Part shown: piece after piece, positions 1 through 62,611 of the stretch | Layout of the letters: every line of letters begins with the position of its first letter | How positions within the stretch are numbered: position 1 is the first letter of the stretch | Source of the DNA: an uncultured Candidatus Saccharibacteria bacterium | GTDB lineage: Bacteria; Patescibacteriota; Minisyncoccia; UBA6257; UBA11618 | Assembly: GCA_964362125.1 (NCBI GenBank) | Contig: CAYICS010000004.1 | Location: 1-62,611 of the forward strand | Direction: 5' to 3' | Length of the DNA: 62,611 nucleotides | Notes under the pieces: generated by a model | Told to the model about the DNA's origin: nothing | The model's input: the letters and a program-made list of their open reading frames with translations, nothing else | Database searches by the model: none | Position numbers and translations under genes: made by a program

Positions 1-35
1 CTCTGCCCTCGCCTGAATGTTACTACGGCGACAAG

Positions 36-2492
36 ATGTTTTTGGTAAAAGAACCGAGAAGGGCCATTTGTCAGGCCCCGACAGTTGTTTGTCCCGGTGA
101 TCCGGATTACGACAAGAAGCGGGGCGGCCAGAAAATCTGCCCGGCCATGCCCACGGTTACCGACTGCCCGGCCGGAGAATTTAAAGAATGCACCTTAATT
201 GATGGTTGCGGGGATTACTGTAGCTGCAGTAAACAGCTTATTTGTCCGACGGTGATGCCTCGTTATTGCGAGATAGATCCCTTGACCGGAAAGAAAGAAA
301 TACCGATTCCCGGCCGCTGTGGGCCATTTTGTATTGAAATAACCGAACCAGTTATCAAAGTGGAATTCCCCTATACCTTCAGCGGTCCCGGCCATCTGAC
401 TAAAAATAGCCGCACTGTCCGCACCATCAGCGAAGCCAAAAAGTTCTGCGATACTTATGGTAGTGGCTACGGCTTATCTGCCGAGTGCGCCAAAGTTATG
501 GCCTCGGCCGAATTGCCGCCAGACCTGCCTAAAAATCCGGTCGAGTGCGTCTTTTATAAAACTGGAAAAAAACAACCTTACACTATTGAGACTAAAGAAA
601 AGATCAGTTTTGTCTATGATTCTGTCAACGATGCTCTTTCTGCCTGCGGAACCTATGCCAACTCCTTAAACACCGCTTCCCAAGCGCTCTGCGGAGCTAT
701 GGGCGCCTGTACTTCCCCTCCCAATCCTATTCCTAAACCAATCGATGAAGTCGAAGTGATGCTGAAGCTGACAGACTGTATGGTAAGAAACGGTTCGCCT
801 CTGCCGGTTTTCTTTAGCGGCAAGAACTACAGCACCATTTTGGAGCTGGAAGAATTGGCCGGAATCCTGCCGGCCGGTGATCCCCTGCGGCCGGTTATTT
901 ACTCCTGTCTCAGTGTCGCCCATGGCGGCAAGCCAACGCCCATCCCTCCTCCCGTGCCCATACCAGTCCCGCCCGCCGGTCAGAAGTATAAATGTTTCAA
1001 TGCTCTGGGCCTCTGCTCTAATATCCTTGATACCAAAGACCCTGATTATTTAGCCATGATTCAGGAGGCGGAAACTGAATGCGTTAATGTGCCTCCTTCG
1101 GCGCCGGGCATCTGGCGTCAGGGAGCGGGTGATCCTAGGAATACCAAGGCCTTTGGTTTGCCGGATACTGCCCAATGCAAACGTTACCGCTCTCAGGGTC
1201 AGGTGCCGCCCGGTGGAGACAAAGAGGCGGCGGCTCGGGCTTATCGCGGCGGTCTCTATTATATGAATAGTTTTGAAAGCTGTATGAATGCTAAAGGCAG
1301 CGGCGCCGCTGTCACTAAAATCCGATTCTGGCTGGAGCAGGGGCAGATTCCGCCGCCTTGGCAGCAGTTAGTTGGTAAAGAAGCTGATGATACTGCCAGA
1401 TGTGAATCATCGGGCGGCGGCACTACAACGCCGGGCGCCAACTGTCCTTCTGATAAACCCTATCCTTGGAAAGATCTTTACGGATCTTGTATGTCATCTA
1501 GTGAATGTGCCGCAGTTCCCGGCTATATCAGCGGCGGGCTTTGTCTGCCATCAAGTGGTTCTAGCGGCGGCTACACTGCTATTTGCAGTGACCCAGCCAT
1601 TAAAAGTCTTTTCACCAGTGACGCTGCCGGCGCGCATCAAATGTCTGATACCCGTTATTGCTTTAATGGAGTTATGAGTGAGGCGGTGGAGGTTGCTAAT
1701 AAAACTTTGATTAAATGTACTAGTCAGGATGTTCCGGCGCCGGGTTGTTCTTCGAGCGGCACTTATAGCGGAGGCGGCGGCACCGGATCTACTGGTTGCG
1801 GTCAGTATGATAGTAACGAATCGCAATGTAGGGCTGCCGCTGGTTGCGAATGGCGCTGGTTCTCTGAAGCTGGACGAAACTACTGTATGCCTATTGGTTC
1901 TCCATCTGGCGGAGGCGGCACCGGCACCGGCACTGGCACCGGCACCGGCGGCTCCACTACTGCCTGCAATAACAACAATGTCTGTGAAAGTGGTGAAAGC
2001 ACCGGCAGTTGTCCTTCGGATTGCGGCAGTTATACTGGCGGCGGAGGTTCTGGCGGCCCTTGCAGTGCCGGCACCACTGAAGCGCTCTGTACCAGTTACT
2101 CGGCCTCTGGTTGTTATTGGAATGCGGCTGCTAATACTTGTATGAGCAGTGGTACTTATACCGGTACCGGCGGAGGCGGTTATGCTCCGGGTTGCGGCGG
2201 CTTGAGCCAAACTACTTGTGGTCAAACAGACGGTTGCTCCTGGTCTAATAATTACTGCACGCCGACAGGCGGCGGAGGCTATTCAGGATATTCCACTGAC
2301 CCGGCTACTGGTTGCGTTCAAGCCGGCGGTACCTGGACCAATAATTATTGTCAGATGCCCACTTGTCCTTCTGGTCAGTGGTGGGATTCAGGCACTAAGG
2401 CCTGCCGTTCTTCGACAACGACAACCGGACTTTATCGGCCTAATCTTCTCGGCCAAATTATCCACATCTTGCGTAACCTGTTTTTGAGGTAG
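36..2492 (+). CDS. Large Cys/Gly/Thr-rich surface protein, 5'-partial (frame is open to the window edge)
   Basis: 818+ aa ORF; many short Cys modules (e.g. CNNNNVCESGESTGSCPSDC), Gly/Thr linkers, Pro-rich hinge, amphipathic C-terminus NLLGQIIHILRNLFLR. Confidence 0.8.
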   Translation: MFLVKEPRRAICQAPTVVCPGDPDYDKKRGGQKICPAMPTVTDCPAGEFKECTLIDGCGDYCSCSKQLICPTVMPRYCEIDPLTGKKEIPIPGRCGPFCIEITEPVIKVEFPYTFSGPGHLTKNSRTVRTISEAKKFCDTYGSGYGLSAECAKVMASAELPPDLPKNPVECVFYKTGKKQPYTIETKEKISFVYDSVNDALSACGTYANSLNTASQALCGAMGACTSPPNPIPKPIDEVEVMLKLTDCMVRNGSPLPVFFSGKNYSTILELEELAGILPAGDPLRPVIYSCLSVAHGGKPTPIPPPVPIPVPPAGQKYKCFNALGLCSNILDTKDPDYLAMIQEAETECVNVPPSAPGIWRQGAGDPRNTKAFGLPDTAQCKRYRSQGQVPPGGDKEAAARAYRGGLYYMNSFESCMNAKGSGAAVTKIRFWLEQGQIPPPWQQLVGKEADDTARCESSGGGTTTPGANCPSDKPYPWKDLYGSCMSSSECAAVPGYISGGLCLPSSGSSGGYTAICSDPAIKSLFTSDAAGAHQMSDTRYCFNGVMSEAVEVANKTLIKCTSQDVPAPGCSSSGTYSGGGGTGSTGCGQYDSNESQCRAAAGCEWRWFSEAGRNYCMPIGSPSGGGGTGTGTGTGTGGSTTACNNNNVCESGESTGSCPSDCGSYTGGGGSGGPCSAGTTEALCTSYSASGCYWNAAANTCMSSGTYTGTGGGGYAPGCGGLSQTTCGQTDGCSWSNNYCTPTGGGGYSGYSTDPATGCVQAGGTWTNNYCQMPTCPSGQWWDSGTKACRSSTTTTGLYRPNLLGQIIHILRNLFLR

Positions 2493-2501
2493 AATTAGAA
2501 T

Positions 2502-2729
2502 ATGAATAAAAAAACCTGGATCATAGTCATTGTCATAGTCATAGTCATTGTCGCCGGCCTCTGGTGGTATTCCCAGCAAGCTGGCGGACCAGCCGCCCTT
2601 GCGCCTGTCGCCGCCCCAAGCGGCGCCCCAACTCCGACTGCTCCCAGCATCGTTCCCATAGTCGAAAATCCTTTTGAAGATGTAAAAACTAACCCCTATG
2701 AAGGCGTCAAGCTTAATCCTTTTGAGTAG
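2502..2729 (+). CDS. Small membrane-anchored protein with NPF repeats
   Basis: N-terminal TM (WIIVIVIVIVIVAGLWWY), Pro/Ala linker, C-terminal NPFE..NPYE..NPFE. Confidence 0.7.
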   Translation: MNKKTWIIVIVIVIVIVAGLWWYSQQAGGPAALAPVAAPSGAPTPTAPSIVPIVENPFEDVKTNPYEGVKLNPFE

Positions 2730-4125
2730 TACACGAAAAGCCTGGGCAGAGCCCTATGCGAAAAGGCACACACGAAAATTTTTGTATCATTCGCGTGTAT
2801 TCGTGTGCGCATTAGTGTCGCTATTTATTATTTTATCCGGCGTGGCTTTTGCTGAATTTGACGACAGCCACATTATCTATCCGCTGGCCGAGCTGGGCAA
2901 CTGTAAAGACAAGGCCGTCTGCTTTGCTTATTGCGATAATCCTGATCATATAGTTGAGTGCGTGGCTTTTGCTGAAAGAGAGGGCTTGATGTCTAAAAAA
3001 GAAGCTAATTTAGCCCGGGCTATGGGCACTGGCAGCGGACCCTTGGGTTGCCGCGGTAAGGAATGTGAAATTGTTTGTAGTGATCCCAAAAACATGGTGG
3101 CTTGTATGAATTTTGCTTTGGAGAATCCGGAGATTCTCTCGGCCATTGCCGCCGAAGAGGGCGTTGCTCCTGAACAAATGCGGCAAGAGATGACCATGGT
3201 TCAGCAGGCCTTAGCTAAAGGAGCTAAACTGCCGGGTGGCTGTGAGGGTCGGGAGTGTAAAGATTTGTGTATGGCGCCGCCCAGCGAAGCGGTGGCTCGC
3301 GATTGTTTTGCTTTTGCTAAAGCCGCCGGATTTATGGAGGACGTACCGGAGGGAATGTCTGAAGATGTGATGGTTAAAATAATGATGGGCGGGATGAAAG
3401 ATGAAGATGGCAATATTATTTGTCGGGGAGAGGATTGTGAAGAGGTTTGCTCTGAAGACCCGGAGGTTTGTATGGAGGCTATGGGGCGATTAGGAATTGA
3501 TATGACGCAAATGATTCCTGCCGGAGACAGAGAACAAATAACTCAAGGTATGAAAATGATGGAGCAGGCCTTGGCTCAAGCTCCGCCGCCGGTTTTGGAG
3601 TGTATTGATAAAGAATTATCTTCGCAGGGAACATCTCTGGCGGCGCTTCGCGGCGGCGATATAAAAGTAATGATGAAAATCGGACCGGAAATGCAGGATA
3701 TTATGGAAGGGTGTTTTTCAGAAGGTATGGGTGAGATGATGGGCGGCGGTTTTGGTCCGCCGGGAGGAATGATGGATGGGGGATTTGGTCCGCCGGACGG
3801 TTTTGGCCCGCCCGGAGCTGGAGATGATTTTGATGAAATGGGCTTGCCTCCCGGTATGTCTCAAGAGGAGATGATGGAGAAGATGAAACAGGCCGGTCAA
3901 CTACCTGAAGGACAAGAATATCAGCGGCAAACCGGAGACATAATAGCTCGATGTCAGGAGGAGATCACTTCAATAATGATGGCTGGTAGCGACCCATCGC
4001 AAGCATCTCCAGAATGTCTTGAAGGAATGAAGATGATGATGGGCGGTCCGGTGTCCTATCAGCCCTACGGCAATAATCTGACTGCTAAAATTTTGGACAC
4101 CATCGCCGACTTATTGGGTTTCTAA
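2698..4125 (+). CDS. Secreted Cys- and Met/Gly/Pro-rich protein (true start uncertain, possibly TTG near 2782)
   Basis: Signal-like segment ending AFA-EF, repeated C-x3-C-x8-C modules, GFGPP repeats, C-terminus NLTAKILDTIADLLGF. Confidence 0.75.
   Translation: MKASSLILLSSTRKAWAEPYAKRHTRKFLYHSRVFVCALVSLFIILSGVAFAEFDDSHIIYPLAELGNCKDKAVCFAYCDNPDHIVECVAFAEREGLMSKKEANLARAMGTGSGPLGCRGKECEIVCSDPKNMVACMNFALENPEILSAIAAEEGVAPEQMRQEMTMVQQALAKGAKLPGGCEGRECKDLCMAPPSEAVARDCFAFAKAAGFMEDVPEGMSEDVMVKIMMGGMKDEDGNIICRGEDCEEVCSEDPEVCMEAMGRLGIDMTQMIPAGDREQITQGMKMMEQALAQAPPPVLECIDKELSSQGTSLAALRGGDIKVMMKIGPEMQDIMEGCFSEGMGEMMGGGFGPPGGMMDGGFGPPDGFGPPGAGDDFDEMGLPPGMSQEEMMEKMKQAGQLPEGQEYQRQTGDIIARCQEEITSIMMAGSDPSQASPECLEGMKMMMGGPVSYQPYGNNLTAKILDTIADLLGF
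2730..2820. repeat. CACACGAA/TTCGTGTG-type palindromic repeat, copy 1
   Basis: 2756-2776 is identical to 20878-20898 (21 bp); 2803-2820 is the exact reverse complement of 48868-48885 (18 bp). Confidence 0.8.
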
Positions 4126-4161
4126 GGTTATCCACACCCTATAGCTGGCTCTCTTTGCTTA

Positions 4162-4170
4162 TGTTATAAT
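4162..4170 (+). promoter_or_regulatory. Extended -10 promoter with an upstream DnaA-box-like TTATCCACA (4128-4136)
   Basis: TGtTATAAT about 45 nt upstream of the 4216 ATG. Confidence 0.55.
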
Positions 4171-4215
4171 TAAATAAAGGTCGAATAAATTCCGTACCTT
4201 TATTAAAAAAATATT

Positions 4216-4557
4216 ATGGTTAAAACCTATTTGACTTGGGTTGGTTGGATTCTAGTCGTTTTGGGACTTTTGGGCTTTGTTTGGCAAGGCATCGAAGGAA
4301 CTTTCGTTCTCAGTGACGGTGAAAACTGGGGCCACTTGGTTCTCGGTATCATCGCTCTCATCGCCGCTTATTGGCTTGATGGTCAGACCCAAAAATGGCT
4401 AACCGTAATTTACGGTCTTGTCGCCCTTTATGCTGGCATTTGGGGCTTCAAAGATCCGACTTTCTACGGCAGCGCCAGCTTAGAAACAATTGATCACGTC
4501 GTCCACCTAGTTCTCGGTATTTGGGGTTTGTGGGTGGCATGGGGTAAGAAAATTTAA
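4216..4557 (+). CDS. Small integral membrane protein (DUF4383-like)
   Basis: 113 aa, about 4 TM helices, two H-L-V-L-G motifs. Confidence 0.65.
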   Translation: MVKTYLTWVGWILVVLGLLGFVWQGIEGTFVLSDGENWGHLVLGIIALIAAYWLDGQTQKWLTVIYGLVALYAGIWGFKDPTFYGSASLETIDHVVHLVLGIWGLWVAWGKKI

Positions 4558-4581
4558 TAATTCTTCCAACGAAAATAAAAA

Positions 4582-4614
4582 GCATCCTGCGGTGAGGTCG
4601 CGGGGTGTTTTTTT
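4582..4614 (+). terminator. Intrinsic terminator
   Basis: GCATCCTGCG/CGCGGGGTGT stem followed by T7, 25 nt after the stop. Confidence 0.75.
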
Positions 4615-4629
4615 ATAAGGAACCGCTTT

Positions 4630-4897
4630 TGGTTCCCTCAGGCATAAAGGACAGCCAACTGCCTCCTCTCGCAACTATTCCGTTACAGATAAATTCAATC
4701 TTCGCTTCTCCTCCAAAATAAACCCAAAAATCAGAACTCGCCCTCTCCCTCGACCCGGCTCGGGATTCAGAGCTCAAACAGCTGATTTGTTGGGTATTTT
4801 GTTCGGAGAAGCTCAGGAATTTATCCCTTCCACTACACAGGTTGCTGCGAAGAGGCAGTTGGCTGTTATCCCTCTTATAAGGGAATGCCTGAGACCA
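4630..4897. repeat. ~220-270-bp palindromic element, copy A
   Basis: Terminal IR ACAGCCAACTGCCTC/GAGGCAGTTGGCTGT; 49-bp core 4732-4780 identical to 22886-22934. Confidence 0.85.
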
Positions 4898-4910
4898 ATA
4901 AAAAATCCGA

Positions 4911-5149
4911 CCCCGCCTCCTTTCAGCAATATTTAGCGTAGTGGAGCTCTAAATTCCCGAGCCCTTCAGAAAAAAATCTAAGAAAAACAGTTGTTTGAGC
5001 CCCAGCTCAGCTGGGAAATCCTAGTATTCCTTGATGTTAACGGCGAGTTCTGTTTTTCTGATAATTTTTGATGAAGGGCGAGGTGCCTGCCTGCCGGCAG
5101 GCAGGGAATTTAGGCGCAACAGAGCGTATTGCTGAAAGGAGCGCGGGGG
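4911..5149. repeat. ~220-240-bp palindromic element, copy B (inverted relative to A and C)
   Basis: Arms match the reverse complement of 22804-23022; different central loop; nested CCTGCCTGCCGGCAGGCAGG palindrome near 5086-5105. Confidence 0.8.
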
Positions 5150-5201
5150 AGGTTTTTTTATCCACAGCCATCGTGGCCACCATCTGTTATAATTAAAACA
5201 A

Positions 5202-5675
5202 ATGCGTCATGAGTTTTTTTCTATCTTAATTGCTGTCGTTCTGACTTTGCTGACGGTCAATTATATTGTTTTGGCTTTTAGCGAGCCGGCTGCGCCGCCG
5301 CCCAACGAGAATGCGCCGGCGCCGATCAATGTCGGTCCGGATGCTCAAAGCAAGACCGGTAATCTTCAAGTTAATGAGCTAAGCGCCGCCGCTATTAGTT
5401 TGGGCGGCGACCGCCGCACTGTCTGGCCCGGCGGCGCTGGAGGCGGTGGCGGCGGTGATGCCTGTACTTGGCAGGGAGTCAGATGCGAATGTTTTGAAGA
5501 TAACGGCGGCGCGGTGGAGGGCAAAATCATTCTTGCCTTAGCCTGCCTGGAAAATCCCAACACTCATTTCCGCCAGATTGCCGGTTTTGACATCATTGAT
5601 TTCCACGTCACCGCCGGCAACGACTCCTGCCCCAACACCCCTCCGCCCGGCTGTGACTTTTATGTCCATAATTGA
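5202..5675 (+). CDS. Secreted/membrane-anchored protein with a CPR-type EPxxPPPxxNxPAPINVG..Q.K.GNL motif
   Basis: N-terminal hydrophobic segment, Cys-containing C-terminal domain, extended -10 at 5185-5193. Confidence 0.7.
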   Translation: MRHEFFSILIAVVLTLLTVNYIVLAFSEPAAPPPNENAPAPINVGPDAQSKTGNLQVNELSAAAISLGGDRRTVWPGGAGGGGGGDACTWQGVRCECFEDNGGAVEGKIILALACLENPNTHFRQIAGFDIIDFHVTAGNDSCPNTPPPGCDFYVHN

Positions 5676-6543
5676 AAAATCCCAGTTTTTTCGTCTATTT
5701 TTTTGGATTTTATTATTTGTGATTTTGAATTTGTTTAGAGTTTCGGATTTAGAGTTTAGAGTTTTATCGGCTGAGGCCGCCGGCTTGAGCGGTTATGCTT
5801 GGTCAGAAAATATCGGCTGGGTTAAGTTTAATGGCGCCAACTACGGCGTCATGGCTGATACTGCCACCGGTGAATTGTCCGGTTTTGCTTGGTCAGAAAA
5901 TATCGGCTGGGTCAGGTTCGACCCGCCCGGCCCTTACCCATACAACCCTGCTTACTCCGGCCGCTATGATGTCAGTGACAACAAGTTCAAGGGTTGGGCC
6001 CGGTCTTGTGCCGCCACGGCCGATCCCCGCCACTGCGGTACCGGCAATAATCCCGATGCCGGCGGCTGGGAGGGTTGGCTGAAGCTTTCCGGCAATGGCT
6101 ATAGCGTGGAGCAGGTGGGCAATGCCACTGCCGGCTGTTTTCTTAATGGCTATGCTTGGGGCGGGATGGTGATTGGTTGGCTGAAATTCAGCGGCCAGAA
6201 CTATCAGGTGACAATTAGTGATTGTTTAACCGGCGGCTCAGGGCCGCCGCCGCCGCCCGGCTTGCTTAGTTGCGCTTTCACCGCCTCACCGACAAGAATT
6301 TTATCCGGCAATAGTTCCATTCTTGACTGGAGATGCCAGAACGCCGCCAACTGCTCCATTGCTCCGGGCATTGGTTCTGTCAATAGAGCGGGCGGTTCCC
6401 GTTCGGTCCGGCCTTCGCAAACCACCACCTATACTTTGACTTGCGACGATGGCGACACTCAGACAACAGAGCTTTCTCAAACTATTGCTGTTATCCGCTC
6501 GACCATCTGCGAAGTCATCCCTTGGTTTCCCGGATGCCCTTAG
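5662..6543 (+). CDS. Secreted protein with G(Y/F)AWSENIGW repeats and a C-terminal Ig/PKD-like domain
   Basis: Two SG(Y/F)AWSENIGWV repeats plus GYAWGG and GWEGWLK variants; ATG at 5662 overlaps the upstream stop. Confidence 0.75.
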   Translation: MSIIEKSQFFRLFFWILLFVILNLFRVSDLEFRVLSAEAAGLSGYAWSENIGWVKFNGANYGVMADTATGELSGFAWSENIGWVRFDPPGPYPYNPAYSGRYDVSDNKFKGWARSCAATADPRHCGTGNNPDAGGWEGWLKLSGNGYSVEQVGNATAGCFLNGYAWGGMVIGWLKFSGQNYQVTISDCLTGGSGPPPPPGLLSCAFTASPTRILSGNSSILDWRCQNAANCSIAPGIGSVNRAGGSRSVRPSQTTTYTLTCDDGDTQTTELSQTIAVIRSTICEVIPWFPGCP

Positions 6544-6546
6544 CGA

Positions 6547-6620
6547 AATTTTCAATGTTCAATGATCAATGATCAATTTTCAATTAAGGTACATTAAATG
6601 AAAATTGTAAATTGAAAATT
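6547..6620. repeat. Heptamer-array hairpin (TTTTCAA/TTGAAAA type)
   Basis: AATTTTCAAT...ATTGAAAATT terminal IR; same start as 47749-47872. Confidence 0.85.
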
Positions 6621-6640
6621 ATTCTGCTACCATAGGAGCC

Positions 6641-7558
6641 ATGGAGCAGCTGCTTTTAGTTTTGATAGTTATTCTTTTAGCCGCCTTAATTTTTCTAACT
6701 TTGCGCCGGAAGCCAGGAGAAACAAAGCCAGACTCATTGCTTTTACTGCAAAACCAGCTCAATGATATTCGCGGCTCGATGCATCAGGTTTTCAAAGAGG
6801 TGGCGGCCGAGCTGGTGAAGTTGGGTGAGGGCCACAAGCAGGTGGTGGGCTTTGCCGACCAACTGAAAAACCTTCAGGATATTTTAAAAAATCCCAAACA
6901 GCGGGGGATTCTGGGGGAGTATTATTTGGAGACAATGCTTAAAAATGTTCTGCCGCCCGGCCAGTATCAGCTCCAGTACGGCTTCAAAGATGGCGCCAAA
7001 GTGGATGCCGTCATTTTTGTCAAAGACAAAGTTATTCCCATTGACTCCAAATTTAGTCTGGAGAATTACCAGCGCGACGACAAAATTTTCTTTCAGGATT
7101 TAAAAATAAGAATTGATGAAACTGCCAAATATGTCCGGCCCGAAGAAAAGACTTTTGATTTTGCTTTTATGTTTATTCCAGCCGAAGCCATTTATTACGA
7201 TTTACTGGTGAACAAGGACTGGCTCAGTTACGCTTGGAACAAAAAGGTGATTGTGGTTTCGCCCAACACTTTTTATCACTCACTGCAGATTATTATGCAA
7301 GGATTGAAGGCCTTGCAGATTGAGGAGTCGGCCAAGGAAATTATTAAGCGAGTGGGAGATTTGGGTCGGCATATCGGCACTTACGAAGAATATATGAAGA
7401 AGCTGGGCAATCATCTCGGCACCAGCATCAACACTTACAACGCCGCCTATAAAGAGTTGGGGAAGATTGATAAGGATGTCTTACGGATCACCGGCCAAGC
7501 CGCCGGCATCGAGCCAGAGGCCTTGGACAAACCGCGGGAAGATGAGGAAGGGCTGTAA
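6641..7558 (+). CDS. rmuC: DNA recombination protein RmuC
   Basis: N-terminal TM, coiled coil, RGILGE..LE, VIPIDSKF, FAFMFIPAEAIY motifs. Confidence 0.92.
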   Translation: MEQLLLVLIVILLAALIFLTLRRKPGETKPDSLLLLQNQLNDIRGSMHQVFKEVAAELVKLGEGHKQVVGFADQLKNLQDILKNPKQRGILGEYYLETMLKNVLPPGQYQLQYGFKDGAKVDAVIFVKDKVIPIDSKFSLENYQRDDKIFFQDLKIRIDETAKYVRPEEKTFDFAFMFIPAEAIYYDLLVNKDWLSYAWNKKVIVVSPNTFYHSLQIIMQGLKALQIEESAKEIIKRVGDLGRHIGTYEEYMKKLGNHLGTSINTYNAAYKELGKIDKDVLRITGQAAGIEPEALDKPREDEEGL

Positions 7559-7560
7559 TG

Positions 7561-7653
7561 AAACTCAAAAGTCAAAAGTCAGAAGTCAAAACTATAAATC
7601 AAAAGTCAAAACTAACGAAAGTTTTAAGTTTTGAGTTTATGATTTAGAGCTTT
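7561..7653. repeat. Heptamer-array hairpin (AAAGTCA/TTTTGAG type)
   Basis: Tandem AAAAGTC units and an inverted arm TTTTGAGTTT, between convergent rmuC and groL. Confidence 0.75.
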
Positions 7654-7659
7654 ATAAGT

Positions 7660-7737
7660 ACCCTAAACCCCCCGCCTGCAGACGCCTGGAGCGTCAGCGA
7701 CTGGCGGGCAGGTAAACCCTATACCCTATACCCTAAA
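7660..7737. repeat. (CCCTAAA/CCCTATA)n array interrupted by the 42-bp GC element (7671-7712)
   Basis: ACCCTAAACCC[42 bp]TAAACCCTATACCCTATACCCTAAA; the 42-mer recurs at 35359, 54149 and 55735. Confidence 0.85.
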
Positions 7738-7753
7738 TTTTTTGTTTAGAGCT

Positions 7754-9397
<1,644 letters not shown>

Positions 9398-9404
9398 TTA
9401 AGAT

Positions 9405-9698
9405 TTATGATTCAAGAATGGCGAGAATATCGTCTTCGTCGGCGACCAGATATTTTTTGCCGTCAATTTCAATCTCATCCGGTCCGTATTTTTTAAATAG
9501 AACAAGATCTCCGACCTTGACTGCCAGCGGCAGTAAGTTGCCTTGGTCATTGCGCTTGCCCGGGCCCACAGCCACTACCCGGCCCTGAATTGGTTTCTCT
9601 TTTTCCGCTGTATCCGGCAAGACAATCCCGGACTTAGTTATTTTGTCTTCGGCAATCGGTTCCAGAAAGACCCGATTGGCCAATGGCTTCAAATTCAT
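9405..9698 (-). CDS. groS: Co-chaperonin GroES
   Basis: LKPLANRV, SGIVLPDTAEKEKP motifs; 97 aa, upstream of groL. Confidence 0.99.
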   Translation of the reverse strand: MNLKPLANRVFLEPIAEDKITKSGIVLPDTAEKEKPIQGRVVAVGPGKRNDQGNLLPLAVKVGDLVLFKKYGPDEIEIDGKKYLVADEDDILAILES

Positions 9699-9708
9699 TG
9701 TGGAGAGT

Positions 9709-9738
9709 ATTATAACCCCCGCCCCCCGCCATTGTCAA
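9709..9738 (-). promoter_or_regulatory. sigma70-type promoter of groESL
   Basis: TTGACA-N18-TATAAT on the minus strand, ending 11 nt before the groS ATG; no CIRCE seen. Confidence 0.75.
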
Positions 9739-9766
9739 ATGTTTGGGGGTGAGACCCCCAAACATT
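9738..9766. repeat. 29-bp hairpin AATGTTTGGGGGT-GAG-ACCCCCAAACATT
   Basis: Perfect 13-bp stem; second, inverted copy at 30872-30898. Confidence 0.8.
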
Positions 9767-9788
9767 ACCTCTTTAGCATAGTCAACTG

Positions 9789-10322
9789 TCAGAGGTTAAT
9801 TGTTTTTAATTTAAAGCAGAGATGGACCTCTTGGTGGTTGACGATAATCCGTTCCGGCCCGCCGTTGCGGAACCGGGCAATCTGTTTATCAATTCGTCTC
9901 ATCTGCCACCAGCATAAAATTTTTTCAATTATGCGTCCAACTTCACGATCGTGAAGTTGGACGTCTTTTCTATAGATTAATCTGATATTATCCCAGAGTT
10001 TTTTGGAATACTGGTCGTCGCCAAAAGGCCGCAGTTGACCGGCAATAAAATGATTGAAGCAGAAGCCGTCGCGCGTCCGTCGGCCGGCAATATTAGTCCG
10101 CCAGCCGAGGAAGGTAAAGATCAGCAGCGTAAAAAAGCGGCAGGTCCAGAGCCGGCCCGGTTCGGTAACGACAATCACATCAAAATCCGAATGCTCGCCG
10201 GCATTGCCCAAGGCCATCGAGCCGGCAATATAAACCTCGTTTAATCCCGGAGTAAAGCGAAAAGGCCATTTGCGCTGTAAAAGACGGCGCATTTTGTGAT
10301 CATAAATGATTGTAGAATCCAT
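9789..10322 (-). CDS. Pol-beta-superfamily nucleotidyltransferase-domain protein
   Basis: GSMALG...SDFDV motif (GS-x-DxD); start taken at the internal ATG to avoid overlap with htpX. Confidence 0.75.
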   Translation of the reverse strand: MDSTIIYDHKMRRLLQRKWPFRFTPGLNEVYIAGSMALGNAGEHSDFDVIVVTEPGRLWTCRFFTLLIFTFLGWRTNIAGRRTRDGFCFNHFIAGQLRPFGDDQYSKKLWDNIRLIYRKDVQLHDREVGRIIEKILCWWQMRRIDKQIARFRNGGPERIIVNHQEVHLCFKLKTINL

Positions 10323-10344
10323 AAATTTAGTGTATAATAGAGCC

Positions 10345-11214
10345 GTGCCTAAAACCATTATTTTATTCACAGTCTTCCTGATTATCGTTATCGGCTTTGG
10401 CTATCTGCTTAATCTTTATTTTAATAATCCGGTCATTCTCTACTGGGCAGTAGGTATTAGTGTTGGCATGGCGCTGATTAGTTATTGGTTTTCCGATAAA
10501 TTGGTTTTAACCATGACCCGGGCTCAACCAGCCAGCCGCGCCGACTATCCGGAATTTTATGAAATTATTGAGGAATTGACAGGCAAAGCCAAATTGCCTC
10601 TGCCTAAACTTTATATTGTCAATGACCCGGCGCCCAATGCCTTTGCCACTGGCCGCAATCCGCGCAAGGCCGTTGTGGCCGTCACCAGCGGTCTGCTGAG
10701 CCGGCTCAATTATCAGGAACTGGAAGGAGTTTTATCCCACGAATTATCTCATATTAAAAATTACGATATGCTGGTTTCTACGGTGGCGGTGATTTTGGTA
10801 GGTTTTATTTCCATTGCCTCGGATATTTTAATGCGCTCGGCAATGCTTGCCCCGCGAAGCTCCAACAATAGAAGGAGCGAAGTGGGGTTCGTGACTCTTT
10901 TAATCATTGTCGGCGCTATCTTGGCGCCTCTAGCCGCCACTTTAATGCGTTTGGCCATTTCCCGACAGCGGGAGTTTGGCGCCGATGCTTCGGGAGCGCG
11001 GCTTACCGGTCATCCGGAAAACTTAGCTAATGCTTTGGTTAAAATTTCTCAATTCCCTCAGGCTTTGCGTTCGGCTAATAACACCACTGCCCATCTCTGG
11101 TTTGAAAATCCCTTCGGCGCCGATTCTAAAAAAACTCCGTGGATTGTTAGAATTTTTATGACTCACCCCCCGGTGGAAAAAAGGATTGCGGCGCTCCATA
11201 GTCTTGATTTATAA
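10345..11214 (+). CDS. htpX: Zinc metalloprotease HtpX (M48)
   Basis: PNAFATG, HELSHIKN (HExxH), SRQREFGADA, THPPVEKRI; GTG start after TGTATAAT. Confidence 0.93.
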   Translation: MPKTIILFTVFLIIVIGFGYLLNLYFNNPVILYWAVGISVGMALISYWFSDKLVLTMTRAQPASRADYPEFYEIIEELTGKAKLPLPKLYIVNDPAPNAFATGRNPRKAVVAVTSGLLSRLNYQELEGVLSHELSHIKNYDMLVSTVAVILVGFISIASDILMRSAMLAPRSSNNRRSEVGFVTLLIIVGAILAPLAATLMRLAISRQREFGADASGARLTGHPENLANALVKISQFPQALRSANNTTAHLWFENPFGADSKKTPWIVRIFMTHPPVEKRIAALHSLDL

Positions 11215-11228
11215 TTTATATATAGGCG

Positions 11229-11765
11229 ATGAGGAAAAATTTATTATTTATAACCATTCTTGCTGTTTTTATTTTTTCTCCTGTTTTTGTTTTAGGAAGA
11301 AGTCATTGTGCCTCTCTTAATAAGGATGAGTGTAAAAACCAGCTGAAAGATAACAGATGTATTTGGAAGCCAAAGAAAGGCGGGGGAGGTAGTTGTCAGA
11401 ATCCCGGGATAGTTTCTAGAACTCGATCCTCTCAAGTCTTACCCAAATCCAAATCTAAACCTCCACAGTGTTCAGGAAAAACATTGGAGCAATGTCTTAC
11501 TAATAGTCTTTGCCAATGGGTTTTTGATCCTAGTACTAATACTGGTAAGTGTCGTCCCAAAGTTCGTCCCAAAGTTGGTGTTGGTCAAAGTTTATTTGAG
11601 GTTTTACGCGGCGACCGGGCGCCGGGCCAAGCAATTAAATCTATCCGGCCCGGTCAGGCAGTCTTTGATTCAGATGTGGCGCGTCTTAAAAAATCATTTA
11701 GTCCGGGGCAAGCCGTCCGCTTCCGGCTTAAATTACAAATTCTGCACTATCTTAATCGCCGTTAA
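11229..11765 (+). CDS. Small secreted Cys-rich basic protein
   Basis: Signal peptide, two C-x6/7-C-x4/7-C-x-W modules, three PGQA repeats. Confidence 0.6.
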   Translation: MRKNLLFITILAVFIFSPVFVLGRSHCASLNKDECKNQLKDNRCIWKPKKGGGGSCQNPGIVSRTRSSQVLPKSKSKPPQCSGKTLEQCLTNSLCQWVFDPSTNTGKCRPKVRPKVGVGQSLFEVLRGDRAPGQAIKSIRPGQAVFDSDVARLKKSFSPGQAVRFRLKLQILHYLNRR

Positions 11766-11788
11766 GGGTGCTATAATATGGTTAATTA

Positions 11789-11873
11789 GGAAGGGTCGCA
11801 TAGCGGTCTATTGCAGCGGCTTGGAAAGCCGCGCCCCGCAAGGGGCTCGTGGGTTCGAATCCCACCCCTTCCG
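11789..11873 (+). tRNA. tRNA-Ser (GGA), long variable arm; CCA not encoded at this copy
   Basis: GGAAGGG/CCCTTCC acceptor stem, anticodon loop TT-GGA-AA, GGTTCGAATCC T-loop. Confidence 0.95.
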
Positions 11874-11875
11874 CA

Positions 11876-11946
11876 CTTCGGCAAGCTCAGTGCAAGCAAC
11901 TTCGGCAAGCTCAGTGCAAGCAACTTCGGCAAGCTCAGTGCAAGCA
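11876..11946 (+). repeat. Tandem repeat (CTTCGGCAAGCTCAGTGCAAGCAA)x3
   Basis: Identical 24-bp units with no spacers. Confidence 0.95.
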
Positions 11947-11967
11947 TAGGGAAACACCAAAATAACT

Positions 11968-12261
11968 ATGACTACGTGGCACGTGTATATGCTTCTTTGC
12001 GATCAGAAAACTTTTTATGTAGGCATTACCGATGATCCTAAAGAACGATTTGCAGAACACCAAGCGGGTAAGTCGCTTTTTACAAAAAAGTTTTCTGACA
12101 TTCAATTTGTCTACTGCGAAAACTATCCCACAAAGCGCGAATCAGCATCACGCGAAAAACAAATTAAGGGATGGTCGCATGCAAAGAAGCAAATGTTGAT
12201 TGATAGAAAGCTGGGATATAATTTTTGTACTGAGCTTGTTGAAGTTTTGGGGGTGGGATAA
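11968..12261 (+). CDS. Small stand-alone GIY-YIG nuclease (UPF0213/YhbQ-like)
   Basis: HVYMLL...FYVGITDD..R..H...RE.QIKGWS..KK motifs. Confidence 0.9.
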   Translation: MTTWHVYMLLCDQKTFYVGITDDPKERFAEHQAGKSLFTKKFSDIQFVYCENYPTKRESASREKQIKGWSHAKKQMLIDRKLGYNFCTELVEVLGVG

Positions 12262-12538
12262 CTTGCTCTGAGCCTGCCGAAGAGAATCCCACCCCTTCCG
12301 CCAGTTAGTAAATGAAGTTATTGGCTCGCCCGCTCCCACTTCGCCCTTCGGGCTATAAGGAACAAGTCGTGGGCTCGCCAGCCGTTTTTCGGGGAAATTT
12401 CAAGCCGTTTTGCCTGCCCGCCGAAGCCTTGGCGCAGGCAGGAATTCAAGTAAGGCCAAAAGCGGGCTTTTCTTTTCTGAATTGAAAGAAATCATAATTT
12501 TTGATAGTATAGTATAGAAGATTTGTTGAACAAATAAT

Positions 12539-12682
12539 ATGGAAACAATCAAGGAGATAAATTTTTCTGTCAAGAAAATCAGACAATCGCTTAATCAATT
12601 TACTTCGGTAAAAATTATTGACACCGACCGGAAAAACCCATCAAAAAAATCAGACCGCTTGTATTTTATTTGTAAGAAATAG
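12539..12682 (+). pseudogene. 47-aa remnant resembling a class I SAM-methyltransferase C-terminus
   Basis: Translated by hand: METIKEINFSVKK...SDRLYFICKK*; RLYFICKK end recalled from methyltransferase termini. Confidence 0.4.
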
Positions 12683-12685
12683 ATT

Positions 12686-13327
12686 ATGAAAATAGTTTTT
12701 TCTTATGATCTCAATAAGGACGTTGAAAATATCATCAATGGAACAAAATCGGTAAATAGTAAAAAACCGACAAAGTTTCAGAATCTATTTACCGAAAAAT
12801 ATGGCGACAATTTTGAAAAGGAAAAGGTCAAAACCTTTATAGAAGAACAAGACAAAGTAAATGGTTTTGACGCAAATAAAGAAATTGTCGCCATTGAAGA
12901 AAGATGGAAAATTGTCGAGCCGATTTTTATTGAACGGGTAGAAAAAATATTCGGAATTTCTTATCCAGTTTCGATAATTACTGTTTATTTAACCCATAAC
13001 GAGCGTTGCACCTACAGTATCGAAAATAATTATTTTTTCGTTAGGATTGGCTCGCAATTTTCCAACAATACGATAATGCACGAATTGTTTCATTTTTATA
13101 CATGGTACGCTTTTGGTAAAAAATCATTAGACGAGGGACTTCCAAAATTAGTGTATAATGATGTTAATGAATCTTTGACAGAACTACTCAATCTTGAATT
13201 TTCCGACCTCATGAACGGGAAACTAGACAAAGGATATCCACAACATCAAGAAATGAGGCAAAAAATTCCTGCTATCTGGTCGGAAAATAAAGATATCTTC
13301 GATGTTTTTCAAAAGTTGAAATCTTAA
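12686..13327 (+). CDS. Hypothetical protein with a gluzincin-like HExxH...E motif
   Basis: MHELFHFY and NESLTELL; AT-rich relative to core genes. Confidence 0.7.
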   Translation: MKIVFSYDLNKDVENIINGTKSVNSKKPTKFQNLFTEKYGDNFEKEKVKTFIEEQDKVNGFDANKEIVAIEERWKIVEPIFIERVEKIFGISYPVSIITVYLTHNERCTYSIENNYFFVRIGSQFSNNTIMHELFHFYTWYAFGKKSLDEGLPKLVYNDVNESLTELLNLEFSDLMNGKLDKGYPQHQEMRQKIPAIWSENKDIFDVFQKLKS

Positions 13328-13524
13328 AAACTTCTGCGGCGCGCCAGTTTTCAACTGGCACGAAATTCGGCGGCGGCGAAAGCGAGGGCGCGGTGGAAGG
13401 GGGTCTGGGAGGAATTCCGCCCGCCGACCTGCCCGCCGAAGTTTCAACGCAGGCGGGGGCCAGCCAGTTCCGTTCGGATATTTTCAAACAGACACTGCCA
13501 GTTGGGAAATGTTATTATTAATCT

Positions 13525-13947
13525 GTGTCTGGAGTGACGCTGGTAGAATTAATTTTGGTTATTGGCCTGATTGCCGCTGTAGTTTTTATTTACCTGCCCT
13601 ATCTTCGTTCTTTCCAGCAGGCCAATGATTTGAATGTGGCGGTGGAGACGGTCAAACAAGGCGTCAGCCGCGCCCAAGCCCGGGCTTTGGCCGGCGAGGA
13701 AGACAGCGGCTGGGGAGTGAAAATAGAGAACGGGAAAGCGACAATTTTCAAGGGCAGCGGTTTTGCCGGCCGCGATGCCAGCTTTGACGAGGTTTATCGT
13801 TTGCCCGGCTTGGCTGTTTTAGGCCAATCAGAAATTGTTTTTGAGAAGCTTACCGGCAAACTTTTAGCCGGACCCGGCCAGTCAGCCGCCAGCTTCAGTT
13901 TAGGCGACCAGAATTTAACCGTTGACCTCTATGGCACGGTTCAATAA
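13525..13947 (+). CDS. Type IV minor pilin / pseudopilin (FimT/GspH-like)
   Basis: G-VTLVEL prepilin motif followed by a hydrophobic helix; exact start uncertain. Confidence 0.8.
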   Translation: MSGVTLVELILVIGLIAAVVFIYLPYLRSFQQANDLNVAVETVKQGVSRAQARALAGEEDSGWGVKIENGKATIFKGSGFAGRDASFDEVYRLPGLAVLGQSEIVFEKLTGKLLAGPGQSAASFSLGDQNLTVDLYGTVQ

Positions 13948-15355
13948 CGGCTTTTCTTTAATTGAACTGGTTGTCTCTCTTGGCTTCATTGCTCTGGTTG
14001 CCGTCATTATTTTTGGAGAAATTATTTTTGGTCAGCGCACCAACTTTTTCTCTGATGATGCCACCCGAGCATCTTTTTTAGCTCAGGAAAAAATAGAAAT
14101 TTTAAGAAATATCCGCGACGCTGATTTTTTTGATCTAACCGCCGGCACGACAACGGAAACAATTGATAATTATTTTGAACGGCAGACCCAAATTACTGAT
14201 GTTGATAATTTTCGCAAGGAGGTGGTGGTAATTGTTAAAAAAATCAATCAACCGGCAGTGTCGGTGACTTTACGCGCCCGTTTTGCCAACTGGCTGGCGA
14301 CAGTTGAGGATTGGAGCCAGCCCAATCCCGAAGGCAGTTTTGATTTCACTCCGGAAAACAGCGGCTCTAACAATCACAATGCCAAGACCGTGACCGCTGT
14401 CGGCAACTATCTTTATATCGGCAACGCCAACAGCGCCGGCAAGGAATTGATTATTTTAGATATTACCAAAGTCCCGGTCTTAACTATCAAAGGGACGTTA
14501 GACTTAGACGGCAGTCCTCAAAAAATCGCTGTCTCCGGCGGCTATATTTACATCGCTTCTGATTCCAACACCGAAGAACTGCAGGTGATTGACGCCGCTG
14601 ACCCGGCCAATCCTCGGCAAATCGCCAGTTTTAATCTGACCAACGCCAACAGCGGCACTGATAATAGCGATGCCCTCTCCATCGAATCTATTGGGGTCCA
14701 ACCCCAATATATTGCGCTGGGGAGGAAGGGGGGCGCCGGCGAGGAGTTGTTTATTTTTGACGCGGCGGCGCCCACCTCGCCGCAGTTAATCGGCAAACTT
14801 CAATTAGACGGCACCCCGGCCGATCTTAAATTTTTAAATAATAAATTATTTATAGCTTCTGATGATGACGCTAAAGAATTTCAGATAGTTGATTTAGCCA
14901 ATCCCCAGTTTCCGGTTCTTATCGGCGGCTTTAATCTGGACAGCGGCAATAATACAGCTGATGCTTTGGCCCTTGATATTAAGCCGGAAGGCGATCGTCT
15001 CTACCTCGGCCGGGCCGGCAGCAACAATGCTCCGGAATTTTATCTTTTCAATATCAGCAATGCCAACGCTCCCCAGCTTTTATCTATTTTCAATGTTGGC
15101 GGCAACGGCGCTGATATTAAACATCTTTCTTTTGCCCTGACCCGCAGTTTAATTTTTGCCCTCACTGACGATACGGCCGCTGATTTTCAGACGATTAATA
15201 TTGCCAATGAACTTTCGCCGGCGCTTTTCTCCAAGTTGGATGTCAGTGGCTCGCCTAATCAAGCTGATTACAGCCCCTTGGCGCAAAAAATGTTCGTCGC
15301 CGGTCAGTCCAATCCGGAAATACAAATCGTCGCCCCAAGGCTAGTTTTCGACTAG
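13931..15355 (+). CDS. Minor pilin fused to an LVIVD-like beta-propeller
   Basis: G-FSLIEL prepilin motif; repeated ELxIxDxxxPxxPxxxGxLxLDG units. Confidence 0.85.
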   Translation: MARFNNGFSLIELVVSLGFIALVAVIIFGEIIFGQRTNFFSDDATRASFLAQEKIEILRNIRDADFFDLTAGTTTETIDNYFERQTQITDVDNFRKEVVVIVKKINQPAVSVTLRARFANWLATVEDWSQPNPEGSFDFTPENSGSNNHNAKTVTAVGNYLYIGNANSAGKELIILDITKVPVLTIKGTLDLDGSPQKIAVSGGYIYIASDSNTEELQVIDAADPANPRQIASFNLTNANSGTDNSDALSIESIGVQPQYIALGRKGGAGEELFIFDAAAPTSPQLIGKLQLDGTPADLKFLNNKLFIASDDDAKEFQIVDLANPQFPVLIGGFNLDSGNNTADALALDIKPEGDRLYLGRAGSNNAPEFYLFNISNANAPQLLSIFNVGGNGADIKHLSFALTRSLIFALTDDTAADFQTINIANELSPALFSKLDVSGSPNQADYSPLAQKMFVAGQSNPEIQIVAPRLVFD

Positions 15356-15390
15356 CCAGGTTGTAGGTTATAGGGAATAGGTTCTAGTAT

Positions 15391-15546
15391 ATGAAAATAG
15401 ATTCTTACAAAAACCTATTGGAGACACAGTTGGAGATAGCGAAACGTTTCTCATGGACTGAAAGGTCAAATTTCGATAAAGTCGATAAACTTTTAGATGA
15501 GGTCATGCGAATGTTAAACAAAATAATCAGAGAATTAAATGATTAA
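15391..15546 (+). pseudogene. Internally deleted four-helix-bundle (23S rRNA-IVP/bAvd-like) gene flanked by inverted heptamer arrays
   Basis: Translated by hand: MKIDSYKNL fused to LETQLEIAKR...LLDEVMRMLNKII; 12-bp perfect IR 15357-15368/15570-15581. Confidence 0.7.
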
Positions 15547-16033
15547 AAATCTACTACCTACAACCTACCACCTACAACCTGAAAAAGGATTCACCTTGAT
15601 TGAAGTTTTGATTTATTTGGCGGTGATGGCGGTGGTGGTGCCGCTCTTGTTGAATTTATTTGATGTAACAGTCAGTTCGGGCGCGCTTAATCGGGAAATG
15701 CGGGAAAGCCGGGCCGAAGCCAGTCGCGCTTTGCAGATAATGATCCAGATGGTGCGCAACGGCTCGGAATTAAAGAAGCCGGCATTAGGCGCCGGCGCCA
15801 GTGAACTGCAAATTGACGATAAAAGATTTTTCTTGGAAAGCGGCCAGATTAAAATTGAGGAAGGCGCCGCCGCCGTTCAGCCGCTAACCGCTGCCGGTTT
15901 TCTGGTTTCTGATCTTCAATTCTCTAATTTTTCCAGATTCGGCACAGCCGGTTTAGTCACAATCCGGTTTAAAATTAAAAGAGGCGACTATGAAAAAATC
16001 TATTACGGCGCAGCCGCGTTAAGAAGGAATTAG
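15539..16033 (+). CDS. Type IV minor pilin (PilW/GspJ-like)
   Basis: KG-FTLIEV prepilin motif; leader encoded by a heptamer repeat. Confidence 0.85.
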   Translation: MIKNLLPTTYHLQPEKGFTLIEVLIYLAVMAVVVPLLLNLFDVTVSSGALNREMRESRAEASRALQIMIQMVRNGSELKKPALGAGASELQIDDKRFFLESGQIKIEEGAAAVQPLTAAGFLVSDLQFSNFSRFGTAGLVTIRFKIKRGDYEKIYYGAAALRRN

Positions 16034-16038
16034 GATTT

Positions 16039-16443
16039 ATGAATAATGGCGAAGGAAAAAATGGATTCGTTCTTTTGTCTAATATTTTAATCATCGGCTT
16101 CGCCGCCCTGCTCATCGGCAGTGTTTTGCTTGTTCTGGGTTTACCGACACTGCGGAGCAGTGTTGTTTATCAAAGAAAAACCGAGGCCTTGGCTTTAAAT
16201 CAAAGCTGTGCCGAAGAAGCGCTCTTTCAAATTCGGCAATTTCCAACTTATACTGGCAGCGCTAATGTCACTCTTAATAATCGTATCTGCAGTTACAGCG
16301 TCACTAATCTTGGCGGCGATAATCGCAAAGTCACCATTAACAGTACCCTTGACAAGGTTGTCACTAAGACCGAGATTTTACTGACTATTGACACCTCCTC
16401 CACTATTGCTATATCTTCTTGGAAAGAGGTCGGGGAGTTCTAA
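16039..16443 (+). CDS. PilX/GspK-like minor pilin
   Basis: G-FVLL N-terminus, ALALNQSCAEEAL, last gene of the pilin cluster. Confidence 0.75.
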   Translation: MNNGEGKNGFVLLSNILIIGFAALLIGSVLLVLGLPTLRSSVVYQRKTEALALNQSCAEEALFQIRQFPTYTGSANVTLNNRICSYSVTNLGGDNRKVTINSTLDKVVTKTEILLTIDTSSTIAISSWKEVGEF

Positions 16444-16455
16444 AAAATAAAAAAA

Positions 16456-17604
16456 ATGAATAAAATTCTAACGTGGATTATAGTCATCGTCATAGTTATT
16501 GTCGGCGGTTATTATCTATTGTTCCGCGATAAGAGCGGGGTATCAGACGAGACTGGGCCGATTAAGATTGGGTTTATGGGATCCTTAACTGGTGATGCCG
16601 CTAGTTACGGTGAGCCTCAAAGAGACGCTCTTAAATTAGCTGTTGAAGATATCAATAAAAGCGGCGGTGTCAATGGGCGGCTCATCGAAGTTATTTATGA
16701 AGATGGTAAGTGCAACGGCAAGGATGGCGCTAACGCCGCCCAAAAGTTGATTAATGTTGATAAAGTAAAAGTAATTCTCGGCGGTTCTTGCAGCAGTGAA
16801 ACTCTGGCAGCTGTTCCTATTGCCGAAAAAGAAAAGGTAGTTATCGTTACCGGCTCTGCTACCAGTCCTGATCTTATAAACAAAAGCAAATTCTTCTTTC
16901 GTGTCTACCCCAATGATTCTGTTCAAGGAAGAATCTTAGCGGAAGGGGCTTACAATATAAAAGGATGGAAGAAAGTAGCGGTAGTTCAGGAACAAACAGA
17001 CTATGCTCTTGGTGTTTATAAAATCTTTGCCGCTAAGTTTGAGGAATTGGGTGGTAAATTAGTAAGAGAAGAGTTTCCTTCGACAATCACAGATTTTCGT
17101 TCGGTTCTGACTAAATTGAGAGGGGAGAAGCCAGACGCCTTATTGGTTTCTGTCCAGACAGCGGCCATGGGCGAGAGAGTATTTAAACAATTGCGAGACT
17201 TGAATTGGAAGCCGGCCTTAATAGTTAACGACGTAATTGGAGGAGATGTGCCAACAGTAACTAATAATAAAGATATTTTAGAGGGTGCTTTGGCAGCCGA
17301 CTTTCTTCTTGACGAGAATAATGAGAAATTAAAGAAATTAACAGAGACATTCAAGATAACCTACAATTCTGATATTCGTTACCCAACCTACACCAGCGCT
17401 GTTTATGACTCTTTGTATCTAATTGTCGATGCCATTAAAGCCGTCGGTTATGATGGTGAGAAAATTGCTGAATGGGCTAGGACTTCGCTTAAAGACTTTC
17501 CGGGAGCTTCTGGTTTGATCACAGTGGGGTCAGACGGAGAAAGAGTGGGCGGTCACGTTCTGAAAGTCGTCAAAAACGGCAAAGTAGAAATCTACCAGCC
17601 ATAA
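16456..17604 (+). CDS. Branched-chain amino acid ABC transporter substrate-binding protein (LivJ/K family), paralog 1
   Basis: IKIGFMGSLTG, YEDGKC, N-terminal TM anchor. Confidence 0.9.
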   Translation: MNKILTWIIVIVIVIVGGYYLLFRDKSGVSDETGPIKIGFMGSLTGDAASYGEPQRDALKLAVEDINKSGGVNGRLIEVIYEDGKCNGKDGANAAQKLINVDKVKVILGGSCSSETLAAVPIAEKEKVVIVTGSATSPDLINKSKFFFRVYPNDSVQGRILAEGAYNIKGWKKVAVVQEQTDYALGVYKIFAAKFEELGGKLVREEFPSTITDFRSVLTKLRGEKPDALLVSVQTAAMGERVFKQLRDLNWKPALIVNDVIGGDVPTVTNNKDILEGALAADFLLDENNEKLKKLTETFKITYNSDIRYPTYTSAVYDSLYLIVDAIKAVGYDGEKIAEWARTSLKDFPGASGLITVGSDGERVGGHVLKVVKNGKVEIYQP

Positions 17605-17718
17605 CCAATCTATTGAAGGTTACCTTCAATATTATGGCTTTCGCAAAGCCATATATTTGCCAAAAACTGCCCCGCGAAGCCTCTGGCGAAGTGGGGCGGT
17701 TTTTGTTATAATAGATTC

Positions 17719-17919
17719 ATGCCTTGGGATTACAGCAAAACCGAATACGAAAAGCAGGCCAAGGCCGATCCGGTGTGGCATCTGGAACGGTTACTTAATT
17801 ATGGTTTACAGGGAGAAAAGTTGGATAAAGAATTGTTAAAAAAATATCTTCCTCAATTAAAGATTCCGGATAATACTCGGGCCTTTTTAGAGTTGCTTTT
17901 ATGGGAGAAACCATTTTAA
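17719..17919 (+). CDS. Small protein resembling the partner found upstream of CPR AbiEii-like nucleotidyltransferases
   Basis: WHLERLLNYGLQGEKL...RAFLELLL; own extended -10 near 17705. Confidence 0.6.
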   Translation: MPWDYSKTEYEKQAKADPVWHLERLLNYGLQGEKLDKELLKKYLPQLKIPDNTRAFLELLLWEKPF

Positions 17920-17984
17920 CCGTTGCTGAATTAAAAAAGTTTTTCGGCGATCTGGCTAGAGAATTAGGAGCTGGAATTTTTTGA
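17901..17984 (+). pseudogene. 27-aa hollowed remnant of an AbiEii-like nucleotidyltransferase
   Basis: Translated by hand: MGETILT fused to VAELKKFFGDLARELGAGIF*; overlaps the partner 3' end. Confidence 0.5.
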
Positions 17985-18061
17985 AGCAGAGAAATTAAGG
18001 CGGTTGTAAGTTATTCACAGGCAAGCTTGCAATGTGTGTGTGTGTTCTTTATAATTTATAT

Positions 18062-18625
18062 GTGAATAAAAATTTGCTGTTGCTGTTAATTATTGTAATT
18101 TTGGTTGTAATCGGGCTGACTTTTTTACAGGACAACAACCGAAATAATCAAAGTGGCGGCGGCAGATCGCCGGGGCTTGCTATCGGCCCTCCAACCCCAA
18201 GCCCCGTTCCAGAATCATCTTTTATTCCCATTAGTATTTTCACAGGGCCTAATCCTCATTTGTTTTCTGGAGAACAATATTGTAACATTTATGAGCGAAC
18301 AGATCCTACTGGAGGAACTGGTTTCTGTACTTATACTATGACCGCCTCTTCTAAATATCTTGGAGATTTAAGAGGATCCAATTGTACATATAAATGTCAT
18401 GGACTTCTGGCATCCTCAAGTAGTAACCCCGGTAATTGTCCAAAAGATTGCGAGCCGATGAGTTTTTCTTGTCCTGAATCTTTAGAACTCACAGGATATT
18501 TACAAAGTGATCTTGTTGGAAACAACCTATCGGCTGCAAATGCAGTGGATTGTCAAAAACAAGCTAAAGAAAAATGTGGTCCTCAAGCTACTCTTGAATT
18601 TCCACTTGCTTGTGTGAAATCCTAG
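18062..18625 (+). CDS. Membrane-anchored Cys-rich secreted protein
   Basis: GTG start after TATAAT, N-terminal TM, about 9 Cys in the extracellular part. Confidence 0.65.
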   Translation: MNKNLLLLLIIVILVVIGLTFLQDNNRNNQSGGGRSPGLAIGPPTPSPVPESSFIPISIFTGPNPHLFSGEQYCNIYERTDPTGGTGFCTYTMTASSKYLGDLRGSNCTYKCHGLLASSSSNPGNCPKDCEPMSFSCPESLELTGYLQSDLVGNNLSAANAVDCQKQAKEKCGPQATLEFPLACVKS

Positions 18626-18726
18626 AGCTCTTAAGTGAATTAAAATTGAGAGACAGTAGTTGATTCAGGATGCACATTAGCCAAGGCGCGGTTTTTGCTT
18701 TTTGCTATTCAATGCTACAATAAAAA

Positions 18727-19011
18727 TTGATGAAAAAAGCCGCTAAGAAAAAGGATTTTCCGGCCAGAGATCGTTATTTCGGTGTTTTACTGGAAAAGAT
18801 GGAATCAAATTTCCGTCAAGTTTTGGAAGGACACGCCGCCCTAGATAAGAAAATAGATGATTTTCGTGAGGAGTTTATTGATTTTACAAATGAAGCTAAT
18901 TGGAAATTTAAAGAGATTTTAGATGAATTAAAAGAGTTTAAGGAGGGAAGATTTGCCGAATTAGAGAAGAGAATTAATCGGTTGGAAAAATGGGCATCCT
19001 CCCGCAATTAG
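18727..19011 (+). CDS. Small coiled-coil hypothetical protein
   Basis: Heptad pattern, RYFGVLLEK.ES.F..VLEGH; extended -10 upstream. Confidence 0.65.
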   Translation: MMKKAAKKKDFPARDRYFGVLLEKMESNFRQVLEGHAALDKKIDDFREEFIDFTNEANWKFKEILDELKEFKEGRFAELEKRINRLEKWASSRN

Positions 19012-19856
19012 TCGTTAATAGCATCATCGCCGGTTCTATCTACACTCTGGTGGCGCTGGGTTTCAATCTGATCTACGGCGCCACCAAGTTTTTCAATCTG
19101 GCTCATGGAGTTTTGGCGGCGGTTGGGGGATACACGGTTTTTTTCTTTTTCAAAGAGTGGGGCTGGAATGTTTATTTGGCGATCCTTCTGGGCGTCGCTC
19201 TGGCCGGTTTCATCGGCTATCTCTTGGATAAATTCATTTACTTTCCTCTGCGTCGGCGCGGCGCTTCCGGTATGGTCTTGCTGGTGGCGTCACTGGGCGC
19301 CTTCACCGCCATCCAAGCCATTATCGCCATTTTATTCACCAGTCAGTTTCAGACGCTGGCTCAAAATGTCGGCGGCCAGACAATTTATGAGGTTACCTCG
19401 GCTGTCATCACCCAAACTCAGGTAATCATCTTTGTTCTTGGTTTATTGATTATGGCCGGCTTGATGCTTTTGCTCAACTACACTTTATTTGGCAAAGCGG
19501 TAAAGGCCATTAGCGACGATGAAGAAGTGGCGCGGATTGTTGGTATCAATACCGACAAAATAATTGGTTGGGTATTTGGCATCGGCTCTGGGATTGCGGG
19601 ATTGGCCGGGATTATGGTGGGTTTTGATACAGGCATTGAACCAACTATGGGCATGGCCTTGTTGCTCAAAGGCGTGATTGGCGCCATCATCGGCGGCGTA
19701 GGCAACATTTACGGCGGCGTGCTTGGTTCTTTCTTGCTGGGTTTTGTGGAGAATTTTGGAATCTGGAAAATAAGTGGAGAATGGAAAGACGCGATAGCTT
19801 TTGGATTATTGATAATATTTTTACTATTTAGACCCAAGGGAATAATCCAAAAGTAA
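18990..19856 (+). CDS. livH: Branched-chain amino acid ABC permease LivH
   Basis: LVALGFNLIYG...FFNLAHG, GKAVKAIS, GGVGNIYG motifs. Confidence 0.92.
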   Translation: MGILPQLVVNSIIAGSIYTLVALGFNLIYGATKFFNLAHGVLAAVGGYTVFFFFKEWGWNVYLAILLGVALAGFIGYLLDKFIYFPLRRRGASGMVLLVASLGAFTAIQAIIAILFTSQFQTLAQNVGGQTIYEVTSAVITQTQVIIFVLGLLIMAGLMLLLNYTLFGKAVKAISDDEEVARIVGINTDKIIGWVFGIGSGIAGLAGIMVGFDTGIEPTMGMALLLKGVIGAIIGGVGNIYGGVLGSFLLGFVENFGIWKISGEWKDAIAFGLLIIFLLFRPKGIIQK

Positions 19857-19979
19857 TTTCTAATGACTAATTTCTAATGTCTAATGAAATGATTAATTCC
19901 CAATGTTAAAAAGTCGAGAGCTAATATTGTTTAGTCATTGGACATTTCATTAGGAATTAGACATTAGAAATTAGACATT
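19855..19979. repeat. Heptamer-array hairpin (TCTAATG/CATTAGA type)
   Basis: Inverted arms fill the whole livH-livM spacer. Confidence 0.85.
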
Positions 19980-19985
19980 TATATC

Positions 19986-20852
19986 ATGGCTTATCTGATT
20001 CATTTAGCGATCTTGATAGCGATTTACGGGATATTAGGGTTGAGTTTGAATTTAGTCGTCGGTTTCACTGGTCTGTTGTCAGTGACTCATGCAGCTTTCT
20101 ATGGTTTAGGCGCCTATGCCACGGCTATTCTGCTGACTAAATTCGGGATGAACTTTTTTCTGGCGTTGATTATTGGAATGGTTTTATCAGGCATCCTCGC
20201 CGCCCTGATTGGTCTGGTGTTGAGCCGTTTCCGGGGCGATTATTATGCTCTGGTTTCTTTTGGTTTTAATATTATCGTCTTCAGTATTTTTTTAAACTGG
20301 CAGGCATTGACTCGCGGACCCTTGGGCATTCCCGGCATTGCCAAGCCCAGTTTTTTTGGTTTTGATTTTAATACCAATGTTTTATTTTTAGTTTTAACAG
20401 TCGTATTTTTGTTGCTGGCATGGTTACTGTCATCGTTTATAACAAAATCCTCTTTTGGTCGCGTCCTCAAAGCTGTCCGTGAAGACGAAAAAGCTATTCA
20501 AGTTTTCGGCTACTACACGCCCGGATATAAACTGATGATTTTCGCCATCGCCGCCATGATGGCTTCAGTGGCTGGCTCGCTTTTTGCTTCTTACATTTCC
20601 TTCATTGATCCCTCCACCTTCACTCTCAACGAATCTATCTTTATTTTGGCCATCATCATTTTAGGCGGCTTAGCCAGCCACCGTGGTTCTTTTTGGGGGG
20701 CCGTGGCCTTAATTTTACTGCCAGAACTTTTGCGCTTTGTCGGTTTTCCTTCAGATATTGCCGCTCAGATGCGTCAGGTTGCCTATGGATTGATTTTGGT
20801 ATTATTAATGTTGTACCGGCCCCAGGGCTTATTTGGGGAATTTAGGTTCTAG
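19986..20852 (+). CDS. livM: Branched-chain amino acid ABC permease LivM
   Basis: SLNLVVGFTGLLSVTHAAF, SSFGRVLKAVREDE, LYRPQGL motifs. Confidence 0.92.
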   Translation: MAYLIHLAILIAIYGILGLSLNLVVGFTGLLSVTHAAFYGLGAYATAILLTKFGMNFFLALIIGMVLSGILAALIGLVLSRFRGDYYALVSFGFNIIVFSIFLNWQALTRGPLGIPGIAKPSFFGFDFNTNVLFLVLTVVFLLLAWLLSSFITKSSFGRVLKAVREDEKAIQVFGYYTPGYKLMIFAIAAMMASVAGSLFASYISFIDPSTFTLNESIFILAIIILGGLASHRGSFWGAVALILLPELLRFVGFPSDIAAQMRQVAYGLILVLLMLYRPQGLFGEFRF

Positions 20853-20902
20853 TATGCGAATAGCCAGACTAAAGTCCATGCGAAAAGGCACACACGAATA
20901 AA

Positions 20903-21634
20903 ATGACGATTCTTCAGACAAAAAATTTAATTAAGAAATTCGACGGCGTTCATGCGGTTGATAATCTTTCCATTGAGATAGAGAAGGGCAAAATTACCGG
21001 CATTGTCGGGCCTAATGGTTCGGGCAAGACGACTTTAATCAATACTTTAAGCGGCGTTCTGCCCATTGACGGCGGCTTGGTTATCATCAGCGGTTCTAGA
21101 TTTCAAGCAATCCAGCCATACCAGATACCAAATTTTGGCCTCACCCGGACTTTTCAGGATATTCATCTTTTTAATCAGATGAGTGTTTTAGATAATATTT
21201 TGGTGGCGCTCACCGAGCGGCCGGTCTTCTCAGCGCTTTTTGAAAAACACGGACAAAAGCATTTGCGTCAAGCCGAGGAGATTTTGAAAAAAGTGAATAT
21301 CTGGGAGAAGCGCGATGTTAATGCGGAAAATCTCTCTTATGGTCAGCGCAAACTTCTGGAAATTGGCCGGGCGTTGGCGATGAATGTAAAGATTTATTTA
21401 CTGGATGAACCCTTTGCCGGTCTTTTTAAAGAAATGCGCAAGGTAGTTAGTGGCATCATTTTAGACTTAAAACAGCAGGGGCGGACGATAATTTTAATTG
21501 AACACGACATGGATTTGATTCGCGATCTCTCTGATTATGTTTTTGTTATGGATTTCGGTCAGCTTCTGGCTGAAGGCAAGCCGGACGAAGTGCTTGCTAA
21601 ACCCGAAGTGATTGAAGCATACTTGGGTTCATGA
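20903..21634 (+). CDS. livG: LIV ABC ATPase LivG
   Basis: GPNGSGKT, LSYGQRKLLE, LLDEPFAG, LIEHDM. Confidence 0.92.
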   Translation: MTILQTKNLIKKFDGVHAVDNLSIEIEKGKITGIVGPNGSGKTTLINTLSGVLPIDGGLVIISGSRFQAIQPYQIPNFGLTRTFQDIHLFNQMSVLDNILVALTERPVFSALFEKHGQKHLRQAEEILKKVNIWEKRDVNAENLSYGQRKLLEIGRALAMNVKIYLLDEPFAGLFKEMRKVVSGIILDLKQQGRTIILIEHDMDLIRDLSDYVFVMDFGQLLAEGKPDEVLAKPEVIEAYLGS

Positions 21635-22773
21635 GATATGTCGGTTGGCTCATCGTCATTATCATAGTTATATTTGGTATTTACTATTTTTGGACCCGTC
21701 CTTCGCCTAAAGGCCCCGGGGGGCAGGTTCCTGAAGAGACAAAATCAGAGGCGCTCAAAGTCGGCGCTCTACTGACTTTAACCGGCGGCGGGGGCTTTGC
21801 CGGCGAAGAAGTGAAAGAGGGGATGGATCTCGCTTCCAGAAATCCAGAAATCCAGCAAAAACTAGCAATCCAGTTTGAAGACAGCGCCACTGAACCGGCC
21901 AAAGCTGTTTCTGGTTTTAATAAACTAAATGAGATTGGCGACGCTGATATTATTGTGGTGACTTTGTCGGCTATGGCCGAGGCGGTAACGCCCATCGCTA
22001 TTGAAAAGAAAATTCCCATTTTACAAACTTTGGTTTCGGCGCCCAACATCGCCGCCGGCAGTCCTTACACTTTTAGATATTTCCATTCGGCTGATGTTGA
22101 TACAGCTATTGGTTCGCGAATTGCTTTAGAAAAAATAAAAGCCAAGACCGCGGCTATTTTGTATCTTAATGATCCCTATGGCCGCAGTCATTACGAATTT
22201 TTTAAGAAATTCTTCACCGACGGCGGTGGAAAAGTTGTTTCGGAACAATCATTCACGCGTGAAGACAACGACTTCCGCACTCACCTGACCAAAGTTAAAG
22301 AAGTCAAGCCAGATCTGCTTTATTTTGTCGGTTTAGAAAAAAGCGTGGCGCAGATTTTGAAACAAGTCCGTGAACTGAAAATTAAATCGGCGCTCTTGGC
22401 CAACGCGGTGATGGCCGGGCCGTCGGTGCAGGAGGCATCCGGGGAAAATGATGAGGGCGTGTATCTAGTTTCGCCATCTTTCTATTTTGATCAGCCCACT
22501 GATGTCGCTAAAAAATTTATTGAAGATTACAAAGCCGCCTACAACAAACCGCCTTCGCACTACGCAGCCATTGGCTATGACATTGTTAATTTGCTGGCGC
22601 GGATTGACAAACGGCAAGGGGATAGAGGCGATGACATTGTCCGCAAGCTCACCGAGATTGGCGGCATGACTGGAGCAATGGGGGATTTGACCATTGACGC
22701 TGAAGGTGAAATTTCTTATCCCCTCTATCCCGCCCAGATTAAGGAGCAGAAACTAATTAGGTTGGAATTATAA
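21631..22773 (+). CDS. LivJ/K-family substrate-binding protein, paralog 2
   Basis: LKVGALLTLTG, FEDSATEP, N-terminal TM anchor. Confidence 0.9.
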   Translation: MRYVGWLIVIIIVIFGIYYFWTRPSPKGPGGQVPEETKSEALKVGALLTLTGGGGFAGEEVKEGMDLASRNPEIQQKLAIQFEDSATEPAKAVSGFNKLNEIGDADIIVVTLSAMAEAVTPIAIEKKIPILQTLVSAPNIAAGSPYTFRYFHSADVDTAIGSRIALEKIKAKTAAILYLNDPYGRSHYEFFKKFFTDGGGKVVSEQSFTREDNDFRTHLTKVKEVKPDLLYFVGLEKSVAQILKQVRELKIKSALLANAVMAGPSVQEASGENDEGVYLVSPSFYFDQPTDVAKKFIEDYKAAYNKPPSHYAAIGYDIVNLLARIDKRQGDRGDDIVRKLTEIGGMTGAMGDLTIDAEGEISYPLYPAQIKEQKLIRLEL

Positions 22774-22803
22774 AGCTACGCTTTTGGCACCCACTGCCAT
22801 CAA

Positions 22804-23022
22804 GAGACAGCCAACCTTCCTCTCAGCAATACGCTTCGTTGCGCATAAATTCCACTTCACTCTTGGTCAGAAATTATCAGAAAAACAGAACTCGCCCTCT
22901 CCCTCGACCCGGCTCGGGATTCAGAGCTCAAACAACTGTTTTTCTTAGATTTCTTTCCCAAGAGTTCAGGAATTTATAGCTTCACTTCGCTAAATATTGC
23001 TTCGAAGAAGATTGGCTGGCTC
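22804..23022. repeat. ~220-bp palindromic element, copy C
   Basis: GAGACAGCCAA/TTGGCTGGCTC IR; 49-bp core identical to copy A. Confidence 0.85.
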
Positions 23023-23146
23023 TAACTTATGGGGGCAAAATCGCTTCTTGCGAAGAAGCGATTTTGATGGGAGCGGTTGATGAAACCGCCCCCGGGATTT
23101 TATATATTGACTTTGAAATTGTAAAGATCTATGGTATACTTTCTAT

Positions 23147-23350
23147 ATGACCACTAAAACTTATGAGAAAATTAAACAAGAAATAAAAAGAGAACTTGTT
23201 GAGGAGTTTATTCTTCCTATTCTAGAGGAAACAAGTGATTCTAAAGGAGAGTATAGAAGTGAATTCGTTAAAAAAGTCCTTAAAACTGCATCGGAAAAAC
23301 GAGTTCATAAATACAATCCGAAGACCTTTCTAAAAATTATTCATAAATAA
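23147..23350 (+). CDS. Putative antitoxin
   Basis: 67 aa, coupled to a RelE-like gene; TGGTATACT promoter upstream. Confidence 0.65.
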   Translation: MTTKTYEKIKQEIKRELVEEFILPILEETSDSKGEYRSEFVKKVLKTASEKRVHKYNPKTFLKIIHK

Positions 23351-23613
23351 TGCACTCCCTTGTTTTTGGAGGGCGATTTCTTAACTCCGCTAAAAAGCTC
23401 GAAGAGAAATTGAAATTACGACTTAAAAAAAACTTAGATAGTTTATCTGATAATCCCTTTCACCTATACCTTCACACAAAACCTCTTACTGGTGAGTTAA
23501 GGGGGCTATATTCTTTTAGATTGGGTAGGGATTTTAGAGTTATCTTTAAATTTCTGGATAACAAAGAGATTCATCTTATTGATATTACTCATAGAAAAGA
23601 TATTTATCGCTAA
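23350..23613 (+). CDS. RelE/ParE-superfamily toxin
   Basis: LHTKPLTGELRGLYSFRLG.DFRVIF...ITHRKDIY. Confidence 0.85.
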   Translation: MHSLVFGGRFLNSAKKLEEKLKLRLKKNLDSLSDNPFHLYLHTKPLTGELRGLYSFRLGRDFRVIFKFLDNKEIHLIDITHRKDIYR

Positions 23614-23618
23614 AAATT

Positions 23619-23723
23619 ATGGAAAAGTTATTGGAACTTCAAGACATCCATGTTCACTACGGCGGCGTTCGGGCCTTAGACGGCGCCAGTGTTTATCTGG
23701 ACGAGGGCGAGGTGGTTTGTTAA
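23619..23723 (+). pseudogene. Truncated, synonymously diverged copy of the livF 5' end
   Basis: First 33 aa identical to LivF (25062), then C and stop. Confidence 0.85.
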
Positions 23724-23826
23724 CAATTGGGGTCAGCAGGACTCCCGGGGTTTTTTGTTTTGACAACGGCAATCCGCTTTGTTACTATTAAATTAGATCT
23801 TTACAACCCTTTTAGGAGGATTTGCC

Positions 23827-24486
23827 GTGAAATGCGAGTGTGAGTGTAAGTGTGAGTCTGGTGGTGGAGATTTCGTTGAGGCTCTGATTACAGTTCTCTT
23901 TGTTCTCCCCATCATCAGTTCGTTCGAAGTCATCGGCGCGTTGTTTTCCAGAGAAGGGAGGAGAAATTTAAAGGGGCTCGAAGTCTTTTTGGGTCTGTTG
24001 GGATTCATAGAGATAGCATTTTTCTCTATGATTTACTTTAGTCTTTCGACAGCTAAAGACACCGCATCTGAAGAGACCTCGTTTGTTCCCTCAAATAATC
24101 TTCAGGCCGTTACTCATCAGACAGGTGCTGTAAAGATTCCCCCATTAACTCCACCCCAGTGTCTTCATCTCAGAGCTCGCTTTGAAGAACGTCAAGTCGA
24201 GTGGGAAGGGGAAATCTTCCGTCTAGGTATCATCAAGCACTGTGATGACTGCCGGAAGATCCATTTCTCCGATGATCAATGGCGGGACTTTGGGCCTTGG
24301 TTTATCGAAGCTAAAGCTCATGGAAGCTTGCCAACAATAAATGCTCCGGCAACAGCCGTCGAGCAAACAACTAAGCCGAAAGTACCGGCGGGTGAATACA
24401 AATTACCCCACGATCCAGAATCTCATGCCAAATTCCAAAAATGGATTGATGGTCTGAAAAAGAAAGAGAGGGAAAGACGGCGCTAA
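23827..24486 (+). CDS. Hypothetical membrane protein
   Basis: 219-aa ORF, 2 TM segments, TTGACA-N17-TACTAT promoter upstream. Confidence 0.55.
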   Translation: MKCECECKCESGGGDFVEALITVLFVLPIISSFEVIGALFSREGRRNLKGLEVFLGLLGFIEIAFFSMIYFSLSTAKDTASEETSFVPSNNLQAVTHQTGAVKIPPLTPPQCLHLRARFEERQVEWEGEIFRLGIIKHCDDCRKIHFSDDQWRDFGPWFIEAKAHGSLPTINAPATAVEQTTKPKVPAGEYKLPHDPESHAKFQKWIDGLKKKERERRR

Positions 24487-24597
24487 CCGATTAAACTTCC
24501 CAGAAGCTGTCTCGGGCGCGGGTACAAACAACTCCAATCCTAGATTGGAGTTTTTCCTTTTTTGACACAAATCATCAATTTGATTAAAATTAAGAAT

Positions 24598-24792
24598 ATG
24601 ACCACCTCTACTATTTATAAAAAGTTAAAACCAGAACTGCGTCAGTTTATTGTTGAGACTATTCATCAAGTTCTTGATGATCCAGATTTTGGAATGGAAT
24701 TAAGCGAAAGAGCCAAGAAAAGACTGGAGCAAGCCCGGAAATCAAGAAAAAGAGGCATCCCTGCTTCAGAGATTAGAAGAAAATATTACTAG
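24598..24792 (+). CDS. Putative antitoxin
   Basis: DPDFGMELS...RL...GIPASEI; TTGACA-N17-TAAAAT promoter with an internal palindrome. Confidence 0.7.
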   Translation: MTTSTIYKKLKPELRQFIVETIHQVLDDPDFGMELSERAKKRLEQARKSRKRGIPASEIRRKYY

Positions 24793-24796
24793 TTTT

Positions 24797-25060
24797 ATGG
24801 CCTTCTGGAGATGGGATTTTGATCCTGACGGAGAAGAGGAATTTAAAGATATAGATCGTTCTGTGAGGCAGAGAATTATTAATAAGCTTGATTGGCTTGT
24901 TAAAAATTTCACATCAATTAAGCCATCATCTCTAACAGGCGAGTATAGCGATTTTTTCAAATTAAGAGTGGGTAAGTGGCGGATTTTCTATAAAGTTTAT
25001 TGGAAGGATAGTTTAATCAGGGTTTATTACATTGATAATCGCGATAAAGCTTATAAATAA
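24797..25060 (+). CDS. RelE/ParE-superfamily toxin
   Basis: LTGEYSDFFKLRVGKWRIFY...IDNRDKAY. Confidence 0.85.
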   Translation: MAFWRWDFDPDGEEEFKDIDRSVRQRIINKLDWLVKNFTSIKPSSLTGEYSDFFKLRVGKWRIFYKVYWKDSLIRVYYIDNRDKAYK

Positions 25061-25061
25061 A

Positions 25062-25775
25062 ATGGAGAAACTTTTAGAGCTTCAAGATATTCACGTTCAC
25101 TACGGCGGTGTTCGGGCTTTAGACGGCGCCAGTGTTTATTTAGATGAAGGTGAGGTGGTGGCCTTGATGGGGCCTAATGGCGCCGGCAAGTCCACCATCC
25201 TCAAGACAATCTTTGGCTTGGCGCCGATTCATTCGGGAAAGGTATTGTGGCATGGCAAGCCGATCAAGCCAGTGTCCCATGAGGTGGTGGCCCGCGGCAT
25301 TGCTTTTGTCCCTCAAGGCCGGCGCGTTTTCACCAGCTTGACTGTTGAAGAAAATTTGGAGATCGGCGGCTATACTGTGCCAGACAAAAAAGAAGTGCGG
25401 CGGCGCATTGAGGAAGTGATGGAGATTTTCTTAGCGCTCAAAGCCAAGCGCCACGCTAAATCTGGCACGCTCTCGGGCGGCCAGCAACAGCAATTGGCCA
25501 TTGCCCGCGGCCTGATGACTGATCCCAAAGTTCTCCTGTTAGACGAACCAACCCTTGGTCTTGCCCCGAAGATCATCAAAGAAGTTTTTGAGACCATTAA
25601 AGAAATTAACCAGCGGCATAAAACATCTATTATGGTAGTGGAGCATAACATTAAATCATTGCTTAATTTTGTTAATCGCGCCTATGTCCTCAACCGCGGC
25701 CAAGTGGCCACTGAAGGATCACCTAAAGAGATTTTGGAAAGCGACATTTTAGAAAAAGTCTTTTTAGGGCAATAG
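25062..25775 (+). CDS. livF: LIV ABC ATPase LivF
   Basis: GPNGAGKS, VPQGRRVF, LSGGQQQQLAIARGLM, LLDEPTLGLAP. Confidence 0.93.
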   Translation: MEKLLELQDIHVHYGGVRALDGASVYLDEGEVVALMGPNGAGKSTILKTIFGLAPIHSGKVLWHGKPIKPVSHEVVARGIAFVPQGRRVFTSLTVEENLEIGGYTVPDKKEVRRRIEEVMEIFLALKAKRHAKSGTLSGGQQQQLAIARGLMTDPKVLLLDEPTLGLAPKIIKEVFETIKEINQRHKTSIMVVEHNIKSLLNFVNRAYVLNRGQVATEGSPKEILESDILEKVFLGQ

Positions 25776-25837
25776 GAAAACAAAAGAGAACAGAGTGAGT
25801 CTGCGCCACTCATCTGTTTTGTGTTACAATAAATCTA

Positions 25838-26473
25838 ATGCAACCCGAGCTTCTTATTTTTCAATTAGCAGTTTTGATTTTTTCCATAATGATCCATGAA
25901 GTTTCTCATGGGGCGGTGGCTTTTTATTTGGGAGACGACACTGCTAAAAAAGCCGGCCGCTTGACTCTCAATCCGCTGAAACATCTCGATCCTTTTGGTT
26001 CGATTATTCTGCCAGCGCTGTTGGCTATTCCGCTTTTGTTTGGCGGTCGCTCCATCATTGTCGGTTGGGCTAAACCTGTGCCTTATGATCCTCGTCAGCT
26101 TAAAGATCCGAAAACCGGCGCCGGTCTGATTGCCTTAGCCGGCCCGGCCAGCAATCTGATTATTGCCTTGGTCTTCGCTATTTTTCTACGCTTAGCAACA
26201 GCCGTGGATAATATGGCTTTAGCCAGCGCCTTTCAGATAATTATTCTCCTTAATTTGGTACTGGCAATCTTCAATTTATTTCCCGTGCCGCCGCTGGACG
26301 GCTCAAAAATTTTATTTTGGCTGATGCCCCGGCGCTGGGCGCCCATCGAGGCCTTTTTGGAACGTAATGCCCTAATTTTTTTATTGGCGGTAATCTTTCT
26401 AGGCCTGCCTTTATTACAGTTTATTGTTAGTTTCCTTTATGTATTTTTATTGACAATCGTCGGTCTCTCCTGA
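25838..26473 (+). CDS. Site-2 protease family (M50) membrane peptidase
   Basis: [29 protein letters not shown]. Confidence 0.93.
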
Positions 26474-26490
26474 TATTATTTTTTATTGCA

Positions 26491-26904
26491 ATGCCAACAG
26501 TTAGACAGTTATTGAGAAAAGGCAGAAAGGCCAAAGCGCGTAAGTCCAAGGCGCCAGCGCTTTCGCGTTATTTTAATACCATAAAAAATCGGCCGGTGGA
26601 GTCGCCATCGCCTTTTAAGCGCGGCGTTTGTCTGAAAGTTTTCACTACTACTCCTAAAAAACCTAACTCAGCCTTAAGAAAAGTTTGCCGGGTGCGATTG
26701 ACCAATGGTGAAGAAGTGACCGCTTATATTCCCGGCGAGGGTCACAATCTGCAGGAACACTCGGTGGTGGTGTTGCGGGGCGGCCGGGTCAAAGATTTGC
26801 CGGGAGTCCGCTATCATGTGGTGCGGGGCGTTTTAGATACCACTGGTGTGGAAGTCAGGAAACAACAGAGGTCGAAGTATGGAGCCAAGCGCCCTAAGGC
26901 TTAA
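26491..26904 (+). CDS. rpsL: 30S ribosomal protein S12
   Basis: [23 protein letters not shown]. Confidence 0.99.
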
Positions 26905-26935
26905 CCTTTGATATTTGACCTTTGATATTTGACCA

Positions 26936-27403
26936 ATGAGAAAAAAAAGAAACTACAAACGGGAACGGAAGCCGGATTTAAAGTACAGCGACGTCCGGGT
27001 CGGGAGATTTATTAATTATGTAATGGAGCAGGGTAAAAAGAGTATTGCTCAGAAGGTTGTTTATGATGCTTTTGAGCAGATTGAGAAAAAGACAAAAAAA
27101 GAACCGATGGCGATTTTTGAAAAAGCCCTAGAGAATGCCTCGCCTCAGGTCGAAGTGGTCAGCCGTCGGGTCGGCGGCGCCAATTATCAGGTACCGCGGC
27201 CAGTACGGCCGGATCGACAGTTTATTTTGGCAGCCAAATGGATTGTTGCTGCTGCCCGGCTCCGTAAAGGCAAGCCCATGGCCGAGCGGCTAGCTGAAGA
27301 ATTTTTAGCCGCTTCCAATAACGAGGGGTCTGCTATTAAAAAGAAACAAGATACTCATAGAATGGCCGAGGCGAATAGAGCTTTCGCGCATTTTGCGTGG
27401 TAG
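26936..27403 (+). CDS. rpsG: 30S ribosomal protein S7
   Basis: RRVGGANYQVP, HRMAEANRAFAH. Confidence 0.99.
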   Translation: MRKKRNYKRERKPDLKYSDVRVGRFINYVMEQGKKSIAQKVVYDAFEQIEKKTKKEPMAIFEKALENASPQVEVVSRRVGGANYQVPRPVRPDRQFILAAKWIVAAARLRKGKPMAERLAEEFLAASNNEGSAIKKKQDTHRMAEANRAFAHFAW

Positions 27404-27407
27404 CAGA

Positions 27408-27508
27408 GTATCGATGCTAATATACGAATGAATGCGAATGATACGAATAGGAATACGGATTCGCAACCCCATTCGTAGATTCGCAAATTCGTAGATTCGC
27501 ATCGAAGC
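27408..27508. repeat. ~100-bp GTATCGATGC...GCATCGA palindromic element, copy 1
   Basis: ACGAAT/ATTCGT arrays; homologous copies at 42517, 47228, 49982, 51054, 58899. Confidence 0.9.
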
Positions 27509-27517
27509 CCAAAACCT

Positions 27518-29623
27518 ATGCCCCGTCAATATCCTATTGAAAAAGTTCGCGACATCGGCATCATTGCCCACATTGATGCTGGTAAAACCACAGTTACCGA
27601 GCGGGTGCTTTTTTACACCGGCGTTTCCCATAAAATTGGCGAAGTCCATGAAGGGACAACGGTGATGGATTGGATGGAGCAGGAAAGGGAGCGCGGCATC
27701 ACCATTACTGCTGCTGCCACAACGGCTTTCTGGATGCCGACTTACGCCAATGGTGATAAAGCTTTTGAGCATCAGATTAATATCATTGATACCCCGGGCC
27801 ACATTGATTTTACGGTTGAAGTAAAACGATCTTTACGCGTGCTGGATGGGGCGGTGGTTGTTTTTGATGGCGTCGCCGGTGTTGAACCCCAATCAGAAAC
27901 CAACTGGCATTATGCTGATGATTACAAAGTGCCGCGCATTTGTTTTATCAATAAACTCGACCGCACCGGCGCCAATTGGGAGAATAGTTTAAAGGCGATT
28001 CAAGAACGGCTTAATCCTCAGGCCGCGCCTATTCAAATTCCTATTGGTCTCGAATCCAATTTCGAGGGCGTGATTGATCTTTTGCGAATGAAAGCTTATT
28101 ACTTCGAGGGTGAAAAAGGCGAGCGGGTTGTGGAAAAAGAAATTCCGAAAAATCTTCTGGAGGAAGCCGAAAAGCGGCGGCGGCAGCTGGTGGAAAAAAT
28201 TGCCGAACAGGATGACGAGCTGCTTCATAAATTTTTAGAACATCAGGAGATTTCGCTGGAGGATTTAAAACGTGTCTTGCGCAAAGCCTGCATTGAAGTG
28301 AAATTAATTCCGGTGTTGACCGGCGCCGCCTTAAAAAACAAGGGAGTGCAGCTGGTTTTGGACGCGGTGGTTGATTATTTGCCGTCGCCGGTTGATTTGC
28401 CGTCCATCAAAGGTATTAATCTGAAAACCGACGCTGAAGAGATCCGTTTGGCGGCTGATGACCAGCCATTGGCGGCTTTGGCTTTTAAAATCGCCGCCGA
28501 CCCCTTTGTCGGTTCGTTGACTTTCTTCCGGGTTTATTCCGGCACTCTCAAGCGCAGCACCTATATTTTGAATTCTACCAAAAACTCACAAGAACGAGTG
28601 GGGCGGATTGTTCGTCTTCACGCCAATCACCGCGAGGAGGTGAATGAGATTTACGCCGGTGAAATCGGCGGCTTGGTGGGAATGAAAGATACCAGCACCG
28701 GCGACACTTTATCTGATCCCGATCATCCCATCTTGCTGGAGAAAATAATTTTCCCCGAGCCGGTGATCTCTATGCGTATTTCTCCCAACACCAAAGCCGA
28801 TCAGGAAAAAATGGGCATTGCCCTGCGCCGTTTGTCAGAGGAAGACCCGACTTTCCGGGTGAGCGGCGATCAGGAGACAGGCGAGACGATTATTTCCGGA
28901 ATGGGGGAGTTGCATTTGGAAATTATCGTGGACCGGATGAAGCGGGAGTTTACCGTTGAAGCTAAGACCGGCCGGCCGCAGGTGGCTTATAAAGAAACAG
29001 TGACGGCTCTGGCTGAAGCTGAAGGTAAATATATTCGCCAGACCGGCGGTCGGGGGCAATATGGTCATGTCTGGCTGAAAGTAGAGCCGCGGGAGCGGGG
29101 AGCGGGTTTTGAATTTGTTGATGCTATTAAAGGCGGCGCCATTCCTAAAGAATTTATTCCGGCAGTGGAGAAAGGCGTGAAGGAGGCGATTGATAAAGGT
29201 GTAGTGGCTCATTATCCGATGGTGGATTTGCAGGCAACTCTTTACGATGGTTCTTACCACGAAGTTGACTCTTCGGAGATTGCTTTTAAAATCGCCGGCT
29301 CGATGGCTTTTCAGGAAGCGGCTAAGCGGGCCCGGCCAGTGATGCTGGAACCAATTATGAAAATTCAGGTGATTATGCCCACGGAATTTTTGGGAGATGT
29401 AACCGGGGATTTGTCAGCCAAGCGCGCCAAAATTGAAGCGATGAACGATCGTTTTAACATCAAAATGATAGATGCTAAAGTGCCGCTGTCCGAGATGTTT
29501 GGCTATGCCACCTCATTGCGTTCCATGACTCAGGGCCGGGGCTCATTCACGATGGAGTTTTCTCACTACGAGGAAGTTCCGAACAATATCGCGCAGTTAA
29601 TAATTGAGGGGAAAAGGAAGTAA
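27518..29623 (+). CDS. fusA: Elongation factor G
   Basis: [26 protein letters not shown]; 701 aa. Confidence 0.99.
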
Positions 29624-29685
29624 TGATTATTCCTAAATAAAAATATAAATTTTGTTATTTATTACATCTCTTAATTTGTTAATTT

Positions 29686-29793
29686 GTTACATCCCTTATT
29701 CGTACGAATAAGGGATGTAACGTCTGGGTGAAAGTAAGGCGCCAGGAAGAAATCAGGAAGACGTCAGGAAAAATTCAGGAAAATTTCAGGGGT
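29686..29793. promoter_or_regulatory. Perfect 36-bp palindrome plus five CAGG motifs at 11-bp spacing upstream of the ArsR gene
   Basis: Palindrome 29686-29721; CAGG at 29743, 29754, 29765, 29776, 29787. Confidence 0.55.
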
Positions 29794-29812
29794 TTGTGTT
29801 ATTATTTAATTT

Positions 29813-30073
29813 ATGAGGGAGATTGAGAGAAGTTTGAAGGCCTTGGCCAATCGGCGGCGGTTGTCGATTGTTAAGTATTTGAAACAGAATAGAGAAGCGC
29901 CGGTGGCGGATGTTGCCGCAGCGATCAATCTTTCTTTCAAGGCGACCTCAAAGCATCTGGCTTTGCTTTCGGCGGCGGATATTGTTGATAAGGAACAGCG
30001 GAGTGTCCAGGTTTTCTATCGCTTGTCAGATAATTTAAGGTCGCCGGTTAAACATATAATTTCACTACTCTAA
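29813..30073 (+). CDS. ArsR/SmtB-family transcriptional regulator
   Basis: KALANRRRLSIV...wHTH SKHL..L...V.YRL. Confidence 0.9.
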   Translation: MREIERSLKALANRRRLSIVKYLKQNREAPVADVAAAINLSFKATSKHLALLSAADIVDKEQRSVQVFYRLSDNLRSPVKHIISLL

Positions 30074-30096
30074 TTCGAGCGAATTAGGGATATAAT
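30070..30096 (+). promoter_or_regulatory. Candidate ArsR operator (CTAATTCG-AG-CGAATTAG) adjacent to the msrB -10
   Basis: 8-2-8 inverted repeat at 30070-30087, TATAAT at 30091-30096. Confidence 0.55.
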
Positions 30097-30107
30097 AAAC
30101 TGAGAGA

Positions 30108-30551
30108 ATGAAACCAGTTAATAACGAATATTGGCGTAAGAAATTAACCCCGGAGCAGTATCGAGTTCTGCGGGGAAAGGGGACGGAGCCGGCTTTTTCT
30201 GGAAAATATTATAAGACCAAAGACAAAGGTGTTTATAGATGCGTCGCCTGCGGGGCTGGATTGTTTTCTTCAGATGCCAAGTTTGATTCCGGCACCGGCT
30301 GGCCCAGTTTTACTGAATCGATGAACAGAGAAAATGTAGAATTGCGCCAAGACCAAAGTCAGGGAATGATTAGAACAGAGGTTTCGTGCAAAAACTGTGG
30401 CTCGCATTTGGGTCACGTCTTTGACGATGACCCCACTCCAACCGGTAAAAGATTTTGTATAAACTCCTGCGCGCTGGATTTTGGTAGAAATTCTTTTATA
30501 AAAGGATTGAATGATTGTAGCCAGTTGATTATTGAAGGAAAGAGAAAATGA
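30108..30551 (+). CDS. msrB: Peptide methionine sulfoxide reductase MsrB, with an EF-G-derived C-terminal tail
   Basis: [36 protein letters not shown]. Confidence 0.95.
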
Positions 30552-30868
30552 TCTCCCACGAGGATTTTCTAAAATTAGACCTGCGCGTTGGGAAGGTTTT
30601 GAAAGCGGAGCGGGTAGAGGAATCAAAGAAAATGCTTCGCTTGGAGGTGGATTTAGGCGATGAAAGACGGCAGGTGGTGGCGGGTGTGGGTCTGGTTTAT
30701 AATCCAGAAGATCTAGTTGGTCGGCAGATTATAGTTTTAGTTAATCTTGAGCCGAAAGTTTTTGTTGGCGTAGAAAGTCAAGGGATGCTGTTGGCGGCTG
30801 ACACCGTTGGTGGCCCGGTGATTTTGTTGCCAGAGAAAGAAGTACCGCCGGGAACAAAGATCAAATAG
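30548..30868 (+). CDS. tRNA-binding OB-fold protein (Trbp111/CsaA/MetRS C-terminal domain family)
   Basis: [27 protein letters not shown]. Confidence 0.9.
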
Positions 30869-30960
30869 TAGATGTTTGGGGGTTTCACCCCCAAACATTG
30901 GGAATCCCACTTCCTTCTTGCCTTTGATCACGTCTGGAGTATTATTATTAGTTTAATCAT

Positions 30961-32232
30961 ATGGATAATCCGGATAATCAGCCGCGGGCTTTAGATCGCC
31001 GTGTCATTATCAAACTCTCCATCGTTTTCGCCTTTATTTACTTTTTCTCCACCAATGGCTTGGCTTCATTGCCGGGGATTACGGTTAGTTTTCTTCTTAA
31101 AGACGTTTTGAAGATGACAGCCACCGCCGCCAGCTACTTCGGCGCAGTCACTATTTTCGGCTGGGCCATTAAGCCGCTCTGGGGAATTATTTCTGATACC
31201 CTCCCGATTTTTGGCTATCGGCGCAAGTCTTATTTGATTCTCACGGCTATTCTGGCCGCTATCATCTGGTTTTATCTTGGTCAGGTTGAAAACTACACTA
31301 TCCGCCTGCTTTTAATTTTCTTCACCCTCTCTTCTTTTGCTTATGCCTTTATGGATGTCATCTGCGACGCCTTAATGGTGGAGAAAGGCAAACCGCACAA
31401 TCTCACCGGCCGGTTTCAGTCAGTGCAGTGGACATCGGTTTATATTGCCTCCATCATCAGCGCTTTGGCCGGGGGCTGGGTGGCGGAAAATTTAAAGCCG
31501 CAGACGGTTTTTTCCATCAATGGCGTTTTCCCTTTGATTATTCTGGGTTCGATCCTCCTTTTTATTAAAGAAGAGCGGCTGGTGGAGCCGAGAAGCGAAC
31601 GCCTGCGGAAAAGTTGGGGAGCCTTGAAGCAGGTTTTTCTCCAGCCGACATTCTGGCTGCTGGGCTTCTTTCTTTTCTTTTGGACTTTTAGTCCGTCGTT
31701 TGGCACACCCTTTTTCTATTATTCTGTGGACACTTTGAAGTTTGACCCATTCTTTTTAGGAATTGTCGGAGCGGTTGCTTCGGCCACCGCGGCTCTGGGC
31801 GCTATTCTATATTCCCGCTCTTATGAAAAAATTAATACCCGTTCTTTAGTGCGGCTGATGATTCTGGTCGGCATCTTCGCCACCCTTTTTGATTTTGTTT
31901 ATTTCCTGCCGGCGGTGGTGGAGAATCCGATGCTGGCTCGGGTTATTTATATGGGTTCAGCTGGGATTTTGGGAATTATCGGCGCCATTACTTTTTTGGT
32001 GATGATGAATTCGGCGGCTTTGGCTGTTCCTCAATACGGGGAGGGAACGGCTTTTGCTTTACTGGCTTCTTTCTGGAATATTGGCCTGATGAGTTCTGCC
32101 GCTATCGGCGGTTATCTTTTTAGCAAGATCGGTCTTCAGCCGCTGATTTTAGTTTCAGCTGTCTTCACCGCCGCCGCCTGGTTTATTCTGCCATTTATGA
32201 AATTTGCTGATGAATCAAGAGCAACTAATTAA
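30961..32232 (+). CDS. MFS transporter, BT1/folate-biopterin-like
   Basis: About 12 TM; WAIKPLWGIISD..PIFGYRRKSY, DVICDALMVE. Confidence 0.85.
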   Translation: MDNPDNQPRALDRRVIIKLSIVFAFIYFFSTNGLASLPGITVSFLLKDVLKMTATAASYFGAVTIFGWAIKPLWGIISDTLPIFGYRRKSYLILTAILAAIIWFYLGQVENYTIRLLLIFFTLSSFAYAFMDVICDALMVEKGKPHNLTGRFQSVQWTSVYIASIISALAGGWVAENLKPQTVFSINGVFPLIILGSILLFIKEERLVEPRSERLRKSWGALKQVFLQPTFWLLGFFLFFWTFSPSFGTPFFYYSVDTLKFDPFFLGIVGAVASATAALGAILYSRSYEKINTRSLVRLMILVGIFATLFDFVYFLPAVVENPMLARVIYMGSAGILGIIGAITFLVMMNSAALAVPQYGEGTAFALLASFWNIGLMSSAAIGGYLFSKIGLQPLILVSAVFTAAAWFILPFMKFADESRATN

Positions 32233-32854
32233 AGATTTAATTGACGACGGCTATCTGCGGACACCGCGGCTGATTGAAGCTTTTAGAAAAGTTGATCGCA
32301 AAGATTTTGTACCGGAGGAGATCAAGGATTTAGCTTATATCAATGAAGCCCTGCCCATTGGCTATGGCCAGACAATTTCCCAGCCGCTGACTGTGGCTTT
32401 TATGCTGGAGCGATTACAGCCCCAGCCGGGAGAGAAAATCTTGGATATCGGGACAGGGTCGGGGTGGGCAACAGCTCTCCTGGCTTACGTGGTAAGCCAA
32501 GAGGTTGAAAGTTTAAAGTTTAAAGTTAAAAATTTAGGAAAAGTTATTTCGATAGAGACCATAGCGGAACTTCATCAACTGGCGAAAAAAAATCTGGCGA
32601 AGTTTAAAGATTTAAATATTGAACTGATTTTAGGCGACGGCGCTGATGGTTATCAGCCGGAAGCCCCTTACGATAAGATTATTTCCGGAGCGGCGGCGGC
32701 TGAGGTGCCAGTGGCGTGGAAACAACAGCTTAAAATCGGCGGCCGCCTGCTCACCCCGCTGCGAACCAATGTTTTATTGCAAATAGATAAGATTGCCGAA
32801 GATAAATTTGAAGAAAAAGAATATCCGGGATTTGTCTTTGTGCCGCTTGTATAA
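32210..32854 (+). CDS. pcm: Protein-L-isoaspartate O-methyltransferase
   Basis: YINEALPIGYGQTISQP, LDIGTGSGW, APYDKI. Confidence 0.93.
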   Translation: MNQEQLIKDLIDDGYLRTPRLIEAFRKVDRKDFVPEEIKDLAYINEALPIGYGQTISQPLTVAFMLERLQPQPGEKILDIGTGSGWATALLAYVVSQEVESLKFKVKNLGKVISIETIAELHQLAKKNLAKFKDLNIELILGDGADGYQPEAPYDKIISGAAAAEVPVAWKQQLKIGGRLLTPLRTNVLLQIDKIAEDKFEEKEYPGFVFVPLV

Positions 32855-33020
32855 ATTGGTAACCCCGCAGCATGCAAGTATGTGCGGGGTTAATGTTGCT
32901 TAACCTCCCCCGACTGCGGTCGGGGTCGGGATGAACCATTAAAAAAACAAAGCCCGCCACCTCCAATCAAGCGAGCCTTGTCTGCGATAGAACTCGCTTG
33001 AGTTGCTGTGATGACGGGCC

Positions 33021-33593
33021 TTACGCTTGAGCTTCCCGTTGCATCTGTTGATGGGCGATTGCTCGCTCCACCATCGGCACCAGGTCGCCCTTGGCGAAAA
33101 GGACTTTTTGGAGGTTGTTGTTCCAGATCTGATACCCACATTGCTTTGCTCCCCTGGCAAAGGATTCGACGAAAACTACCAGGGAGTTCATGGTGAGGAC
33201 ATTTTCAGCCTCGCCAAGACTCTCCTTGAGCACAACCATCCCATGACCGACCGCTCTCAGTAGAGGCTCGACCTTTTCCGGTCTGACCTCAAGGTGAAAA
33301 CAGGGCCTCGACGCTCCCTTCTGAGCAATGTCAATCAGGTTTCTTACCCCATTCAGTTCCTGCCTTTCCTTGAGTTCAGCCTTCAGCTGATCCTTGTTCA
33401 TGTTAGGATCCCGCTGGCCAACCTCGATTTGGTAGTCCAGGAGCTCGAGGACTGGGGCAATGACCTTCAGGAGTCGCCCCAGCATCAGAGGATCAACTTC
33501 GACGTTGATCGCCCTCTTGATCGTCCCACCGGCCAGAATAAAGCTCGCCGAAAACCGATGCAGATGCTCAGCCACTTCCTCGATTCGGGACAT
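33021..33593 (-). CDS. Hypothetical protein
   Basis: 190-aa ORF with an RBS (GGAGG) and a divergent promoter; no motif recognised. Confidence 0.6.
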   Translation of the reverse strand: MSRIEEVAEHLHRFSASFILAGGTIKRAINVEVDPLMLGRLLKVIAPVLELLDYQIEVGQRDPNMNKDQLKAELKERQELNGVRNLIDIAQKGASRPCFHLEVRPEKVEPLLRAVGHGMVVLKESLGEAENVLTMNSLVVFVESFARGAKQCGYQIWNNNLQKVLFAKGDLVPMVERAIAHQQMQREAQA

Positions 33594-33680
33594 GGTGACT
33601 TACCTCCTTTCTCCCAATCTATCGAAGAGCTGATGATCACGACACGCTCGTGATCTTTTCTGACTTAATGATAGTCCTCT

Positions 33681-33709
33681 TGACAGGTTTGTCAAGCCCC
33701 TCTATACTT
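33681..33709 (+). promoter_or_regulatory. sigma70 promoter of tuf
   Basis: TTGACA-N17-TATACT; -35 lies within the palindrome CTTGACA...TGTCAAG. Confidence 0.75.
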
Positions 33710-33752
33710 CACTATTGTCGGTCGAATTTTTTTGTCCTAAAATTTAATTAAT

Positions 33753-34952
33753 ATGGCAGAAAAAGCTAAATTTGAAAGAACCAAGCCCCACGTCAACGTG
33801 GGCACTATTGGTCACGTTGACCATGGTAAATCTACCCTCACTGCCGCCATCACCCATGTCTTGAAAATGAAGGGGTTGACTGGCAAGGAGGTGACTGTCG
33901 ATGAATTAGATAAAAGCCCTGAAGAAAAAGCCCGGGGTATTACCATTTCTATTCATCATTCGGAATACGAGTCGGAGAAGCGTCACTACGCCCACATCGA
34001 TGCCCCCGGTCATGCTGACTACATCAAAAACATGATTACCGGCGCCGCCCAGATGGATGGCGCGGTCTTGGTGGTTTCCGCCACTGATGGGCCAATGCCC
34101 CAAACCCGCGAGCATATTCTCTTGGCTCGTCAGGTGGGCGTGCCGGCGATCGTTGTTTTCTTAAATAAAGTTGATCAGGTGACTGATCCGGAGTTGGTTG
34201 ATTTAGTGGAGTCTGAAGTCCGTGAACTCTTAAAGAAATATGAATTTCCCGGCGATCAAACGCCGGTGATTCGTGGTTCTGGTTTAAAGGCCTTGGAAGC
34301 TAAATCATTGGATGATCCGGCAGTTAAACCCATTCTTGATTTGGTTGAGGCTTTAGACAACTACATCCCGGAGCCGGTGCGGGAGATTGACAAGCCCTTC
34401 CTGATGCCGATTGAAGATATTTTCTCAATCGAGGGTCGGGGAACAGTGGTTACCGGCCGGGTAGAGAGGGGTGTTGTCAAAGTCAACGAAGAAATTGAAA
34501 TTGTCGGTTTGCGGCCAACAGCTAAGACTGTAGTCACTGGCGTGGAAATGTTTAACAAATTATTGGATGAGGGCCGGGCCGGCGATAACATCGGGGTTTT
34601 ACTGCGGGGCACCAAAAAAGAAGAGGTGGAGAGGGGGCAAGTCCTGGCCAAGCCGGGCACGGTCAACCCTCACACCGAATTTGAGGCCGAAGTTTACGTC
34701 TTAAGCAAAGAAGAAGGCGGTCGGCACACTCCTTTCTTTAAGGGCTACAAACCCCAGTTTTATATGCGGACTACTGACGTTACCGGTGAAGTAGAAATGC
34801 CGGCTGGCACTGAGATGGTTATGCCCGGTGATACTGTTTCCATTAAAATTAAACTGATTGCTCCGGTGGCGCTGGAAGAGAAACAGCGTTTTGCTATCAG
34901 GGAGGGCGGCAAGACTGTGGGAGCGGGCGTCGTGACTAAAATTATTACTTAA
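33753..34952 (+). CDS. tuf: Elongation factor Tu
   Basis: [29 protein letters not shown]. Confidence 0.99.
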
Positions 34953-34972
34953 ACCTTATAGCCTTACGGCTC

Positions 34973-35320
34973 ATGGCCAAAACATCAGCACCTCGAAAAA
35001 AAGAAGAAGAAGTCAAGCAGAAACTGCGGCTGCGCATCAAGGCTTATGATAATAAGCTCATTGATAGCTCAACCAAACAGATTGTTGATACTGCCCGCAG
35101 ATTTGACGCTGAGGTTATCGGGCCAATTCCTTTACCGACAGAAATTCATCGCTACACCGTCAATCGTTCCACTAACATTGATAAAGATTCAAGAGAGCAA
35201 TTTGAACTTCGCATCCACAAGCGGCTGATTGATATTGTCAACATCAGCCAGAATCTGGTGGACGCCTTGGGAAAATTAAATTTGCCGCCCGGGGTGGATA
35301 TTGAGATTAAAATGCTTTAA
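34973..35320 (+). CDS. rpsJ: 30S ribosomal protein S10
   Basis: [21 protein letters not shown]. Confidence 0.98.
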
Positions 35321-35445
35321 CGCGATTCGAAAAATCCCTGCCCGCCAGCGGCTTGAGCCCCGCCTGCAGACGCCTGGAGCATCAGCGACTGGCGGGCAGG
35401 CGCAGGCACTGGCAGGCGGGCGAATCCATCCGAATGATCCGAATA
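35321..35445. repeat. Nested repeat cluster containing the 42-bp GC element (35359-35400)
   Basis: 42-mer inside CCTGCCCGCCAG/CTGGCAGGCGGG, inside ATTCG/CGAAT arms. Confidence 0.8.
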
Positions 35446-35582
35446 AAATAATTTGGAATTTATAGTTTAGAGTTTTAATAGTGGGGGTGCCATTGTTTGA
35501 CTTTGAGAATTGTGCTAGTCTTCTTCTTGAAGTTCTTTTTACCGCATCTTTTTATTTTTGTCAAACGAAAGGAGAGTATGCC

Positions 35583-36848
35583 ATGCTGCAGTTTGAACGG
35601 ATTGATGGTCCCTATGGCATCCCGGTGTATTTTCAGCCGCTGCCGGAGACCATCGGACCGATTGGTCTCCGTTGGCTCGTCTTCGTGGGCAGCGCCGACG
35701 ACCCGAGCGTCGGACTTCCGGGTCTGTATCACTGGTTTGAGCACGTTCCTTTCCGCGGCACCGTCCGCTATCCAGGCGGGTATGCTGACACTATTGGGCG
35801 GTTCAGACGTTATGGGGGGTACTTGAATGCGCATACGAGCAAGACGCGAACGGCGTATTACGGCTTCGTCCCTCGGGCGCACTGGTGGGAAGCGCTGGAC
35901 GTTCTCACCGATCTTATCGCCCAGCCGCTCCTCACCGAGGACGGCATCAACAGTGAGCGTGAGATCATTCGCGATGAGCAGAACCGCGCCCGCTCGAAGC
36001 CGGACAAGTACTTTTGGCAGACGAAGGGAGAGCATCTTTTCTCTGGCCATCCATTAGCCCATCCAGTCCTCGGCACGGACGACACACTTACGCGCATGGG
36101 GACTGGACTCCTCCGGCAGGCGCACGGTTGCGGCTACAGCCGCAGCCGCTGCGTACTCCTCGTGTCCGGTGCTCTCGATCGTACAGAGCTGTTCGACGCG
36201 GTCGCGGAGCAGGCCGCGCGTATCCCCGAGCTCGTCGTCGCCGAGCGTCGGCTGCCGGCGTGCTATGCGCCGCTTCCACCGTGGCCGGCTGGCCGCACCT
36301 TCACGGTGGATACGCCATTCCCTTCTTCACTGGTGGCGCTCTTTTTCCCGGTGCCCGCGCGGCCGCCGAATATGTTTCACCGGGCGTGGGCTTTTCTCAA
36401 AGCACTCTTTGAAACGGGGGGACTAAATTCACCACTCCTCCGGATTCTCCGTGAGCAGCGGAATCTGGTCTATTCCGCGTGGGTGACCACCTCTTGGGAT
36501 CCCGATGGCGGTATCTGGGGTTTCCGAGCTGAGACTCGGCCGGAACACATTGATGCAGTTCTTCGAGGATTCTGGGATGTCCTCTGTGATGCTCATGTCC
36601 ACTCGCAGGATTGGGAGGACTACGTGCGTGACGCCATCCGGAGTCTGGCGCGCATGCGGGTGGCGCATCCGGATGACTCGACCAAAGACGGTGAGGACCG
36701 CTTGGTGGAGTACGGGCGCCCCATGAGCGACGTCGAGCTGGAGGCCGAACTGCTTTCTGTCACTCGGGAAGAAGTACTGTCCCTTCTCGACACACTGACG
36801 CCTGAGCGCGCCTGCATCCTCATCTACCGCGGCCTCGACAAGACGTAG
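35583..36848 (+). CDS. M16 (pitrilysin-family) zinc peptidase
   Basis: HWFEH inverted zincin motif, LNAHTS, REQRNLVYS; visibly more GC-rich than its neighbours. Confidence 0.9.
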   Translation: MLQFERIDGPYGIPVYFQPLPETIGPIGLRWLVFVGSADDPSVGLPGLYHWFEHVPFRGTVRYPGGYADTIGRFRRYGGYLNAHTSKTRTAYYGFVPRAHWWEALDVLTDLIAQPLLTEDGINSEREIIRDEQNRARSKPDKYFWQTKGEHLFSGHPLAHPVLGTDDTLTRMGTGLLRQAHGCGYSRSRCVLLVSGALDRTELFDAVAEQAARIPELVVAERRLPACYAPLPPWPAGRTFTVDTPFPSSLVALFFPVPARPPNMFHRAWAFLKALFETGGLNSPLLRILREQRNLVYSAWVTTSWDPDGGIWGFRAETRPEHIDAVLRGFWDVLCDAHVHSQDWEDYVRDAIRSLARMRVAHPDDSTKDGEDRLVEYGRPMSDVELEAELLSVTREEVLSLLDTLTPERACILIYRGLDKT

Positions 36849-36886
36849 GAAGCATAGGAGAAGCCGGATGGTCACGCGGGCCCGCG

Positions 36887-36957
36887 GCAACTTCTGTTGA
36901 CAGCGGGCCTTTTTATTTATTATAAAAAAATAAAAGCCCGACATTTCTGTCGGGCTC
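36887..36957. terminator. Back-to-back terminators for the convergent M16 and GNAT genes
   Basis: GGCCCGC/GCGGGCC plus a T-run (+); AGCCCGACA/TGTCGGGCT with an A-run (-). Confidence 0.6.
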
Positions 36958-36984
36958 TATCTCCCCTTTTCCTCATTTCTTGGT

Positions 36985-37557
36985 TTAAGTGGAGGTGACG
37001 GCTGCAGCCTTTGGTTCATCTTGAGAGGCAGTATCCTTTGCTGATTTCCAGAGATAGAGTAGGCCTCGGGGCAGACGAGGTTCATTGTGATATTTGTAGA
37101 TTTCAGTCGCATCTCCATCTGCGGTCTGGAATCCTGTCTTCTGCCAGAAAGGACAGCTTAATATCTTCGGGCTATCTGTTATGACTTCAATGACTTGTTT
37201 TTTGGCGCTGAGTTGGTTTTTGAGATTATCAAGTAAAGCTGTGCCCACTCCCCGGTGACGAAAGTTAGGATGAACAGCAATGTTAGTGAGGGCTATTTTG
37301 CCAGCTGATATCACCCACGGCCGGAGATGATATATCAGAAACCCCACTACTACTTGTTTATGAAGAGCCACTTTACCTAATGTGTCTTCTCGTTGCATGA
37401 GCCTTGTCACAGTTTCTGAGTTCCAAGGTTCGTCGTAGCTTTGCCTTTCGATTTCAGAAACTTGATCCAAGTGCCCAGGAAGCATCAAGCTAATCTTGAT
37501 CGGCAATCTTTCTTTACTCATAACCCACTCCTTAATTTGAGGTACAATGTAAGTCAC
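36985..37557 (-). CDS. GNAT acetyltransferase, RimI-like
   Basis: IERQSYDEPW, NIAVHPNFRHRGVGTALL, FWQKTGF. Confidence 0.8.
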   Translation of the reverse strand: MTYIVPQIKEWVMSKERLPIKISLMLPGHLDQVSEIERQSYDEPWNSETVTRLMQREDTLGKVALHKQVVVGFLIYHLRPWVISAGKIALTNIAVHPNFRHRGVGTALLDNLKNQLSAKKQVIEVITDSPKILSCPFWQKTGFQTADGDATEIYKYHNEPRLPRGLLYLWKSAKDTASQDEPKAAAVTST

Positions 37558-37578
37558 ACGACTTACTCAAAAAGATTA

Positions 37579-37626
37579 TAGTTAGCCAAGACTGCTATTG
37601 TCAAGAAAACCTCTTTATTCTATAGT
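37579..37626. promoter_or_regulatory. Overlapping divergent sigma70 promoters (GNAT / rplC)
   Basis: TTGTCA-N17-TATAGT on + and TTGACA-N18-TATAAT on -, sharing the -35 region. Confidence 0.65.
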
Positions 37627-37637
37627 TAAAAACTATC

Positions 37638-38060
37638 ATGTCTAAGCTAACCGGCAAAAAAGTTAATATGACCCAAATCTGGAAAGACGACAAAGTCGTT
37701 CCGGTTACTATTGTTAAACTTGACGAGAAAAGCGACCCGGCTGGATTGGAGGCCGGTAAATTGGTTAAGGTCAGCGGCACCAGTAAGGGCAAGGGTTTTC
37801 AGGGCGTGGTTAAAAGATGGAGCTTTGCCGGCGGGCCTAAGACCCATGGTCAGAAAAATCGGATGAGAGCCCCGGGTTCCATAGGTAGTACCGCGCCCCA
37901 GCGGGTTGTTCCGGGCAGAAAGATGCCCGGCCATATGGGTGGGGAAAGAGTGACGGTGAAGAATCTGCTCGTGGTTGAGGTGAAGCCGGAATCAAGAGAA
38001 GTTTTGTTAAAGGGAGCGGTGCCGGGGAATAGAAATAGCCGAATAGAAATTCGGCTTTAA
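37638..38060 (+). CDS. rplC: 50S ribosomal protein L3 (short form, 140 aa)
   Basis: GKK..MTQI, SKGKGFQGVVKRW, PGSIG, MPGHMG. Confidence 0.95.
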   Translation: MSKLTGKKVNMTQIWKDDKVVPVTIVKLDEKSDPAGLEAGKLVKVSGTSKGKGFQGVVKRWSFAGGPKTHGQKNRMRAPGSIGSTAPQRVVPGRKMPGHMGGERVTVKNLLVVEVKPESREVLLKGAVPGNRNSRIEIRL

Positions 38061-38187
38061 ATTTTCAATATCCAATACCCAATTCTCAATGAAATGTTAA
38101 ATGTCCAATGCCACAAATAATTTTAACCATTTATCATTTTATCATTAGAAATTTTGTTGGAAATTGGAAATTGGTAATTGGAAATTA
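38060..38187. repeat. Heptamer-array hairpin (TTTCCAA/TTGGAAA type)
   Basis: Inverted arms fill the rplC-rplD spacer. Confidence 0.8.
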
Positions 38188-38190
38188 ACT

Positions 38191-38784
38191 ATGAAAACAA
38201 ATATCTACAATAGACAAAATGAAGTGGTAGGCGAGATTGAATTACCAGATGCTATCTTTGCCCGCCCTTGGAATCCCGATCTAGTCCACCAAATCTTGGT
38301 GGCAATGGCCGCTAATCGGCGCCAGCCGCTGGCTCACACTAAAGGCCGGGGCGAGGTGCGCGGCGGCGGCAAAAAGCCGTGGCGGCAAAAAGGGACGGGC
38401 CGGGCGCGGCATGGTTCTATTCGTTCACCGATCTGGAAGGGCGGCGGCGTCACTTTTGGTCCGACTAAAGAAAAAATCTTTGCTAAAAAAATTCCTAAAA
38501 AGATGCGCAAGGCAGCTTTGTATTCGGCGCTTTCCCAAAAACTGCGCGAGGGCGAGCTGAAAATTATTGATACTCTAAGAATAGAAAAACCCAAAACCCG
38601 CGAACTGCGCTGGCTGCCCAAAAGCGCGCTTTTAGTGCCGGCCAAAGACAATAAATCCATCTACCGCGCCTCGGCTAATCTGCAAAAAGTAAAGGCCTTA
38701 GCCGCTGATTCGCTTAACACCGAGGACGTTTTGAAATACAAAAATGTTTTGATTGAAAAAGAAGCGGTTGCGGCAATAAAGTAA
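38191..38784 (+). CDS. rplD: 50S ribosomal protein L4
   Basis: [28 protein letters not shown]. Confidence 0.98.
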
Positions 38785-38803
38785 GTCGTTTATAATTAAA
38801 CAG

Positions 38804-39031
38804 ATGATCCAAACTACCTCTACAACAATTAGACTTCCAAAAAAAGCAGCTAAAGGAGGCTGGGTTATTTTGAGTATTGATGAATACCGGCAAATTATGG
38901 AAAAAAATGTGCCGACTTATTATTTAACTGGGAAGAAAGCGAAGGAATTAGATCAGCTGGTAAAAGAAGGATTAAGAGCTTATAGACAGGGTAAGATTAA
39001 GAAGCTTGGGTCTCTAGCCGACCTTAGATGA
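38804..39031 (+). CDS. Putative antitoxin
   Basis: 75 aa, ATGA-coupled to a RelE-like gene. Confidence 0.65.
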   Translation: MIQTTSTTIRLPKKAAKGGWVILSIDEYRQIMEKNVPTYYLTGKKAKELDQLVKEGLRAYRQGKIKKLGSLADLR

Positions 39032-39288
39032 TTGAGATTTTTAGTACGCCCCGATTTGATAAGAATTACAAAAAATTACCAAAAGAAGTAAAGTTAAAGG
39101 CTGAGAAAAAAGAAGGATTTTTTAAGATTAATCCTTTCGATCTTCGACTTAACACCCACAGACTTCATGGAAAAGACAAAACAAACTGGGCTTATTGGGT
39201 AGACTATAAGTATCGAATAAAATTTATTTTTCTAAATGGGAGTAAGGTGCTTTATCTTGACGTCGGCACCCACGATGAGGTTTATTAA
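39028..39288 (+). CDS. RelE/YafQ-like toxin
   Basis: LNTHRLHG...WAYWVDYKYRI.F...DVGTHDEVY. Confidence 0.85.
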   Translation: MIEIFSTPRFDKNYKKLPKEVKLKAEKKEGFFKINPFDLRLNTHRLHGKDKTNWAYWVDYKYRIKFIFLNGSKVLYLDVGTHDEVY

Positions 39289-39332
39289 ATAATACTTGAC
39301 ACCCTAGGGGGGGATGTATATTCATAAGTATT

Positions 39333-40460
39333 ATGAACAAAACGCTTATTTGGGTCATCGTCATCGTGGTTATCGTGGTTGGCGGGTATTTTTTGATAAA
39401 TAAGCCGAAGCCTGAATCGGGTGAGCCGATAAAAATAGGCGGCGCCTTTACTCTTACTGGCATCGCCTCAACTTGGGGAGAGGCTGATAGAAATGCAGCC
39501 ACCTTAGCTATCGAGGAAATTAATAATGGTGGCGGTATCAATGGTAAGTCGGTGGAGTTAGTTGTGGAAAATACTTTTTCAGAGAATGCCAAAACATTAT
39601 CGGCTGTATCTAAATTAGTTGATATTAACGAAGTTATTGCTCTTATAGGGCCAACATGGCTTGATAGTTATCAAAGCGCCGTGCCCTTTGCGGAAGAGAG
39701 AAAAATAGTGATAGTCACTCCTAGCGCTGCCATCACCGCCATTCAAAATCCTAAGAAGTACGATTTTACCTTTTCTACTTGGTATCGCTCGGATGTTGAA
39801 TCAGAAGAGTTGGCTTCTTATTTAGCTAAGACAGGGAAGAAAAAAGTTGTGTTTATGGGGACTAAAGACCCATTTTGGGAGGACGTTTTTAATCATTTTG
39901 AGAAACGTGGCCAAGAGGTCGGGATTGTGGCGGCTGAGAAGTTTTTTGTTAACCCAGACCAATCCGATTTTAGAACTCTTATTACCCGCATTAAATTAAT
40001 TAATCCCGATGTTATATTGGTTGGATTTGCCACGGAGAATAGTTGGCTTGGGTTCTTAAAACAGCGACAAGAGATATATCCACAATCCACATTGTATTCA
40101 ACAGAATCGATTGAAGAATTTATCACCAAAGAAGGCTATGAAGGATTACTCGCCAATACTTTCTTTATTGCTCCAAAGGCCCTAGAGAATGATTTTCCAG
40201 ATCTTTATAAGAAGCGATTCAATGTCGATGCTGTATTTTCAGCTCCAAACGCTTATGATGCAACCAAAATGGTTCTAAAAGCTATAAGTGCTGTTGGTGT
40301 AGATTCAGAAAAAATCAGAGACTATCTAAAGAATAATGAATTTGAGACTGTTACTTTCGGTAAGGTCAGATTTGATGACCTTGGCGGTATTGGCGGTGGT
40401 GATTTTGTTATTAAAGCAGTTAAAGATCGGAAGGCGGAGATAGTTGAGGAGTTGAAATAA
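39333..40460 (+). CDS. LivJ/K-family substrate-binding protein, paralog 3 (orphan, inside the S10 operon)
   Basis: IKIGGAFTLTG, N-terminal TM anchor. Confidence 0.88.
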   Translation: MNKTLIWVIVIVVIVVGGYFLINKPKPESGEPIKIGGAFTLTGIASTWGEADRNAATLAIEEINNGGGINGKSVELVVENTFSENAKTLSAVSKLVDINEVIALIGPTWLDSYQSAVPFAEERKIVIVTPSAAITAIQNPKKYDFTFSTWYRSDVESEELASYLAKTGKKKVVFMGTKDPFWEDVFNHFEKRGQEVGIVAAEKFFVNPDQSDFRTLITRIKLINPDVILVGFATENSWLGFLKQRQEIYPQSTLYSTESIEEFITKEGYEGLLANTFFIAPKALENDFPDLYKKRFNVDAVFSAPNAYDATKMVLKAISAVGVDSEKIRDYLKNNEFETVTFGKVRFDDLGGIGGGDFVIKAVKDRKAEIVEELK

Positions 40461-40537
40461 ATAAAATTACGGCAAATCTTGCCAGAGTAGTTGAAAGGCG
40501 GCTTTAAAAGAAATCTTGATCGTGGTAAAATTGAATA

Positions 40538-41035
40538 ATGAGAAAGAATGAAAATAATTACGCCTTTATTGATAGTCAAAATTTAAATTTATCAATCCGT
40601 TCTCAGGGTTGGATTCTTGACTTTGCAAGGTTTCGCAGATACCTGAAAGATAAATATAAAGTCAATAAAGCTTTTTTATTTATCGGCTATGTTGGCACTA
40701 ACCAAAATTTATATACTTCTCTCCAAAAAGAAGGTTATATTTTAATCTTTAAACCAACTCTTATACTTCCTAATAAAAAAGTGAAAGGCAATGTTGATGC
40801 CGAATTGGTTTTGCATACGATGATCGAATATCCTAATTGTGACAAGGCCCTAATTATTACTGGCGATGGCGATTTTTATTGTTTGATTGATTATTTAATA
40901 GAGAGGAACAAGCTTTTGAAGTTAATGGTTCCTAATAGGTTTAAATTCTCCTCTTTATTAAGAAAATTTATGTCTGATATGGTTTTTATGAATAGTTTAA
41001 AAATAAAACTGGAATATAAAAACAAAAGAGATTAA
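40538..41035 (+). CDS. NYN (LabA/DUF88, PIN-fold) domain protein
   Basis: AFIDSQNL, KGNVDAELV, ITGDGDF. Confidence 0.9.
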   Translation: MRKNENNYAFIDSQNLNLSIRSQGWILDFARFRRYLKDKYKVNKAFLFIGYVGTNQNLYTSLQKEGYILIFKPTLILPNKKVKGNVDAELVLHTMIEYPNCDKALIITGDGDFYCLIDYLIERNKLLKLMVPNRFKFSSLLRKFMSDMVFMNSLKIKLEYKNKRD

Positions 41036-41090
41036 ATGAGGGGCATTGACCTTCGGACGAACCTTAGGTGTAGCCCCTCATCGTGATATT
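41036..41090 (+). ncRNA. Candidate structured RNA directly after the NYN stop codon
   Basis: 9-bp outer stem ATGAGGGGC/GCCCCTCAT, inner ACCT/AGGT, GGACGAACC loop, TCGTGAT tail. Confidence 0.35.
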
Positions 41091-41209
41091 CTAATACTAG
41101 CAGCCAACCCCCTCGCCTGTCAATAGTGATTTGTCCACAACAAAAACGGCAAGTTTGAGTTGGTAAAATAGAATTATGGTTATCGCAAGACCATAATTAT
41201 GGTAAAGTT

Positions 41210-41440
41210 TTATTTTCCTAAAAGTCTGATAAATTCTTTTACAGAAATTCCAGCTTGTTTTAATATGCCCATCATCAGTCCTCTTTTCATATTACCGGAA
41301 TGCATTGGTATACTTGTGAATTTTTTAGTAATCGGATGTTCAAGAAAATAATGACTGCCCTTTATTCTTAAAACTAAAAAGCCAGCCTTTTTCAAGATTC
41401 TTAACAGTTTTACTGCAGTAAGAATTGGAACTATACTCAT
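41210..41440 (-). CDS. hicA: HicA-family mRNA interferase
   Basis: GF..LRIKGSH, SIPMH, ILKQAGIS. Confidence 0.9.
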   Translation of the reverse strand: MSIVPILTAVKLLRILKKAGFLVLRIKGSHYFLEHPITKKFTSIPMHSGNMKRGLMMGILKQAGISVKEFIRLLGK

Positions 41441-41697
41441 GCCGCTACGTGTTCCGGAGTTCGTGTCGGACGGCGAGTTTTTCTATGAAGTTGTTTTTCA
41501 ACTAGACATTCAATACATAATTCCAGGCACTCTTTAGACATTTTTTTAGCCTGTTTCAGATTTTTACCCCAAGTGATCATCCCTTGGACTTCTGGAGCAG
41601 TAACGATAAAACCACCTTCTCCATCTGGCTTAAAAACGCAAATATGAGAACCATAATCAGTCTTGATTTTAATTTTTCTCTTTAATTTATTAGCCAT
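41437..41697 (-). CDS. hicB: HicB-family antitoxin (short, no HTH)
   Basis: GGFIVTAPEVQGMITWGKNL..A; upstream of hicA. Confidence 0.85.
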   Translation of the reverse strand: MANKLKRKIKIKTDYGSHICVFKPDGEGGFIVTAPEVQGMITWGKNLKQAKKMSKECLELCIECLVEKQLHRKTRRPTRTPEHVAA

Positions 41698-41825
41698 GTA
41701 TCTATTATAATGAAGACGACGGTCACTTATCAAGTGTTGCCGGTATTCTGCGCGATTTCAATAAAATTATGGTTATCGCAAAACCATAAATTCGAGTTAA
41801 GGATGGACTGTGATATAATGGCAGG

Positions 41826-42176
41826 GTGAAAATAGAGGTTATTCGTGATCGCGTAACAAGAGGAGAGTTAAAAAGAATTGCCGAAGCATGGAATCGCGAT
41901 TTAGTAAAGGCAGTAGTGGATATTGAAAAGGGGATTATGGCGATCGGCGGCGAGCTTCACGCTGATGAAGAAGTTTTTCTTACGGAGCAAGAAGGTTCAA
42001 AACGAGAACATACTTGGGGGATTAATTTGTATCCTGATGAATCGGGTGATAAATTTATACAATTTGATTCTATGATTAATCTCAAACCTCATCTTGACAA
42101 TCGTTCTCGGGGCGTCGAGAATCCGGAGATTCGTGAAAAAATTAAAGAAACAGTTAATAAACTCGTTCAAGAATAA
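41826..42176 (+). CDS. DUF5674-like protein
   Basis: LVKAVVDIEK...GGELHADEE...WGINLYP...FDSMINLKP. Confidence 0.75.
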   Translation: MKIEVIRDRVTRGELKRIAEAWNRDLVKAVVDIEKGIMAIGGELHADEEVFLTEQEGSKREHTWGINLYPDESGDKFIQFDSMINLKPHLDNRSRGVENPEIREKIKETVNKLVQE

Positions 42177-42508
42177 TGCGGGTTAGATTTCATAAAGAGT
42201 TGGCCGCCGGGAGATGGTTTCAACTATCACTGGAAGAGCAATTGGGTAATATTGGCAGTGAGGTTAGCCGGGCCCGGCATTGGCAGGGGAAGAATGAGAA
42301 ATATTTTTGGGAGGCGGTGGAGGCAGCTTTAGAACTTTTTGACTTAACTTTAGAAGATGAACGATGGCGGGGGCGGCGCTGGGAGATTGCCCGGGCGCGG
42401 GAGGTTTTTGTGGACGCTGTTTACGGCGGCAAAGAATACAACAGCTCATTGGAGGATTTGGATAAGTATTTTACAGATTTTGCTCTTGCCGCCCGCAGCC
42501 GGACTTGA
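42176..42508 (+). CDS. Conserved helical hypothetical protein coupled to DUF5674
   Basis: GRWFQLSLEEQLGNIGSEV...EIARAREV. Confidence 0.7.
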   Translation: MRVRFHKELAAGRWFQLSLEEQLGNIGSEVSRARHWQGKNEKYFWEAVEAALELFDLTLEDERWRGRRWEIARAREVFVDAVYGGKEYNSSLEDLDKYFTDFALAARSRT

Positions 42509-42516
42509 TTTTAAGT

Positions 42517-42601
42517 GTATTGATGCTAATATACGAATTGCGATTCGTAACCCCATTCGTATCATTCGTATATTCGTATATTAGTATATTCGCATCGATA
42601 C
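42517..42601. repeat. GTATCGATGC palindromic element, copy 2
   Basis: GTATTGATGC...GCATCGATAC ends, directly before rplW. Confidence 0.88.
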
Positions 42602-42608
42602 TTAACTT

Positions 42609-42890
42609 ATGATTAATAAGTTTATTGTTAAAAATCCTCTAATCACTGAAAAAGCCACGGCTGAAGGGCCGCTGGGCAAGTATACTTTTTTGGTGGAGAA
42701 AAAAGCCAACAAGCCCGAGGTGAAAAAAGCGGTGGAGGCGATTTATAAGGTGAAGGTGACTCAAGTCAATATCGTTAATGCCAGACCCAAGAGCCGCCGT
42801 CTTGGCCGCACTACCGGCGTCAAACCCGGCTACAAAAAAGCCATCGTCACTCTGGCGGCTGGACAGAAGTTAGATATTTTGCCGCAATAG
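42609..42890 (+). CDS. rplW: 50S ribosomal protein L23
   Basis: PLITEKA, YTFLV...ANKPEVKKAVE, KKAIVTL. Confidence 0.98.
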   Translation: MINKFIVKNPLITEKATAEGPLGKYTFLVEKKANKPEVKKAVEAIYKVKVTQVNIVNARPKSRRLGRTTGVKPGYKKAIVTLAAGQKLDILPQ

Positions 42891-42905
42891 TTCCATAATT
42901 AAATA

Positions 42906-44102
42906 GTGGGAAGATTTGTTGCTTTATTTATTTTGATAGTGGGTAGTTTACTTGTATTTTCTTTTGGACAATCTCTTGATCATTTAACCGCACAGATTAA
43001 AGTGGGTTTCATTCAAAGTCAGCAGGAGAAAGATAAAACCCAAGGAGAAATAGACAGATTAGTCGAAAAAATTAAAAGGAAGGCGGCCGAATTAAAAGAA
43101 GATGGCGAGAAGGACATTGCGGCAAAGTTAGAAGAATTAGCCAGCCGCATTAAGAGATCCCCGAGAGAGATTAATAAAAATTTTATAGTTATTTTTACTT
43201 GGTCACCACGATTTTTTGGTGAAGGAAATGAGATGGACGAATTTGCGGGGAGGCTACTTGGGATTTTACAAGAAGAGTTACAGAAGTGCATAGATGATTT
43301 CAAGTGCTCCTCCAAACCAAAAACTGTTTCGGTCATAGTATCACCTACAAGAAAGGAATTTGAGGAATTAATAAGTGAGCTCGGCGAGGAGTTAGGTTTC
43401 GGCGCAGTTTTCATTCCACAACTAAATATTATTCTTATTTCAGCAGAAATTTTCTCTTTAAATGATATTCAACACGAGATTGGACACGTGGTAGTAGAAG
43501 CGGAAAAAGCATTGATTAGTGAGAAACCTTTTAGGCACTGGTTATTAGAGGAGGGCTTGGCGATATCGAGAGAAAAACAAGAATTATCTTCTAGGATCCT
43601 TCAATCACTTTATGTTCATACTTTAGTAGATACAGAGAAATTTACTCCGGAGGATCTTTTACTAATAAACCGAAGACCTAATTTTAAAAAGGAGCAAGAG
43701 CAGCTCGCGAGCGATATTTATGCCCAAGGCGGAGCCATAACCAAGTTCTTTTTAGAAAAAGGCTTAACAGCCAAAGATTTATTGACGCTTGGCGAAAAGC
43801 TGGGCCGGGCTAAGACTGTGAAAGAGGTAAGGAAAATTTTACGTGATTTCTTAACAGAGAAGGGGATTAGTTACGATAGATTATATAAAGAATGGCTAGA
43901 GTGGCAGAGAGAAAAGGCCAAGGATATGGATAAGGAATGGCGCGAGTTCAGAAAAAAAGAACTAGAGACTTTAAAGAAATATCGAGAAGATGCTCGTAAG
44001 GCTGGCCTTTTAGATAATCCAGAAGCGAAGGCAATAATAGAAGCAGAGATTAGAAAAGTAGAGGAGGCGATAGGTAAGATTGATAAAATAGTAGCTGAAT
44101 AA
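42906..44102 (+). CDS. Secreted helical protein with a gluzincin-like motif
   Basis: Signal/TM, QHEIGH...LLEEGLA, coiled coils. Confidence 0.65.
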   Translation: MGRFVALFILIVGSLLVFSFGQSLDHLTAQIKVGFIQSQQEKDKTQGEIDRLVEKIKRKAAELKEDGEKDIAAKLEELASRIKRSPREINKNFIVIFTWSPRFFGEGNEMDEFAGRLLGILQEELQKCIDDFKCSSKPKTVSVIVSPTRKEFEELISELGEELGFGAVFIPQLNIILISAEIFSLNDIQHEIGHVVVEAEKALISEKPFRHWLLEEGLAISREKQELSSRILQSLYVHTLVDTEKFTPEDLLLINRRPNFKKEQEQLASDIYAQGGAITKFFLEKGLTAKDLLTLGEKLGRAKTVKEVRKILRDFLTEKGISYDRLYKEWLEWQREKAKDMDKEWREFRKKELETLKKYREDARKAGLLDNPEAKAIIEAEIRKVEEAIGKIDKIVAE

Positions 44103-44115
44103 AAAAGAAAGCCAA

Positions 44116-44337
44116 TCATTGGCTTTCCACCTCCTCCTTGATTTGGTCTAGTGGCTTCAGTCGAGGGGTGTGAAGAACGGGTACGTAGATACATCCTATA
44201 AGCCTGTCGTCATGTCTTACTGTTAGTATGGTGTTTGTTTTCTCCTCTCGAATAAACATCAAGGACAGAGTAGCGGCTGCCACTATCAGCAGAAGCAGTC
44301 GAAAAAACCAGTTTACATTCATTCTAGGTCCTCGCAC
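44116..44337 (-). CDS. Small hypothetical membrane protein
   Basis: 73-aa ORF with a hydrophobic N-terminus. Confidence 0.35.
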   Translation of the reverse strand: MRGPRMNVNWFFRLLLLIVAAATLSLMFIREEKTNTILTVRHDDRLIGCIYVPVLHTPRLKPLDQIKEEVESQ

Positions 44338-44411
44338 CAGGTTGTTATGTGTGGGAACTAATCAAAGTCTAGAACAAAAAAATTCTATTTGTCAATGGCT
44401 ATTGATGGCAC

Positions 44412-44481
44412 CAAATCCGGCTACAAAAAAGCCATTGTCACTCTGGCGGCTGGACAGAAGTTAGACATCTTGCCCCAATAA
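44412..44481 (+). pseudogene. Diverged duplicate of the last 70 bp of rplW
   Basis: 64/70 identical to 42821-42890. Confidence 0.9.
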
Positions 44482-44492
44482 AAAAACCGGCG

Positions 44493-44699
44493 TCACGGGG
44501 CTGACGCCGGCGACCGAGAGACTTTAGCTAATTGTTTGTTAGCTGACTCTTCTTTTTCGATAAGAGTCAGGCGGCAGCTGTTGGGGTAGACATTGTCAGC
44601 CTTGAGCCACTTGCCTTGGTAGTGGAACTCAACCTCGCCGCCATCGCTGACATAAGTGGCCACCACCGGCCCCCGGCCGTTTTCTTCCTGAAACATCAA
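44493..44699 (-). CDS. Small hypothetical protein
   Basis: 68-aa ORF divergent from the rplB promoter. Confidence 0.35.
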   Translation of the reverse strand: MMFQEENGRGPVVATYVSDGGEVEFHYQGKWLKADNVYPNSCRLTLIEKEESANKQLAKVSRSPASAP

Positions 44700-44754
44700 C
44701 CCATAGCCGCCGCCAAGCAGAGGATTGACTTGAAAGCAGAGAAGGAGATTTTGT

Positions 44755-44783
44755 TTGACACAAGTGGAAAAGCCGTGTTAACT
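44755..44783 (+). promoter_or_regulatory. sigma70-type promoter of rplB
   Basis: TTGACA-N17-TTAACT with TG extension. Confidence 0.55.
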
Positions 44784-44819
44784 TTATTCTGCCTAGAAGG
44801 GGCGCGTCTTTAATTTAAT

Positions 44820-45656
44820 ATGGCAATAAAGATTACAAAACCAACCAGCGCTGGGCGGCGGCAGATGACTTTTGTTGATTATTCAACCATCACCGCCAAA
44901 GAGCCGTATAAGCCGCTGACCAGAAAATTGAAAACACACGCGGGCCGCAACACCCGCGGTGTTATTACCGTCCGCCATCAGGGCGGCGGCAATAAAAAAA
45001 TTTATCGGATTATTGATTTTAAACAGGATAGATTTAATATCACAAGTCGAGTCGAGACCATTGAATATGATCCTTACCGGACTGCTTTCATCGCGCTGGT
45101 TGTTTATAGGGACGGCCAGCGCCGTTATATTTTAGCTCCAGTTGGTTTAAAAGTGGGTGATGAAATTGTCACTGCCGAAAATCCCCCCCTGAAGTTCGGC
45201 AACCGCCTGCCGCTGAAAAATATCCCGGTTGGTTATCAAGTCCATAATATTGAGATGCAGAGAGGCGCCGGCGGAAAATTAATCCGCAGTGCTGGCGGCT
45301 ATGCTGAGATTTTGGCTAATGCTGATGGCTACACCGATATCAAGATGCCATCAAAAGAAATTCGTCGTGTCCGCTGGGATGGCTTGGCCACTATTGGTCA
45401 AATTTCCAATCCTGATTGGAATTTGGTTAATATCGGTAAGGCCGGCCGCAGTCGCTGGTTGGGAATCAGACCGACAGTGCGGGGCACGGCAATGAATCCC
45501 CGAGAGCACCCGCGCGGTGGTGGTGAAGGCAGACAACCTCGCGGCACCCGCCGGCCCAAAGATATCTGGGGGAATATTATTGGCGGCCATAAGACCCGGA
45601 AGAAAAAGAAATGGTCTAATATCTTAATAATTCAACGCCGTCCCAAAAAACGATGA
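44820..45656 (+). CDS. rplB: 50S ribosomal protein L2
   Basis: [30 protein letters not shown]. Confidence 0.99.
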
Positions 45657-45994
45657 CTAGAAGTTCTAAAAAAGGTCCGTATGTTGATGAAAAACTTTTG
45701 AAGAAAGTGGCTAAGTTGAAAGTCGGTCAAATTAAAGAGATTAAAACCTGGTCCCGAGCTTCAGAAATTGCCCCGGAGATGGTTGGTTTTACCATTCACG
45801 TCCATCAAGGGAAAAATTTTGTGCCAGTAGCCATTCGAGAAGAAATGGTTGGTCATCGCTTAGGTGAATTCGCTCCCACCCGCAAGTTCGTTAAGCATGG
45901 AGGAAAGATTCAGCGCGAACAGGAGCAGAAGCGAGCAGAGGCGGAGAAAGCGGCGGCACAAGCGGCTAAGGCCACCGAAAACCCTAAACCCTAA
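45653..45994 (+). CDS. rpsS: 30S ribosomal protein S19 with a C-terminal extension
   Basis: [23 protein letters not shown]; stop supplied by the CCCTAAA array. Confidence 0.98.
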
Positions 45995-46004
45995 ACCCTA
46001 AACG
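45979..46004. repeat. (CCCTAAA)n array, left arm flanking rplV
   Basis: 45983-46004 is the exact reverse complement of 46515-46536. Confidence 0.9.
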
Positions 46005-46006
46005 TT

Positions 46007-46507
46007 ATGTCTACTGCAACAGCCAAACTAAAATATCTAAAAATCGCGCCGCGCAAGGTGCGGTTGCTTGCTAATACCCTTAAAGATTTAACAATCAATG
46101 AGGCTGAGGCTCAGTTGCTGTTGCGGCCGCAGCGTTCGGCGCCGGCGTTGTTGAAACTGCTCCGTTCGGCAATAGCCAATGCTAAACAAAAAAAGTTATC
46201 AGTTAATAAATTAACAGTTACCAGTATTACAGTTGATCAGGGGCCGATGTTGAAAAGATTTTTGCCGCGAGCCATGGGCCGGGCGACGCCTATTCATAAA
46301 AAGACCAGTCATATTACCATTGTTTTAACTGAAGCTAACAAAGAATTACCAACAAGGTTTACGATTTTACCGAAAGAAAAGAAGGTTAAGAAAACAGCTA
46401 AACCTAAAGGGCGCAAGACTGAACCAAAGGCAGAGGCGAAAATCCAGCCTAAAGTCGAAGAAAAACCCGGCTTTTTCCGCCGCATCTTCCGTCGTAAAGC
46501 GATATAG
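46007..46507 (+). CDS. rplV: 50S ribosomal protein L22 with a Lys-rich C-terminal extension
   Basis: IAPRKVR, VDQGP.LKR..PRAMGRA. Confidence 0.98.
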   Translation: MSTATAKLKYLKIAPRKVRLLANTLKDLTINEAEAQLLLRPQRSAPALLKLLRSAIANAKQKKLSVNKLTVTSITVDQGPMLKRFLPRAMGRATPIHKKTSHITIVLTEANKELPTRFTILPKEKKVKKTAKPKGRKTEPKAEAKIQPKVEEKPGFFRRIFRRKAI

Positions 46508-46540
46508 GGTTTAGCGTTTAGGGTTTAGGGTTTAGGATTT
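46505..46540. repeat. (TTTAGGG)n array, right arm flanking rplV
   Basis: 22-bp perfect inverted match to the left arm. Confidence 0.9.
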
Positions 46541-46547
46541 AAAAAAG

Positions 46548-47222
46548 ATGGGTCAAAAAATTAAACCATATTCATATCGACTAGGTATTATCGAAGACTG
46601 GAAAGCCAAATGGTTTTCCCGCAAGAGTTTCCGTGATCAACTGGAAGAAGATGTTTTAATCCGGAAACTTATTAATAAAAAAATCGGTCAAGCGGGAGTT
46701 ATCAGAGTTGAGATTGAACGCCACGCCAATAATAATTACCGCGTCAACATCAAAGCCGCCCGTCCCGGTTTAATTATCGGTCGGGGCGGAAAAGGTATTG
46801 AGCAGTTGAGTAAAGATATTGATACTGCTTTGAAAACATTAATGCAGGAACGGGGTATTGAAAAACCCACTTTCTCGGTTAATTTGAATATTGAAGAATT
46901 GCGGCGATCAGAAATCTCAGCGGTTCATATGGCTCAAAATATTGCTCATGATTTAGAGAAGCGTTTGCAGGCGAGGCGGACGATGAAAAAGTATCTGGAT
47001 CTGATTATGGCTAATAAAGAAGTTAAGGGAGCAAAAATCCGTTTATCAGGCAGAATTAACGGCCATGAAATTGCCCGGCGGGAATGGTTGGCCAGAGGCA
47101 GTCTGCCTCTGCAAACATTGCGCGCCCGAATTGATTATGGAGAAGCGACAGCCTTTAATACTTACGGCACGGTCGGAGTGAAGGTGTGGATCTATAAAGG
47201 GCTTGTCTTCGAGAACACATAA
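46548..47222 (+). CDS. rpsC: 30S ribosomal protein S3
   Basis: MGQKI.P..YRLG, ARPGLIIGRGG, YGTVGVKVWI. Confidence 0.99.
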   Translation: MGQKIKPYSYRLGIIEDWKAKWFSRKSFRDQLEEDVLIRKLINKKIGQAGVIRVEIERHANNNYRVNIKAARPGLIIGRGGKGIEQLSKDIDTALKTLMQERGIEKPTFSVNLNIEELRRSEISAVHMAQNIAHDLEKRLQARRTMKKYLDLIMANKEVKGAKIRLSGRINGHEIARREWLARGSLPLQTLRARIDYGEATAFNTYGTVGVKVWIYKGLVFENT

Positions 47223-47227
47223 ATTTG

Positions 47228-47327
47228 GTATCGATGCTAATATACGAATGATACTAATTATACTAATACCGATTATGATTCGTAACCCATTCGTATCATT
47301 AGTAAATTAGTATATTGGCATCGAAGC
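47228..47327. repeat. GTATCGATGC palindromic element, copy 3
   Basis: Near-exact reverse complement of 49982-50081. Confidence 0.9.
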
Positions 47328-47338
47328 TCATAGCTCAT

Positions 47339-47749
47339 ATGTTAATACCTAAAAAAGTAAAACATCGAAAATGGATGAAGGGGCGTTCGCGGAAGCGCCG
47401 ACTTGATACCCGAGGAACAAAATTAGCTTTCGGTAGTTTTGGCTTGAAAGCGGAGGGTTCGGCTTGGATTAATTCGAAACAAATCGAAGCCGCCCGCCGC
47501 ACCATCACCAATTTCATTAAACGCGAAGGTAAAGTTTGGATTAGAATTTTTCCAGACAAACCGGTGACGATGCGGCCGCCAGAAGTAACTATGGGCGGCG
47601 GCAAAGGGTCGGTCGATCATTATGTTTTCCCAGTGAGGCCGGGCCGGATTTTGTTTGAGATGGATGGGGTAAGCCCTGAGGTTGCCAAAGAGGCGCTTAG
47701 ACTAGCAGGACATAAACTTCCCATTAAGACGAGAATAGTTACTAAATAA
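47339..47749 (+). CDS. rplP: 50S ribosomal protein L16
   Basis: [25 protein letters not shown]. Confidence 0.99.
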
Positions 47750-47872
47750 ATTTTCAATGTTCAATGATCAATTTTCAATTAATGACTCAATGATTCAATT
47801 TTCAAACCCGTTGGTTTGTTTCATTGCTTCATTGAAAATTAAATGAAAATTGAAAATTGGTAATTGAAAATT
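47749..47872. repeat. Heptamer-array hairpin (TTTTCAA/TTGAAAA type)
   Basis: Starts at the rplP stop; homologous to 6547-6620. Confidence 0.88.
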
Positions 47873-47881
47873 ATAAAAACA

Positions 47882-48076
47882 ATGGACAAAAAATCTTTTC
47901 AGGAGATAAAAAATAAACCAGTCAATGAATTGCAGGCTATGCTTAAAGATTTAAGAGACAAGCTCTGGCAGCTTAAAGTTGATTTGGCTTCAGGGAAGGT
48001 GAAGAACATTAAAGAAATTAAAGAGGTCAAAAGGGACATCGCTAGAATTTTGACTATAATTAACAGTCAACGATGA
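47882..48076 (+). CDS. rpmC: 50S ribosomal protein L29
   Basis: IKEVKRDIARILT; canonical position. Confidence 0.93.
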   Translation: MDKKSFQEIKNKPVNELQAMLKDLRDKLWQLKVDLASGKVKNIKEIKEVKRDIARILTIINSQR

Positions 48077-48351
48077 CAGTGACTATGACTATGACTATGA
48101 CAGCCAGAAAATTACAAGGGGCAGTGGTCTCCGACAAAATGAATAAAACACGGGTGGTGGAAGTGGAGTTTGTGAAGGTTCATAAGAAATACCAGAAACA
48201 ATACAAAGACCACCGCCGCTTTAAAGCCCATGATGAGAAGAACGAATATCATACCGGCGATAAAGTGATTATTCAAGAAACCCGACCATTGTCAAAAGAT
48301 AAGAGATGGATTATTATCAGTTTGGTCCAAGAGCGCAAGGCGGAGCCGTAG
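48073..48351 (+). CDS. rpsQ: 30S ribosomal protein S17
   Basis: LQGAVVSDKMNKT, ETRPLSKDKRW; 5' (GACTAT)n repeat makes the start uncertain. Confidence 0.98.
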   Translation: MTVTMTMTMTARKLQGAVVSDKMNKTRVVEVEFVKVHKKYQKQYKDHRRFKAHDEKNEYHTGDKVIIQETRPLSKDKRWIIISLVQERKAEP

Positions 48352-48373
48352 CGCGATTGGTTGCCAAACGATA

Positions 48374-48471
48374 ACCCCGCCCTCTATGCTCATGGTCAAA
48401 GTAATAATTTTTATGATGAGAGAGAATGTTAATAAGATTTAGGCGGGGGAAACGCGCTTAGAGGGCGGGGT
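48374..48471. repeat. 98-bp segment bounded by a perfect 13-bp IR
   Basis: ACCCCGCCCTCTA/TAGAGGGCGGGGT in the rpsQ-rplN spacer. Confidence 0.75.
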
Positions 48472-48495
48472 GTTCGTGATTGATTAATCACTCAC

Positions 48496-48864
48496 ATGCT
48501 ACAAGAACGATCAATTGTAAAAGTTGCTGATAATTCTGGGGCCAAGACTGTCAGGGTTTTCAGAATTCCCGGCGGCAGTAAGAAAAGATATGCCCGGCTG
48601 GGCGATCTTGTTATTGCTTCAGTGCAGGGAGCTGAGCCGCGTAAGTTGGTGAAAAAGAAAGATATTGTGAAATGTTTAGTGATTAGAAGTGCCGCCGCCA
48701 CTCGACGGAACGACGGTTCCTATGTCCGATTCGATGAAAATGCTGTGGTGTTAGTGGATGAAAAGCGCCAGCCGCGGGCTACCAGAGTCTTTGGTCCGAT
48801 TCCCAGAGAAATTAAAGAGAAAGGGTTTGATGGGGTTTTTTCGCTAGCCGAAGAAATTGTTTAA
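48496..48864 (+). CDS. rplN: 50S ribosomal protein L14
   Basis: VADNSGAK, RFDENAVV, TRVFGPIPRE. Confidence 0.99.
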   Translation: MLQERSIVKVADNSGAKTVRVFRIPGGSKKRYARLGDLVIASVQGAEPRKLVKKKDIVKCLVIRSAAATRRNDGSYVRFDENAVVLVDEKRQPRATRVFGPIPREIKEKGFDGVFSLAEEIV

Positions 48865-48917
48865 CAGCGACACTAATGCGCACACCAATACACACGAATG
48901 ACGCGAATATTAAAAAT

Positions 48918-49202
48918 ATGAAAATAAAAAAAGGCGACACAGTGCAAATAATGGTTGGTGAAGAGGCGGGTAAAAAGGGTAAGGTATTAAAGGTATACCC
49001 GGAAGGCAATAAGATATTGATTGAAGGATTAAATTTGTATAAAAAACACAAAAAGCCGCGGCGCCAGGGAGAAAAGGGAGAAATCGTCAGTGTGCCCCGG
49101 CCTTTGAGTGCAGCCAACATCGCTTTATTTTGCAGTAACTGCGGCAAAGGGATGCGAGTTAATAAAAAAAGAATTTGTCAAAAATGCAAAACAGCGCTTT
49201 AG
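48918..49202 (+). CDS. rplX: 50S ribosomal protein L24
   Basis: KIKKGDTV...GKKGKV, NIAL. Confidence 0.97.
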   Translation: MKIKKGDTVQIMVGEEAGKKGKVLKVYPEGNKILIEGLNLYKKHKKPRRQGEKGEIVSVPRPLSAANIALFCSNCGKGMRVNKKRICQKCKTAL

Positions 49203-49663
49203 AAAAAATAGTTATCAATAGCGGGGTGGGGCGGTTATCACAGCAGGCGAATTTTGAAGAAAAAATTTTGCCGGAGTTGATGAGAGACTTTGCTTTAATT
49301 ACCGGTCAGAAACCAGCCGCCAGGCAGGCGCGGCAGTCTATTGCCGGTTTTAAATTGCGGGCCGGCACAGTGGTCGGTTTGAAGGTTACTTTGCGGGGCC
49401 GGCGGATGCAGGAATTTTTAGAGAGGTTGTCTAAAGTGGCTTTGGCCCGGGTTCGGGACTTTCGCGGCGTTGATTTGAAAAATGTTGATAAAAATGGTAA
49501 TCTAACCATTGGTATTAAAGAACACACGGTCTTTCCCGAAGTGTCTCCAGAAACCTCCCGCTATGATTTTGGTTTGGAAGTGACGATGGTGCCTAAAGTT
49601 AAAGGACGGGAGAAAGCTATAGAGCTTTATCGGGAACTGGGGATACCGCTAAAGAAATCCTAA
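49175..49663 (+). CDS. rplE: 50S ribosomal protein L5 (N-terminally short)
   Basis: LEKIVINSGVG, ITGQKP, RVRDFRG. Confidence 0.97.
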   Translation: MSKMQNSALEKIVINSGVGRLSQQANFEEKILPELMRDFALITGQKPAARQARQSIAGFKLRAGTVVGLKVTLRGRRMQEFLERLSKVALARVRDFRGVDLKNVDKNGNLTIGIKEHTVFPEVSPETSRYDFGLEVTMVPKVKGREKAIELYRELGIPLKKS

Positions 49664-49784
49664 ACTCTAAATTCTAAACCATAAATCCTAAACAAATCCC
49701 AATGACACAAATCCCAAATTCCAAACTGTTTGTGATTTATGATTTAAAATTTAGATATTGTTTAGAGTTTAGAGTTTAGGATTT
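49655..49784. repeat. Heptamer-array hairpin (CTCTAAA/TTTAGAG type)
   Basis: 17-bp terminal IR AAATCCTAAACTCTAAA/TTTAGAGTTTAGGATTT; supplies the rplE stop. Confidence 0.88.
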
Positions 49785-49793
49785 AACAAATAT

Positions 49794-49979
49794 ATGGCAA
49801 AAAAATCAGTCATAGCCAGGGCTAAGAAAAAACCCAAATTCTCAACCCGCATTGTGCGGCGCTGTTTTCGTTGCGGCCGGAAGCGGGGTTATATAAGGAA
49901 TTTTGGTTTGTGTCGGATTTGTTTTAGAGAATTAGCCAGTCGCGGGGAGATACCGGGGGTGAAGAAAGCGTCATGGTAA
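49794..49979 (+). CDS. rpsN: 30S ribosomal protein S14 (zinc-binding type)
   Basis: RCFRCGR...LCRICFRE. Confidence 0.97.
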
Positions 49980-49981
49980 AT

Positions 49982-50081
49982 GTATCGATACCAATATACT
50001 AATTTACGAATGATACGAATGGGTTACGAATCACAATCGGTATTAGTATAATTAGTATCATTCGTATATTAGCATCGATAC
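49982..50081. repeat. GTATCGATGC palindromic element, copy 4 (inverted)
   Basis: Reverse complement of copy 3 with few mismatches. Confidence 0.9.
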
Positions 50082-50093
50082 CCAATAACTTTA

Positions 50094-50477
50094 ATGTACA
50101 TAGATCTCTTAATCAGAATTAAAAACGCGCAGGCGGCGAAGAAAGAAACAATCAAGGTGCCTTTTTCTAATATGGATTTGGCAGTGGCAGAGCTTTTAGC
50201 CAAGAATGATTATCTTGATGATGTTCAGAAGAAGGGCCGGATGCCGAAGAGAATAATTGAGATCAAGTTAAAATATAATGATGGGGGAGAGGGGGCAATT
50301 GATGGGATGAGAATTAGCAGTAAGCCCTCCCAGCGCGTTTATGCTAAAGCCAGCCAGTTGCGGCCGGTTCGGCAGGGTTATGGGCTGGGTGTTATTTCCA
50401 CCCCTAAGGGCATTATGAGTTATGGCGACGCTCGCAAGGCCAAGTTGGGTGGCCAACGCCTTTTCGAAATCTGGTAA
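50094..50477 (+). CDS. rpsH: 30S ribosomal protein S8
   Basis: DLLIRIKNA, ISKPSQRVY, STPKGIM. Confidence 0.98.
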   Translation: MYIDLLIRIKNAQAAKKETIKVPFSNMDLAVAELLAKNDYLDDVQKKGRMPKRIIEIKLKYNDGGEGAIDGMRISSKPSQRVYAKASQLRPVRQGYGLGVISTPKGIMSYGDARKAKLGGQRLFEIW

Positions 50478-50499
50478 CTATGCTATTATATATAACCCA

Positions 50500-51054
50500 A
50501 TGAGTAAACTAGGCAGAAAACCAATTGCTATTCCCAGTGACATAGAGGCCCGGCTGGCGGACGGCATTTTTTATTTTAAGGGCAAGGCCGGGCAGACCGA
50601 ACTGAAAGTCCTGCCTTATCTTGAAGCCAAACTTCAGGATCAAGAGATTACTGTTAAGCCGGTTAATAATATCCGGCAGGCTCGGGCTAATTGGGGGACG
50701 ATGGTTTCTTTAATAAAAAATGCCATTGCCGGTGTTAGTGAGGGTTTTAGCAAAGAACTGCAAATCGAAGGCATTGGTTATCGGGCTAGTATTGAAGGGG
50801 ACAAGTTAAATCTCAGCATCGGCTTCAGTCATCCGGTAAAATATCAGCCGCCAACGGGCGTGAAAATCAGTGTTGAGAAAAACATCATCAAGATTTCGGG
50901 AATTGATAAGCAGTTAGTGGGATTGGCGGCTTCGCAGATCCGTAAATTGAAGAAACCCGAACCTTATCAGGGCAAGGGGATCAGATATGTGGGCGAGGTC
51001 ATCAGGAGAAAGGCCGGGAAAAAAGCAGCGGCAGCGGCAGGCGCAGCCGCCTAG
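50500..51054 (+). CDS. rplF: 50S ribosomal protein L6
   Basis: SKLGRKPI, GIGYRA, PEPYQGKGIRY. Confidence 0.98.
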   Translation: MSKLGRKPIAIPSDIEARLADGIFYFKGKAGQTELKVLPYLEAKLQDQEITVKPVNNIRQARANWGTMVSLIKNAIAGVSEGFSKELQIEGIGYRASIEGDKLNLSIGFSHPVKYQPPTGVKISVEKNIIKISGIDKQLVGLAASQIRKLKKPEPYQGKGIRYVGEVIRRKAGKKAAAAAGAAA

Positions 51055-51159
51055 TATCGATGCTAATATACGAATGAATGCGAATGATGCGAATAAGCTC
51101 ACGAATGATTCGTAAACCCCATTCGTATCATTCGTAAATTCGTAGATTCGCATCGAAGC
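51054..51159. repeat. GTATCGATGC palindromic element, copy 5
   Basis: Begins on the G of the rplF TAG stop. Confidence 0.9.
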
Positions 51160-51176
51160 CTAAATCAAATCCTAAT

Positions 51177-51512
51177 ATGAAACGAGTTAAAAAAATCAAT
51201 TTAATAAGAGAGCGGCGGGCTAAGAGGACCCGGGCCAAGATCAGGGGCACCACCGAGAGGCCGCGGCTTTCTGTTTTTCGCAGTAATAAATTTATTTATG
51301 CCCAACTGATTGATGATGATTCCAGCCGGACCGTAGCGGCGGCGACAACCAAGAAAGGCGTCAAAGCAGCCAGTGAGTTGGGAGCAAAGATTGCTGAGCT
51401 GGCTAAAAAGGCCGGCATCAAATCCGCTCTATTTGATCGGGGCCGGTATAAATATCATGGCCAGGTAAAAGCACTGGCAGAAGCCGCCAAGGCCGGCGGT
51501 TTAAAAATTTAA
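51177..51512 (+). CDS. rplR: 50S ribosomal protein L18
   Basis: [20 protein letters not shown]. Confidence 0.98.
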
Positions 51513-51521
51513 ATATAAACA

Positions 51522-51992
51522 ATGATTCAAGATTTAAGAAGACAAGAAGAATTTAAAGATAAAGTGTTAGACCTACGTCGAGTGACGCGAGTGGTGGCCG
51601 GCGGCAAGCGCTTTCGTTTTCGGGCAACAGTGGTTATCGGCGATTTTAAAGGCCGGGTAGGAGTCGGTGTTGCTAAAGGTTTAGATGTCCAGCAAGCAAT
51701 CGCCAAAGCTAAGGCCGCTGCCAGGAAAAATATTTTTTATATACCCTTAAAAGAGAGAACAATCACTCACGAGGTCGAGGCAAAGTTTAGTGCTGCTAGA
51801 ATTAAATTAAAGCCAGCCAAAGAAGGTCATGGCATGAGGGCCGGCGGCGCCGCCCGGACGGTTTTAAACTTAGCTGGTATTAAAGATGTGACAGCTAAGG
51901 CCTTGGGAAGAACACCTAACAAGTTGACCAATGCTCTGGCAACCCTGGAGGCGTTAAAAAAGTTAAAAAAACATGCAGCTCCATCAAATTAG
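51522..51992 (+). CDS. rpsE: 30S ribosomal protein S5
   Basis: RVTRVVAGGKRFRF, GRVGVG.AK. Confidence 0.98.
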   Translation: MIQDLRRQEEFKDKVLDLRRVTRVVAGGKRFRFRATVVIGDFKGRVGVGVAKGLDVQQAIAKAKAAARKNIFYIPLKERTITHEVEAKFSAARIKLKPAKEGHGMRAGGAARTVLNLAGIKDVTAKALGRTPNKLTNALATLEALKKLKKHAAPSN

Positions 51993-52341
51993 ACCAACTG
52001 ATCGAAAATATCCGAAGCCGCGGGTGGGTAGAGGGGGCAAGCGGGGCACTTATTCTGGTCGGGGAATGAAAGGACAAAAAGCCCGGGCTGGCCATCGCAT
52101 CCGGCCAGCTGAGCGTGATTTTCTTTTGCGTTTGCCTAAACTGCGCGGCTTTAAAAATAAACCGCTTCAGCCCAAATTACCAATAATTAATGTGGGAGAT
52201 TTAGAGAGGCGCGGCTTACCTGATTATCCGGTAAAAATTCTCGGTAGGGGCGAATTAACCAAGCCGTTTCATATCAAAGGCCGGCCGGTTTCTAAGTCAG
52301 CTAAAGAAAAAATAATTAAAGCTGGCGGTTCGGTGCAATGA
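51973..52341 (+). CDS. rplO: 50S ribosomal protein L15 (short); rpmD absent upstream
   Basis: RVGRGGKRG.YSGRGMKGQKAR, LPKLRGF. Confidence 0.96.
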   Translation: MQLHQIRPTDRKYPKPRVGRGGKRGTYSGRGMKGQKARAGHRIRPAERDFLLRLPKLRGFKNKPLQPKLPIINVGDLERRGLPDYPVKILGRGELTKPFHIKGRPVSKSAKEKIIKAGGSVQ

Positions 52342-52624
52342 ATCCCGTTAGAGACAACCATGTTCTACTATGTTTATGTCTTACAAAGCAAAAAGGATAG
52401 ACGCTGGTATACAGGATTTACCGATGATCTACGGAAGCGCTTTAATCAACATAACGCAAATCTACAGGGCTGGACTAAAAATCGTGGCCCTTTTGACCTT
52501 ATCTACTTTGAGGGTTGTAAAAATGTTACCGATGCAAGGTCGAGAGAAAAATATCTTAAATCAGGCATGGGTAAGCGCTACCTTAAAAATAGATTAAAGC
52601 GCTTCCTGTCTCTAACGGGATGAA
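52342..52624. mobile_element. IR-flanked GIY-YIG mini-element in the rplO/secY stop-start overlap
   Basis: 15-bp perfect IR 52342-52356/52607-52621; ATGAA direct repeat 52338-52342/52620-52624. Confidence 0.8.
52360..52623 (+). CDS. Small stand-alone GIY-YIG nuclease
   Basis: YVYVLQS...WYTGFTDDLRKR..QHN...REKYLKSG.GK. Confidence 0.92.
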   Translation: MFYYVYVLQSKKDRRWYTGFTDDLRKRFNQHNANLQGWTKNRGPFDLIYFEGCKNVTDARSREKYLKSGMGKRYLKNRLKRFLSLTG

Positions 52625-53882
52625 CTTCCTCAACGCTTTCAAAATATCAGAGATAAGAAATAAGATTCTTGTCATCGCCGGCCTGCTGATTGCCTTTCGG
52701 GCAATGGCCGCCATTCCTTTGCCGGGCATTGATCTGATCCGGCTTCGAGAATTATTTTCTTCCAACCAGTTGCTGGGCTTCTTAAATATTTTCTCTGGGG
52801 GGGCCCTTGATAATCTTTCAATCGTCATGTTAGGGGTCGGCCCCTACATTACTGCCACTATCGTCATGCAGTTGTTGACGATGATTTTCCCGGCATTAAA
52901 AGCAATGTATTACGAAGAGGGAGCGCTGGGGCGGGCTAAATTCAATCGTTATTCAATTTACTTAACCGTGCCTTTGGCCGCTTTGCAGTCTTATGGTTTT
53001 TTGAATTTACTGAACCAGCAGGGGGTTTTTACTAATTTTAGTTTATTCAATGTTTTAACGATGGTGATTGTGGCTACCGCCGGCTCGATGATTCTGGTTT
53101 GGTTGGGCAATATTATTACTCAGCAGAAAATCGGCAATGGTGTTTCTTTAATAATTTTTGCCGGCATCGTCGCCGGCATTCCGCAAGCAGTCCAGGCCGG
53201 TATTCTTTCCTATGACCCCTCAATTATTACCACCTACATTGCTTTTGCAGTTTTGGCGGTGATTATTGTGGCTGGAGTGGTGTTTGTCACTGAAGGCGAG
53301 AGAAAAATTCCGGTCTCTTATGCCAAACGGATTCGGGGGATGAGGATGTATGGCGGTGCCGCCAGTTACCTGCCGCTGCGGGTTAATCAGGCCGGGGTCA
53401 TTCCTATCATCTTTGCTATTTCCATTTTGCTTTTTCCGCAGTTCTTAGCCCAGATCAGCGCCATCATCTCCCGAGATTTTTCGGTGACTTTTAATGAATG
53501 GGTCAATTACTTTTTCAATAACCAGATTATTTACGGCTTGGTTTATTTTGTGCTGGTAGTGGTCTTCACTTATTTTTACACGGCCGTCACTTTTGATCCC
53601 AAGGAAATTGCCAAAAACCTGCAGCAGGCTGGCGGTTTTGTGCCGGGGATCAGGCCGGGAGAGCCGACGGCTGATTTTTTAAGCAAGGTTCTTAACCGCA
53701 TTACTTTGTTCGGCGCTATCTTTTTGGGGGTGATCGCGGTTCTGCCCAACATCACTCAGATTATCACCGGCATTCAGCGACTGGCGATCGGCGGGACAGC
53801 TCTCTTGATTGTGGTGTCAGTGGCTTTGGAAACAATGCGGCAGATTGAAGGCCAGTTGGCTATAAGGGAGTATGATTTTTGA
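52620..53882 (+). CDS. secY: Preprotein translocase subunit SecY
   Basis: LGVGPYITATI, GNGVSLIIF, PLRVNQAGVIPIIFA, GGTALLIVV. Confidence 0.99.
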   Translation: MNFLNAFKISEIRNKILVIAGLLIAFRAMAAIPLPGIDLIRLRELFSSNQLLGFLNIFSGGALDNLSIVMLGVGPYITATIVMQLLTMIFPALKAMYYEEGALGRAKFNRYSIYLTVPLAALQSYGFLNLLNQQGVFTNFSLFNVLTMVIVATAGSMILVWLGNIITQQKIGNGVSLIIFAGIVAGIPQAVQAGILSYDPSIITTYIAFAVLAVIIVAGVVFVTEGERKIPVSYAKRIRGMRMYGGAASYLPLRVNQAGVIPIIFAISILLFPQFLAQISAIISRDFSVTFNEWVNYFFNNQIIYGLVYFVLVVVFTYFYTAVTFDPKEIAKNLQQAGGFVPGIRPGEPTADFLSKVLNRITLFGAIFLGVIAVLPNITQIITGIQRLAIGGTALLIVVSVALETMRQIEGQLAIREYDF

Positions 53883-53883
53883 G

Positions 53884-54140
53884 ATCCGAATATGGCTGGC
53901 GCAGACTTGCCCCTCCATTACTTTTCCTAAGAGTAATGGGGCTTGCCTTCAGGAAACAGAATAGTTTTCTTCCAGCGAGAAAACTTTCTTCTCCCTCGGC
54001 CAGCGGCTTTTTGTTTCCGCCTGAGGCGGACGATTATAACAAAAAGACCAAGCCCGCTGGCCTCCGGGATGTTCCTTCAGACAAGTCCCATTACTCTTTC
54101 CAAAAGTAACGGAACAAGTCTGCGCCACCCATATTCGGAT
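53884..54140. repeat. 257-bp imperfect palindrome, followed by the 42-bp GC element (54149-54190)
   Basis: ATCCGAATATGG/CCATATTCGGAT, TGGCGCAGACTTG/CAAGTCTGCGCCA and further nested IR pairs. Confidence 0.85.
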
Positions 54141-54240
54141 ATTATTCGCCCGCCTGCAGACGCCTGGAGCGTCAGCGACTGGCGGGCAGGCAGATTAGGA
54201 TCGGGTTCAATTTTTTGTTGTTTTGTGTTATAATTTTAAA

Positions 54241-54828
54241 ATGTCAAATTTTGCTGGAAAAACTTTTATTTTTCTGGGGATTTCTGGTTCGGGTAAGGGG
54301 ATCCAGACTGAGCTTTTGGAAAAATGGCTGACTGGTCAGGGTTATTCATTGCTGCGGGTAGTATTGGGCGATAAAGGCAGGCAATTAGCAGAGAAAGATT
54401 CTCTCTTGGGTCGCTGGGTCAATGGTATTTTGAAACGGGGAGGTTTCTTTCCCAGCTGGCTGGTTTTTAATTTACTGCTCAACACCATTGATGAAGAATT
54501 AATCAGCCCGGAGCAAATTTTAATCATTGACGGCGGCTCGCGGCGCCTGCCCGAGGCGAAAATGATTGATGAATTATTGCAGGAATTGGGAAGGTCTCCC
54601 GCCCAGCCCATTTATCTTGAAGTTTCTGAAGATGAGGCACGTCAGCGGCTGACCAAAAGAGGCCGCGATGACGATCAGAGTCCGGCGGCGGTCAATAGTC
54701 GTTTCGACTGGTTTAAAAAAGAGACTTTGTTAGTGCTTGATTATTATGGCAACCGATTGATAAAAATTAACGGCCAACAATCAATTGAAGCAGTTCATGA
54801 TGCAGTTAAAAAAGCCATCGGAAATTGA
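54241..54828 (+). CDS. adk: Adenylate kinase (short form, LID reduced)
   Basis: GISGSGKG P-loop, IDGGSRR..EA, RGRDDD; follows secY. Confidence 0.85.
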   Translation: MSNFAGKTFIFLGISGSGKGIQTELLEKWLTGQGYSLLRVVLGDKGRQLAEKDSLLGRWVNGILKRGGFFPSWLVFNLLLNTIDEELISPEQILIIDGGSRRLPEAKMIDELLQELGRSPAQPIYLEVSEDEARQRLTKRGRDDDQSPAAVNSRFDWFKKETLLVLDYYGNRLIKINGQQSIEAVHDAVKKAIGN

Positions 54829-55555
54829 AATGATGCGCGAAGGCGGGAGGCTTTTGCGCGGCATCGTCGATAAACTAACAGACAGGACCCGGCCTGGTAT
54901 CAGTTTAAAAGAACTAGACCAGCTGGCGCGGCGTTTGATCAAAGAGGCGGGCGGCCAACCGTCTTTTTTGGGCTATCGGCCAGAAGGCGCCCGGGCCCCT
55001 TACTCGGCGGCTATCTGTGCTTCAGTTAATGAAGTGATTGTCCATGGTCTGCCCGGAGATTACCAACTCCAAGAAGGCGACTTATTAAAAATTGATCTTG
55101 GTCTTTTTTATAAAGACTTTCATACTGATACAGCCGTCACTATCGGCATCGGCAGAATTTCCTCTCAAGCGGAAAAATTAATTAATGTGACGCGCGAGAC
55201 TCTGCGGCGGGCGATTAAAGAATGTCGGCCAGGCAAGCATCTGGGCGACATTGGTTTTGCTATCAACAGCCATGTCAGCCGACAAGGTTTCCGGGTGGCC
55301 CGGAATCTCACTGGTCATGGCATTGGCCGGGAACTGCACGAGGATCCGACTGTTTTTAATACTGGGGAGAAAGGCAGGGGGATGGAATTAAAGGCAGGGA
55401 TGGTTGTGGCCATTGAGCCGATGGTTTGCATTGGCTCTGGGGAGGTTCGCCAACTGGCCGATGAGAGCTATGCCAGCAAGGATGGTTCGCTGACTGCTCA
55501 TTTTGAAGAAACAGTAGCTATTACCAACTCCGGCCCCCTGGTCTTGACAGAGTAA
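54797..55555 (+). CDS. map: Methionine aminopeptidase type I
   Basis: SVNEVIVHG, DTAVT, GHGIG..LHEDP, AIEPM, AHFEET. Confidence 0.97.
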   Translation: MMQLKKPSEIEMMREGGRLLRGIVDKLTDRTRPGISLKELDQLARRLIKEAGGQPSFLGYRPEGARAPYSAAICASVNEVIVHGLPGDYQLQEGDLLKIDLGLFYKDFHTDTAVTIGIGRISSQAEKLINVTRETLRRAIKECRPGKHLGDIGFAINSHVSRQGFRVARNLTGHGIGRELHEDPTVFNTGEKGRGMELKAGMVVAIEPMVCIGSGEVRQLADESYASKDGSLTAHFEETVAITNSGPLVLTE

Positions 55556-55649
55556 GGGCTATTATTCTAATATAATATTAGCTCCTGTAGTCCGCCTTAA
55601 GGAGGCGGGTCGGAACAGGGAGTCGAAAACTCTTTTCAGGAGACCTCTT

Positions 55650-56003
55650 ATGAAGAGGTTGTTGATGTTAGCCAGTCTGGTGGTGCTGGGGATGGCCGGC
55701 GGCGTGCGCGCCGGGGATGAGCCCCTTCTCCAGGCCCGCCTGCAGACGCCTGGAGCGTCAGCGATTGGCGGGCAGGCCCGGGCCTGGGCTGAGGAACAGC
55801 CGGCGGCAGTGAGCTGTTGTCCGCTCTGCGGCGCAGTTCATACCACCGGTCGGCTTCTCTGCGCCAGTGTCACCACTGTCGGTGACGCCGCTGTCTCGAC
55901 CGTGAGGTTCACGGTTAAGGCCAGCAAGCGCTTTGGCCAACAGACTGCTGGGGGCGTCAGCGCCTTCTGGCGGCGCACCAAGGCGCGCTTCTCCTGTAGG
56001 TAG
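55650..56003 (+). CDS. Hypothetical secreted protein carrying an in-frame 42-bp repeat (55735-55776)
   Basis: AGGAG RBS, signal peptide ending VRA, CPLC motif. Confidence 0.5.
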   Translation: MKRLLMLASLVVLGMAGGVRAGDEPLLQARLQTPGASAIGGQARAWAEEQPAAVSCCPLCGAVHTTGRLLCASVTTVGDAAVSTVRFTVKASKRFGQQTAGGVSAFWRRTKARFSCR

Positions 56004-56024
56004 CAGCGCCTCTGTCCCTGTCAA

Positions 56025-56066
56025 CGCTCTCCGGTTACTCCAATGGGGTAGCCGGAGAGTTTTTTA
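56025..56066 (+). terminator. Intrinsic terminator
   Basis: CTCTCCGGTTACT/GGTAGCCGGAGAG stem plus T6. Confidence 0.7.
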
Positions 56067-56159
56067 TCAGATTTTTTTATCCGCAGCCCCCTTGACATCT
56101 CTGGCCAGCATTGTTCTGCGGGCATTTCTAGCGATAGCGTGCTGACTAGGTGTGGGGGT

Positions 56160-58582
<2,423 letters not shown>

Positions 58583-58586
58583 TCAC

Positions 58587-58892
58587 ATGTCGATTATTGA
58601 TAAAAAATCACTTCAGCACCTAGCTAAATTGTCTCGGCTGGAATTGACTGCGGCTGAATCCTCAAAGCTGCTTCAAGACTTGCAGGAGATTTTGAATTAT
58701 TTTGAAGAATTAAAAAAAGTTAATACAGAAAAAGTCGAGCCGATGACCGGCGGCCATCGGTTAGTTAATATTTTTCGCGAGGATGTTTTAGATCTGGATC
58801 GCCGCTCTCAGACCATCAGCGACCCGGGAAGAATTATTGAAGCTTTCCCTGAAAGTGAACGGGGCTTTAACAAAGTATCAAGAGTGCTATAG
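58587..58892 (+). CDS. gatC: Asp/Glu-tRNA amidotransferase subunit C
   Basis: HLAKLSRL, ILNYFEEL, FREDV; upstream of gatA. Confidence 0.93.
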   Translation: MSIIDKKSLQHLAKLSRLELTAAESSKLLQDLQEILNYFEELKKVNTEKVEPMTGGHRLVNIFREDVLDLDRRSQTISDPGRIIEAFPESERGFNKVSRVL

Positions 58893-58898
58893 CACTCA

Positions 58899-59003
58899 GT
58901 ATCGATGCTAATATACGAATGAATGCGAATGATACGAATAAGCACACGAATCGATTGGCAACCCTATTCGTAGATTCGCAAATTCGTAGATTCGCATCAA
59001 AGC
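58899..59003. repeat. GTATCGATGC palindromic element, copy 6
   Basis: First 41 nt identical to copy 1; fills the gatC-gatA spacer. Confidence 0.9.
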
Positions 59004-59007
59004 TTAT

Positions 59008-60393
59008 ATGCATCTCCACGATCTCACAATTAAAAAAGTCCATGACGATCTGACTAGCAAGAAATATTCAGCTTTGGAGCTGGTGAAAAATTTTTATAAA
59101 TGGATCGAAACCAAAGATAAAGAAATTGGCGCTTACCTGTATTTAGGCAAAGACGATGCTTATCTTCAGGCGGAGAAAGTGGATATTGCTCTGGCTAAAG
59201 GCGAGGCCATTGGTGAATTGGCCGGCGTGCCGCTGGCGATTAAAGACAATATTTTAATTGCCGGCCAGCTGGCCACTGCCGCCTCAAGAATTTTAGAAAA
59301 TTATATGGCAATTTACGACGCCACTGTCATTAGAAAACTGCGTAAAGCTCAGGCGGTATTTTTAGGTAAAACCAATCTCGATGAGTTTGCCATGGGATCA
59401 TCCACAGAAAATTCCGGCTTCCAGATTACTCACAATCCTCATGATTTAGATAAAGTCCCGGGTGGTTCTTCCGGCGGCTCGGCGGCGGCTGTGGCGGCTC
59501 ATATGGCTGTAGCCGCTTTGGGCTCGGATACCGGCGGCTCTATTCGTCAGCCGGCAGATTTTTGTCAAATAGTGGGACTGAAGCCAACTTACGGCGCTGT
59601 CTCTCGTTATGGGTTGATGGCTATGGCTTCCAGTCTTGATCAGATCGGTCCTCTTACCAAAACTGTTGAGGACGCCGCTATTTTATTTGAGGCCATCGCC
59701 GGCCAGGATTCTTTTGATGCCACTTCCGCTGATGTAACTTACGGGCCGGAGTTGGGCCAGCCCAAATTAGAAAGAATTAGAGAAATGACCATCGGCCTGC
59801 CTAAAGAATATTTCATTACCGGTCTTGATAAACAGATTGAAGAAAAAATTCAACAGGTTATCACTCAATTAAAGACGCTTAAAATCAAATTTAAAGAAAT
59901 CTCCCTGCCTCACACCCAATACGCTCTTTCCTGCTACTATATAATTATGCCAGCCGAGGTTAGCGCTAATTTAGCCCGCTACGATGGCGTTCGCTATTCC
60001 CGCGGCCGCAGTAAAGGAGATTTTGGGGCGGAGGTGAAGCGGCGGGTGATTCTGGGCACTTTTGTTCTTTCTTCCGGCTACTACGATGCTTACTACGCCA
60101 AAGCCCAAAAAGTCCGGGCGCTGATCAAAAAAGATTTTGATGAGGTCTTTAAAAAAGTGGATGTCATTTTAGCGCCGGTTTCGCCCACCCCGCCCTTTAA
60201 GATCGGGGAGAGGATGGCCGATCCCTTACAGATGTATCTTTCTGATATTTTTACCATCCCCGCTAATCTGGCTGGCCTGCCGGCGATTACCATTCCTCCC
60301 GGCTTTCAGTTAATCGGCAAGCCTTGGCGCGAATCCGATATTTTAGGTATTGGTCAATTCTATGAACGAATTAGCAATCAGTCTCACAGCTGA
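59008..60393 (+). CDS. gatA: Asp/Glu-tRNA amidotransferase subunit A
   Basis: KTNLDEFAMGSSTE, PGGSSGGSAAAV, GSDTGGSIRQPA. Confidence 0.98.
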   Translation: MHLHDLTIKKVHDDLTSKKYSALELVKNFYKWIETKDKEIGAYLYLGKDDAYLQAEKVDIALAKGEAIGELAGVPLAIKDNILIAGQLATAASRILENYMAIYDATVIRKLRKAQAVFLGKTNLDEFAMGSSTENSGFQITHNPHDLDKVPGGSSGGSAAAVAAHMAVAALGSDTGGSIRQPADFCQIVGLKPTYGAVSRYGLMAMASSLDQIGPLTKTVEDAAILFEAIAGQDSFDATSADVTYGPELGQPKLERIREMTIGLPKEYFITGLDKQIEEKIQQVITQLKTLKIKFKEISLPHTQYALSCYYIIMPAEVSANLARYDGVRYSRGRSKGDFGAEVKRRVILGTFVLSSGYYDAYYAKAQKVRALIKKDFDEVFKKVDVILAPVSPTPPFKIGERMADPLQMYLSDIFTIPANLAGLPAITIPPGFQLIGKPWRESDILGIGQFYERISNQSHS

Positions 60394-60853
60394 TATCAGT
60401 TCTGTCGTCGGAGGCCTTTGGAATTGGCTCTCGGCTAATTTAATTTGGTTTCAAATTATCGGCGGCCTCCTCTCTCTTTTTTTCATTTGGGTTATTATTC
60501 ATTCCATTCGCAAAAGCGGCTATCACTATATTAAGGCTGATACTTGGCGTGATCGTCTCAATATCAAAAATCTGCCCACGGTTATGGCTAAGCGCGGTTG
60601 GAAAATAGCCATAAAGCATGTTGGCAGTCGGGATCCAGCCCGATGGCGGCAGGCAGTGACTGAGGCAGATAATGCGATAAAAGAATGGCTGATACTGAAG
60701 CCCTTAAAAGCCGAGGTAGAGGGGTTGGAGGGGGCCCAGAGGTTGGCCAAAGATATTAAAAATAATCCGGATCTGGAGATAACCAGAGAGGAGGCTATTC
60801 AAGCCCTTCGGGTTTATAAAAAAGCCCTGCAGTATTGGGGCTTGACAAATTAA
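60362..60853 (+). CDS. Conserved CPR-type membrane-anchored hypothetical protein
   Basis: One TM segment, W..AVTEAD, EA...Y.KAL. Confidence 0.7.
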   Translation: MNELAISLTADISSVVGGLWNWLSANLIWFQIIGGLLSLFFIWVIIHSIRKSGYHYIKADTWRDRLNIKNLPTVMAKRGWKIAIKHVGSRDPARWRQAVTEADNAIKEWLILKPLKAEVEGLEGAQRLAKDIKNNPDLEITREEAIQALRVYKKALQYWGLTN

Positions 60854-60877
60854 ACCCGATTGTCCTAGCATAAAATT

Positions 60878-61078
60878 GGCTCTTCATTTAGTATCCCCCA
60901 GCTGGCGCAGGCGTCTCAACTGCCACTAGTCTTTAAGAGCGCGCCCTGCGCCAGCTCTCTTACACCCGCCCGGGCGGCGGTGGAATACCTAATCTCGATG
61001 GTGGTATCAACCTCCAACGGAAGTTGATACCCCTCGCAAAAGGTGTACATCAGTACCGCCACCCAGGCGGATTTTTTT
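60878..61078 (+). ncRNA. Candidate ~200-nt structured ncRNA
   Basis: Own promoter (TTGACA-N18-TAGCAT, 60842-60871), two long hairpins, terminator with T7; no ORF. Confidence 0.4.
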
Positions 61079-61081
61079 ATT

Positions 61082-61160
61082 TGGCGCGGCCGACCGGATT
61101 TGAACCGGCGATCTTCTCCTTGACAAGGAGACGTGTTTGGCCAGGCTACACCACGGCCGC
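61082..61160 (-). tRNA. tRNA-Asp (GTC), CCA encoded
   Basis: GCGGCCG/CGGCCGC acceptor, TT-GTC-AA loop, GGTTCAAATCC. Confidence 0.96.
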
Positions 61161-61162
61161 AC

Positions 61163-62440
61163 TTATAATAATCTTACCAACTGCTTAAACTTTTGTCCAC
61201 GATCCGCATAGCTCTTGAACATATCAAAACTAGCGGCGCCGGGGGAGAGGATGACGACATCGCCCGACTGAGCCAGTTTTTTAGCCAGGCCCACCGCTTT
61301 TTTTAAATTCGTACTTTCGTATATTCGTACTTTATTCGTAATTCGTAGAGCTTTCTTGATCTTGTTTTTGTTTTCGCCCATCAGGATCAGGGCGCGAATC
61401 CGAGCTCGGGGCAGGGCTTGGGCCCAAATCTTATAATCCAACCCTTTGTCCTTGCCGCCGACAATCAAGACCTTTGGTTCTCTAAAAGCCCGGGCCGCCG
61501 CCACTGTGCCTTCCGGATCGGTGTTGGCAGAGTCGTTGTAATAGCGAACGTCTTTGAGATTTCGCACAAATTCTAATCTATGTTCATTGCCTTTAAATTT
61601 GGAAATTGCTGCCAATGATTTTTTCAATGGGCAGCCCAGATATTTAGCCGCCGCCAGCGCCGCCTGGGCGTTGCGGAAATTGTGTTGCCCGGGTAATTTT
61701 AGCGTTTTACGAAGAAGCGATCGTTCTTTGGCGCTTATATAATGCCAGACAGAAATCTGCCGGCCCGGGCTTTGCTTGGCAATCCGAGCGGAGAGTTTAT
61801 TGTCAGCCAGATAAAAGATTACATCGTTTGCTGTTTGGCGCTGGGCGATTTGGGACTTGGCTTCGAAGTATTCTTTTAAGTTTTTATGATGATCAAGGTG
61901 ATCAGGAAAAACATCCACTACCACAGCCATCTGGGGCGCCCGGTCAATATCCTGAAGCTGGAAACTGGACAACTCCAAAATCACAATTTCGCGTCCTCGG
62001 AGGACGCGAAATTGGGGAAGAAGGTCTAGGGCCGGGGCGCCGATATTGCCGGCTAGATGCGTCCGCCAACCGGATTTTTTCAGAGCTAGATAAAGCAGGG
62101 TGGCAGTCGTGCCTTTGCCCTTGGTGCCGGTGATGCCGATAACCGGGCAGGGACATTTTTGGAAAAATAATCTGGTTAAACTGGTTATATTAGGGTTTAG
62201 GGTATAGGGTTTAGGGTTTAGTAAGCGATAAGGCACTCCGGGCGACCTAAAAATCAGGTCAAATTTTTTCAGGCCGCGCAAATAGTTTTTGCCCAATTGT
62301 TTGTGGACGCCGGCCGGCACCTTCAGCCGAGCATTTTGATCCAACACCCAAATATCCAATCTATTGATGTGAGACATCAATAGATATTGGTAGATGGCGT
62401 TGCCTTCGCGGCCGAATCCAAGAATGGCAATTTTTGACAT
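61163..62440 (-). CDS. murD: UDP-N-acetylmuramoyl-L-alanine--D-glutamate ligase
   Basis: IAILGFGREG, FRSPG, GITGTKGKGT, LELSSFQL, HLDHH, HRLE, YYNDS, LSPGAASF. Confidence 0.97.
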   Translation of the reverse strand: MSKIAILGFGREGNAIYQYLLMSHINRLDIWVLDQNARLKVPAGVHKQLGKNYLRGLKKFDLIFRSPGVPYRLLNPKPYTLNPNITSLTRLFFQKCPCPVIGITGTKGKGTTATLLYLALKKSGWRTHLAGNIGAPALDLLPQFRVLRGREIVILELSSFQLQDIDRAPQMAVVVDVFPDHLDHHKNLKEYFEAKSQIAQRQTANDVIFYLADNKLSARIAKQSPGRQISVWHYISAKERSLLRKTLKLPGQHNFRNAQAALAAAKYLGCPLKKSLAAISKFKGNEHRLEFVRNLKDVRYYNDSANTDPEGTVAAARAFREPKVLIVGGKDKGLDYKIWAQALPRARIRALILMGENKNKIKKALRITNKVRIYESTNLKKAVGLAKKLAQSGDVVILSPGAASFDMFKSYADRGQKFKQLVRLL

Positions 62441-62514
62441 GGTGCCGACGGCAGGGATCGAACCTGCGACCCAGCGCTTATGAAACGCTTGCTCTGCCAC
62501 TGAGCTACGCCGGC
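62440..62514 (-). tRNA. tRNA with a CAT anticodon (elongator Met or Ile2), CCA encoded
   Basis: GCCGGCG/CGTCGGC acceptor (1-72 paired, so not initiator), TT-CAT-AA loop. Confidence 0.93.
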
Positions 62515-62611
62515 TAATCTGAAATTATCTTATCGCCGAATTGGAGCTTTAGCAACAATTAGGGATGGCTACCCCACAGCTGTGAGACTTGATTTTTATG
62601 ATAATTCTTCT

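What the first reader, a model, noticed from the sequence alone, without database searches (positions are those of the whole stretch)
29594..30551. MsrB ends in a synonymously recoded copy of the EF-G C-terminus: cargo inserted into the fusA 3' end
Seen: fusA ends QLIIEGKRK* (29594-29623) and msrB ends with the same QLIIEGKRK* (30522-30551). Seven of the 9 sense codons and the stop differ synonymously. The second copy overlaps the next gene by ATGA. Inference: fusA was originally coupled to the tRNA-binding gene. An arsR-msrB block arrived carrying a relative's fusA end, and the displaced host end was captured in frame by msrB. This fits homology-facilitated illegitimate recombination during natural transformation, or an integration system that supplies a recoded gene end.
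Basis: partly seen in the sequence, partly recalled or inferred. Interest (0 to 1): 0.72.

Follow-up and report, generated by a model that had tools for sequence, protein, structure and literature searches.

The report
EF-G tail relic fused onto MsrB
The last nine codons of a methionine-sulfoxide reductase gene in this ultra-small groundwater bacterium are a leftover copy of the end of the neighbouring elongation-factor G gene, most likely a scar from DNA of a related lineage being spliced in next to fusA, and similar scars sit at two other genes in the same 62 kb.

Summary
fusA (27518-29623) and msrB (30108-30551) both end QLIIEGKRK*. Seven of nine codons plus the stop differ, all silently. 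The msrB stop overlaps the tRNA-binding gene start (ATGA).

It is not chance. The motif occurs only at these two places in the 618-kb genome, and otherwise only at EF-G ends. None of the 120 best MsrB homologues carries the tail.

Best reading: a recombination scar in the hypervariable fusA-tuf interval of a CPR genome. One relative (L142) has fusA followed by the tRNA-binding gene without arsR-msrB. The sister genome (L141+L146) has msrB in the interval, plus its own independent fusA-end relic beside a Y1-transposase element. The relic carries the codon version of the relatives' fusA ends (2 nt off); the working fusA end is 5 nt off. Phylogenetic signal in fusA shifts near nt 1140, and the 3' part groups firmly with the msrB-bearing lineage.

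No donor with fusA-arsR-msrB, no integrase and no short 3'-terminal breakpoint were found. All relatives are too diverged to fix the polarity.

This is a new member of a known kind: a homology-facilitated illegitimate recombination scar, analogous to icd/icdC at prophage e14.

The parts
27518..29623 (+). fusA (EF-G, 701 aa), intact
   Evidence: Pfam GTP_EFTU, EF-G_D2, EFG_III, EFG_IV and EFG_C. Identical protein on 4 contigs from replicate samples.
28657..28657 (+). approximate position (fusA nt ~1140) where the phylogenetic signal switches from L142-like to L141-like; candidate homologous crossover
   Evidence: Max chi-square 17.5, permutation p 0.0025. Trees: 5' part (win,L142) 90/95, 3' part (win,L141) 100/99. 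AU test p 0.0004 and 0.12.
29594..29623 (+). copy 1: working fusA end, QLIIEGKRK*, 5 silent changes away from the consensus of the relatives
29623..29640 (+). ATGATTATTCCTAAATAA, a 5-codon ORF overlapping the fusA stop (TAATG); 13 of its first 15 nt match the start of the gene that follows msrB in L146
   Evidence: Weak evidence; it may be a relic of another gene start.
29686..29721 (.). perfect 36-nt palindrome (16-bp stem), unique in the genome; possible ArsR operator or fusA terminator
29743..29790 (+). 4.4 tandem copies of an 11-nt unit (CAGGAAAAATT) just upstream of arsR
29813..30073 (+). arsR-family HTH regulator (86 aa); absent from the sister genome's interval
   Evidence: Pfam HTH_5. 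Best relatives (up to 67%) are in other CPR classes, and none sits next to fusA or msrB.
30108..30506 (+). msrB proper (SelR domain, residues 13-125; native C-terminus about ..NSFIKG)
   Evidence: Pfam SelR, 8e-51. Alignment with the nearest orthologue P0001/L146.
30507..30521 (+). junction codons LNDCS, homologous neither to MsrB ends nor clearly to EF-G
30522..30551 (+). copy 2: fusA-end relic read in frame as the MsrB tail QLIIEGKRK*; it supplies the msrB stop and the ATGA overlap with the next gene
   Evidence: 2 nt from the L141/L142/G006 fusA ends. (fusA contigs of other organisms align to this copy rather than to copy 1).
30548..30868 (+). tRNA-binding-domain gene (Trbp111/CsaA-like, 106 aa)
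   Evidence: Pfam tRNA_bind, 1.7e-28. It follows fusA in L142 and in genus g8.
30873..30897 (.). REP-like palindrome TGTTTGGGGGnnnnnCCCCCAAACA, one of 13 copies in the genome
30961..34952 (+). rest of the fusA-tuf interval: BT1 transporter (30961-32232), PCMT (32204-32854), hypothetical 190 aa on the minus strand (33021-33593), then tuf (33753-34952)

Best explanation
The nine-codon tail of msrB is a relic of a fusA 3' end. It was left when two differently arranged versions of the variable fusA-tuf interval from related CPR lineages were joined.

The most economical reading involves one patch of about 2.9 kb, roughly 28657-30521. It comprises the 3' part of fusA with its own end, a spacer, arsR and msrB. 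The patch came from a lineage that keeps msrB behind fusA. It entered a lineage in which fusA was directly followed by the tRNA-binding gene.

The left join was a homologous crossover inside fusA. The right join was illegitimate and landed 27-30 nt before the resident fusA stop. The resident end was therefore not deleted. It was pushed downstream, where msrB now reads into it in frame.

Today the relic supplies the msrB stop codon and keeps the old ATGA-coupled start region of the tRNA-binding gene. The 14 extra residues on MsrB (five junction residues plus the nine relic residues) are probably inert.

Shown: the duplication, its EF-G origin, its absence from other MsrBs, the two alternative arrangements in relatives, the codon affinities, and a shift of phylogenetic signal in fusA. 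Inferred: the direction of transfer, the single-patch model, uptake by natural transformation, and the present role in translational coupling.
For: 1. The tail is an EF-G end and not an MsrB feature.

2. The changes are silent only: 8:0 here. Two further gene-end or gene-start duplicates in the same window show 5:1 (rplW) and 17:0 (livF), which I verified. Pooled P is 9e-6 if the relic had drifted neutrally. Both copies therefore evolved as working coding sequence in separate lineages.

3. The relic is 2 nt from the fusA ends of L141, L142 and G006, which agree with each other. The working end is 5 nt away. Reads and contigs of other organisms jump from 29505 to 30522.

4. L142 has fusA, a 257-nt spacer and then the same tRNA-binding gene (86.5% nt identity over 126 nt) without arsR-msrB. 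Genus g8 of the same family also has fusA followed by that gene.

5. L141+L146 has fusA ... msrB ... BT1-PCMT-tuf.

6. fusA is mosaic. The 5' 1140 nt favour (window,L142), 143:78 sites, support 90/95. The 3' 966 nt favour (window,L141), 91:69 sites, support 100/99. AU rejects the alternative for the 3' part at p 0.0004.

7. An independent second fusA-end relic (MEFS../ALIIEGKKK*) lies beside a Y1-transposase element in L146. The fusA-tuf spacer differs in nearly every genus of the family.

8. ComEC and DprA are present. Natural competence has been shown experimentally for cultivated Saccharibacteria (PMC10633639).
Against: - No donor arrangement fusA-arsR-msrB was found in 60 relatives, 80 metagenomic loci or 24 ArsR loci.
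- All relatives are near saturation at silent sites (pS 0.43-0.8). Neither donor nor recipient can be named.
- The AU test does not reject (window,L141) for the 5' part of fusA (p 0.12), and rpsG is uninformative. The mosaic could be an older, unrelated exchange.
- No short terminal breakpoint is detectable.
- In L142 fusA and the tRNA-binding gene are not ATGA-coupled, and the gene is broken after 42 codons.
- msrB diverges from the L146 copy (pS 0.66) no less than the flanking genes do, so the patch cannot be delimited.
- The adjacency of L141 and L146 rests on a 141-nt (k-mer length) overlap inside a possibly repeated element.
Confidence: 0.55

Rival explanations
1. Same kind of scar, opposite polarity. 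msrB and the present fusA end are resident. A fragment from a lineage with fusA directly followed by the tRNA-binding gene (its fusA tail, that gene, and perhaps part of BT1) was spliced in behind msrB. The homologous crossover was on the right (BT1 or beyond) and the illegitimate join on the left. It replaced the genes that follow msrB in the sister genome (hyp200 and an HTH gene).
For: - msrB lies in the interval in the sister genome too.
- There msrB is ATGA-coupled to a different gene at the equivalent position.
- The working fusA end is about as far from the relatives (5 of 27 nt) as the gene is overall (17-19%).
- The relic is L142-like, and L142 carries the tRNA-binding gene behind fusA.
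Against: - It needs a second, separate event to explain the L142-like 5' part versus the L141-like 3' part of fusA.
- No breakpoint is visible in BT1 against L146, although only one comparator exists.
Confidence: 0.25
2. In-situ duplication of the resident fusA end, for example a long target duplication or slippage when arsR-msrB was inserted. The working copy then drifted silently. The relic was held constant at the nucleotide level because it is the ribosome-loading region of the coupled tRNA-binding gene.
For: - The relic ends in the ATGA overlap and contains a purine-rich GAAGGAAAGAGAAA stretch just before the ATG.
- L141, L142 and G006 share an almost invariant 27-nt end despite about 50% silent divergence elsewhere. 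That hints at nucleotide-level constraint on this stretch.
Against: - Five silent changes in about 8 silent sites of the working copy imply a long time. A relic with only 2 changes, both silent, would then need constraint on all 27 nt.
- For fusA alone P is 0.02. Pooled with the two sister cases in the window it is 9e-6.
- The rplW relic is not coupled to any gene start, so this cannot be the general explanation.
- In L142 the same gene is preceded by an unrelated AT-rich sequence.
Confidence: 0.1
3. Remnant of a site-specific integrative element that targets the fusA 3' end and carries its own, recoded replacement end, as e14 and phage 21 do at icd. The recombinase gene has since been lost.
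For: - The layout is the same as icd ... e14 ... icdC (PMC13626634).
- A second fusA-end relic in the sister genome sits directly beside a Y1 (IS200/RAYT-like) gene with terminal palindromes.
- The window's spacer has a perfect palindrome.
- fusA ends appear to be a repeatedly used site.
Against: - There is no recombinase or transposase between the copies or anywhere in the fusA-tuf interval.
- There is no shared att-like core; the longest identical run is about 5-6 nt.
- The palindrome is unique in the genome.
- The three Y1 genes of this genome are 48-56% diverged paralogues flanked only by their own REP repeats, with no duplicated gene ends.
- The cargo is two small housekeeping-type genes.
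Confidence: 0.07
4. Coincidence, convergence or mis-assembly.
For: None beyond the shortness of the repeat (9 codons).
Against: - Nine of nine identical residues with an EF-G-specific motif, found nowhere else in 618 kb.
- Three independent assemblies plus contigs from another study.
- The two copies share only 22 of 30 nt, so an assembler could not have collapsed or joined through them.
Confidence: 0.01

Closest known systems
Homology-facilitated illegitimate recombination (HFIR) during natural transformation. It is described for three naturally competent species and for E. coli conjugation (PMC3240628), and is used by Acinetobacter baylyi to take up foreign cassettes (PMC3410848). The original Acinetobacter, S. 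pneumoniae and P. stutzeri papers are recalled from my own knowledge.
   Same: Cargo without its own recombinase. One end is anchored by homologous recombination in a conserved gene and the other joined illegitimately. The donor is a diverged relative. The genome has ComEC and DprA, and CPR competence has been shown experimentally (PMC10633639).
   Different: The process is inferred here from a natural scar and was not observed. The illegitimate join lies upstream of the end of the homologous tract, so 27-30 nt of the resident gene end were duplicated rather than deleted. The donor sequence is unknown, so microhomology at the junction cannot be read.
e14 / phage 21 integration into icd of E. 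coli K-12, leaving the icdC pseudogene (Hill, Gray and Brody 1989, PMC210168; PMC13626634)
   Same: Inserted DNA brings an alternative, largely silently different 3' end that keeps a core gene intact. The original end survives as a relic on the far side of the insert.
   Different: e14 uses an integrase and a defined att site, is 15 kb long and is excisable. Here there is no recombinase, no att core and a 0.9-kb cargo, and the relic has become the in-frame tail of the last cargo gene.
Flexible genomic islets between conserved core genes, exchanged by recombination in the flanks
   Same: The fusA-tuf spacer holds different genes in almost every genus of the family. In this clade they are protein-repair and stress genes (MsrB and PCMT; SOD in L170).
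   Different: Ordinary islet replacement by two homologous crossovers leaves no duplicated gene end.
C-terminal displacement in Rhs/CDI toxin loci (orphan toxin tips left downstream); recalled from my own knowledge
   Same: A new gene end arrives by recombination, and the old one is pushed downstream and persists.
   Different: Those systems diversify the displaced end as a toxin. Here both ends encode the same peptide, and the displaced one has no known activity.

Membership tests
HFIR-type recombination scar | Homologous crossover (anchor) inside a conserved gene on one side of the cargo | tested here: inconclusive
   The signal shifts at fusA nt ~1140 (p 0.0025). The 3' part groups with L141 at 100/99 and AU p 0.0004. 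The 5' topology is not decisive (AU p 0.12). All relatives are near silent-site saturation.
HFIR-type recombination scar | Illegitimate junction on the other side, typically at a few bases of microhomology | not testable with these tools
   The junction lies at about 30507-30522. The donor sequence is unknown, so microhomology cannot be scored.
HFIR-type recombination scar | The two copies of the duplicated gene end come from different lineages (silent-only divergence) | tested here: met
   8 silent to 0 replacement differences here. 30:1 when pooled with the rplW and livF duplicates of the same window, P 9e-6. The relic matches the relatives' version.
HFIR-type recombination scar | No recombinase or transposase carried by the cargo | tested here: met
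   Only arsR and msrB lie between the copies. There is no recombinase Pfam hit anywhere between fusA and tuf.
HFIR-type recombination scar | Host able to take up and process DNA | tested here: inconclusive
   ComEC (PF03772, 133 bits) and DprA (PF02481, 258 bits) are present. Both are widespread, including in bacteria not known to be competent, so this shows capacity and not activity.
Integrase-mediated element in a gene 3' end (e14/icd type) | Site-specific recombinase encoded in the insert | tested here: not met
Integrase-mediated element in a gene 3' end (e14/icd type) | Identical att core flanking the insert | tested here: not met
   22 of 30 nt are identical, spread codon by codon, with no run longer than about 6 nt.
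Integrase-mediated element in a gene 3' end (e14/icd type) | Replacement gene end on one side and a relic of the native end on the other | tested here: met
IS200/IS605 or RAYT/REP-associated insertion | Y1 transposase and/or its terminal palindromes bounding the insert | tested here: not met
   There is no Y1 gene in the interval. The 36-nt palindrome at 29686-29721 is unique in the genome. Y1 paralogues elsewhere show no gene-end duplication. In L141/L146 a Y1 element does sit next to the other relic.
MsrB (SelR, PF01641) | SelR domain with the catalytic Cys in the ..RFCINS.. motif and two CxxC zinc motifs | tested here: met
   Pfam 8e-51 over residues 13-125. CVAC, CKNC and FCINS are visible in the sequence. 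The tail lies outside the domain.

The most novel reading that the evidence does not exclude
Duplicated ends of highly conserved genes may be the regular footprint of how these streamlined, competent CPR bacteria gain cargo. DNA taken up from diverged relatives would be anchored by one crossover in a conserved gene (fusA, rplW, livF) and closed illegitimately. Conserved translation genes would then act as portable homology arms for recombinase-free cassettes. Displaced gene ends would be recycled as stop and start signals, or even as protein tails, for the newcomers. Three such scars in one 62-kb window and an independent fusA-end relic in the sister genome would then be a measurable natural record of transformation in uncultivated bacteria.
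Probability: 0.3. Interest if true: 0.7.

Novelty: new member of a known kind. Interest (0 to 1): 0.5.

Why it matters
The case gives a datable, sequence-level footprint of recombination between diverged lineages inside the str operon of a CPR bacterium. For this group, gene flow has mostly been inferred from gene content. It also shows how an insertion next to an essential gene can be tolerated: the essential end is supplied anew, and the old end keeps the downstream gene's translational coupling. If the pattern is general, counting such relics would measure how often, and between how distant lineages, natural transformation reshapes uncultivated genomes. On its own, the msrB tail is a small evolutionary scar with no demonstrated function.

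Tried and rejected
- Chance or artefact: rejected.
- The tail as a normal MsrB feature: rejected.
- Donor search. Nothing with fusA-arsR-msrB turned up in 60 relatives' fusA loci, 12 family genomes with 6 kb downstream of fusA, 80 metagenomic loci of the tRNA-binding gene, 24 ArsR loci or the BT1 neighbourhoods.
- Homology between the spacers of the window, L142 and L146: none.
- Rfam families in the spacers: only meaningless microRNA-model hits.
- A short imported tract at the extreme 3' end of fusA: not significant.
- Delimiting the patch by silent-site divergence per gene: failed because everything is near saturation.
- Classing fusA ends into two 'types' that link the window's working end to the L146 relic (shared ATA and AAG TAA codons, followed by TGATTATT): the counts do not support it (5 of 27 differences either way), so I dropped it.
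- A 7-nt direct repeat AATGATT at both ends of the insert: noted, but within chance for AT-rich DNA.
- The order-wide search with the 34-aa EF-G end: it confirmed the motif's conservation, but the listing was cut before the second matches per genome, so it says nothing about further relics.
Full report
**Observation**

fusA (27518-29623) ends cag tta ata att gag ggg aaa agg aag taa. msrB (30108-30551) ends cag ttg att att gaa gga aag aga aaa tga. Both encode QLIIEGKRK*. Seven of the nine sense codons and the stop differ, always silently. The msrB stop overlaps the ATG of a 106-aa tRNA_bind (PF01588) gene at 30548.

Pfam confirms the gene identities:
- EF-G, all five domains
- an ArsR-type HTH protein, 86 aa
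- MsrB, with the SelR domain on residues 13-125 of 147
- the tRNA-binding protein
- a BT1/MFS transporter

**Not chance, not an artefact**

A six-frame scan for the EF-G end motif finds only these two places in the organism's 618-kb genome. In about 710 kb of related loci it finds only genuine EF-G ends, the msrB tail, and one further relic described below.

EF-G proteins throughout the order end ..(N)IAQLIIEGK(K/R)K*. None of the 120 best MsrB homologues out of 8000 scored covers the tail. The nearest (77% identity) ends ..ALDLEKNKRIKQ*, so the window's MsrB carries about 14 extra residues: LNDCS plus the nine-residue relic.

The arrangement was assembled independently from three replicate samples. 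Identical short contigs covering both junctions occur in runs of another study. The copies share only 22 of 30 nt, so no assembler could have joined through them.

**Setting**

The genome is a 0.62-Mb CPR/Patescibacteria MAG from groundwater. The order of genes is: rpsL-rpsG-fusA | arsR-msrB-tRNA_bind-BT1-PCMT-(hyp190, minus strand) | tuf-rpsJ.

About 4.1 kb of protein-repair and transport genes therefore sit inside the classical str operon. No recombinase lies among them.

In the same family the fusA-tuf spacer ranges from about 150 nt to about 5 kb and holds different genes in nearly every genus. Genus g8 has fusA followed by the tRNA-binding gene.

**Close relatives**

Only two lineages closer than 90% in EF-G exist in the databases.

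*L142.* It comes from the same aquifer well and is 92% identical to the window's EF-G over the C-terminal 282 residues searched. It has fusA, a 257-nt unrelated spacer, and then the same tRNA-binding gene (109 of 126 nt identical). There is no arsR or msrB. The gene is broken after 42 codons and the contig ends soon after.

*L141.* It is 95% identical over the same region. It has rpsL-rpsG-fusA followed by a Y1-transposase (IS200/RAYT-like) gene flanked by palindromes. Its last 141 nt, the assembler's k-mer length, are identical to the first 141 nt of L146.

*L146.* It continues with a second, degenerate fusA end: ATGGAGTTCAG/CG TTG ATA ATT GAA GGG AAG AAA AAG TAA, reading MEFS.. / ALIIEGKKK*. 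Next come a structured spacer, msrB without a tail (ATGA-coupled to an unrelated 200-aa gene), an HTH gene, BT1 (88% aa identity), PCMT, a homologue of the 190-aa gene, and tuf.

So msrB belongs to this interval in the sister lineage too. That lineage carries its own, independent fusA-end relic at a different position.

**Which codon version do relatives carry?**

L141, L142 and G006 share cag ttg att att gag ggg aa(g/a) aga aaa, even though about half of all silent sites differ between them elsewhere. The msrB tail is 2 nt from this version. The working fusA end is 5 nt from it.

Contigs of other organisms laid on the window jump from 29505 (or 29379) to 30522. Their fusA ends match the relic better than the working end.

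**Silent-only divergence**

About 18-24% of random single changes in these sequences would be silent. The observed ratio here is 8:0.

Notes from earlier agents pointed to two more cases in this window, which I checked myself:
- The last 23 codons of rplW (42822-42890) recur at 44413-44481 on the far side of a 1.5-kb insert (64 of 70 nt identical; 5 silent, 1 replacement).
- The first 33 codons of livF (25062-25160) recur at 23619-23717 (17 differences, all silent).

Pooled, 30 silent to 1 replacement has P = 9e-6 if half the changes had fallen on a neutrally drifting relic. For fusA alone P is 0.02.

In each case the two copies therefore diverged while both were working coding sequence, that is, in different lineages. 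They were then brought together by recombination. This argues against in-situ duplication followed by drift.

**Mosaic test of fusA**

Among sites where two of the three close sequences agree:

| fusA region | window + L142 | window + L141 |
|---|---|---|
| nt 1-1140 | 143 | 78 |
| nt 1141-2106 | 69 | 91 |

The maximum chi-square is 17.5 with permutation p 0.0025.

ML trees with seven outgroups give (window,L142) at 90/95 for the 5' part and (window,L141) at 100/99 for the 3' part. The AU test rejects (window,L142) for the 3' part (p 0.0004). It does not reject (window,L141) for the 5' part (p 0.12).

The remaining tests give little:
- rpsG is uninformative (29/28/23 sites).
- No separate short terminal breakpoint is detectable (p about 0.2).
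- All pairwise silent divergences are 0.43-0.8, so the transferred tract cannot be delimited gene by gene.

**Synthesis**

The simplest account is one patch: fusA from about nt 1140 to its end, the spacer, arsR and msrB. It comes from a lineage of the 'msrB-behind-fusA' type and sits inside a backbone of the 'tRNA-binding-gene-behind-fusA' type.

The left boundary is a homologous crossover in fusA. The right boundary is an illegitimate join 27-30 nt before the resident stop. That one event explains three things at once: the fusA mosaic, the cargo, and a relic with the backbone lineage's codons. The genome has ComEC and DprA, and natural competence has been shown for cultivated Saccharibacteria (PMC10633639).

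I give this 0.55. The mirror-image event (relic plus tRNA-binding gene imported behind a resident msrB) fits most data and gets 0.25. Together, 'recombination scar between diverged alleles' stands at about 0.8. In-situ duplication with nucleotide-level constraint gets 0.1, a decayed integrative element 0.07, and chance or artefact 0.01.

**Present function (inferred)**

The relic gives msrB its stop. It also preserves the purine-rich stretch and ATGA overlap in front of the tRNA-binding gene, which is now coupled to msrB instead of fusA. The 14-residue extension lies outside the SelR domain and is probably neutral. No expression data were available.

**Comparison with known systems**

The layout is that of icd ... 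e14 ... icdC in E. coli K-12 (PMC13626634; Hill et al. 1989, PMC210168), but without an integrase or att core. Mechanistically it is closest to HFIR.

It is a new natural example of a known kind. The unusual details are the in-frame capture of the relic by the last cargo gene, the location inside the str operon, and the clustering of three such scars in 62 kb plus a fourth in the sister genome.

Noticed in passing
window 42822-42890 and 44413-44481: The last 23 codons of rplW (L23) are duplicated on the far side of a ~1.5-kb insert that holds a 398-aa HExxH-like protein. The second copy lies upstream of rplB. 64 of 70 nt are identical, with 5 silent changes and 1 replacement (P to S). The signature matches the fusA case.
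   Followed up: partly
window 23619-23717 and 25062-25160: The first 33 codons of livF occur twice, with 17 nt differences that are all silent. Each copy follows a RelE/ParE-type toxin-antitoxin pair.
   Followed up: partly
L146:143-183 (sister genome, ENA ERZ27245926 k141_572836), with L141:5624-6431: An independent fusA-end relic (MEFS.. / ALIIEGKKK*, with an internal deletion of about 30 nt) lies directly next to a 232-aa Y1-transposase gene. That gene is flanked by three copies of the palindrome TTAACGATGTT(G/C)AACATCGTTAA. An intact fusA lies on the other side.
   Followed up: partly
window 30873-30897; genome C3:41041-41881 and 10 other sites: A REP-like palindrome, TGTTTGGGGGnnnnnCCCCCAAACA, has 13 copies in the genome. 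Three of them flank one of three diverged Y1 (RAYT-like) genes. One copy sits just after the tRNA-binding gene.
   Followed up: partly
window 27404-27517: The rpsG-fusA spacer is 114 nt long and made of repeated (A)TTCGTAGATTCGCA / CGAATG-type units. In L141 and L142, rpsG and fusA overlap (TAATG). This is another small insertion inside the str operon.
   Followed up: no
window 29686-29721 and 29743-29790: A perfect 36-nt palindrome and 4.4 tandem copies of an 11-nt unit lie between fusA and arsR. They may be an ArsR operator and promoter architecture. The spacer folds better than shuffled controls (z -3.0).
   Followed up: partly
L142:2809-2941: The tRNA-binding gene of the L142 lineage diverges abruptly after codon 42 into unrelated sequence. 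This is either another insertion or a pseudogene. The contig ends 130 nt later.
   Followed up: no
L033 and L035 (G046, G048), fusA ends: In two other families fusA ends ..EGKK* with AAATGA overlapping the start of a different downstream gene (MNTFDKIK..). ATGA coupling at the fusA stop therefore recurs with different partners.
   Followed up: no
L170 (Logan SRR25547261 contig): A more distant relative groups BT1, a methyltransferase, MsrB, pterin-4a dehydratase, a CMAS-like methyltransferase and Fe/Mn superoxide dismutase upstream of the same 191-aa gene. The interval upstream of tuf looks like a stress and protein-repair islet.
   Followed up: no

Follow-up and report, generated by a model that had tools for sequence, protein, structure and literature searches.

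Organization of the interval between rplW and rplB

The window, that is, the whole stretch of 62,611 nt that was analysed, comes from an ultra-small groundwater bacterium of the CPR with a genome of 618 kb. Within it, the gene encoding ribosomal protein L23 (rplW) is intact, and a second copy of its 3' end lies 1.59 kb downstream, so that an insert of 1.5 kb is framed by the two tails, here called copy A and copy B (Table 1). The copies were identical at 67 of 75 bases, stop codon included, and differed at eight; no exact run common to both exceeds 29 nt, and a self-BLAST of the window recovered the repeat as 69 nt with 92.8% identity (E = 6e-22). The initial annotation had described a diverged duplicate of the rplW tail at 42821-42890 and 44412-44481, with 64 of 70 bases matching and five of the six differences silent, among them the stop codon (TAG vs. 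TAA). These counts were reproduced, the sixth difference being a change from proline to serine (CCC to TCC), and a recheck of coordinates, identity and ORFs confirmed the observation as a whole. The repeat extends a further 5 nt in the 5' direction (42816-42890 vs. 44407-44481), and the two differences added there turn a valine into a threonine. At the protein level, 22 of 24 residues are the same in both tails, and tblastn matched copy B to L23 residues 70-93 with 92% identity (E = 6e-10). Upstream of 44407, homology to L23 is absent; copy B is a stub that stands out of context.

The insert carries two convergent genes. The first, ORF398, starts 15 nt past the rplW stop codon and encodes a protein with an N-terminal membrane anchor, an HEIGH motif at residues 190-194 and the conserved residues H190, E191, H194 and E216. 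Its AlphaFold model (pLDDT 85.6) gave the peptidase domains of M9 collagenase and M1 aminopeptidase as best structural matches (E = 3e-4, TM 0.40), and on the basis of motif and model ORF398 is a predicted metallopeptidase. The second gene runs towards ORF398, and the promoter-like site assigned to it lies at the cargo's right-hand border, 12 nt away from copy B. A Pfam search of both ORFs returned zero matches and hence no integrase or transposase domain, which bears out the earlier description of an HExxH protein and a small ORF lying between the repeats without an integrase. No inverted repeats were found at the cargo ends, and the duplication is 75 nt long instead of short and of fixed length, the other stubs in our comparison measuring 27 to 99 nt. 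Thus, the insert does not have the features of a transposon or insertion sequence. Between copy B and rplB, a further minus-strand terminator and ORF form a separate insertion that is absent from relatives; homology with the relatives L027 and L029 restarts only at 44807-44813.

Table 1. Features of the rplW-rplB interval and of two further stub loci in the window
Feature	Position	Strand	Evidence
ABC ATPase 5' stub, codons 1-32, mirror image of the tail stubs; intact copy starts at 25062	23619..23714	+	nucleotide BLAST
fusA tail stub (QLIIEGKRK, stop), now the C-terminus of the msrB ORF	30522..30551	+	sequence comparison
rplW, intact (ribosomal protein L23, 93 aa)	42609..42890	+	ORF list; Pfam PF00276 Ribosomal_L23 full-length, E = 3.6e-30
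Last 97 nt of rplW, 100% identical in contig L041; putative breakpoint 42793/42794	42794..42890	+	alignment to window
Copy A, functional rplW tail, stop TAG	42816..42890	+	sequence comparison
Cargo gene 1, ORF398, predicted 398-aa membrane-anchored HExxH metallopeptidase, rare family	42906..44102	+	motif, predicted structure
Hairpin terminator common to both convergent cargo genes	44106..44128	-	terminator scan: 10-pair stem and T run
Cargo gene 2, small single-pass membrane protein, 73 aa (68 aa from inner ATG)	44116..44337	-	ORF list; gene call in L026
Promoter-like site for cargo gene 2, TTGACA-18-TAGACT	44366..44395	-	consensus scan, 10/12 matches; pattern match only
Copy B, displaced rplW tail stub, last 24 codons and TAA	44407..44481	+	tblastn, sequence comparison
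Terminator (44486-44511) and 68-aa ORF (44493-44699) between copy B and rplB	44486..44699	-	terminator scan, ORF list
rplB (L2), directly 3' of rplW in relatives	44820..45656	+	Pfam; synteny in 18/19 family and order relatives

The insert is absent from related genomes

Among the relatives, rplW and rplB are separated by 98 nt in L027/L028 (L23 91% identical) and by 96 nt in L029 (L23 89% identical), in both cases without the cargo, these empty-site genomes being other species and not strains of the same species. The gap measured at most 40 nt in 18 of 19 relatives, and the homologous rplW tail is single-copy in L027, L029 and L030. Because rplB starts about 100 nt or less after rplW in close relatives, the 1.5 kb are an insertion, as had been proposed when the rplW-rplB junctions of relatives were named as the place to look. 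Independent assemblies contain the same structure: contig L021 spans both copies, and L025 and L026 span the cargo together with copy B, all at 99.96-100% identity. With this agreement, an assembly error confined to a single data set does not account for the structure.

Our searches found neither a same-species strain with an empty site nor a donor genome that would show the sequence past the right edge of the cargo (44406), so that the identity of the resident copy and the type of right-hand join have to be deduced from indirect evidence. Exact-pattern scans of JGI metagenomes for a copy-B-type tail and for the junction of copy A and cargo gave zero matches, as did a scan of GTDB genomes for the copy-B tail. 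When the copies were compared with the rplW genes of relatives, five states in copy B and one in copy A were absent from the relatives; of the five, three are non-synonymous and lie together at the 5' edge of copy B. Past this fuzzy 5' edge, five of the six differences in 66 nt were silent; random change would give at least five silent differences in six with p = 0.005. Taken by itself, rplW provides a silent-site argument of no more than moderate strength.

Displaced gene ends recur across the genome

We found 11 pairs at ten loci of the 618-kb genome in which the last nine codons and the stop codon of a gene were repeated on the same strand within 6 kb downstream; neither reversed nor shuffled decoys yielded any such tail repeat. 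Scars of displaced ends concern about 1.5% of the genes in this genome, an unusually high frequency, and the str/S10 region is interrupted at fusA, rpsJ, rplD and rplW. Most of the stub-flanked inserts measure 0.66-1.6 kb, and they carry ordinary accessory genes (ArsR with MsrB, Fic/Doc, AbiEii, NeuB and ParE).

The fusA case, to which the initial annotation had likened the rplW duplicate, is among the ten loci, and the likeness held: the intact end of fusA at 29594-29623 recurs with its nine codons and stop as a real stub in which 8 of 30 bases differ, all silently (simulated p = 5e-6). In addition, the stub is nearer to the fusA tail of a relative than the intact tail is. Sliding identity against relative L032 gave no clear step that would mark an internal breakpoint in fusA. 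A mirror image of these tail stubs is the 5' stub of an ABC ATPase gene, with 16 differences from the intact gene in 96 nt, all silent; random substitution produced this in 0 of 50,000 trials. Nucleotide BLAST, by which this stub was detected, applies no selection for codon position, and the 16 silent differences out of 16 argue that such stubs descend from functional alleles that had diverged, and that local decay did not produce them. A lower divergence in the middle of the repeats, considered as a sign of a crossover inside the repeat, was not relied on, because the comparison of a-priori thirds reached significance for neither rplW (p = 0.18) nor ABC (p = 0.14), but only for an M50 stub in contig L033 (p = 0.005).

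A second background and a breakpoint within rplW

The same aquifer well yielded contig L041, in which both the end of rplD and the 5' part of rplW differ from those of the window. The contig matched the window without a mismatch over 42794-43335, so that rplW tail, spacer and 430 nt of cargo are 100% identical; identity upstream is 77% or less, with 26 of 111 positions differing over 42683-42793 and about 35% identity further 5'. Contigs L025 and L026, which are two assemblies from a third sample, both start exactly at 42794, as expected for two backgrounds that converge in the assembly graph. A chance coverage gap was dropped as the explanation of these starts, 42793 being the last mismatch in L041. 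Judged by this alignment, a recombination breakpoint appears to lie inside rplW and to be common to the cargo in a second background.

L041 is a contig of 758 nt at 2x coverage and may be a chimeric assembly within the conserved tail; even if it were, a second allele would have to match copy A exactly for one k-mer length or more, after a 23%-diverged stretch. The step from 77% to 100% identity at 42793/42794 indicates that homologous exchange occurs there. The breakpoint falls 22 nt outside the repeated segment, and it may derive from a different event than the stub.

Distribution of the cargo family

An exhaustive search of 1.84 billion representative proteins found only eight relatives of ORF398, a word-index search found none, and the family occurs in 3 of the 301 genomes of the order. 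The eight relatives fall at seven other sites (L032/33, L035/36, L038, L039, G003 C6, G001 C13 and G003 C1). At the five with placeable flanks (L032/33, L038, L039, G003 C6 and G001 C13), the site was in every case one other than rplW, and rplW as a site of the family was seen only in this genome and in L041. The family sits between an ABC gene and an M50 gene, with a 99-nt 5' stub of M50, between parA and parB, and in other places where the flanking genes are otherwise neighbours; no stub was found at the parA/parB insertion in G003. No integrase was called or detected at these five sites, nor was one detected beside the relatives at any of the seven, and the same cargo with a cognate integrase and an rplW att site, which according to the initial annotation would mark an ordinary integrative remnant, was not encountered there.

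In five contig contexts, namely the window, L032/33, L035/36, L038 and L039, the HExxH gene has a convergent ORF behind it. Four of these partners are complete and have N-terminal hydrophobic stretches, and the one in L038 is a 30-aa fragment at the contig end. The C-terminal 20 aa of cargo gene 2 are 55% identical to the partner in L032 (E = 2e-4). The L033 M50 stub contains a stretch of 62 nt identical to the intact M50 gene. Such identity is not produced by a simple one-sided replacement, so at least some of the events would need a single crossover involving a circle, or later gene conversion. Contig L042 has a 16-nt indel variant of the cargo only, at 1x coverage, and was uninformative.

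Recombination genes of the host

A single tyrosine recombinase is encoded in the genome (C8:18195-18677), on another contig, and is presumably Xer; no serine recombinase was found above the cut-off in the whole genome. Genes for ComEC, DprA and RecA are present, and Patescibacteria can be transformed naturally (PMC10633639). Involvement of IS200/IS605 was rejected, as no subterminal hairpins are present at the cargo ends. A Y1 transposase gene follows fusA in relative L032, and it has homologues in this genome. A GIY-YIG mini-element was rejected as well, the cargo containing no nuclease gene.

Origin of the duplicated rplW tail

The reading that we favour, with a probability of about 0.6, is that the rplW tail and the cargo were imported together by homologous recombination of the host, anchored in the rplW tail, and that the resident tail was displaced. 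The donor segment would have come from another CPR lineage and would have comprised the last ~75-100 nt of its rplW with the two-gene module directly behind. At the left junction, recombination in the very conserved 3' part of rplW would have left the gene intact and now ending in the imported copy A. At the right junction, the incoming DNA would have met the resident rplW some 70 nt short of the stop codon, either through an illegitimate join (homology-facilitated illegitimate recombination, HFIR) or because a single crossover with a circular intermediate yielded this junction as its second product. The resident tail, which we infer to be copy B, would not have been replaced and would have been pushed downstream as a dead stub. 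An element-encoded recombinase would have taken no part, the conserved gene tail serving as the address, and the DNA probably entered by natural transformation. This course of events accommodates the insertion relative to the relatives, the stub, the absence of a recombinase, the recurrence across the genome, the allelic divergence of the sister stubs, the apparent rplW breakpoint in a second background, the scatter of the cargo family over different sites and the presence of ComEC, DprA and RecA.

The duplication could also have arisen on the spot, if the cargo entered a staggered or resected break close to the rplW end and repair synthesis copied about 75 nt of the resident tail on both sides, after which copy B decayed and copy A changed only silently. 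The five private changes of copy B, three of them non-synonymous at the 5' edge, against one in copy A would agree with such a history, as would the 62 bases that the L033 M50 stub has in common with the intact gene; in published cases of insertion with long target duplication, both repeats are close to the empty target (PMC2853133). However, the differences in the 66 nt of rplW are silent in five of six cases (p = 0.005), the sister stubs cannot be local decay, given 16 of 16 silent differences for ABC and 8 of 8 for fusA, and copy A together with the cargo recurs in a second background, where rplW has a breakpoint. In addition, we know of no mechanism that produces duplications of 30-100 nt, and we regard this history as unlikely. 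We give still less weight to a decayed integrative element, in which a tyrosine or serine integrase, since lost or acting in trans, joined an attP containing an rplW tail to attB. Integrase-borne islands classically leave behind direct repeats that rebuild the 3' end of the target gene, and copies that differ are expected for an element from another host. Yet no integrase exists in or near the cargo, the cargo relatives at other sites have none detected beside them, and one Xer-like tyrosine recombinase stands against at least 11 stub-flanked inserts at unrelated sequences, most of which (0.66-1.6 kb) are too small for an integrase plus cargo. The L041 breakpoint, moreover, lies 22 nt outside the repeat and not at a fixed core within it.

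That the rplW alleles of two strains were stitched into one contig during assembly is highly improbable. The genome is indeed metagenome-assembled, and the mixed population behind it contains a second rplW allele. Against a false join stand the three contigs that cover both copies and cargo (L021) or cargo and copy B (L025, L026) at 99.96-100% identity, the lack of any exact run longer than 29 nt between the copies, and a right cargo edge that has no sequence in common with rplW.

An extension of the import reading, which we hold only tentatively and think rather doubtful, is that the gene tail is a portable address label: units of tail and cargo would loop out through recombination between the two copies flanking them, pass between CPR lineages as free DNA by competence uptake and re-enter the orthologous gene by a RecA single crossover. 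It would fit the same tail and cargo in two backgrounds, the L033 M50 stub with its central stretch identical to the intact gene, and the non-synonymous changes of copy B, which occur only at the cargo-side edge, the portion that no functional gene would ever renew. If true, the looping unit would be a self-perpetuating mobile cassette free of a recombinase, and its cycle would supply the missing mechanism for a footprint described 25 years ago.

Comparison with known systems and implications

That footprint is insertion with long target duplication (ILTD; Furuta et al. 2010, NAR 38:2428, PMC2853133; first described, as cited there, by Nobusato et al. 2000, Gene 259:99). In ILTD, a small block without a mobility gene is flanked by direct repeats of more than 30 bp that are single-copy in the empty-site genome; a stop or start codon frequently lies within the repeats, which keeps the neighbouring gene intact, and the cases come mostly from naturally competent species (PMC2853133). 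The rplW case matches the known footprint of ILTD and 3'-end displacement: related genomes (L027/L028 and L029) have an empty site, the repeat of 75 nt exceeds 30 bp and is single-copy at the empty sites, and no mobility gene lies in or beside an insert that, at 1.5 kb, is below 20 kb. Of the initial annotation, the inserted cargo, the diverged rplW tail, the lack of an integrase and the likeness to fusA stand; the novelty that it implied needs to be qualified, as the footprint is published. The described ILTD cargoes are restriction-modification genes, and the authors suspected DNA cutting by the cargo itself (PMC2853133). Here, in contrast, the cargo is an HExxH peptidase with a small membrane protein, and toxin-antitoxin, MsrB and NeuB genes occupy the sister loci, although restriction-modification content was a search criterion of the published survey and not a feature of the footprint. 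Two further differences are that the sister repeats differ only at silent sites, pointing to two alleles, and that the density is very high, the 618 kb containing at least 11 loci, several in genes essential for translation.

Displacement of 3' ends is also known from rhs loci (Jackson et al. 2009, PMC2935791) and from the orphan immunity arrays of T6SS clusters (Kirchberger et al. 2017, PMC5361080). In these systems, an incoming conserved piece with new downstream DNA recombines and the old 3' end is shunted downstream as an orphan; the routes proposed, both without a recombinase, are a circular intermediate with a single crossover or HFIR (PMC2935791, PMC5361080). As in those loci, an intact rplW is followed at 1.59 kb by an orphan fragment of its conserved part. 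However, the displaced tip there consists of another toxin domain with its immunity gene and changes the protein, whereas the rplW tail retains 22 of 24 residues of a housekeeping protein and the novelty is unrelated cargo behind it. HFIR is defined in PMC3240628, and its occurrence in natural transformation was reported by de Vries & Wackernagel 2002, Prudhomme et al. 2002 and Meier & Wackernagel 2003, as cited in PMC5361080. The rplW case resembles it in that a one-sided homologous anchor would bring in adjacent foreign DNA; HFIR depends on recombination by the host and on DNA uptake, and genes for both are encoded here. Laboratory HFIR, in the accounts available, usually replaces or deletes recipient DNA between the joins; at rplW, in contrast, the second join would lie inside the anchor gene itself, so that a duplicate of the tail remains.

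Islands that carry an integrase, and cis-mobilizable elements that lack one, also sit at the 3' ends of genes. Direct repeats of the target 3' end frame the insert in the same way, and rplW is kept intact. Unlike such islands, the present inserts lie at many unrelated targets in a genome with one Xer-like recombinase, no integrase occurs here or beside the cargo relatives, and these relatives were never found at rplW except in L041.

The scars show that a minimal genome can acquire accessory genes even where mobile-element machinery is lacking, probably by way of competence together with homologous recombination anchored in conserved gene ends. Each stub is a record of an import, often with its direction, that can be used in metagenome-assembled genomes, and divergence confined to silent sites provides evidence on the so far unexplained mechanism of ILTD, pointing to two alleles. 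The operons of ribosomal proteins are regarded as more stable, and more strictly vertical in their inheritance, than any other part of bacterial genomes, and they form the backbone of phylogenies of uncultivated lineages. Phylogeny calls for caution here, since in these lineages an individual ribosomal protein gene, rplW for example, can be a chimera. From its identity profile, the rplW studied here appears to be a recombinant mosaic, and the rplW alleles of relatives are mosaic too.

A displaced rplW tail and its cargo

Self-BLAST of the window paired the end of the intact rplW gene (copy A) with a displaced segment (copy B) at E = 6e-22, and 67 of the 75 bases were identical. In the limits used by the initial annotation, its figures of a 64/70 match with five of six differences silent were reproduced exactly. 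Because no L23 homology was found 5' of 44407, copy B is a stub, that is, a displaced gene-end fragment repeated near the intact gene. The chance of at least five of six differences being silent was p = 0.005, or 0.02 when the fuzzy 5' edge was counted. We also noted that the 9-mer CCGGCGTCA marks the precise left boundary of copy A (42814-42822) and again forms the 5' arm of the hairpin terminator directly 3' of copy B (44488-44496); this could be microhomology used in one join, or chance (about 0.02 expected).

The HExxH protein and the small ORF claimed to lie between the repeats are both present. The 398-aa product of the first cargo gene possesses an N-terminal membrane anchor and a HEIGH motif, which is followed 22 residues later by a conserved glutamate. 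No Pfam family matched it, and only eight relatives were found among 1.84 billion representative proteins. Its structure model was confident (pLDDT 85.6), with a best, weak likeness (E = 3e-4, TM 0.40) to the peptidase domains of M9 collagenases and M1 aminopeptidases, and we read it as a predicted membrane-anchored gluzincin-type metallopeptidase of a rare family. A hairpin terminator is common to the two cargo genes, and the promoter-like site of the second stops 12 nt short of copy B. In all five contig contexts with gene calls, the peptidase gene was followed by a convergent ORF; four of these partners were complete with a hydrophobic start, the fifth (in L038) was only a 30-aa fragment, and sequence similarity among the partners was detectable with the closest one only. 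Behind copy B lie a minus-strand terminator and a 68-aa ORF, likewise missing in relatives, and then rplB.

Coordinates of the features (positions in the window unless another contig is named)
Feature	Coordinates	Strand	Remarks
Intact rplW (L23)	42609-42890	+	Pfam PF00276, E = 3.6e-30
Copy A	42816-42890		final 24 codons and TAG stop of intact rplW
Copy B	44407-44481		displaced rplW tail stub
Cargo gene 1, 398-aa ORF	42906-44102	+	starts 15 bases after rplW stop
Cargo gene 2, small membrane-protein ORF	44116-44337	-	convergent with peptidase gene
ABC ATPase 5' stub, codons 1-32	23619-23714	+	1.4 kb upstream of intact gene
ABC ATPase, intact copy of these codons	25062-25157	+
ParE toxin with likely antitoxin	24562-25060
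fusA tail stub	30522-30551	+	8/30 bases differ from intact tail, all silent, p = 5e-6
fusA intact tail	29594-29623	+
ArsR-type regulator	29813-30073		upstream of msrB
msrB ORF	30108-30551
M50 start duplicate, contig L033	407-508 and 2189-2290		first 99 nt of M50 protease gene; frames homologous peptidase module
M16 peptidase gene	35481-36848		57-65% G+C
rplD-rplW gap	38785-42608		periplasmic binding protein, NYN nuclease-domain protein, HicA/HicB pair, DUF5674, 110-aa ORF
Palindromic elements, ~100 nt, ATTCGTA-like units	27407-27513, 42520-42602, 47223-47332, 49985-50086, 51053-51165, 58898-59009
GC-rich hairpin element, 42-52 nt	7668-7719, 35356-35407, 54146-54197, 55732-55783		four copies, 83-100% identity

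Absence from relatives and a second genomic background

The window belongs to a CPR (Patescibacteria) genome of 618 kb, recovered from the Hainich groundwater well H51. In the comparison of rplW-rplB junctions that had been suggested beforehand, the distance from rplW to the rplB start was at most 40 nt in 18 of 19, rplB lay 96-98 nt behind the closest known L23 genes (89-91% identical), and neither the cargo nor the stub was present at rplW of these closest relatives. Judged from these junctions, the cargo at rplW is an insertion. The cargo family is rare and its distribution patchy, with members in 3 of 301 genomes of the order, and those elsewhere occupy gaps between gene pairs that are adjacent in other genomes: one lies between ABC and M50 genes with a 99-nt duplicate of the M50 start, one between parA and parB, and one between two genes that neighbour each other in contig 13 of this genome. 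The initial annotation had raised the case of the same cargo beside a cognate integrase, but no integrase was called or detected beside the peptidase-gene relatives at any of these places.

A 758-nt contig (L041), recovered from a different sample of that well, differs from the window in the end of rplD and strongly in the 5' part of rplW, and its rplD-rplW junction is canonical. Starting at 42794, it is identical to the window over 542 nt, covering the last 97 nt of rplW with TAG, the 15-nt spacer and 430 nt at the start of the peptidase gene, while the 111 nt before this point are only 77% identical. In a third sample, contigs from two different assemblers both begin exactly at 42794, the first base past the last mismatch, which is what happens when two genomic backgrounds converge in an assembly graph. 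A mosaic structure of this kind is also seen in the rplW alleles of relatives. Because its coverage is only 2x, L041 may be a chimeric contig; even so, a second allele must equal copy A over at least one k-mer length, adjoining a 23%-diverged stretch.

Gene-end stubs across the genome

We searched the genome for genes whose last nine codons and stop recurred within 6 kb downstream on the same strand. Eleven pairs were found at ten loci, namely rplW, fusA, a SecA-like gene and seven others, and none in reversed or shuffled decoys. The likeness to fusA that had been pointed out was borne out, as the fusA stub is present and was recovered by this search. The cargoes at stub loci are ordinary accessory genes (ArsR with MsrB, Fic/Doc, AbiEii and NeuB).

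Mirror-image 5' stubs also occur, the clearest belonging to an ABC ATPase gene, where a 219-aa ORF and the ParE toxin with its likely antitoxin lie between stub and intact gene. Between this stub and the intact gene, 16 of 96 bases differ, all silently, a pattern obtained in 0 of 50,000 random-substitution trials; since the stub was discovered by nucleotide BLAST, it is free of codon-position bias. The fusA tail of a relative is nearer to the fusA stub than the intact fusA tail is. The silent-only differences of the ABC and fusA stubs show that they diverged inside working genes, i.e. in another lineage, and that the divergence of such stubs does not come from decay after a local duplication. 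Taken alone, the silent-difference argument is weaker for rplW than for these two stubs. The fusA stub is read in frame as the 3' end of the msrB ORF and supplies its final nine codons and stop codon; the imported methionine sulfoxide reductase gene thus has an end borrowed from fusA. In the M50 repeat of L033, 11 of 12 differences fall within the first 33 nt, and the next 62 bases are identical; the N-terminus typical of the genus is retained in the stub, while the working gene has a foreign one.

Origin of the rplW locus

The best-supported explanation, to which we assign a probability of about 0.6, is homologous recombination by the host with the conserved rplW tail as its anchor, through which the tail and the cargo would have entered together and the resident tail would have been displaced. 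ComEC, DprA and RecA are all encoded in the genome, and natural transformability has been demonstrated for Patescibacteria (PMC10633639). The second join may have been illegitimate, as in homology-facilitated illegitimate recombination (PMC3240628, PMC5361080), or may have arisen together with the first join in a single crossover with a circular intermediate, the route put forward for rhs tips (PMC2935791). The longest identical run between the fusA stub and the intact tail is at most 5 nt, which argues against a crossover inside the fusA repeat, and the 62 identical bases of the L033 M50 stub need a circle or later gene conversion.

Copy B carries more private changes than copy A, as would fit a true local target duplication; however, the wholly silent differences of the sister stubs (16/16 for ABC, 8/8 for fusA) contradict local decay there, and we regard this origin as unlikely. 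A decayed integrase-borne element seems still less probable, given that the L041 breakpoint falls 22 nt beyond the repeat, an argument against a fixed site-specific core, and that cargo relatives lack a detected integrase. The single tyrosine recombinase of the genome is presumably Xer, and no serine recombinase scored above threshold in the genome. That the repeat is an assembly artefact is very improbable: an independently assembled contig of the same site (L021) covers both copies, two others (L025 and L026) extend from 42794 across the cargo and copy B, and each of the three matches the window at 99.96-100% identity.

Insertion with long target duplication has been described, mostly in competent species and with an unexplained mechanism, for small blocks of genes that lack mobility genes and are bordered by direct repeats >30 bp, which in many cases cover a stop or start codon (PMC2853133). 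The rplW locus shares the described features, although its cargo does not encode a restriction-modification system. A further likeness is with the 3'-end displacement at rhs and T6SS loci, but here the displaced tail is synonymous and the gene is a housekeeping one. The locus is therefore a further case of a known, published footprint; new here are how densely such scars lie in a single minimal genome, that they occur in essential translation genes, and the silent-only divergence and second background, both of which bear on mechanism.

Other changes in the ribosomal operon

The M16 peptidase gene, whose G+C content exceeds the 46% of the genome, lies with a GNAT acetyltransferase gene between rpsJ and rplC, and this block is probably one more segment of foreign DNA inserted into the ribosomal operon. 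Of the genes in the 3.8-kb rplD-rplW gap, only the binding protein and the 110-aa ORF are present in one relative (L027) and none in another (L029), indicating that these layers were added stepwise. In the closest species-representative genome (L040, G001:C1:111000-121000, reverse strand), the S10 order is rplD-rplB-rpsS-rplW-rplV, with rplW shifted out of its near-universal slot between rplD and rplB. In L030 (1384-2398; L23 85% identical), rplB is not behind rplW; in its place come repeat elements and a homologue of the window gene at 54223-54828, so the operon is broken there. An IS200/IS605-type Y1 transposase gene with flanking hairpins lies directly 3' of fusA in L032 (5640-6430), at the position of the ArsR-MsrB cargo in the window; three diverged homologues are found on other contigs of this genome.

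The palindromic elements lie immediately 5' of start codons (fusA, rplW, rplP, rpsH and others), and both tail-stub genes of the window have one directly upstream. The copies ahead of rplW and fusA are missing in the relatives L027 and L032, which indicates that the element is mobile. The GC-rich hairpin element is placed at gene junctions and inside ORFs.

What the first reader, a model, noticed from the sequence alone, without database searches (positions are those of the whole stretch)
52338..52624. GIY-YIG cassette inserted exactly in the rplO/secY ATGA overlap with an ATGAA duplication
Seen: a perfect 15-bp IR (ATCCCGTTAGAGACA 52342-52356 / TGTCTCTAACGGGAT 52607-52621) frames an 87-aa GIY-YIG gene. 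The right IR encodes its last residues (LSLTG*). ATGAA is repeated at 52338 and 52620. Removing 52343-52624 restores CAATGAACTTC, a coupled rplO stop / secY start. The insert therefore keeps both essential genes intact and stays translationally coupled to secY. Inference: a 280-bp nuclease-only mobile element that targets stop-start overlaps.
Basis: partly seen in the sequence, partly recalled or inferred. Interest (0 to 1): 0.8.

Follow-up and report, generated by a model that had tools for sequence, protein, structure and literature searches.

The report
Tiny nuclease transposon on secY start codon
A 277-bp piece of mobile DNA whose only gene is an 87-residue GIY-YIG nuclease has landed exactly on the secY start codon and duplicated it, so both neighbouring essential genes stay intact; it belongs to a large, apparently unpublished family in ultra-small (CPR) bacteria and may be the smallest self-contained transposon-like element known.

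Summary
rplO ends at 52341 and an 87-aa GIY-YIG gene lies at 52360-52623. A perfect 15-bp inverted repeat sits at 52342-56 / 52607-21. ATGAA is repeated at 52338 and 52620, and secY starts at 52620.

Public CPR genomes and metagenomes hold hundreds of copies of this unit. Some are ~280 bp with the nuclease gene. Others are ~122, ~67 or ~55 bp without it.

Across 107 oriented copies of at least 100 bp, bases 4 and 5 of the flanking ATGNN match on both sides (61/63 and 60/61). This proves a 5-bp target-site duplication. The element proper is 52343-52619.

The rebuilt ATG opens a real gene in about 85% of copies. Only about 30% sit on stop/start overlaps. So the target is the start codon (ATGRA), not the overlap as such.

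A second conserved helix (P2, 52433-47 / 52592-606) co-varies across copies. Short copies are full elements that lost the P2 loop.

In about half of the closest relatives the nuclease takes its start codon from the left duplicate. Its TGA stop comes from the right duplicate.

All 29 relatives have rplO and secY adjacent, with no gene at the junction.

Whether the nuclease itself moves the element is inferred, not shown. I found no published description. The closest known system is the Ssn nuclease with its NTS hairpin repeats.

The parts
51973..52341 (+). rplO (ribosomal protein L15). Its TGA stop (52339-41) lies inside the left copy of the target duplication.
   Evidence: ORF; Pfam PF00828.
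52338..52342 (+). Left copy of the 5-bp target-site duplication ATGAA. This is the original secY start codon plus 2 nt.
   Evidence: Sequence. Family-wide co-variation of base 4 (61/63) and base 5 (60/61).
52343..52619 (+). Element proper (277 bp), TCCCGTTAGAGACA ... TGTCTCTAACGGG.
   Evidence: Boundaries follow from the 5-bp duplication. The ~280-bp size class recurs in public loci.
52342..52356 (+). Left arm of the apparent 15-bp IR (helix P1). The element's own 13 bp are 52344-56.
52360..52623 (+). 87-aa single-domain GIY-YIG nuclease gene. Catalytic residues Y6, Y17, R27, H31, E63 and N77 are intact. Its stop TGA (52621-23) is made from the right duplicate and overlaps the secY ATG.
52433..52447 (+). 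5' arm of the sub-terminal helix P2 (GGAAGCGCTTTAATC). It lies in codons for R-K-R-F-N.
   Evidence: Perfect 15-bp IR; compensatory changes in other gene-bearing copies; present in MFE and centroid folds.
52592..52606 (+). 3' arm of P2 (GATTAAAGCGCTTCC). It abuts the right terminal repeat with no spacer and codes L-K-R-F.
52607..52621 (+). Right arm of the apparent 15-bp IR (helix P1). It encodes LSLTG. The element's own 13 bp are 52607-19.
   Evidence: LSLTG is the conserved C-terminus of the family.
52620..52624 (+). Right copy of the target duplication ATGAA. This is the working secY start codon.
52620..53882 (+). secY, intact.
   Evidence: ORF; Pfam PF00344 at E=2.8e-100.

Best explanation
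Window 52343-52619 is a 277-bp transposon-like element of a CPR-wide family. It inserted on the secY start codon and duplicated the pentamer ATGAA.

Shown:
- The insertion is derived. Relatives have rplO and secY adjacent with no gene between them.
- The 5-bp duplication is real.
- The family exists in a gene-bearing form (~277 bp) and in internally deleted gene-less forms (~122, ~67 and ~55 bp). All keep two helices, P1 (the termini) and P2 (sub-terminal).
- Insertions sit in one fixed orientation on real start codons of many different genes.
- The only gene ever found inside is an 84-94-aa Slx1/UPF0213-like GIY-YIG nuclease with an intact active site.
- The right terminus has stops in two frames next to the rebuilt ATG (TAA at -7, TGA at +1). 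The third frame is open into the host gene.

Inferred:
- The nuclease is the mobilising enzyme. It would recognise the folded P1/P2 junction of its own DNA (single-stranded or cruciform), as Ssn nucleases recognise their hairpins.
- It would cut 5 nt apart at ATGRA. Donor ends and target would then carry the same non-palindromic 5-nt overhang, and host ligase or repair would complete a cut-and-ligate move. This would explain the 5-bp duplication, the ATGRA preference and the fixed orientation.
- Expression: ribosomes from rplO would re-initiate on the nuclease ORF. In many relatives they start at the duplicated host ATG itself. They would terminate at the ATGA and restart on secY, so the essential gene stays expressed.
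For: Anatomy.

Derived insertion: in 29 of 29 relatives rplO and secY are adjacent, -11 to +226 nt apart. None has a gene between them, and one has the identical ATGAACTT overlap.

Family:
- Three copies in this genome. One has the gene. Two gene-less copies sit at the pheS/pheT and transketolase/secreted-protein junctions.
- 196 IR pairs in public loci fall into discrete size classes.
- In the ~280-bp class, most copies carry the nuclease ORF ending ...KRFLSLTG. The rest are mostly frameshifted relics of it.

Target duplication: base 4 matches in 61/63 copies. Base 5 matches in 60/61, and base 6 does not co-vary.

Start-codon targeting: the rebuilt ATG opens at least 60 codons in 89/107 copies. 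A model based on the ATGRA word alone predicts about one third at gene starts, from 134 start words against 261 non-coding words in this genome.

P2:
- 79/83 short copies have a perfect stem abutting the right end, against 2/83 after shuffling, with 38 different stem sequences.
- Gene-bearing copies show compensatory changes.
- Fold z = -4.2.
- Short copies retain coding-derived P2 stems and remnants of the N-terminal codons.

Protein:
- More than 2,700 clusters.
- Invariant catalytic residues.
- Model pLDDT 91.6.
- Best folds are UPF0213, Slx1 and HIGLE.

Borrowed start and stop: 55 of the 120 closest clusters begin MNPVR..., which is the duplicated ATG plus the left terminus. 43 of those have no other Met near the N-terminus (residues 6-10).

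Translation: an ORF opened at the left ATG ends exactly at the terminal TAA or TGA in 40% of short copies, against 9% after shuffling.

Other transposases: no DDE_Tnp_1 or rve in the genome. The nuclease family is present in 32/32 element-bearing genomes, and Y1_Tnp in 24/32.
Against: - No transposition event, empty site or excision product was observed. All six independent Hainich contigs carry the insertion and are 100% identical across it.
- GIY-YIG nucleases are not known to make 5-nt staggered cuts or to carry out strand transfer. A terminal IR with a 5-bp duplication is the classic mark of DDE transposases.
- Small GIY-YIG genes are near-ubiquitous in CPR, so the 32/32 co-occurrence is weak evidence.
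- The two gene-less copies in this genome lack the left ATG duplicate, with only one A remaining. 44 of 107 family copies lack it too. Either the left copy decays or a second insertion route exists.
- 60% of short copies have a stop in their interior in the left-ATG frame, so translational relay is not universal.
- In our copy the nuclease ORF is out of frame with the left ATG and has no obvious Shine-Dalgarno sequence.
Confidence: 0.7

Rival explanations
1. The repeats are mobilised in trans by another enzyme, for example a Y1/HUH (IS200/RAYT-like) transposase acting on hairpins, or an unidentified transposase. The GIY-YIG gene would be a passenger that has adapted to ride inside the element.
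For: A terminal IR with a 5-bp duplication is typical of conventional transposases. The genome has three Y1_Tnp-like ORFs, and 24 of 32 element-bearing genomes have one. Y1 enzymes recognise sub-terminal hairpins, and P2 is one. No strand-transfer chemistry is known for GIY-YIG domains.
Against: IS200/IS605-type elements have neither terminal IRs nor target duplications. Y1_Tnp is absent from 8 of 32 element-bearing genomes, whereas the nuclease family is in 32/32. No DDE_Tnp_1 or rve is found in this genome. The only coding content found between the termini is this nuclease, or frameshifted relics of it, in nearly all long copies. Both termini and P2 are embedded in its codons, and its start and stop come from the target. 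That level of integration is hard to explain for a passenger.
Confidence: 0.15
2. It is an Ssn-like host-domesticated system. The small GIY-YIG protein would be a site-specific ssDNA nuclease, and the repeats would be its cognate hairpin sites. Together they would serve a cellular role (DNA uptake or recombination control, or gene regulation), and the repeats would spread by recombination, not by element-encoded transposition.
For: Ssn proteins are 94-aa single-domain GIY-YIG enzymes. They cut ssDNA a few nt upstream of hairpin repeats, and their genes are often flanked by those repeats (PMC11893778). Our protein is the same size and fold class and is flanked by its own hairpin-forming repeats.
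Against: The published SRM motif is absent from 0/118 copies and is not enriched in this genome, with 3 hits against about 2 expected. The copies have a precise 5-bp target duplication, a fixed orientation and start-codon placement. Decayed pseudogene copies exist. All of this points to insertion events of a selfish element. The closest sequence and fold matches are UPF0213 and Slx1. No cd10448 test was possible.
Confidence: 0.1
3. It is a free-standing homing endonuclease gene specific for the rplO-secY junction (intron-less homing), like the phage T4 seg and mob genes.
For: It is a GIY-YIG gene wedged between two highly conserved essential genes. A weak match to the group I intron endonuclease model TIGR01453 exists, at E=0.008 and far below the cut-off.
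Against: The same unit sits at more than 100 different gene starts, each with its own duplication. None of 29 relatives has it at this junction. The protein has no DNA-binding domain (87 aa). There is no Rfam intron or other RNA family match.
Confidence: 0.02

Closest known systems
Ssn nucleases with NTS/SRM hairpin repeats (Chenal et al. 2025, Nat Commun 16:2388, PMC11893778)
   Same: Both involve a single-domain GIY-YIG protein of about 90 aa. In both, the gene is bracketed by its own hairpin-forming repeats, and many gene-less repeat copies are scattered in the genome. The authors themselves note the IS-like architecture.
   Different: The DNA motif is different: SRM matches 0/118 copies. 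Here the repeats are terminal IRs 95-250 nt apart plus a second helix. There is an exact 5-bp target duplication, a fixed orientation and placement on start codons. The nuclease ORF fills the element and borrows its start and stop from the target. The closest sequence and fold relatives are UPF0213 and Slx1. cd10448 membership is untested. The lineage is CPR, not Pseudomonadati.
Bacterial insertion sequences and their MITE derivatives (e.g. Correia/NEMIS, ERIC, RUP; from my own knowledge)
   Same: Shared features are terminal inverted repeats, a short fixed-length target duplication, a gene-bearing 'autonomous' form with internally deleted gene-less forms, many loci, and co-transcription with neighbouring genes.
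   Different: No known transposase class lies inside. The only gene is an 87-aa nuclease domain. The whole unit is 277 bp, several-fold smaller than the smallest IS I know of. The target is a start codon that is rebuilt.
IS200/IS605 and REP/RAYT systems (HUH Y1 transposases; from my own knowledge and as cited in PMC11893778)
   Same: Both depend on sub-terminal hairpins and have strong polarity (a fixed orientation). A small enzyme is associated with many short palindromic repeats.
   Different: Those elements lack terminal IRs and make no target duplication. Their enzyme is an HUH tyrosine transposase. Y1_Tnp is absent from 8/32 element-bearing genomes.
UPF0213 / COG2827 small GIY-YIG proteins (B. 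halodurans BH0048, PDB 1ZG2; E. faecalis EF2693, 1YWL) and the Slx1 / HIGLE structure-specific nucleases
   Same: These are the best sequence and fold matches: 1ZG2 at E=8.6e-8, and Foldseek hits to 1ZG2, Slx1 and HIGLE with TM about 0.55-0.67. The catalytic residues are the same.
   Different: Those proteins are not known to be encoded inside IR-bounded units. Slx1 needs Slx4 and extra domains. No function is established for UPF0213.

Membership tests
GIY-YIG nuclease superfamily | Match to the GIY-YIG catalytic domain model above the curated threshold | tested here: met
   PF01541 at 64.8 bits against a cut-off of 22.6, E=9e-18.
GIY-YIG nuclease superfamily | Catalytic residues (two Tyr, Arg, His/Tyr, metal-binding Glu, Asn) and the beta-beta-alpha-beta-alpha fold | tested here: met
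   Y6, Y17, R27, H31, E63 and N77 are invariant in 15 family members. AF2 model has pLDDT 91.6 with strands 3-10, 16-21 and 45-53 and three helices. Foldseek hits GIY-YIG structures only.
Ssn family (cd10448) with SRM repeats | Single-domain GIY-YIG protein of about 90-100 aa | tested here: met
   87 aa, one domain.
Ssn family (cd10448) with SRM repeats | Assignment to CDD cd10448 / the monophyletic Ssn clade | not testable with these tools
   No CDD library or SsnA sequence was available, and the paper's supplement is not held. The closest solved relatives are UPF0213 and Slx1.
Ssn family (cd10448) with SRM repeats | Gene flanked by the Ssn-related motif HGTCWYN(0-2)YYVSBRHN(0-5)WNVSBRGN(0-2)RNCYNB, with the motif enriched in the genome | tested here: not met
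   No SRM hit near any of the five GIY-YIG genes or the three elements. 0/118 family copies match. The genome has 3 hits against 0-5 in shuffles.
Ssn family (cd10448) with SRM repeats | ssDNA-specific cleavage a few nt upstream of the hairpin | not testable with these tools
   Needs biochemistry.
Insertion sequence / MITE (classical DNA transposon) | Terminal inverted repeats | tested here: met
   13-bp own IR (15 bp apparent), perfect here and conserved in 196 pairs.
Insertion sequence / MITE (classical DNA transposon) | Target-site duplication of fixed length | tested here: met
   5 bp. Co-variation at base 4 is 61/63 and at base 5 is 60/61, with none at base 6.
Insertion sequence / MITE (classical DNA transposon) | Copies at many non-orthologous loci, with non-autonomous deletion derivatives | tested here: met
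   Three loci in this genome. More than 100 different flanks in public loci, in size classes of about 280, 122, 67 and 55 bp.
Insertion sequence / MITE (classical DNA transposon) | Encodes a transposase of a recognised class (DDE, DEDD, HUH, Ser or Tyr recombinase) | tested here: not met
   The only ORF is the GIY-YIG domain. No DDE_Tnp_1 or rve is present anywhere in the genome.
IS200/IS605 / REP-RAYT | No terminal IR, no target duplication, and a Y1 HUH transposase | tested here: not met
   A terminal IR and a 5-bp duplication are present. No Y1 gene lies in the element, and Y1_Tnp is absent from 8/32 carrier genomes.
Free-standing or intron-encoded GIY-YIG homing endonuclease (I-TevI / Seg type) | Nuclease domain joined to a DNA-binding domain; one cognate homing site; intron RNA if intron-encoded | tested here: not met
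   87 aa with no extra domain. TIGR01453 scores 16 bits against a cut-off of 56. Many different insertion loci. No Rfam match.

The most novel reading that the evidence does not exclude
The 86-94-aa Slx1/UPF0213-like GIY-YIG domain is by itself the 'transposase' of a new class of prokaryotic transposable element, the smallest autonomous one known at 276-277 bp. It would move by a restriction-and-ligation-like route. The nuclease would recognise the folded P1/P2 ends and make 5-nt staggered cuts at ATGRA. Donor ends and start-codon targets would then carry matching non-palindromic overhangs that host ligase seals. The element has no expression signals of its own. It takes its start codon from the left duplicate and its stop codon from the right duplicate of the host gene's start site, and it hands ribosomes on to the host gene.
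Probability: 0.4. Interest if true: 0.92.

Novelty: new variant of a known kind. Interest (0 to 1): 0.8.

Why it matters
If the nuclease drives its own spread, this adds a new catalytic class to prokaryotic transposons. It also sets a new lower size limit for an autonomous mobile element: about 277 bp, with every base coding or structural.

It shows a way for selfish DNA to colonise extremely compact genomes. The element lands on start codons, duplicates them, and keeps the translational relay going into essential genes such as secY and pheT.

There are practical consequences too. Thousands of CPR genes currently labelled 'excinuclease ABC subunit C' or 'GIY-YIG nuclease family protein' would be re-annotated. 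Operon and start-codon predictions in CPR genomes would need to account for these inserts. An 87-aa nuclease with a defined structure-plus-sequence specificity could also be a useful tool, as argued for Ssn enzymes.

Tried and rejected
1. Chance IR: rejected. The core occurs only at these two sites in the window, and recurs as pairs across genomes.
2. tRNA-derived termini: I suspected the IR was a tRNA 3' half because paralog C is bracketed by a tRNA-Ser 3' end. No tRNA in the genome carries CCCGTTAGAGAC, so I dropped this idea.
3. A 2-bp (AT) or 4-bp duplication: rejected in favour of 5 bp by the base-5 co-variation.
4. Targeting of stop/start overlaps: rejected.
5. Known RNA family, intron or ribozyme: no Rfam hit at E up to 1.
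6. Ssn SRM motif: absent.
8. Strain-level presence/absence through identical L15 and nuclease proteins: six contigs, all with the insert and 100% identical across it. The contig breaks fall in the family-conserved 3' part of the gene and look like assembly tangles, not polymorphism.
9. Excision footprints (tandem ATGRA-ATGRA before a gene): a few-fold above spaced controls, but only 19 cases, several of them intragenic. Inconclusive.
10. In-frame read-through of short copies into the host gene: 0 of 53.
11. Literature searches for a description of this family: none found in the held library.
12. cd10448 membership: the paper's supplement with SsnA sequences is not held.

Full report
**1. Observation**

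The sequence is as described.
- rplO runs 51973-52341 and ends CAA TGA.
- An 87-codon ORF runs 52360-52623 and ends CTG TCT CTA ACG GGA TGA (LSLTG*).
- secY starts at 52620, so the nuclease stop and the secY ATG share ATGA.

Pfam assigns the three proteins to L15, GIY-YIG (E=9e-18) and SecY. The perfect 15-bp inverted repeat 52342-56 / 52607-21 is confirmed. Its 13-nt core occurs nowhere else in the window without mismatch. ATGAA stands at 52338-42 and 52620-24.

It abuts the right terminal arm.

**2. The insert is derived**

In 29 relatives of the same family or order, rplO and secY are always adjacent. The distance is -11 to +226 nt, and mostly -11 to +22. None has a gene at the junction. 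One (L026) has the very overlap ATGAACTT that removal of 52343-52624 would restore.

**3. It is one copy of a family**

The genome is 618 kb in 24 contigs, and the window is contig C4. It has five small GIY-YIG genes, and only this one carries the IR.

The IR recurs as pairs ~124 bp apart at two other places. One lies between pheS and pheT. The other lies between a transketolase C-terminal subunit gene and a gene for a secreted protein. In both, the right end ...CTAACGGGATG supplies the start codon of the downstream gene.

Single matches are expected by chance at that scale, so I used only +/- pairs. There were 196 pairs, falling into size classes of ~118-128 bp (the majority), ~67, ~55 and 276-282 bp. 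They come from Saccharibacteria and many Parcubacteria lineages, and a few from Planctomycetota bins.

In the ~280-bp class, most copies encode an 84-87-aa GIY-YIG protein ending GMGKRYLKNRLKRFLSLTG. The rest are mostly frameshifted relics of it.

**4. Target-site duplication**

I oriented 118 unique copies by the sub-terminal hairpin or by the gene. The 107 copies of at least 100 bp were used for the flank tests, and their flank consensus is ATGA|ATCCCG...CGGGAT|GAA.
- The base after ATG is the same on both sides in 61 of 63 copies that keep a left ATG: A-A 50, G-G 9, C-C 1, T-T 1.
- The next base is what looks like the first base of the left IR. It also matches the right side: A-A 53, G-G 7, one exception.
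- The sixth base does not co-vary.

The duplication is therefore exactly 5 bp (ATGNN, consensus ATGRA). The element proper is TCCCG...CGGG, which is window 52343-52619 (277 bp). The 15-bp IR is 13 bp of element plus palindromic overlap with the duplication.

**5. What is targeted**

The rebuilt ATG opens an ORF of at least 60 codons in 89 of 107 copies. A co-directional upstream gene ends at or inside the left end in only 31, and 40 others have a normal spacer of 1-59 nt. Stop/start overlap is thus not the target; the start codon is.

Could the word ATGRA alone explain this, with intragenic insertions purged? In this genome ATGRA occurs 134 times at called gene starts, 261 times in non-coding DNA and 1,964 times inside genes. 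A word-only model predicts about one third of survivors at starts. About 85% are observed there. The gene calling was crude, so this is suggestive, not final.

Base 5 is A in 70 of 83 short copies, against ~46% in the gene starts of this genome.

**6. Architecture**

Besides P1 (the termini), a second helix, P2, abuts the right terminus.
- 79 of 83 short copies have a perfect stem of at least 5 bp there, against 2 of 83 after shuffling. There are 38 different stem sequences, usually preceded by TTAC or nnAC.
- In gene-bearing copies the same 3' arm pairs 12-16 bp with codons ~24-29 (L-R-K-R-F). Compensatory differences occur between copies, for example GGAAGCGCTTTAATC, GAAAACGCTTCAAGC and GGAACCGCTTCAATCT.
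- Folded as single-stranded DNA, our element shows P1 and P2 in both the MFE and the centroid structures. The z-score is -4.2, and 0 of 200 shuffles fold as well.

Some short copies keep coding-type P2 stems (GGAAACGC/GCGTTTCC) or recognisable N-terminal codons (MFYT..LQSIKDKRRYT). The short forms are therefore full elements that lost the ~150-nt P2 loop. The ~67-bp forms keep only two small hairpins between the termini.

**7. The protein and its expression logic**

The family has more than 2,700 clusters at 90% identity. Y6, Y17, R27, H31, E63 and N77 are invariant. The AlphaFold model is confident at pLDDT 91.6. The closest sequence and fold matches are UPF0213 proteins (1ZG2, 1YWL), then Slx1 and HIGLE. 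I-TevI and UvrC are more distant.

Of the 120 closest clusters, 55 begin MNPVR(D), which is ATG-AAT-CCC-GTT-AGA-GAC. That is the left duplicate plus the left terminus. 43 of them have no other Met near the N-terminus (residues 6-10). In those copies the nuclease uses the host gene's original start codon, and presumably its ribosome-binding site. Its TGA stop is made from the right duplicate (ATGA). This gives a functional reason for the ATGA preference.

Our copy is one base longer, so it is out of frame with the left ATG and has its own ATG at 52360.

The right terminus carries TAA at -7 and TGA at +1 relative to the rebuilt ATG, and is open in the third frame. Ribosomes in any frame therefore end next to, or run into, the host start. 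An ORF opened at the left ATG ends exactly at these stops in 40% of short copies, against 9% after shuffling. This is a trend, not a rule.

**8. Who moves it?**

The genome has no DDE_Tnp_1 or rve transposase. It does have three Y1_Tnp-like ORFs. Among 32 other genomes carrying gene-less copies, all 32 encode the nuclease family, about 20 of them with a full-length match. 24 of the 32 encode a Y1 protein.

IS200/IS605 elements have neither terminal IRs nor duplications. The nuclease, or a frameshifted relic of it, is the only coding content found between the termini, and the cis elements are written into its codons. I therefore favour the nuclease as the mobiliser.

As the simplest mechanism I propose staggered 5-nt cuts at ATGRA on donor and target, with host ligation. 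This is inference. No movement was observed.

**9. What I could not show**

All six independent contigs from the Hainich groundwater assemblies that encode the identical L15 or nuclease carry the insert and are 100% identical across it. No empty site was seen. A search for excision footprints was inconclusive. The two gene-less copies in this genome, and 44 of 107 family copies, lack the left ATG. This means either decay of a now useless start codon (ATG to ATT is common) or a second insertion route.

**10. Comparison with the known**

The closest characterised system is the Ssn family (PMC11893778). These are 94-aa single-domain GIY-YIG enzymes that cut ssDNA just upstream of NTS/SRM hairpins. 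Their genes are flanked by those repeats, and the authors note the IS-like layout.

Our element shares the logic but not the motif: SRM matches 0/118 copies and is not enriched in the genome. It also adds features not reported there:
- terminal IRs with a 5-bp duplication;
- start-codon targeting in a fixed orientation;
- deletion derivatives;
- an ORF that fills the element and borrows its start and stop.

cd10448 membership could not be tested. Full-text searches found no description of this family.

Earlier notes of this scan describe the same family in other genomes. I used them only as leads and re-derived every claim here.

**11. Verdict**

It needs correction on the target, which is start codons and not stop/start overlaps.

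I rate it a new variant of a known kind (IS/MITE-like architecture and an Ssn-like nuclease-plus-repeat logic). There is a substantial chance that it represents a new catalytic class of transposon.

Noticed in passing
window 11789-12303: A second small GIY-YIG gene (11968-12261, 97 aa) lies just after tRNA-Ser(GGA) (11789-11874). The tRNA 3' end GAATCCCACCCCTTCCGC is repeated after the gene (12284-12301, this copy with CCA). A 24-nt unit CTTCGGCAAGCTCAGTGCAAGCAA stands x3 upstream, with an inverted copy downstream. It looks like a sister mini-element that duplicates part of a tRNA gene instead of a start codon.
   Followed up: partly
G000:C5:36600-37260 (minus strand): The GIY-YIG gene at 36919-36677 is bracketed by a 40-nt direct repeat, AGATTCCGCAGTAGCTCAGCGGTAGAGCAACCGGCTGTGAA, which resembles a tRNA-His 5' half up to the anticodon loop. 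The upstream copy is split by the 20-nt palindrome CCTGCCTGCCGGCAGGCAGG. ARAGORN finds no tRNA on this contig.
   Followed up: no
G000:C6:3950-4600 (minus strand): A GIY-YIG gene lies between tRNA-Ile and tRNA-Val. Its stop codon TAG lies in the TAGCTCAG of the intact tRNA-Val(GAC). A 17-nt tRNA 5' fragment (GGGGCGCGTAGCTCAGT) and four tandem hairpins precede it. The hairpin GTCCGAC-TACG-GTCGGAC is identical to helix P2 of the gene-less copy at C2:81178-81195 and occurs nowhere else in the genome.
   Followed up: partly
G000:C11:14531-15007: A fifth small GIY-YIG gene (14766-15007) lies about 160 nt downstream of tRNA-Gly(TCC), after a hairpin-rich spacer (IRs 14604-16/14733-45 and 14622-31/14694-703). 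So three of the four other paralogs are next to called tRNA genes, and the fourth is flanked by tRNA-like repeats.
   Followed up: no
window 51053-51164, 58898-59003, 27407-27513; and 49985-50086 / 47223-47324 (inverted): An unrelated family of ~105-bp ACGAAT-rich palindromic repeats (TCGATGCTAATATACGAATGAATGCGAAT...ATTCGCAAATTCGTAGATTCGCATCGA) sits in intergenic gaps, including between rplF and rplR. Copies are 84-91% identical.
   Followed up: partly
G000:C9:6039-6269, C8:3600-3827, C3:41356-41583: Three ORFs of ~250 aa match only the C-terminal two thirds of the Y1_Tnp (IS200/RAYT) model. Similar ~230-270-aa ORFs are common in the other CPR genomes searched. Their relation to the genome's hairpin repeats (for example the CCCCCACACCTA hairpins near C5:37030-37230) is unexplored.
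   Followed up: no
L285-L289 (Hainich and Logan contigs): Independent assemblies of this organism break 220-250 nt after the rplO stop. That is inside the part of the nuclease gene (GMGKRYLKN...) that is near-identical between elements of many community members. These elements fragment CPR metagenome assemblies.
   Followed up: yes

What the first reader, a model, noticed from the sequence alone, without database searches (positions are those of the whole stretch)
61304..62385. murD carries four different repeat- or palindrome-derived in-frame segments
Seen inside one essential gene: (a) an ATTCGT array at 61304-61347 (ALRITNKVRIYESTN); (b) a perfect 14-bp stem hairpin CAATTTCGCGTCCT-CGG-AGGACGCGAAATTG at 61984-62014 (PQFRVLRGREI), just before LELSSFQL; (c) a TTTAGGG array at 62190-62221 (LNPKPYTLNPN); (d) a 12-bp stem hairpin ATCTATTGATGT-GAG-ACATCAATAGAT at 62359-62385. 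Segments (a), (c) and (d) resemble families also found between genes here. Established analogy: Rickettsia palindromic elements insert into surface loops. Four families in one gene is striking.
Basis: partly seen in the sequence, partly recalled or inferred. Interest (0 to 1): 0.68.

Follow-up and report, generated by a model that had tools for sequence, protein, structure and literature searches.

The report
Repeat DNA written into murD loops
An essential cell-wall gene (murD) of an ultra-small bacterium has four of its loops encoded by copies of the genome's own short DNA repeats: two hairpins, at least one of the kind handled by a hairpin-cutting transposase, and two tandem-repeat cassettes. 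The protein still looks intact, so this is an unusually dense example of a partly known phenomenon.

Summary
All four patterns are in the sequence at the stated coordinates, in frame, inside an intact murD (window 61166-62440, minus strand, 425 aa). None is a codon coincidence; each belongs to a dispersed family in this 0.62-Mb Patescibacteria genome.

- **(c)** A 30-nt AAACCCT cassette encoding LNPKPYTLNP. It also sits in frame in about 10 other genes here, most of them recognisable housekeeping genes, and in other families of the order.
- **(a)** One arm of a TACGAAT-unit hairpin element that is otherwise mostly intergenic.
- **(b)** A 31-nt perfect palindrome with 10 copies, 9 of them inside ORFs. 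It was found only in this lineage.
- **(d)** A hairpin of the family that flanks two of the genome's three RAYT-like (Y1/HUH) transposase genes, in the arrangement known as a REPtron.

The segments lie at helix-end/loop/strand-start junctions, between conserved residues. Net length change is -1 to +3 aa, so they largely replace loop codons rather than add to them.

The closest orthologue (74% identity) shares a, b and c. Synonymous identity there is raised, and (b) shows a compensatory double change. Orthologues also carry other hairpins at the same loops.

The better analogy is intragenic REPs plus heptamer cassettes, not the long RPE insertions. I rate it a new variant of a known kind.

The parts
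61166..62440 (-). murD coding sequence (425 aa; stop codon at 61163-61165), intact
   Evidence: Translation. Pfam Mur_ligase_M and Mur_ligase_C. PDB MurD hits. AF2 model with mean pLDDT 85.
61304..61347 (-). Segment (a): five TACGAA(T) units, coding residues about 365-378 (LRITNKVRIYESTN). It is a single arm of the TACGAAT-unit hairpin element family.
   Evidence: 26 clusters genome-wide, 23 of them intergenic or at ORF edges; 90% identity over 40 nt to C18:6769-6807 and 91% over 35 nt to C8:17806-17839. No self-fold. It lies in the most variable stretch of MurD (entropy at the 99.5th percentile).
61984..62014 (-). Segment (b): 31-nt perfect palindrome of family F2 (core TCGCKTCCTCnGAGGAMGCGA), coding Q143-V153 (QFRVLRGREIV). 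Net +3 aa compared with orthologues.
   Evidence: 10 copies in the genome, 9 inside ORFs; 7 of 14 pairs covary, none changes on one side only. P0003 keeps a perfect palindrome through a compensatory G>A / C>T pair.: -16.3 kcal/mol.
62192..62221 (-). Segment (c): 30-nt heptamer cassette CTA AAC CCT AAA CCC TAT ACC CTA AAC CCT, coding L74-P83 (LNPKPYTLNP).
   Evidence: 8 exact copies, murD's among them, plus about 3 degenerate in-frame copies in other genes; only 1 of 6 frames is open, and the perfect array is closed in all six; pLDDT for residues 71-80 is 66, the lowest block of the N-terminal domain.
62354..62390 (-). Segment (d): hairpin CCAA(TAT)CTATTGATGT-CTC-ACATCAATAGATTGG. The perfect core is 62359-62385 and codes Y19-L28 (YLLMSHINRL). 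It is a REP-like hairpin of family F3.
   Evidence: The inner stem matches the REP flanking the RAYT gene at C8:3339-4082 except for one compensated pair, and the foot matches the REP flanking the RAYT at C9:5775-6548.
62440..62514 (-). tRNA-Met(CAT). Its 3' CCA shares its last A with the murD ATG.
   Evidence: sequence.
61082..61160 (-). tRNA-Asp(GTC), beginning 3 nt after the murD stop codon.
23036..23066 (.). The only intergenic copy of family F2 (CAAAATCGCTTCTTGCGAAGAAGCGATTTTG).
58914..58996 (.). A complete two-armed element of the (a) family in the gatC-gatA spacer. Sister copies are at 27423-27501, 42544-42594, 50005-50072 and 51069-51152.
   Evidence: It is absent from P0003's contig, where gatC and gatA abut.
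45979..46003 (.). Intergenic AAACCCT array, with the inverted TAGGGTT array at 46505-46541 on the other side of a 166-aa ORF. Same unit as segment (c). A further array lies at 7716-7735.
9738..9766 (.). Intergenic copy of hairpin family F1 (AATGTTTGGGGGT-nnn-ACCCCCAAACATT), the family that flanks the third RAYT gene. A second copy lies at 30872-30898.

Best explanation
murD is an intact UDP-MurNAc-L-Ala:D-Glu ligase gene. Four of its loops, about 10% of its codons, are now encoded by copies of the genome's own short repeat families.

Two segments are REP-type DNA hairpins. (d) belongs to the hairpin superfamily whose members bracket two of the genome's three RAYT-like Y1/HUH tyrosine-transposase genes. 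(b) belongs to a sister family with the same CAAT...ATTG foot. That family has 10 copies, sits almost entirely inside genes, and was found only in this lineage.

The other two are single arms of tandem-unit elements. (c) is a 30-nt AAACCCT cassette, found in frame in about ten other genes. (a) is an arm of the TACGAAT-unit hairpin element.

The copies arrived by DNA-level copying from other loci. For the hairpins the likely route is single-stranded hairpin DNA handled by the RAYT-type enzymes. For the arrays it is template switching or short-patch recombination. Both steps are inferred.

Purifying selection then left only those copies that (i) fall in the one open reading frame, (ii) lie in permissive loops between secondary-structure elements, and (iii) keep loop length nearly constant. 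The result is overwriting rather than insertion.

The hairpins are kept perfect at the DNA level: pairs change only by Watson-Crick compensation. The same MurD loops act as hot spots, because sister lineages carry other hairpins or arrays there.
For: **Shown: family membership**
- The (c) cassette is identical in 8 genes, murD included, and degenerate in about 3 more. Hosts include IleRS, UvrC-like, AsnB, NifS, SecA, TsaD, SOD, KsgA, Alr and a glycosyltransferase.
- (b) is 1 of 10 F2 copies.
- (a) matches intergenic arms at 90% over 40 nt and is one of 26 clusters against 0 in shuffles.
- (d) shares its stem and foot with the hairpins flanking the RAYT genes on C8 and C9.

**Shown: the enzyme**
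- Three Y1_Tnp genes are present. Two exceed the Pfam cut-off, and the only NCBIfam hit for all three is REP-associated tyrosine transposase.
- Each is flanked on both sides by its own hairpin and carries one copy in frame.

**Shown: lineage specificity**
- Orthologues at 68% identity or less lack (a), (b) and (c) and have unrelated peptides.
- F2 is absent from 200 genomes of the order. Among the species representatives of genome contigs it gives only single chance hits.

**Shown: DNA-level maintenance**
- Synonymous codon identity between the window and P0003 is 79% inside the segments and 55% outside (Fisher p = 0.006).
- (b) carries a compensatory pair change.
- In F2, 7 of 14 pairs covary, no pair changes on one side only, and 0 of 500 shuffles reach the observed score.

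**Shown: frame filter**
- The cassette is open in 1 of 6 frames, and the perfect array in none.

**Shown: permissive sites**
- All four segments lie at helix-end/loop/strand-start junctions, with pLDDT dips at (b), (c) and (d).
- No invariant column of the alignment lies inside any of them.
- Entropy percentiles are 99.5 for (a), 88 for (d) and 78 for (c).

**Shown: hot loops**
- P0003 and P0004 have a different perfect palindrome at site (d).
- P0003 has a 69-nt hairpin inserted in frame inside cassette (c).
- P0004 has an 18-codon insert with an imperfect hairpin at site (a).
Against: - No mobilisation event was observed.
- No RAYT gene flanked by F2 hairpins was found, so the enzyme link for (b) rests on similar architecture only.
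- The RAYT-like proteins are distant from characterised RAYTs: 23-36 bits against an NCBIfam cut-off of 80.
- Near length-neutrality is not what IS200/IS605-type insertion produces, so the integration chemistry is unexplained.
- In several cases one arm coincides with native, conserved codons: YVRKS in P0003 murD, NLL in MurG. That fits local fold-back copying as well as import.
- Segment (b) partly overlaps moderately conserved residues (entropy at the 39th percentile).
- No enzyme is known for the heptamer arrays.
Confidence: 0.7

Rival explanations
1. In-situ origin without transfer between loci. The palindromes arise where they stand, by intrastrand template switching (quasi-palindrome correction or inverted duplication of native codons). 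The arrays arise by local slippage. The families would then reflect similar seeds.
For: - At site (d) in P0003 and P0004 the left arm encodes the family-consensus YVRKS. The right arm overwrites the native PxYKKAE, leaving the stretch one residue shorter.
- In MurG the left arm of the F3 copy is the nearly invariant NLL codons. The F2 copy adds +6 aa, about one arm, next to native-like AKESFGF.
- Covariation is strictly Watson-Crick.
- NifS relatives have a native SLNP/LxP where the cassette ends.
Against: - Identical sequences of 21-31 nt occur at 5-10 unlinked loci.
- The identical 30-nt cassette occurs in 8 genes here and in other families of the order.
- Slippage by one 7-nt unit would shift the frame of an essential gene.
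- The hairpin families are tied to cognate RAYT genes.
Confidence: 0.14
2. Selected nucleic-acid signals. On this reading the hairpins and arrays are functional sites that evolve in place under a drive or under selection. They could be binding sites of dimeric proteins, mRNA structures, or uptake-sequence-like motifs. Coding regions would simply accommodate them.
For: - Synonymous conservation is raised inside the segments.
- Hairpin changes are compensatory.
- Three lineages each have a different palindrome at the same murD codons.
- The segments are near length-neutral, use one frame, and avoid conserved residues. Findlay and Redfield describe the same for uptake sequences in coding regions (PMC2817400).
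- Each RAYT gene keeps its own hairpin in frame.
Against: - There are many unrelated families of only 7-26 copies, rather than one motif at hundreds of copies.
- Distribution among close relatives is patchy. The cassette was found in 13 of 201 genomes of the order, this one included, and F2 in none of the other 200.
- Copies do not sit at regulatory positions.
- The absence of G-T intermediates argues against a purely RNA-level structure.
Confidence: 0.12
3. Chance or peptide-level convergence. On this reading the DNA patterns follow from codon usage for peptides that MurD needs, or LNPKPYTLNP is a selected peptide motif.
For: The peptide LNPKPYTLNP recurs in many proteins.
Against: - Codon choice is identical in all copies.
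- Orthologues have unrelated peptides.
- 0.3 hairpins and 0 clusters are expected by chance.
- The cassette lands in unrelated structural contexts: a pilin leader, the SecA tail, TIM and SOD.
Confidence: 0.02

Closest known systems
Intragenic REPs of REP/RAYT systems (Di Nocera et al. 2013, PMC3733652; REP/RAYT and REPINs: Bertels & Rainey 2011, PMC3116915)
   Same: Both are short (20-40 nt) palindromes in several families per genome. In both, tyrosine-transposase genes are flanked by their cognate hairpins (REPtrons). In both, some copies lie wholly inside ORFs and are translated, including in tRNA synthetase and uvr genes.
   Different: - This is a Patescibacteria genome of 0.62 Mb.
- The hairpins have a CAAT...ATTG foot and no GTAG or CGTC tag.
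- Each family has only about 10 copies.
- One family (F2) is almost wholly intragenic.
- Net length change is close to zero.
- The RAYT-like proteins are long (about 245 aa), distant from characterised RAYTs, and in this genome each carries its own hairpin in frame.
Rickettsia palindromic elements (RPE; Ogata et al. 2000, from my own knowledge; summarised in PMC3733652)
   Same: Both are palindromic repeats found in frame in genes that are likely functional, presumably tolerated at the protein surface.
   Different: RPE-1 is about 100-150 bp and adds tens of residues. Here the segments are 27-45 nt and change length by -1 to +3 aa. The sequence families, the tags and the phylum all differ.
Heptameric tandem repeats (STRR) and small dispersed repeats SDR1-8 of Nostoc (Elhai et al. 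2008, Genome Res 18:1484; cited from PMC3116915 ref. 43; the paper is not held, so details are from my own knowledge)
   Same: Both genomes are rich in 7-nt tandem arrays. In both, very small (tens of nt) hairpin elements are embedded in those arrays. Here the example is the 69-nt hairpin inside cassette (c) in P0003.
   Different: Those elements are cyanobacterial and essentially non-coding. Here the heptamer cassette is translated in essential genes, with a fixed frame and a fixed stop-removing variant unit.
DNA uptake sequences in coding regions (Findlay & Redfield 2009, PMC2817400)
   Same: Both are DNA-level motifs inside genes with no length change. Both show frame bias and a preference for poorly conserved positions.
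   Different: Uptake sequences are one 9-12-nt motif at hundreds to thousands of copies, tied to competence. Here there are many families of 27-45 nt with 26 copies or fewer, and no evidence of uptake bias.
In-frame MITEs of Coxiella (PMC5896051) and palindromic amphipathic repeat coding elements of Mollicutes (PMC2996958)
   Same: Both are repeat DNA translated as part of proteins. I know these two papers from their titles and abstracts only.
   Different: Those elements are longer, contribute net insertions or whole repeat domains, and have no RAYT association.

Membership tests
MurD (UDP-N-acetylmuramoylalanine--D-glutamate ligase) | Mur ligase middle and C-terminal domains, full-length similarity to solved MurD structures, and conserved P-loop GTKGKGT | tested here: met
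   Pfam PF08245 and PF02875. PDB MurD chains at E = 6e-56 to 8e-41. The residues invariant across the alignment are present.
REP/RAYT (REPtron) | Short palindromic repeats (20-40 nt) in multiple dispersed copies | tested here: met
   Copy numbers are about 13 for F1, 10 for F2 and about 13 for F3, each 27-35 nt long.
REP/RAYT (REPtron) | A Y1/HUH tyrosine-transposase gene flanked by the cognate palindromes | tested here: met
   The genes at C9:5775-6548, C8:3339-4082 and C3:41101-41841 are each flanked on both sides. This holds for families F3b, F3c and F1. murD (d) is an F3 variant. No such gene was found for F2, the family of murD (b).
REP/RAYT (REPtron) | Transposase scores as a RAYT by curated models | tested here: inconclusive
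   Pfam Y1_Tnp scores 36.4 and 33.2 bits, above the cut-off of 23, and 21.9 bits, below it. NCBIfam REP_Tyr_transpos is the only hit for all three, but at 23-36 bits against a cut-off of 80.
REP/RAYT (REPtron) | GTAG or CGTC tetranucleotide at one end of the repeat (PMC3733652) | tested here: not met
   The hairpin feet read CAAT...ATTG or CCAA...TTGG. GTAG occurs only inside the arms of the (a) family.
REP/RAYT (REPtron) | Predominantly extragenic location | tested here: not met
   F2 has 9 of 10 copies inside ORFs. F1 has about 6 of 13 and F3 about 5 of 13. Intragenic REPs are nevertheless documented.
Rickettsia palindromic elements (RPE) | Palindromic element of about 100-150 bp that adds tens of residues in frame | tested here: not met
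   The segments are 27-45 nt, with net change of -1, 0, +3 and 0 aa.
Rickettsia palindromic elements (RPE) | In frame within genes that remain functional, at permissive or surface positions | tested here: met
   The ORF is intact and the model is confident. The segments lie at loop junctions that contain no invariant residue. True solvent exposure was not computed.
MITE | 70-300 bp, terminal inverted repeats and target-site duplication | tested here: not met
   The segments are too short. Inspection of the flanks of the cassette and F2 copies shows no direct repeats.
Heptanucleotide simple-sequence repeats (STRR-like) | Tandem 7-nt units, many arrays per genome | tested here: met
   There are 184 period-7 arrays, 24 of them with the AAACCCT unit. 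Segment (c) has 4.6 units.
DNA uptake signal sequences | A single short motif at hundreds to thousands of copies per genome, with biased uptake | tested here: not met
   There are many families of 26 copies or fewer. Uptake bias cannot be tested with these tools.

The most novel reading that the evidence does not exclude
Patescibacteria of this order may run an active DNA-level process that overwrites short cassettes. Hairpins handled by RAYT-type HUH enzymes, and heptamer-array cassettes copied by template switching, would repeatedly rewrite the same permissive loops of essential proteins while keeping length and frame. On this reading, loop sequence in proteins such as MurD, MurG, IleRS, NifS, TIM and KsgA is set by selfish or structural DNA rather than by protein-level evolution. 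The in-frame copy inside each RAYT gene would then be a working part of the system.
Probability: 0.25. Interest if true: 0.8.

Novelty: new variant of a known kind. Interest (0 to 1): 0.6.

Why it matters
Even in a 0.62-Mb, highly reduced genome, about one ORF in six, essential peptidoglycan and translation genes included, carries short repeat DNA in frame. In murD about a tenth of the protein is specified by such repeats.

If the mechanism is confirmed, REP/RAYT biology extends to the candidate phyla radiation and to coding sequence.

The finding also adds a translated heptamer cassette with a fixed stop-removing variant unit, something the searches of the held library made here did not turn up.

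There are practical consequences too. Loop divergence in these proteins should not be read as protein-level adaptation, and alignments or phylogenies of CPR housekeeping genes should mask these cassettes.

Finally, it yields concrete substrates, the hairpins (b) and (d), for testing what RAYT-type enzymes actually do.

Tried and rejected
- **Rfam.** The murD region gave only the two tRNAs.
- **Scan of the GTDB species representatives for the F2 core.** It returned 8 single, unrelated hits in large genomes, which is chance level. No external F2-flanked RAYT was found.
- **BLAST of P0003/P0004-specific elements against this genome.** The d' palindrome, the 69-nt insert, the P0004 insert and canonical parS gave nothing useful. 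d' does resemble the REP flanking a RAYT in G017.
- **Elhai 2008.** The paper could not be read because it is not held.
- **Phase variation by 7-nt slippage.** Considered and rejected, because it would be lethal in essential genes.
- **Assembly artefact.** Rejected, because the same elements occur in an independent assembly (P0003).
- **Telomere-like function for TTTAGGG.** Rejected, because it is one heptamer unit among dozens.
- **Four elements as a murD-specific property.** Rejected as a strong claim: IleRS has five elements and 0.6 genes with four or more are expected.
Full report
**1. What is there**

The region 61166-62440 (minus strand) is an intact 425-aa MurD.
- It has the Pfam Mur ligase middle and C-terminal domains.
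- It matches solved MurD structures down to E = 6e-56.
- Its AlphaFold2 model is confident (mean pLDDT 85).
- It lies between tRNA-Met and tRNA-Asp on the same strand.
- The host genome is 0.62 Mb in 24 contigs. Named homologues are Patescibacteria or Liptonbacteria.

- Palindrome (b) folds as single-stranded DNA at -16.3 kcal/mol (z = -8.4).
- Palindrome (d) folds at -11.3 kcal/mol (z = -5.75).
- (a) and (c) have no self-structure.

**2. More than chance, and part of a genome-wide load**

- The genome holds 106 perfect hairpins with stems of 12 bp or more, against about 0.3 in shuffles.
- It holds 555 tandem arrays, 184 of them with period 7.
- By a crude ORF map, 106 of 630 ORFs carry at least one element well inside them.
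- murD has four, the second highest count after IleRS with five.
- The Poisson P for murD is about 8e-4. About 0.6 genes with four or more are expected and three are observed.
- murD is therefore the upper tail of a general phenomenon.

**3. Each segment belongs to a family**

*Segment (c).* It is a discrete 30-nt cassette, CTA AAC CCT AAA CCC TAY ACC CTA AAC CCT, encoding LNPKPYTLNP.
- Eight exact copies, murD's among them, plus about three degenerate copies sit in frame in genes.
- Besides murD the hosts include IleRS, a UvrC-like gene, AsnB, NifS, SecA, TsaD, SOD, KsgA, alanine racemase and a glycosyltransferase (Pfam for several hosts).
- A perfect AAACCCT array is closed in all six frames.
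- The cassette differs from it by the single TAA>TAY change and is open in exactly one frame. That explains why every copy has the same frame and orientation.
- The same cassette, with TAY or TCT at that codon, sits in frame in other families of the order.
- In G127 it is in pilin leaders, an IleRS-like gene, TatD, NifS, TIM (twice) and KsgA, the last at the same site as here.
- In G131 and G187 it is in TIM at one shared site.
- In G069 it is in KsgA, at a site where this genome has an ACCTACA array instead.
- It is absent from the ten same-family genomes in that sample.

*Segment (a).* It is one arm of a two-armed element of about 100 nt built of TACGAAT/ATTCGTA units.
- There are 26 clusters against 0 in shuffles, and 23 of them are intergenic or at ORF edges.
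- The best matches are 90% over 40 nt and 91% over 35 nt to intergenic copies.

*Segment (b).* It belongs to family F2, with core TCGCKTCCTCnGAGGAMGCGA.
- There are 10 copies, 9 of them inside ORFs: IleRS, AsnB, Fmt, TatD, MurG, a glycosyltransferase, an FAD oxidase, a hypothetical protein and murD.
- Seven copies are read as (K/I)(F/I)ASSEEA and two as Q(F/I)R....
- F2 is absent from 200 other genomes of the order.
- Among the species representatives of genome contigs the core gives only single chance hits.

*Segment (d).* It belongs to the CTATTG...CAATAG superfamily F3.

**4. The hairpins have an enzyme**

A search of the genome with Pfam Y1_Tnp found three genes: C9:5775-6548, C8:3339-4082 and C3:41101-41841.
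- They carry the HUH motif (MPNHFHLL) and a conserved tyrosine region (YYIHLNP).
- Their only NCBIfam hit is REP-associated tyrosine transposase, well below its cut-off.
- Each gene is bracketed on both sides by its own perfect hairpin family: F3b, F3c and F1 respectively.
- Each also carries one copy of that hairpin in frame at the same protein position, just N-terminal of the HUH motif.
- Homologues in relatives are patchy, present in 5 of 30 genomes. Most are flanked by or overlap private palindromes of their own.

murD (d) links to these genes in two ways.
- Its inner stem matches the C8 hairpin except for one compensated pair.
- Its foot matches the C9 hairpin.
- The different palindrome that P0003 and P0004 carry at the same murD codons resembles the hairpin flanking a RAYT in G017.

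The palindromic half of the finding is therefore a REP/RAYT system whose REPs enter coding sequence. Di Nocera et al. documented that elsewhere (PMC3733652). My searches of the held library found no paper linking RAYTs to Patescibacteria.

**5. Orthologue comparison**

I aligned codons with P0003 (74% identity), P0004 (68%), P0005 (58%), G001 (56%) and more distant relatives. The table gives the result site by site.

| Site | This murD | Closest orthologues | More distant orthologues |
|---|---|---|---|
| (b) | 31-nt palindrome, +3 aa | P0003 has it, still perfect, with a compensatory G>A / C>T pair (one Arg>His, one silent) | Lack it, including the 9 extra nt |
| (c) | Cassette | P0003 has it, split by a 69-nt in-frame hairpin (18-bp stem) | Unrelated peptide of nearly the same length (95% have one more residue) |
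| (a) | TACGAAT arm | P0003 nearly identical; P0004 instead has an 18-codon insert with an imperfect hairpin | Unrelated |
| (d) | F3 hairpin | P0003 and P0004 have another perfect 13-bp palindrome; P0005 has CCGGAATTCCGG | Unrelated |

- Net length change against the majority of 120 homologues is -1 for (d), -1 to 0 for (c), +3 for (b) and 0 for (a).
- The segments are thus mostly replacements.
- Elsewhere the balance varies. In MurG the F2 copy adds 6 aa and the F3 copy adds 0. In NifS the cassette adds about 4 aa. In the RAYT genes the hairpin adds about 5-7 aa.

**6. DNA-level maintenance**

- Between the window and P0003, codons for identical residues are identical in 79% of cases inside the segments and 55% outside (Fisher p = 0.006). 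This holds although the segments lie in the most variable parts of the protein.
- Across 11 F2 copies, 7 of 14 stem pairs show changes on both sides, none changes on one side only, and 0 of 500 shuffles reach the observed covariation.
- The lack of G-T intermediates points to DNA palindromy rather than RNA pairing. Candidate causes are single-stranded DNA hairpins, a symmetric binding site, or arm-to-arm copying.

**7. Position in the protein**

- (d) covers the end of helix 11-22 and the loop before strand 28-34.
- (c) covers the coil 75-84, where pLDDT (66) is the lowest in the N-terminal domain.
- (b) covers the coil 144-150 between helix 137-143 and strand 151-156.
- (a) covers the coil-strand-coil stretch between helices 358-365 and 379-389.
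- No invariant column of the alignment falls inside a segment, and conserved residues bracket each one.
- I did not compute solvent exposure.

**8. Mechanism**

Shown:
- family membership;
- linkage of the hairpin families to RAYT genes;
- lineage specificity;
- the frame filter;
- DNA-level conservation;
- recurrent use of the same loops.

Inferred:
- that the RAYT-like enzymes move or rewrite the hairpins;
- that the arrays spread by template switching or short-patch recombination;
- that selection on frame and loop length produces the appearance of overwriting.

A contribution from local fold-back copying is likely. In several cases one arm is the native conserved sequence and the other is its reverse complement. 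It cannot, however, explain identical elements of 21-31 nt at unlinked loci.

**9. Verdict**

This is a dense example of intragenic REP-type hairpins plus translated heptamer cassettes in a CPR genome, and I rate it a new variant of a known kind.

Earlier notes of this scan describe heptamer arrays in this genome and RAYT genes carrying their own hairpins in other Patescibacteria. I treated these as leads only and re-derived the points used here from this genome's sequence.

Noticed in passing
window 62438-62514: The last A of the tRNA-Met 3' CCA is the A of the murD ATG (...GGCACCATGTCA...). There is no room for a leader or a Shine-Dalgarno sequence, which suggests a leaderless murD mRNA released by tRNA processing. 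P0004's contig has the same tRNA-murD abutment. In P0003's contig the tRNA-Met is inverted relative to murD.
   Followed up: partly
genome contigs C9:5775-6548, C8:3339-4082, C3:41101-41841 (outside the window): There are three RAYT-like Y1/HUH genes. Each is flanked by its own hairpin family and carries one in-frame copy at the same position, just before the HUH motif. Homologues in G017, G026, G011 and G030 show no perfect hairpin (stem of 9 bp or more) at that position.
   Followed up: partly
window 58893-59007 compared with L021:4172: The gatC-gatA spacer holds a complete two-armed TACGAAT-unit hairpin element. In P0003's syntenic contig gatC and gatA abut with no spacer. P0003 instead has a 225-nt GC-rich structured spacer between ligA and gatC, where the window has 4 nt.
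   Followed up: partly
L021:1106-1177 (P0003 murD): A 69-nt in-frame hairpin (CCCAGTAACATTACTTCG...CGAAGTAATGTTACTGGG) is inserted inside the AAACCCT cassette, flanked by TAC and TAT. It adds 23 aa to the same MurD loop.
   Followed up: partly
genome contig C1:78624-81482 (IleRS): IleRS carries at least five elements: an F2 hairpin (KIASSQEAI), the AAACCCT cassette, a TACGAAT arm (ANLRMNANDTNSNAN), and AATTTCC and AAAAATT arrays.
   Followed up: no
genome contig C1:25245-25991 (KsgA) compared with L039 and L045: One KsgA site carries the AAACCCT cassette both here and in G127. A second KsgA site carries an ACCTACA array here but the AAACCCT cassette in G069. The same loop thus holds different heptamer units in different lineages.
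   Followed up: partly
genome contig C3:14413-15693 (NifS/IscS-like): This genome and G009 share an insertion of about 40 aa (VLRNQNTFAPAAKVSS...) that other relatives lack. At the cassette site G009 and G017 have 14-aa stretches that look like decayed cassettes (KLPTNHYPLSTFVF and SLNSKFCILNSILT).
   Followed up: no
window 58138-58167 and 58343-58361 (ligA); L021:4925-4955 and 6193-6225: ligA carries in-frame heptamer arrays in both species, but with different units (AATTACC and AAAATGG here, TTTTCGC and AATTTCC in P0003). One pair lies at roughly corresponding positions near the C-terminal linker.
   Followed up: no
window 45979-46541: A 166-aa ORF (46007-46507) is framed by an AAACCCT array upstream and the inverted TAGGGTT array downstream.
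   Followed up: no
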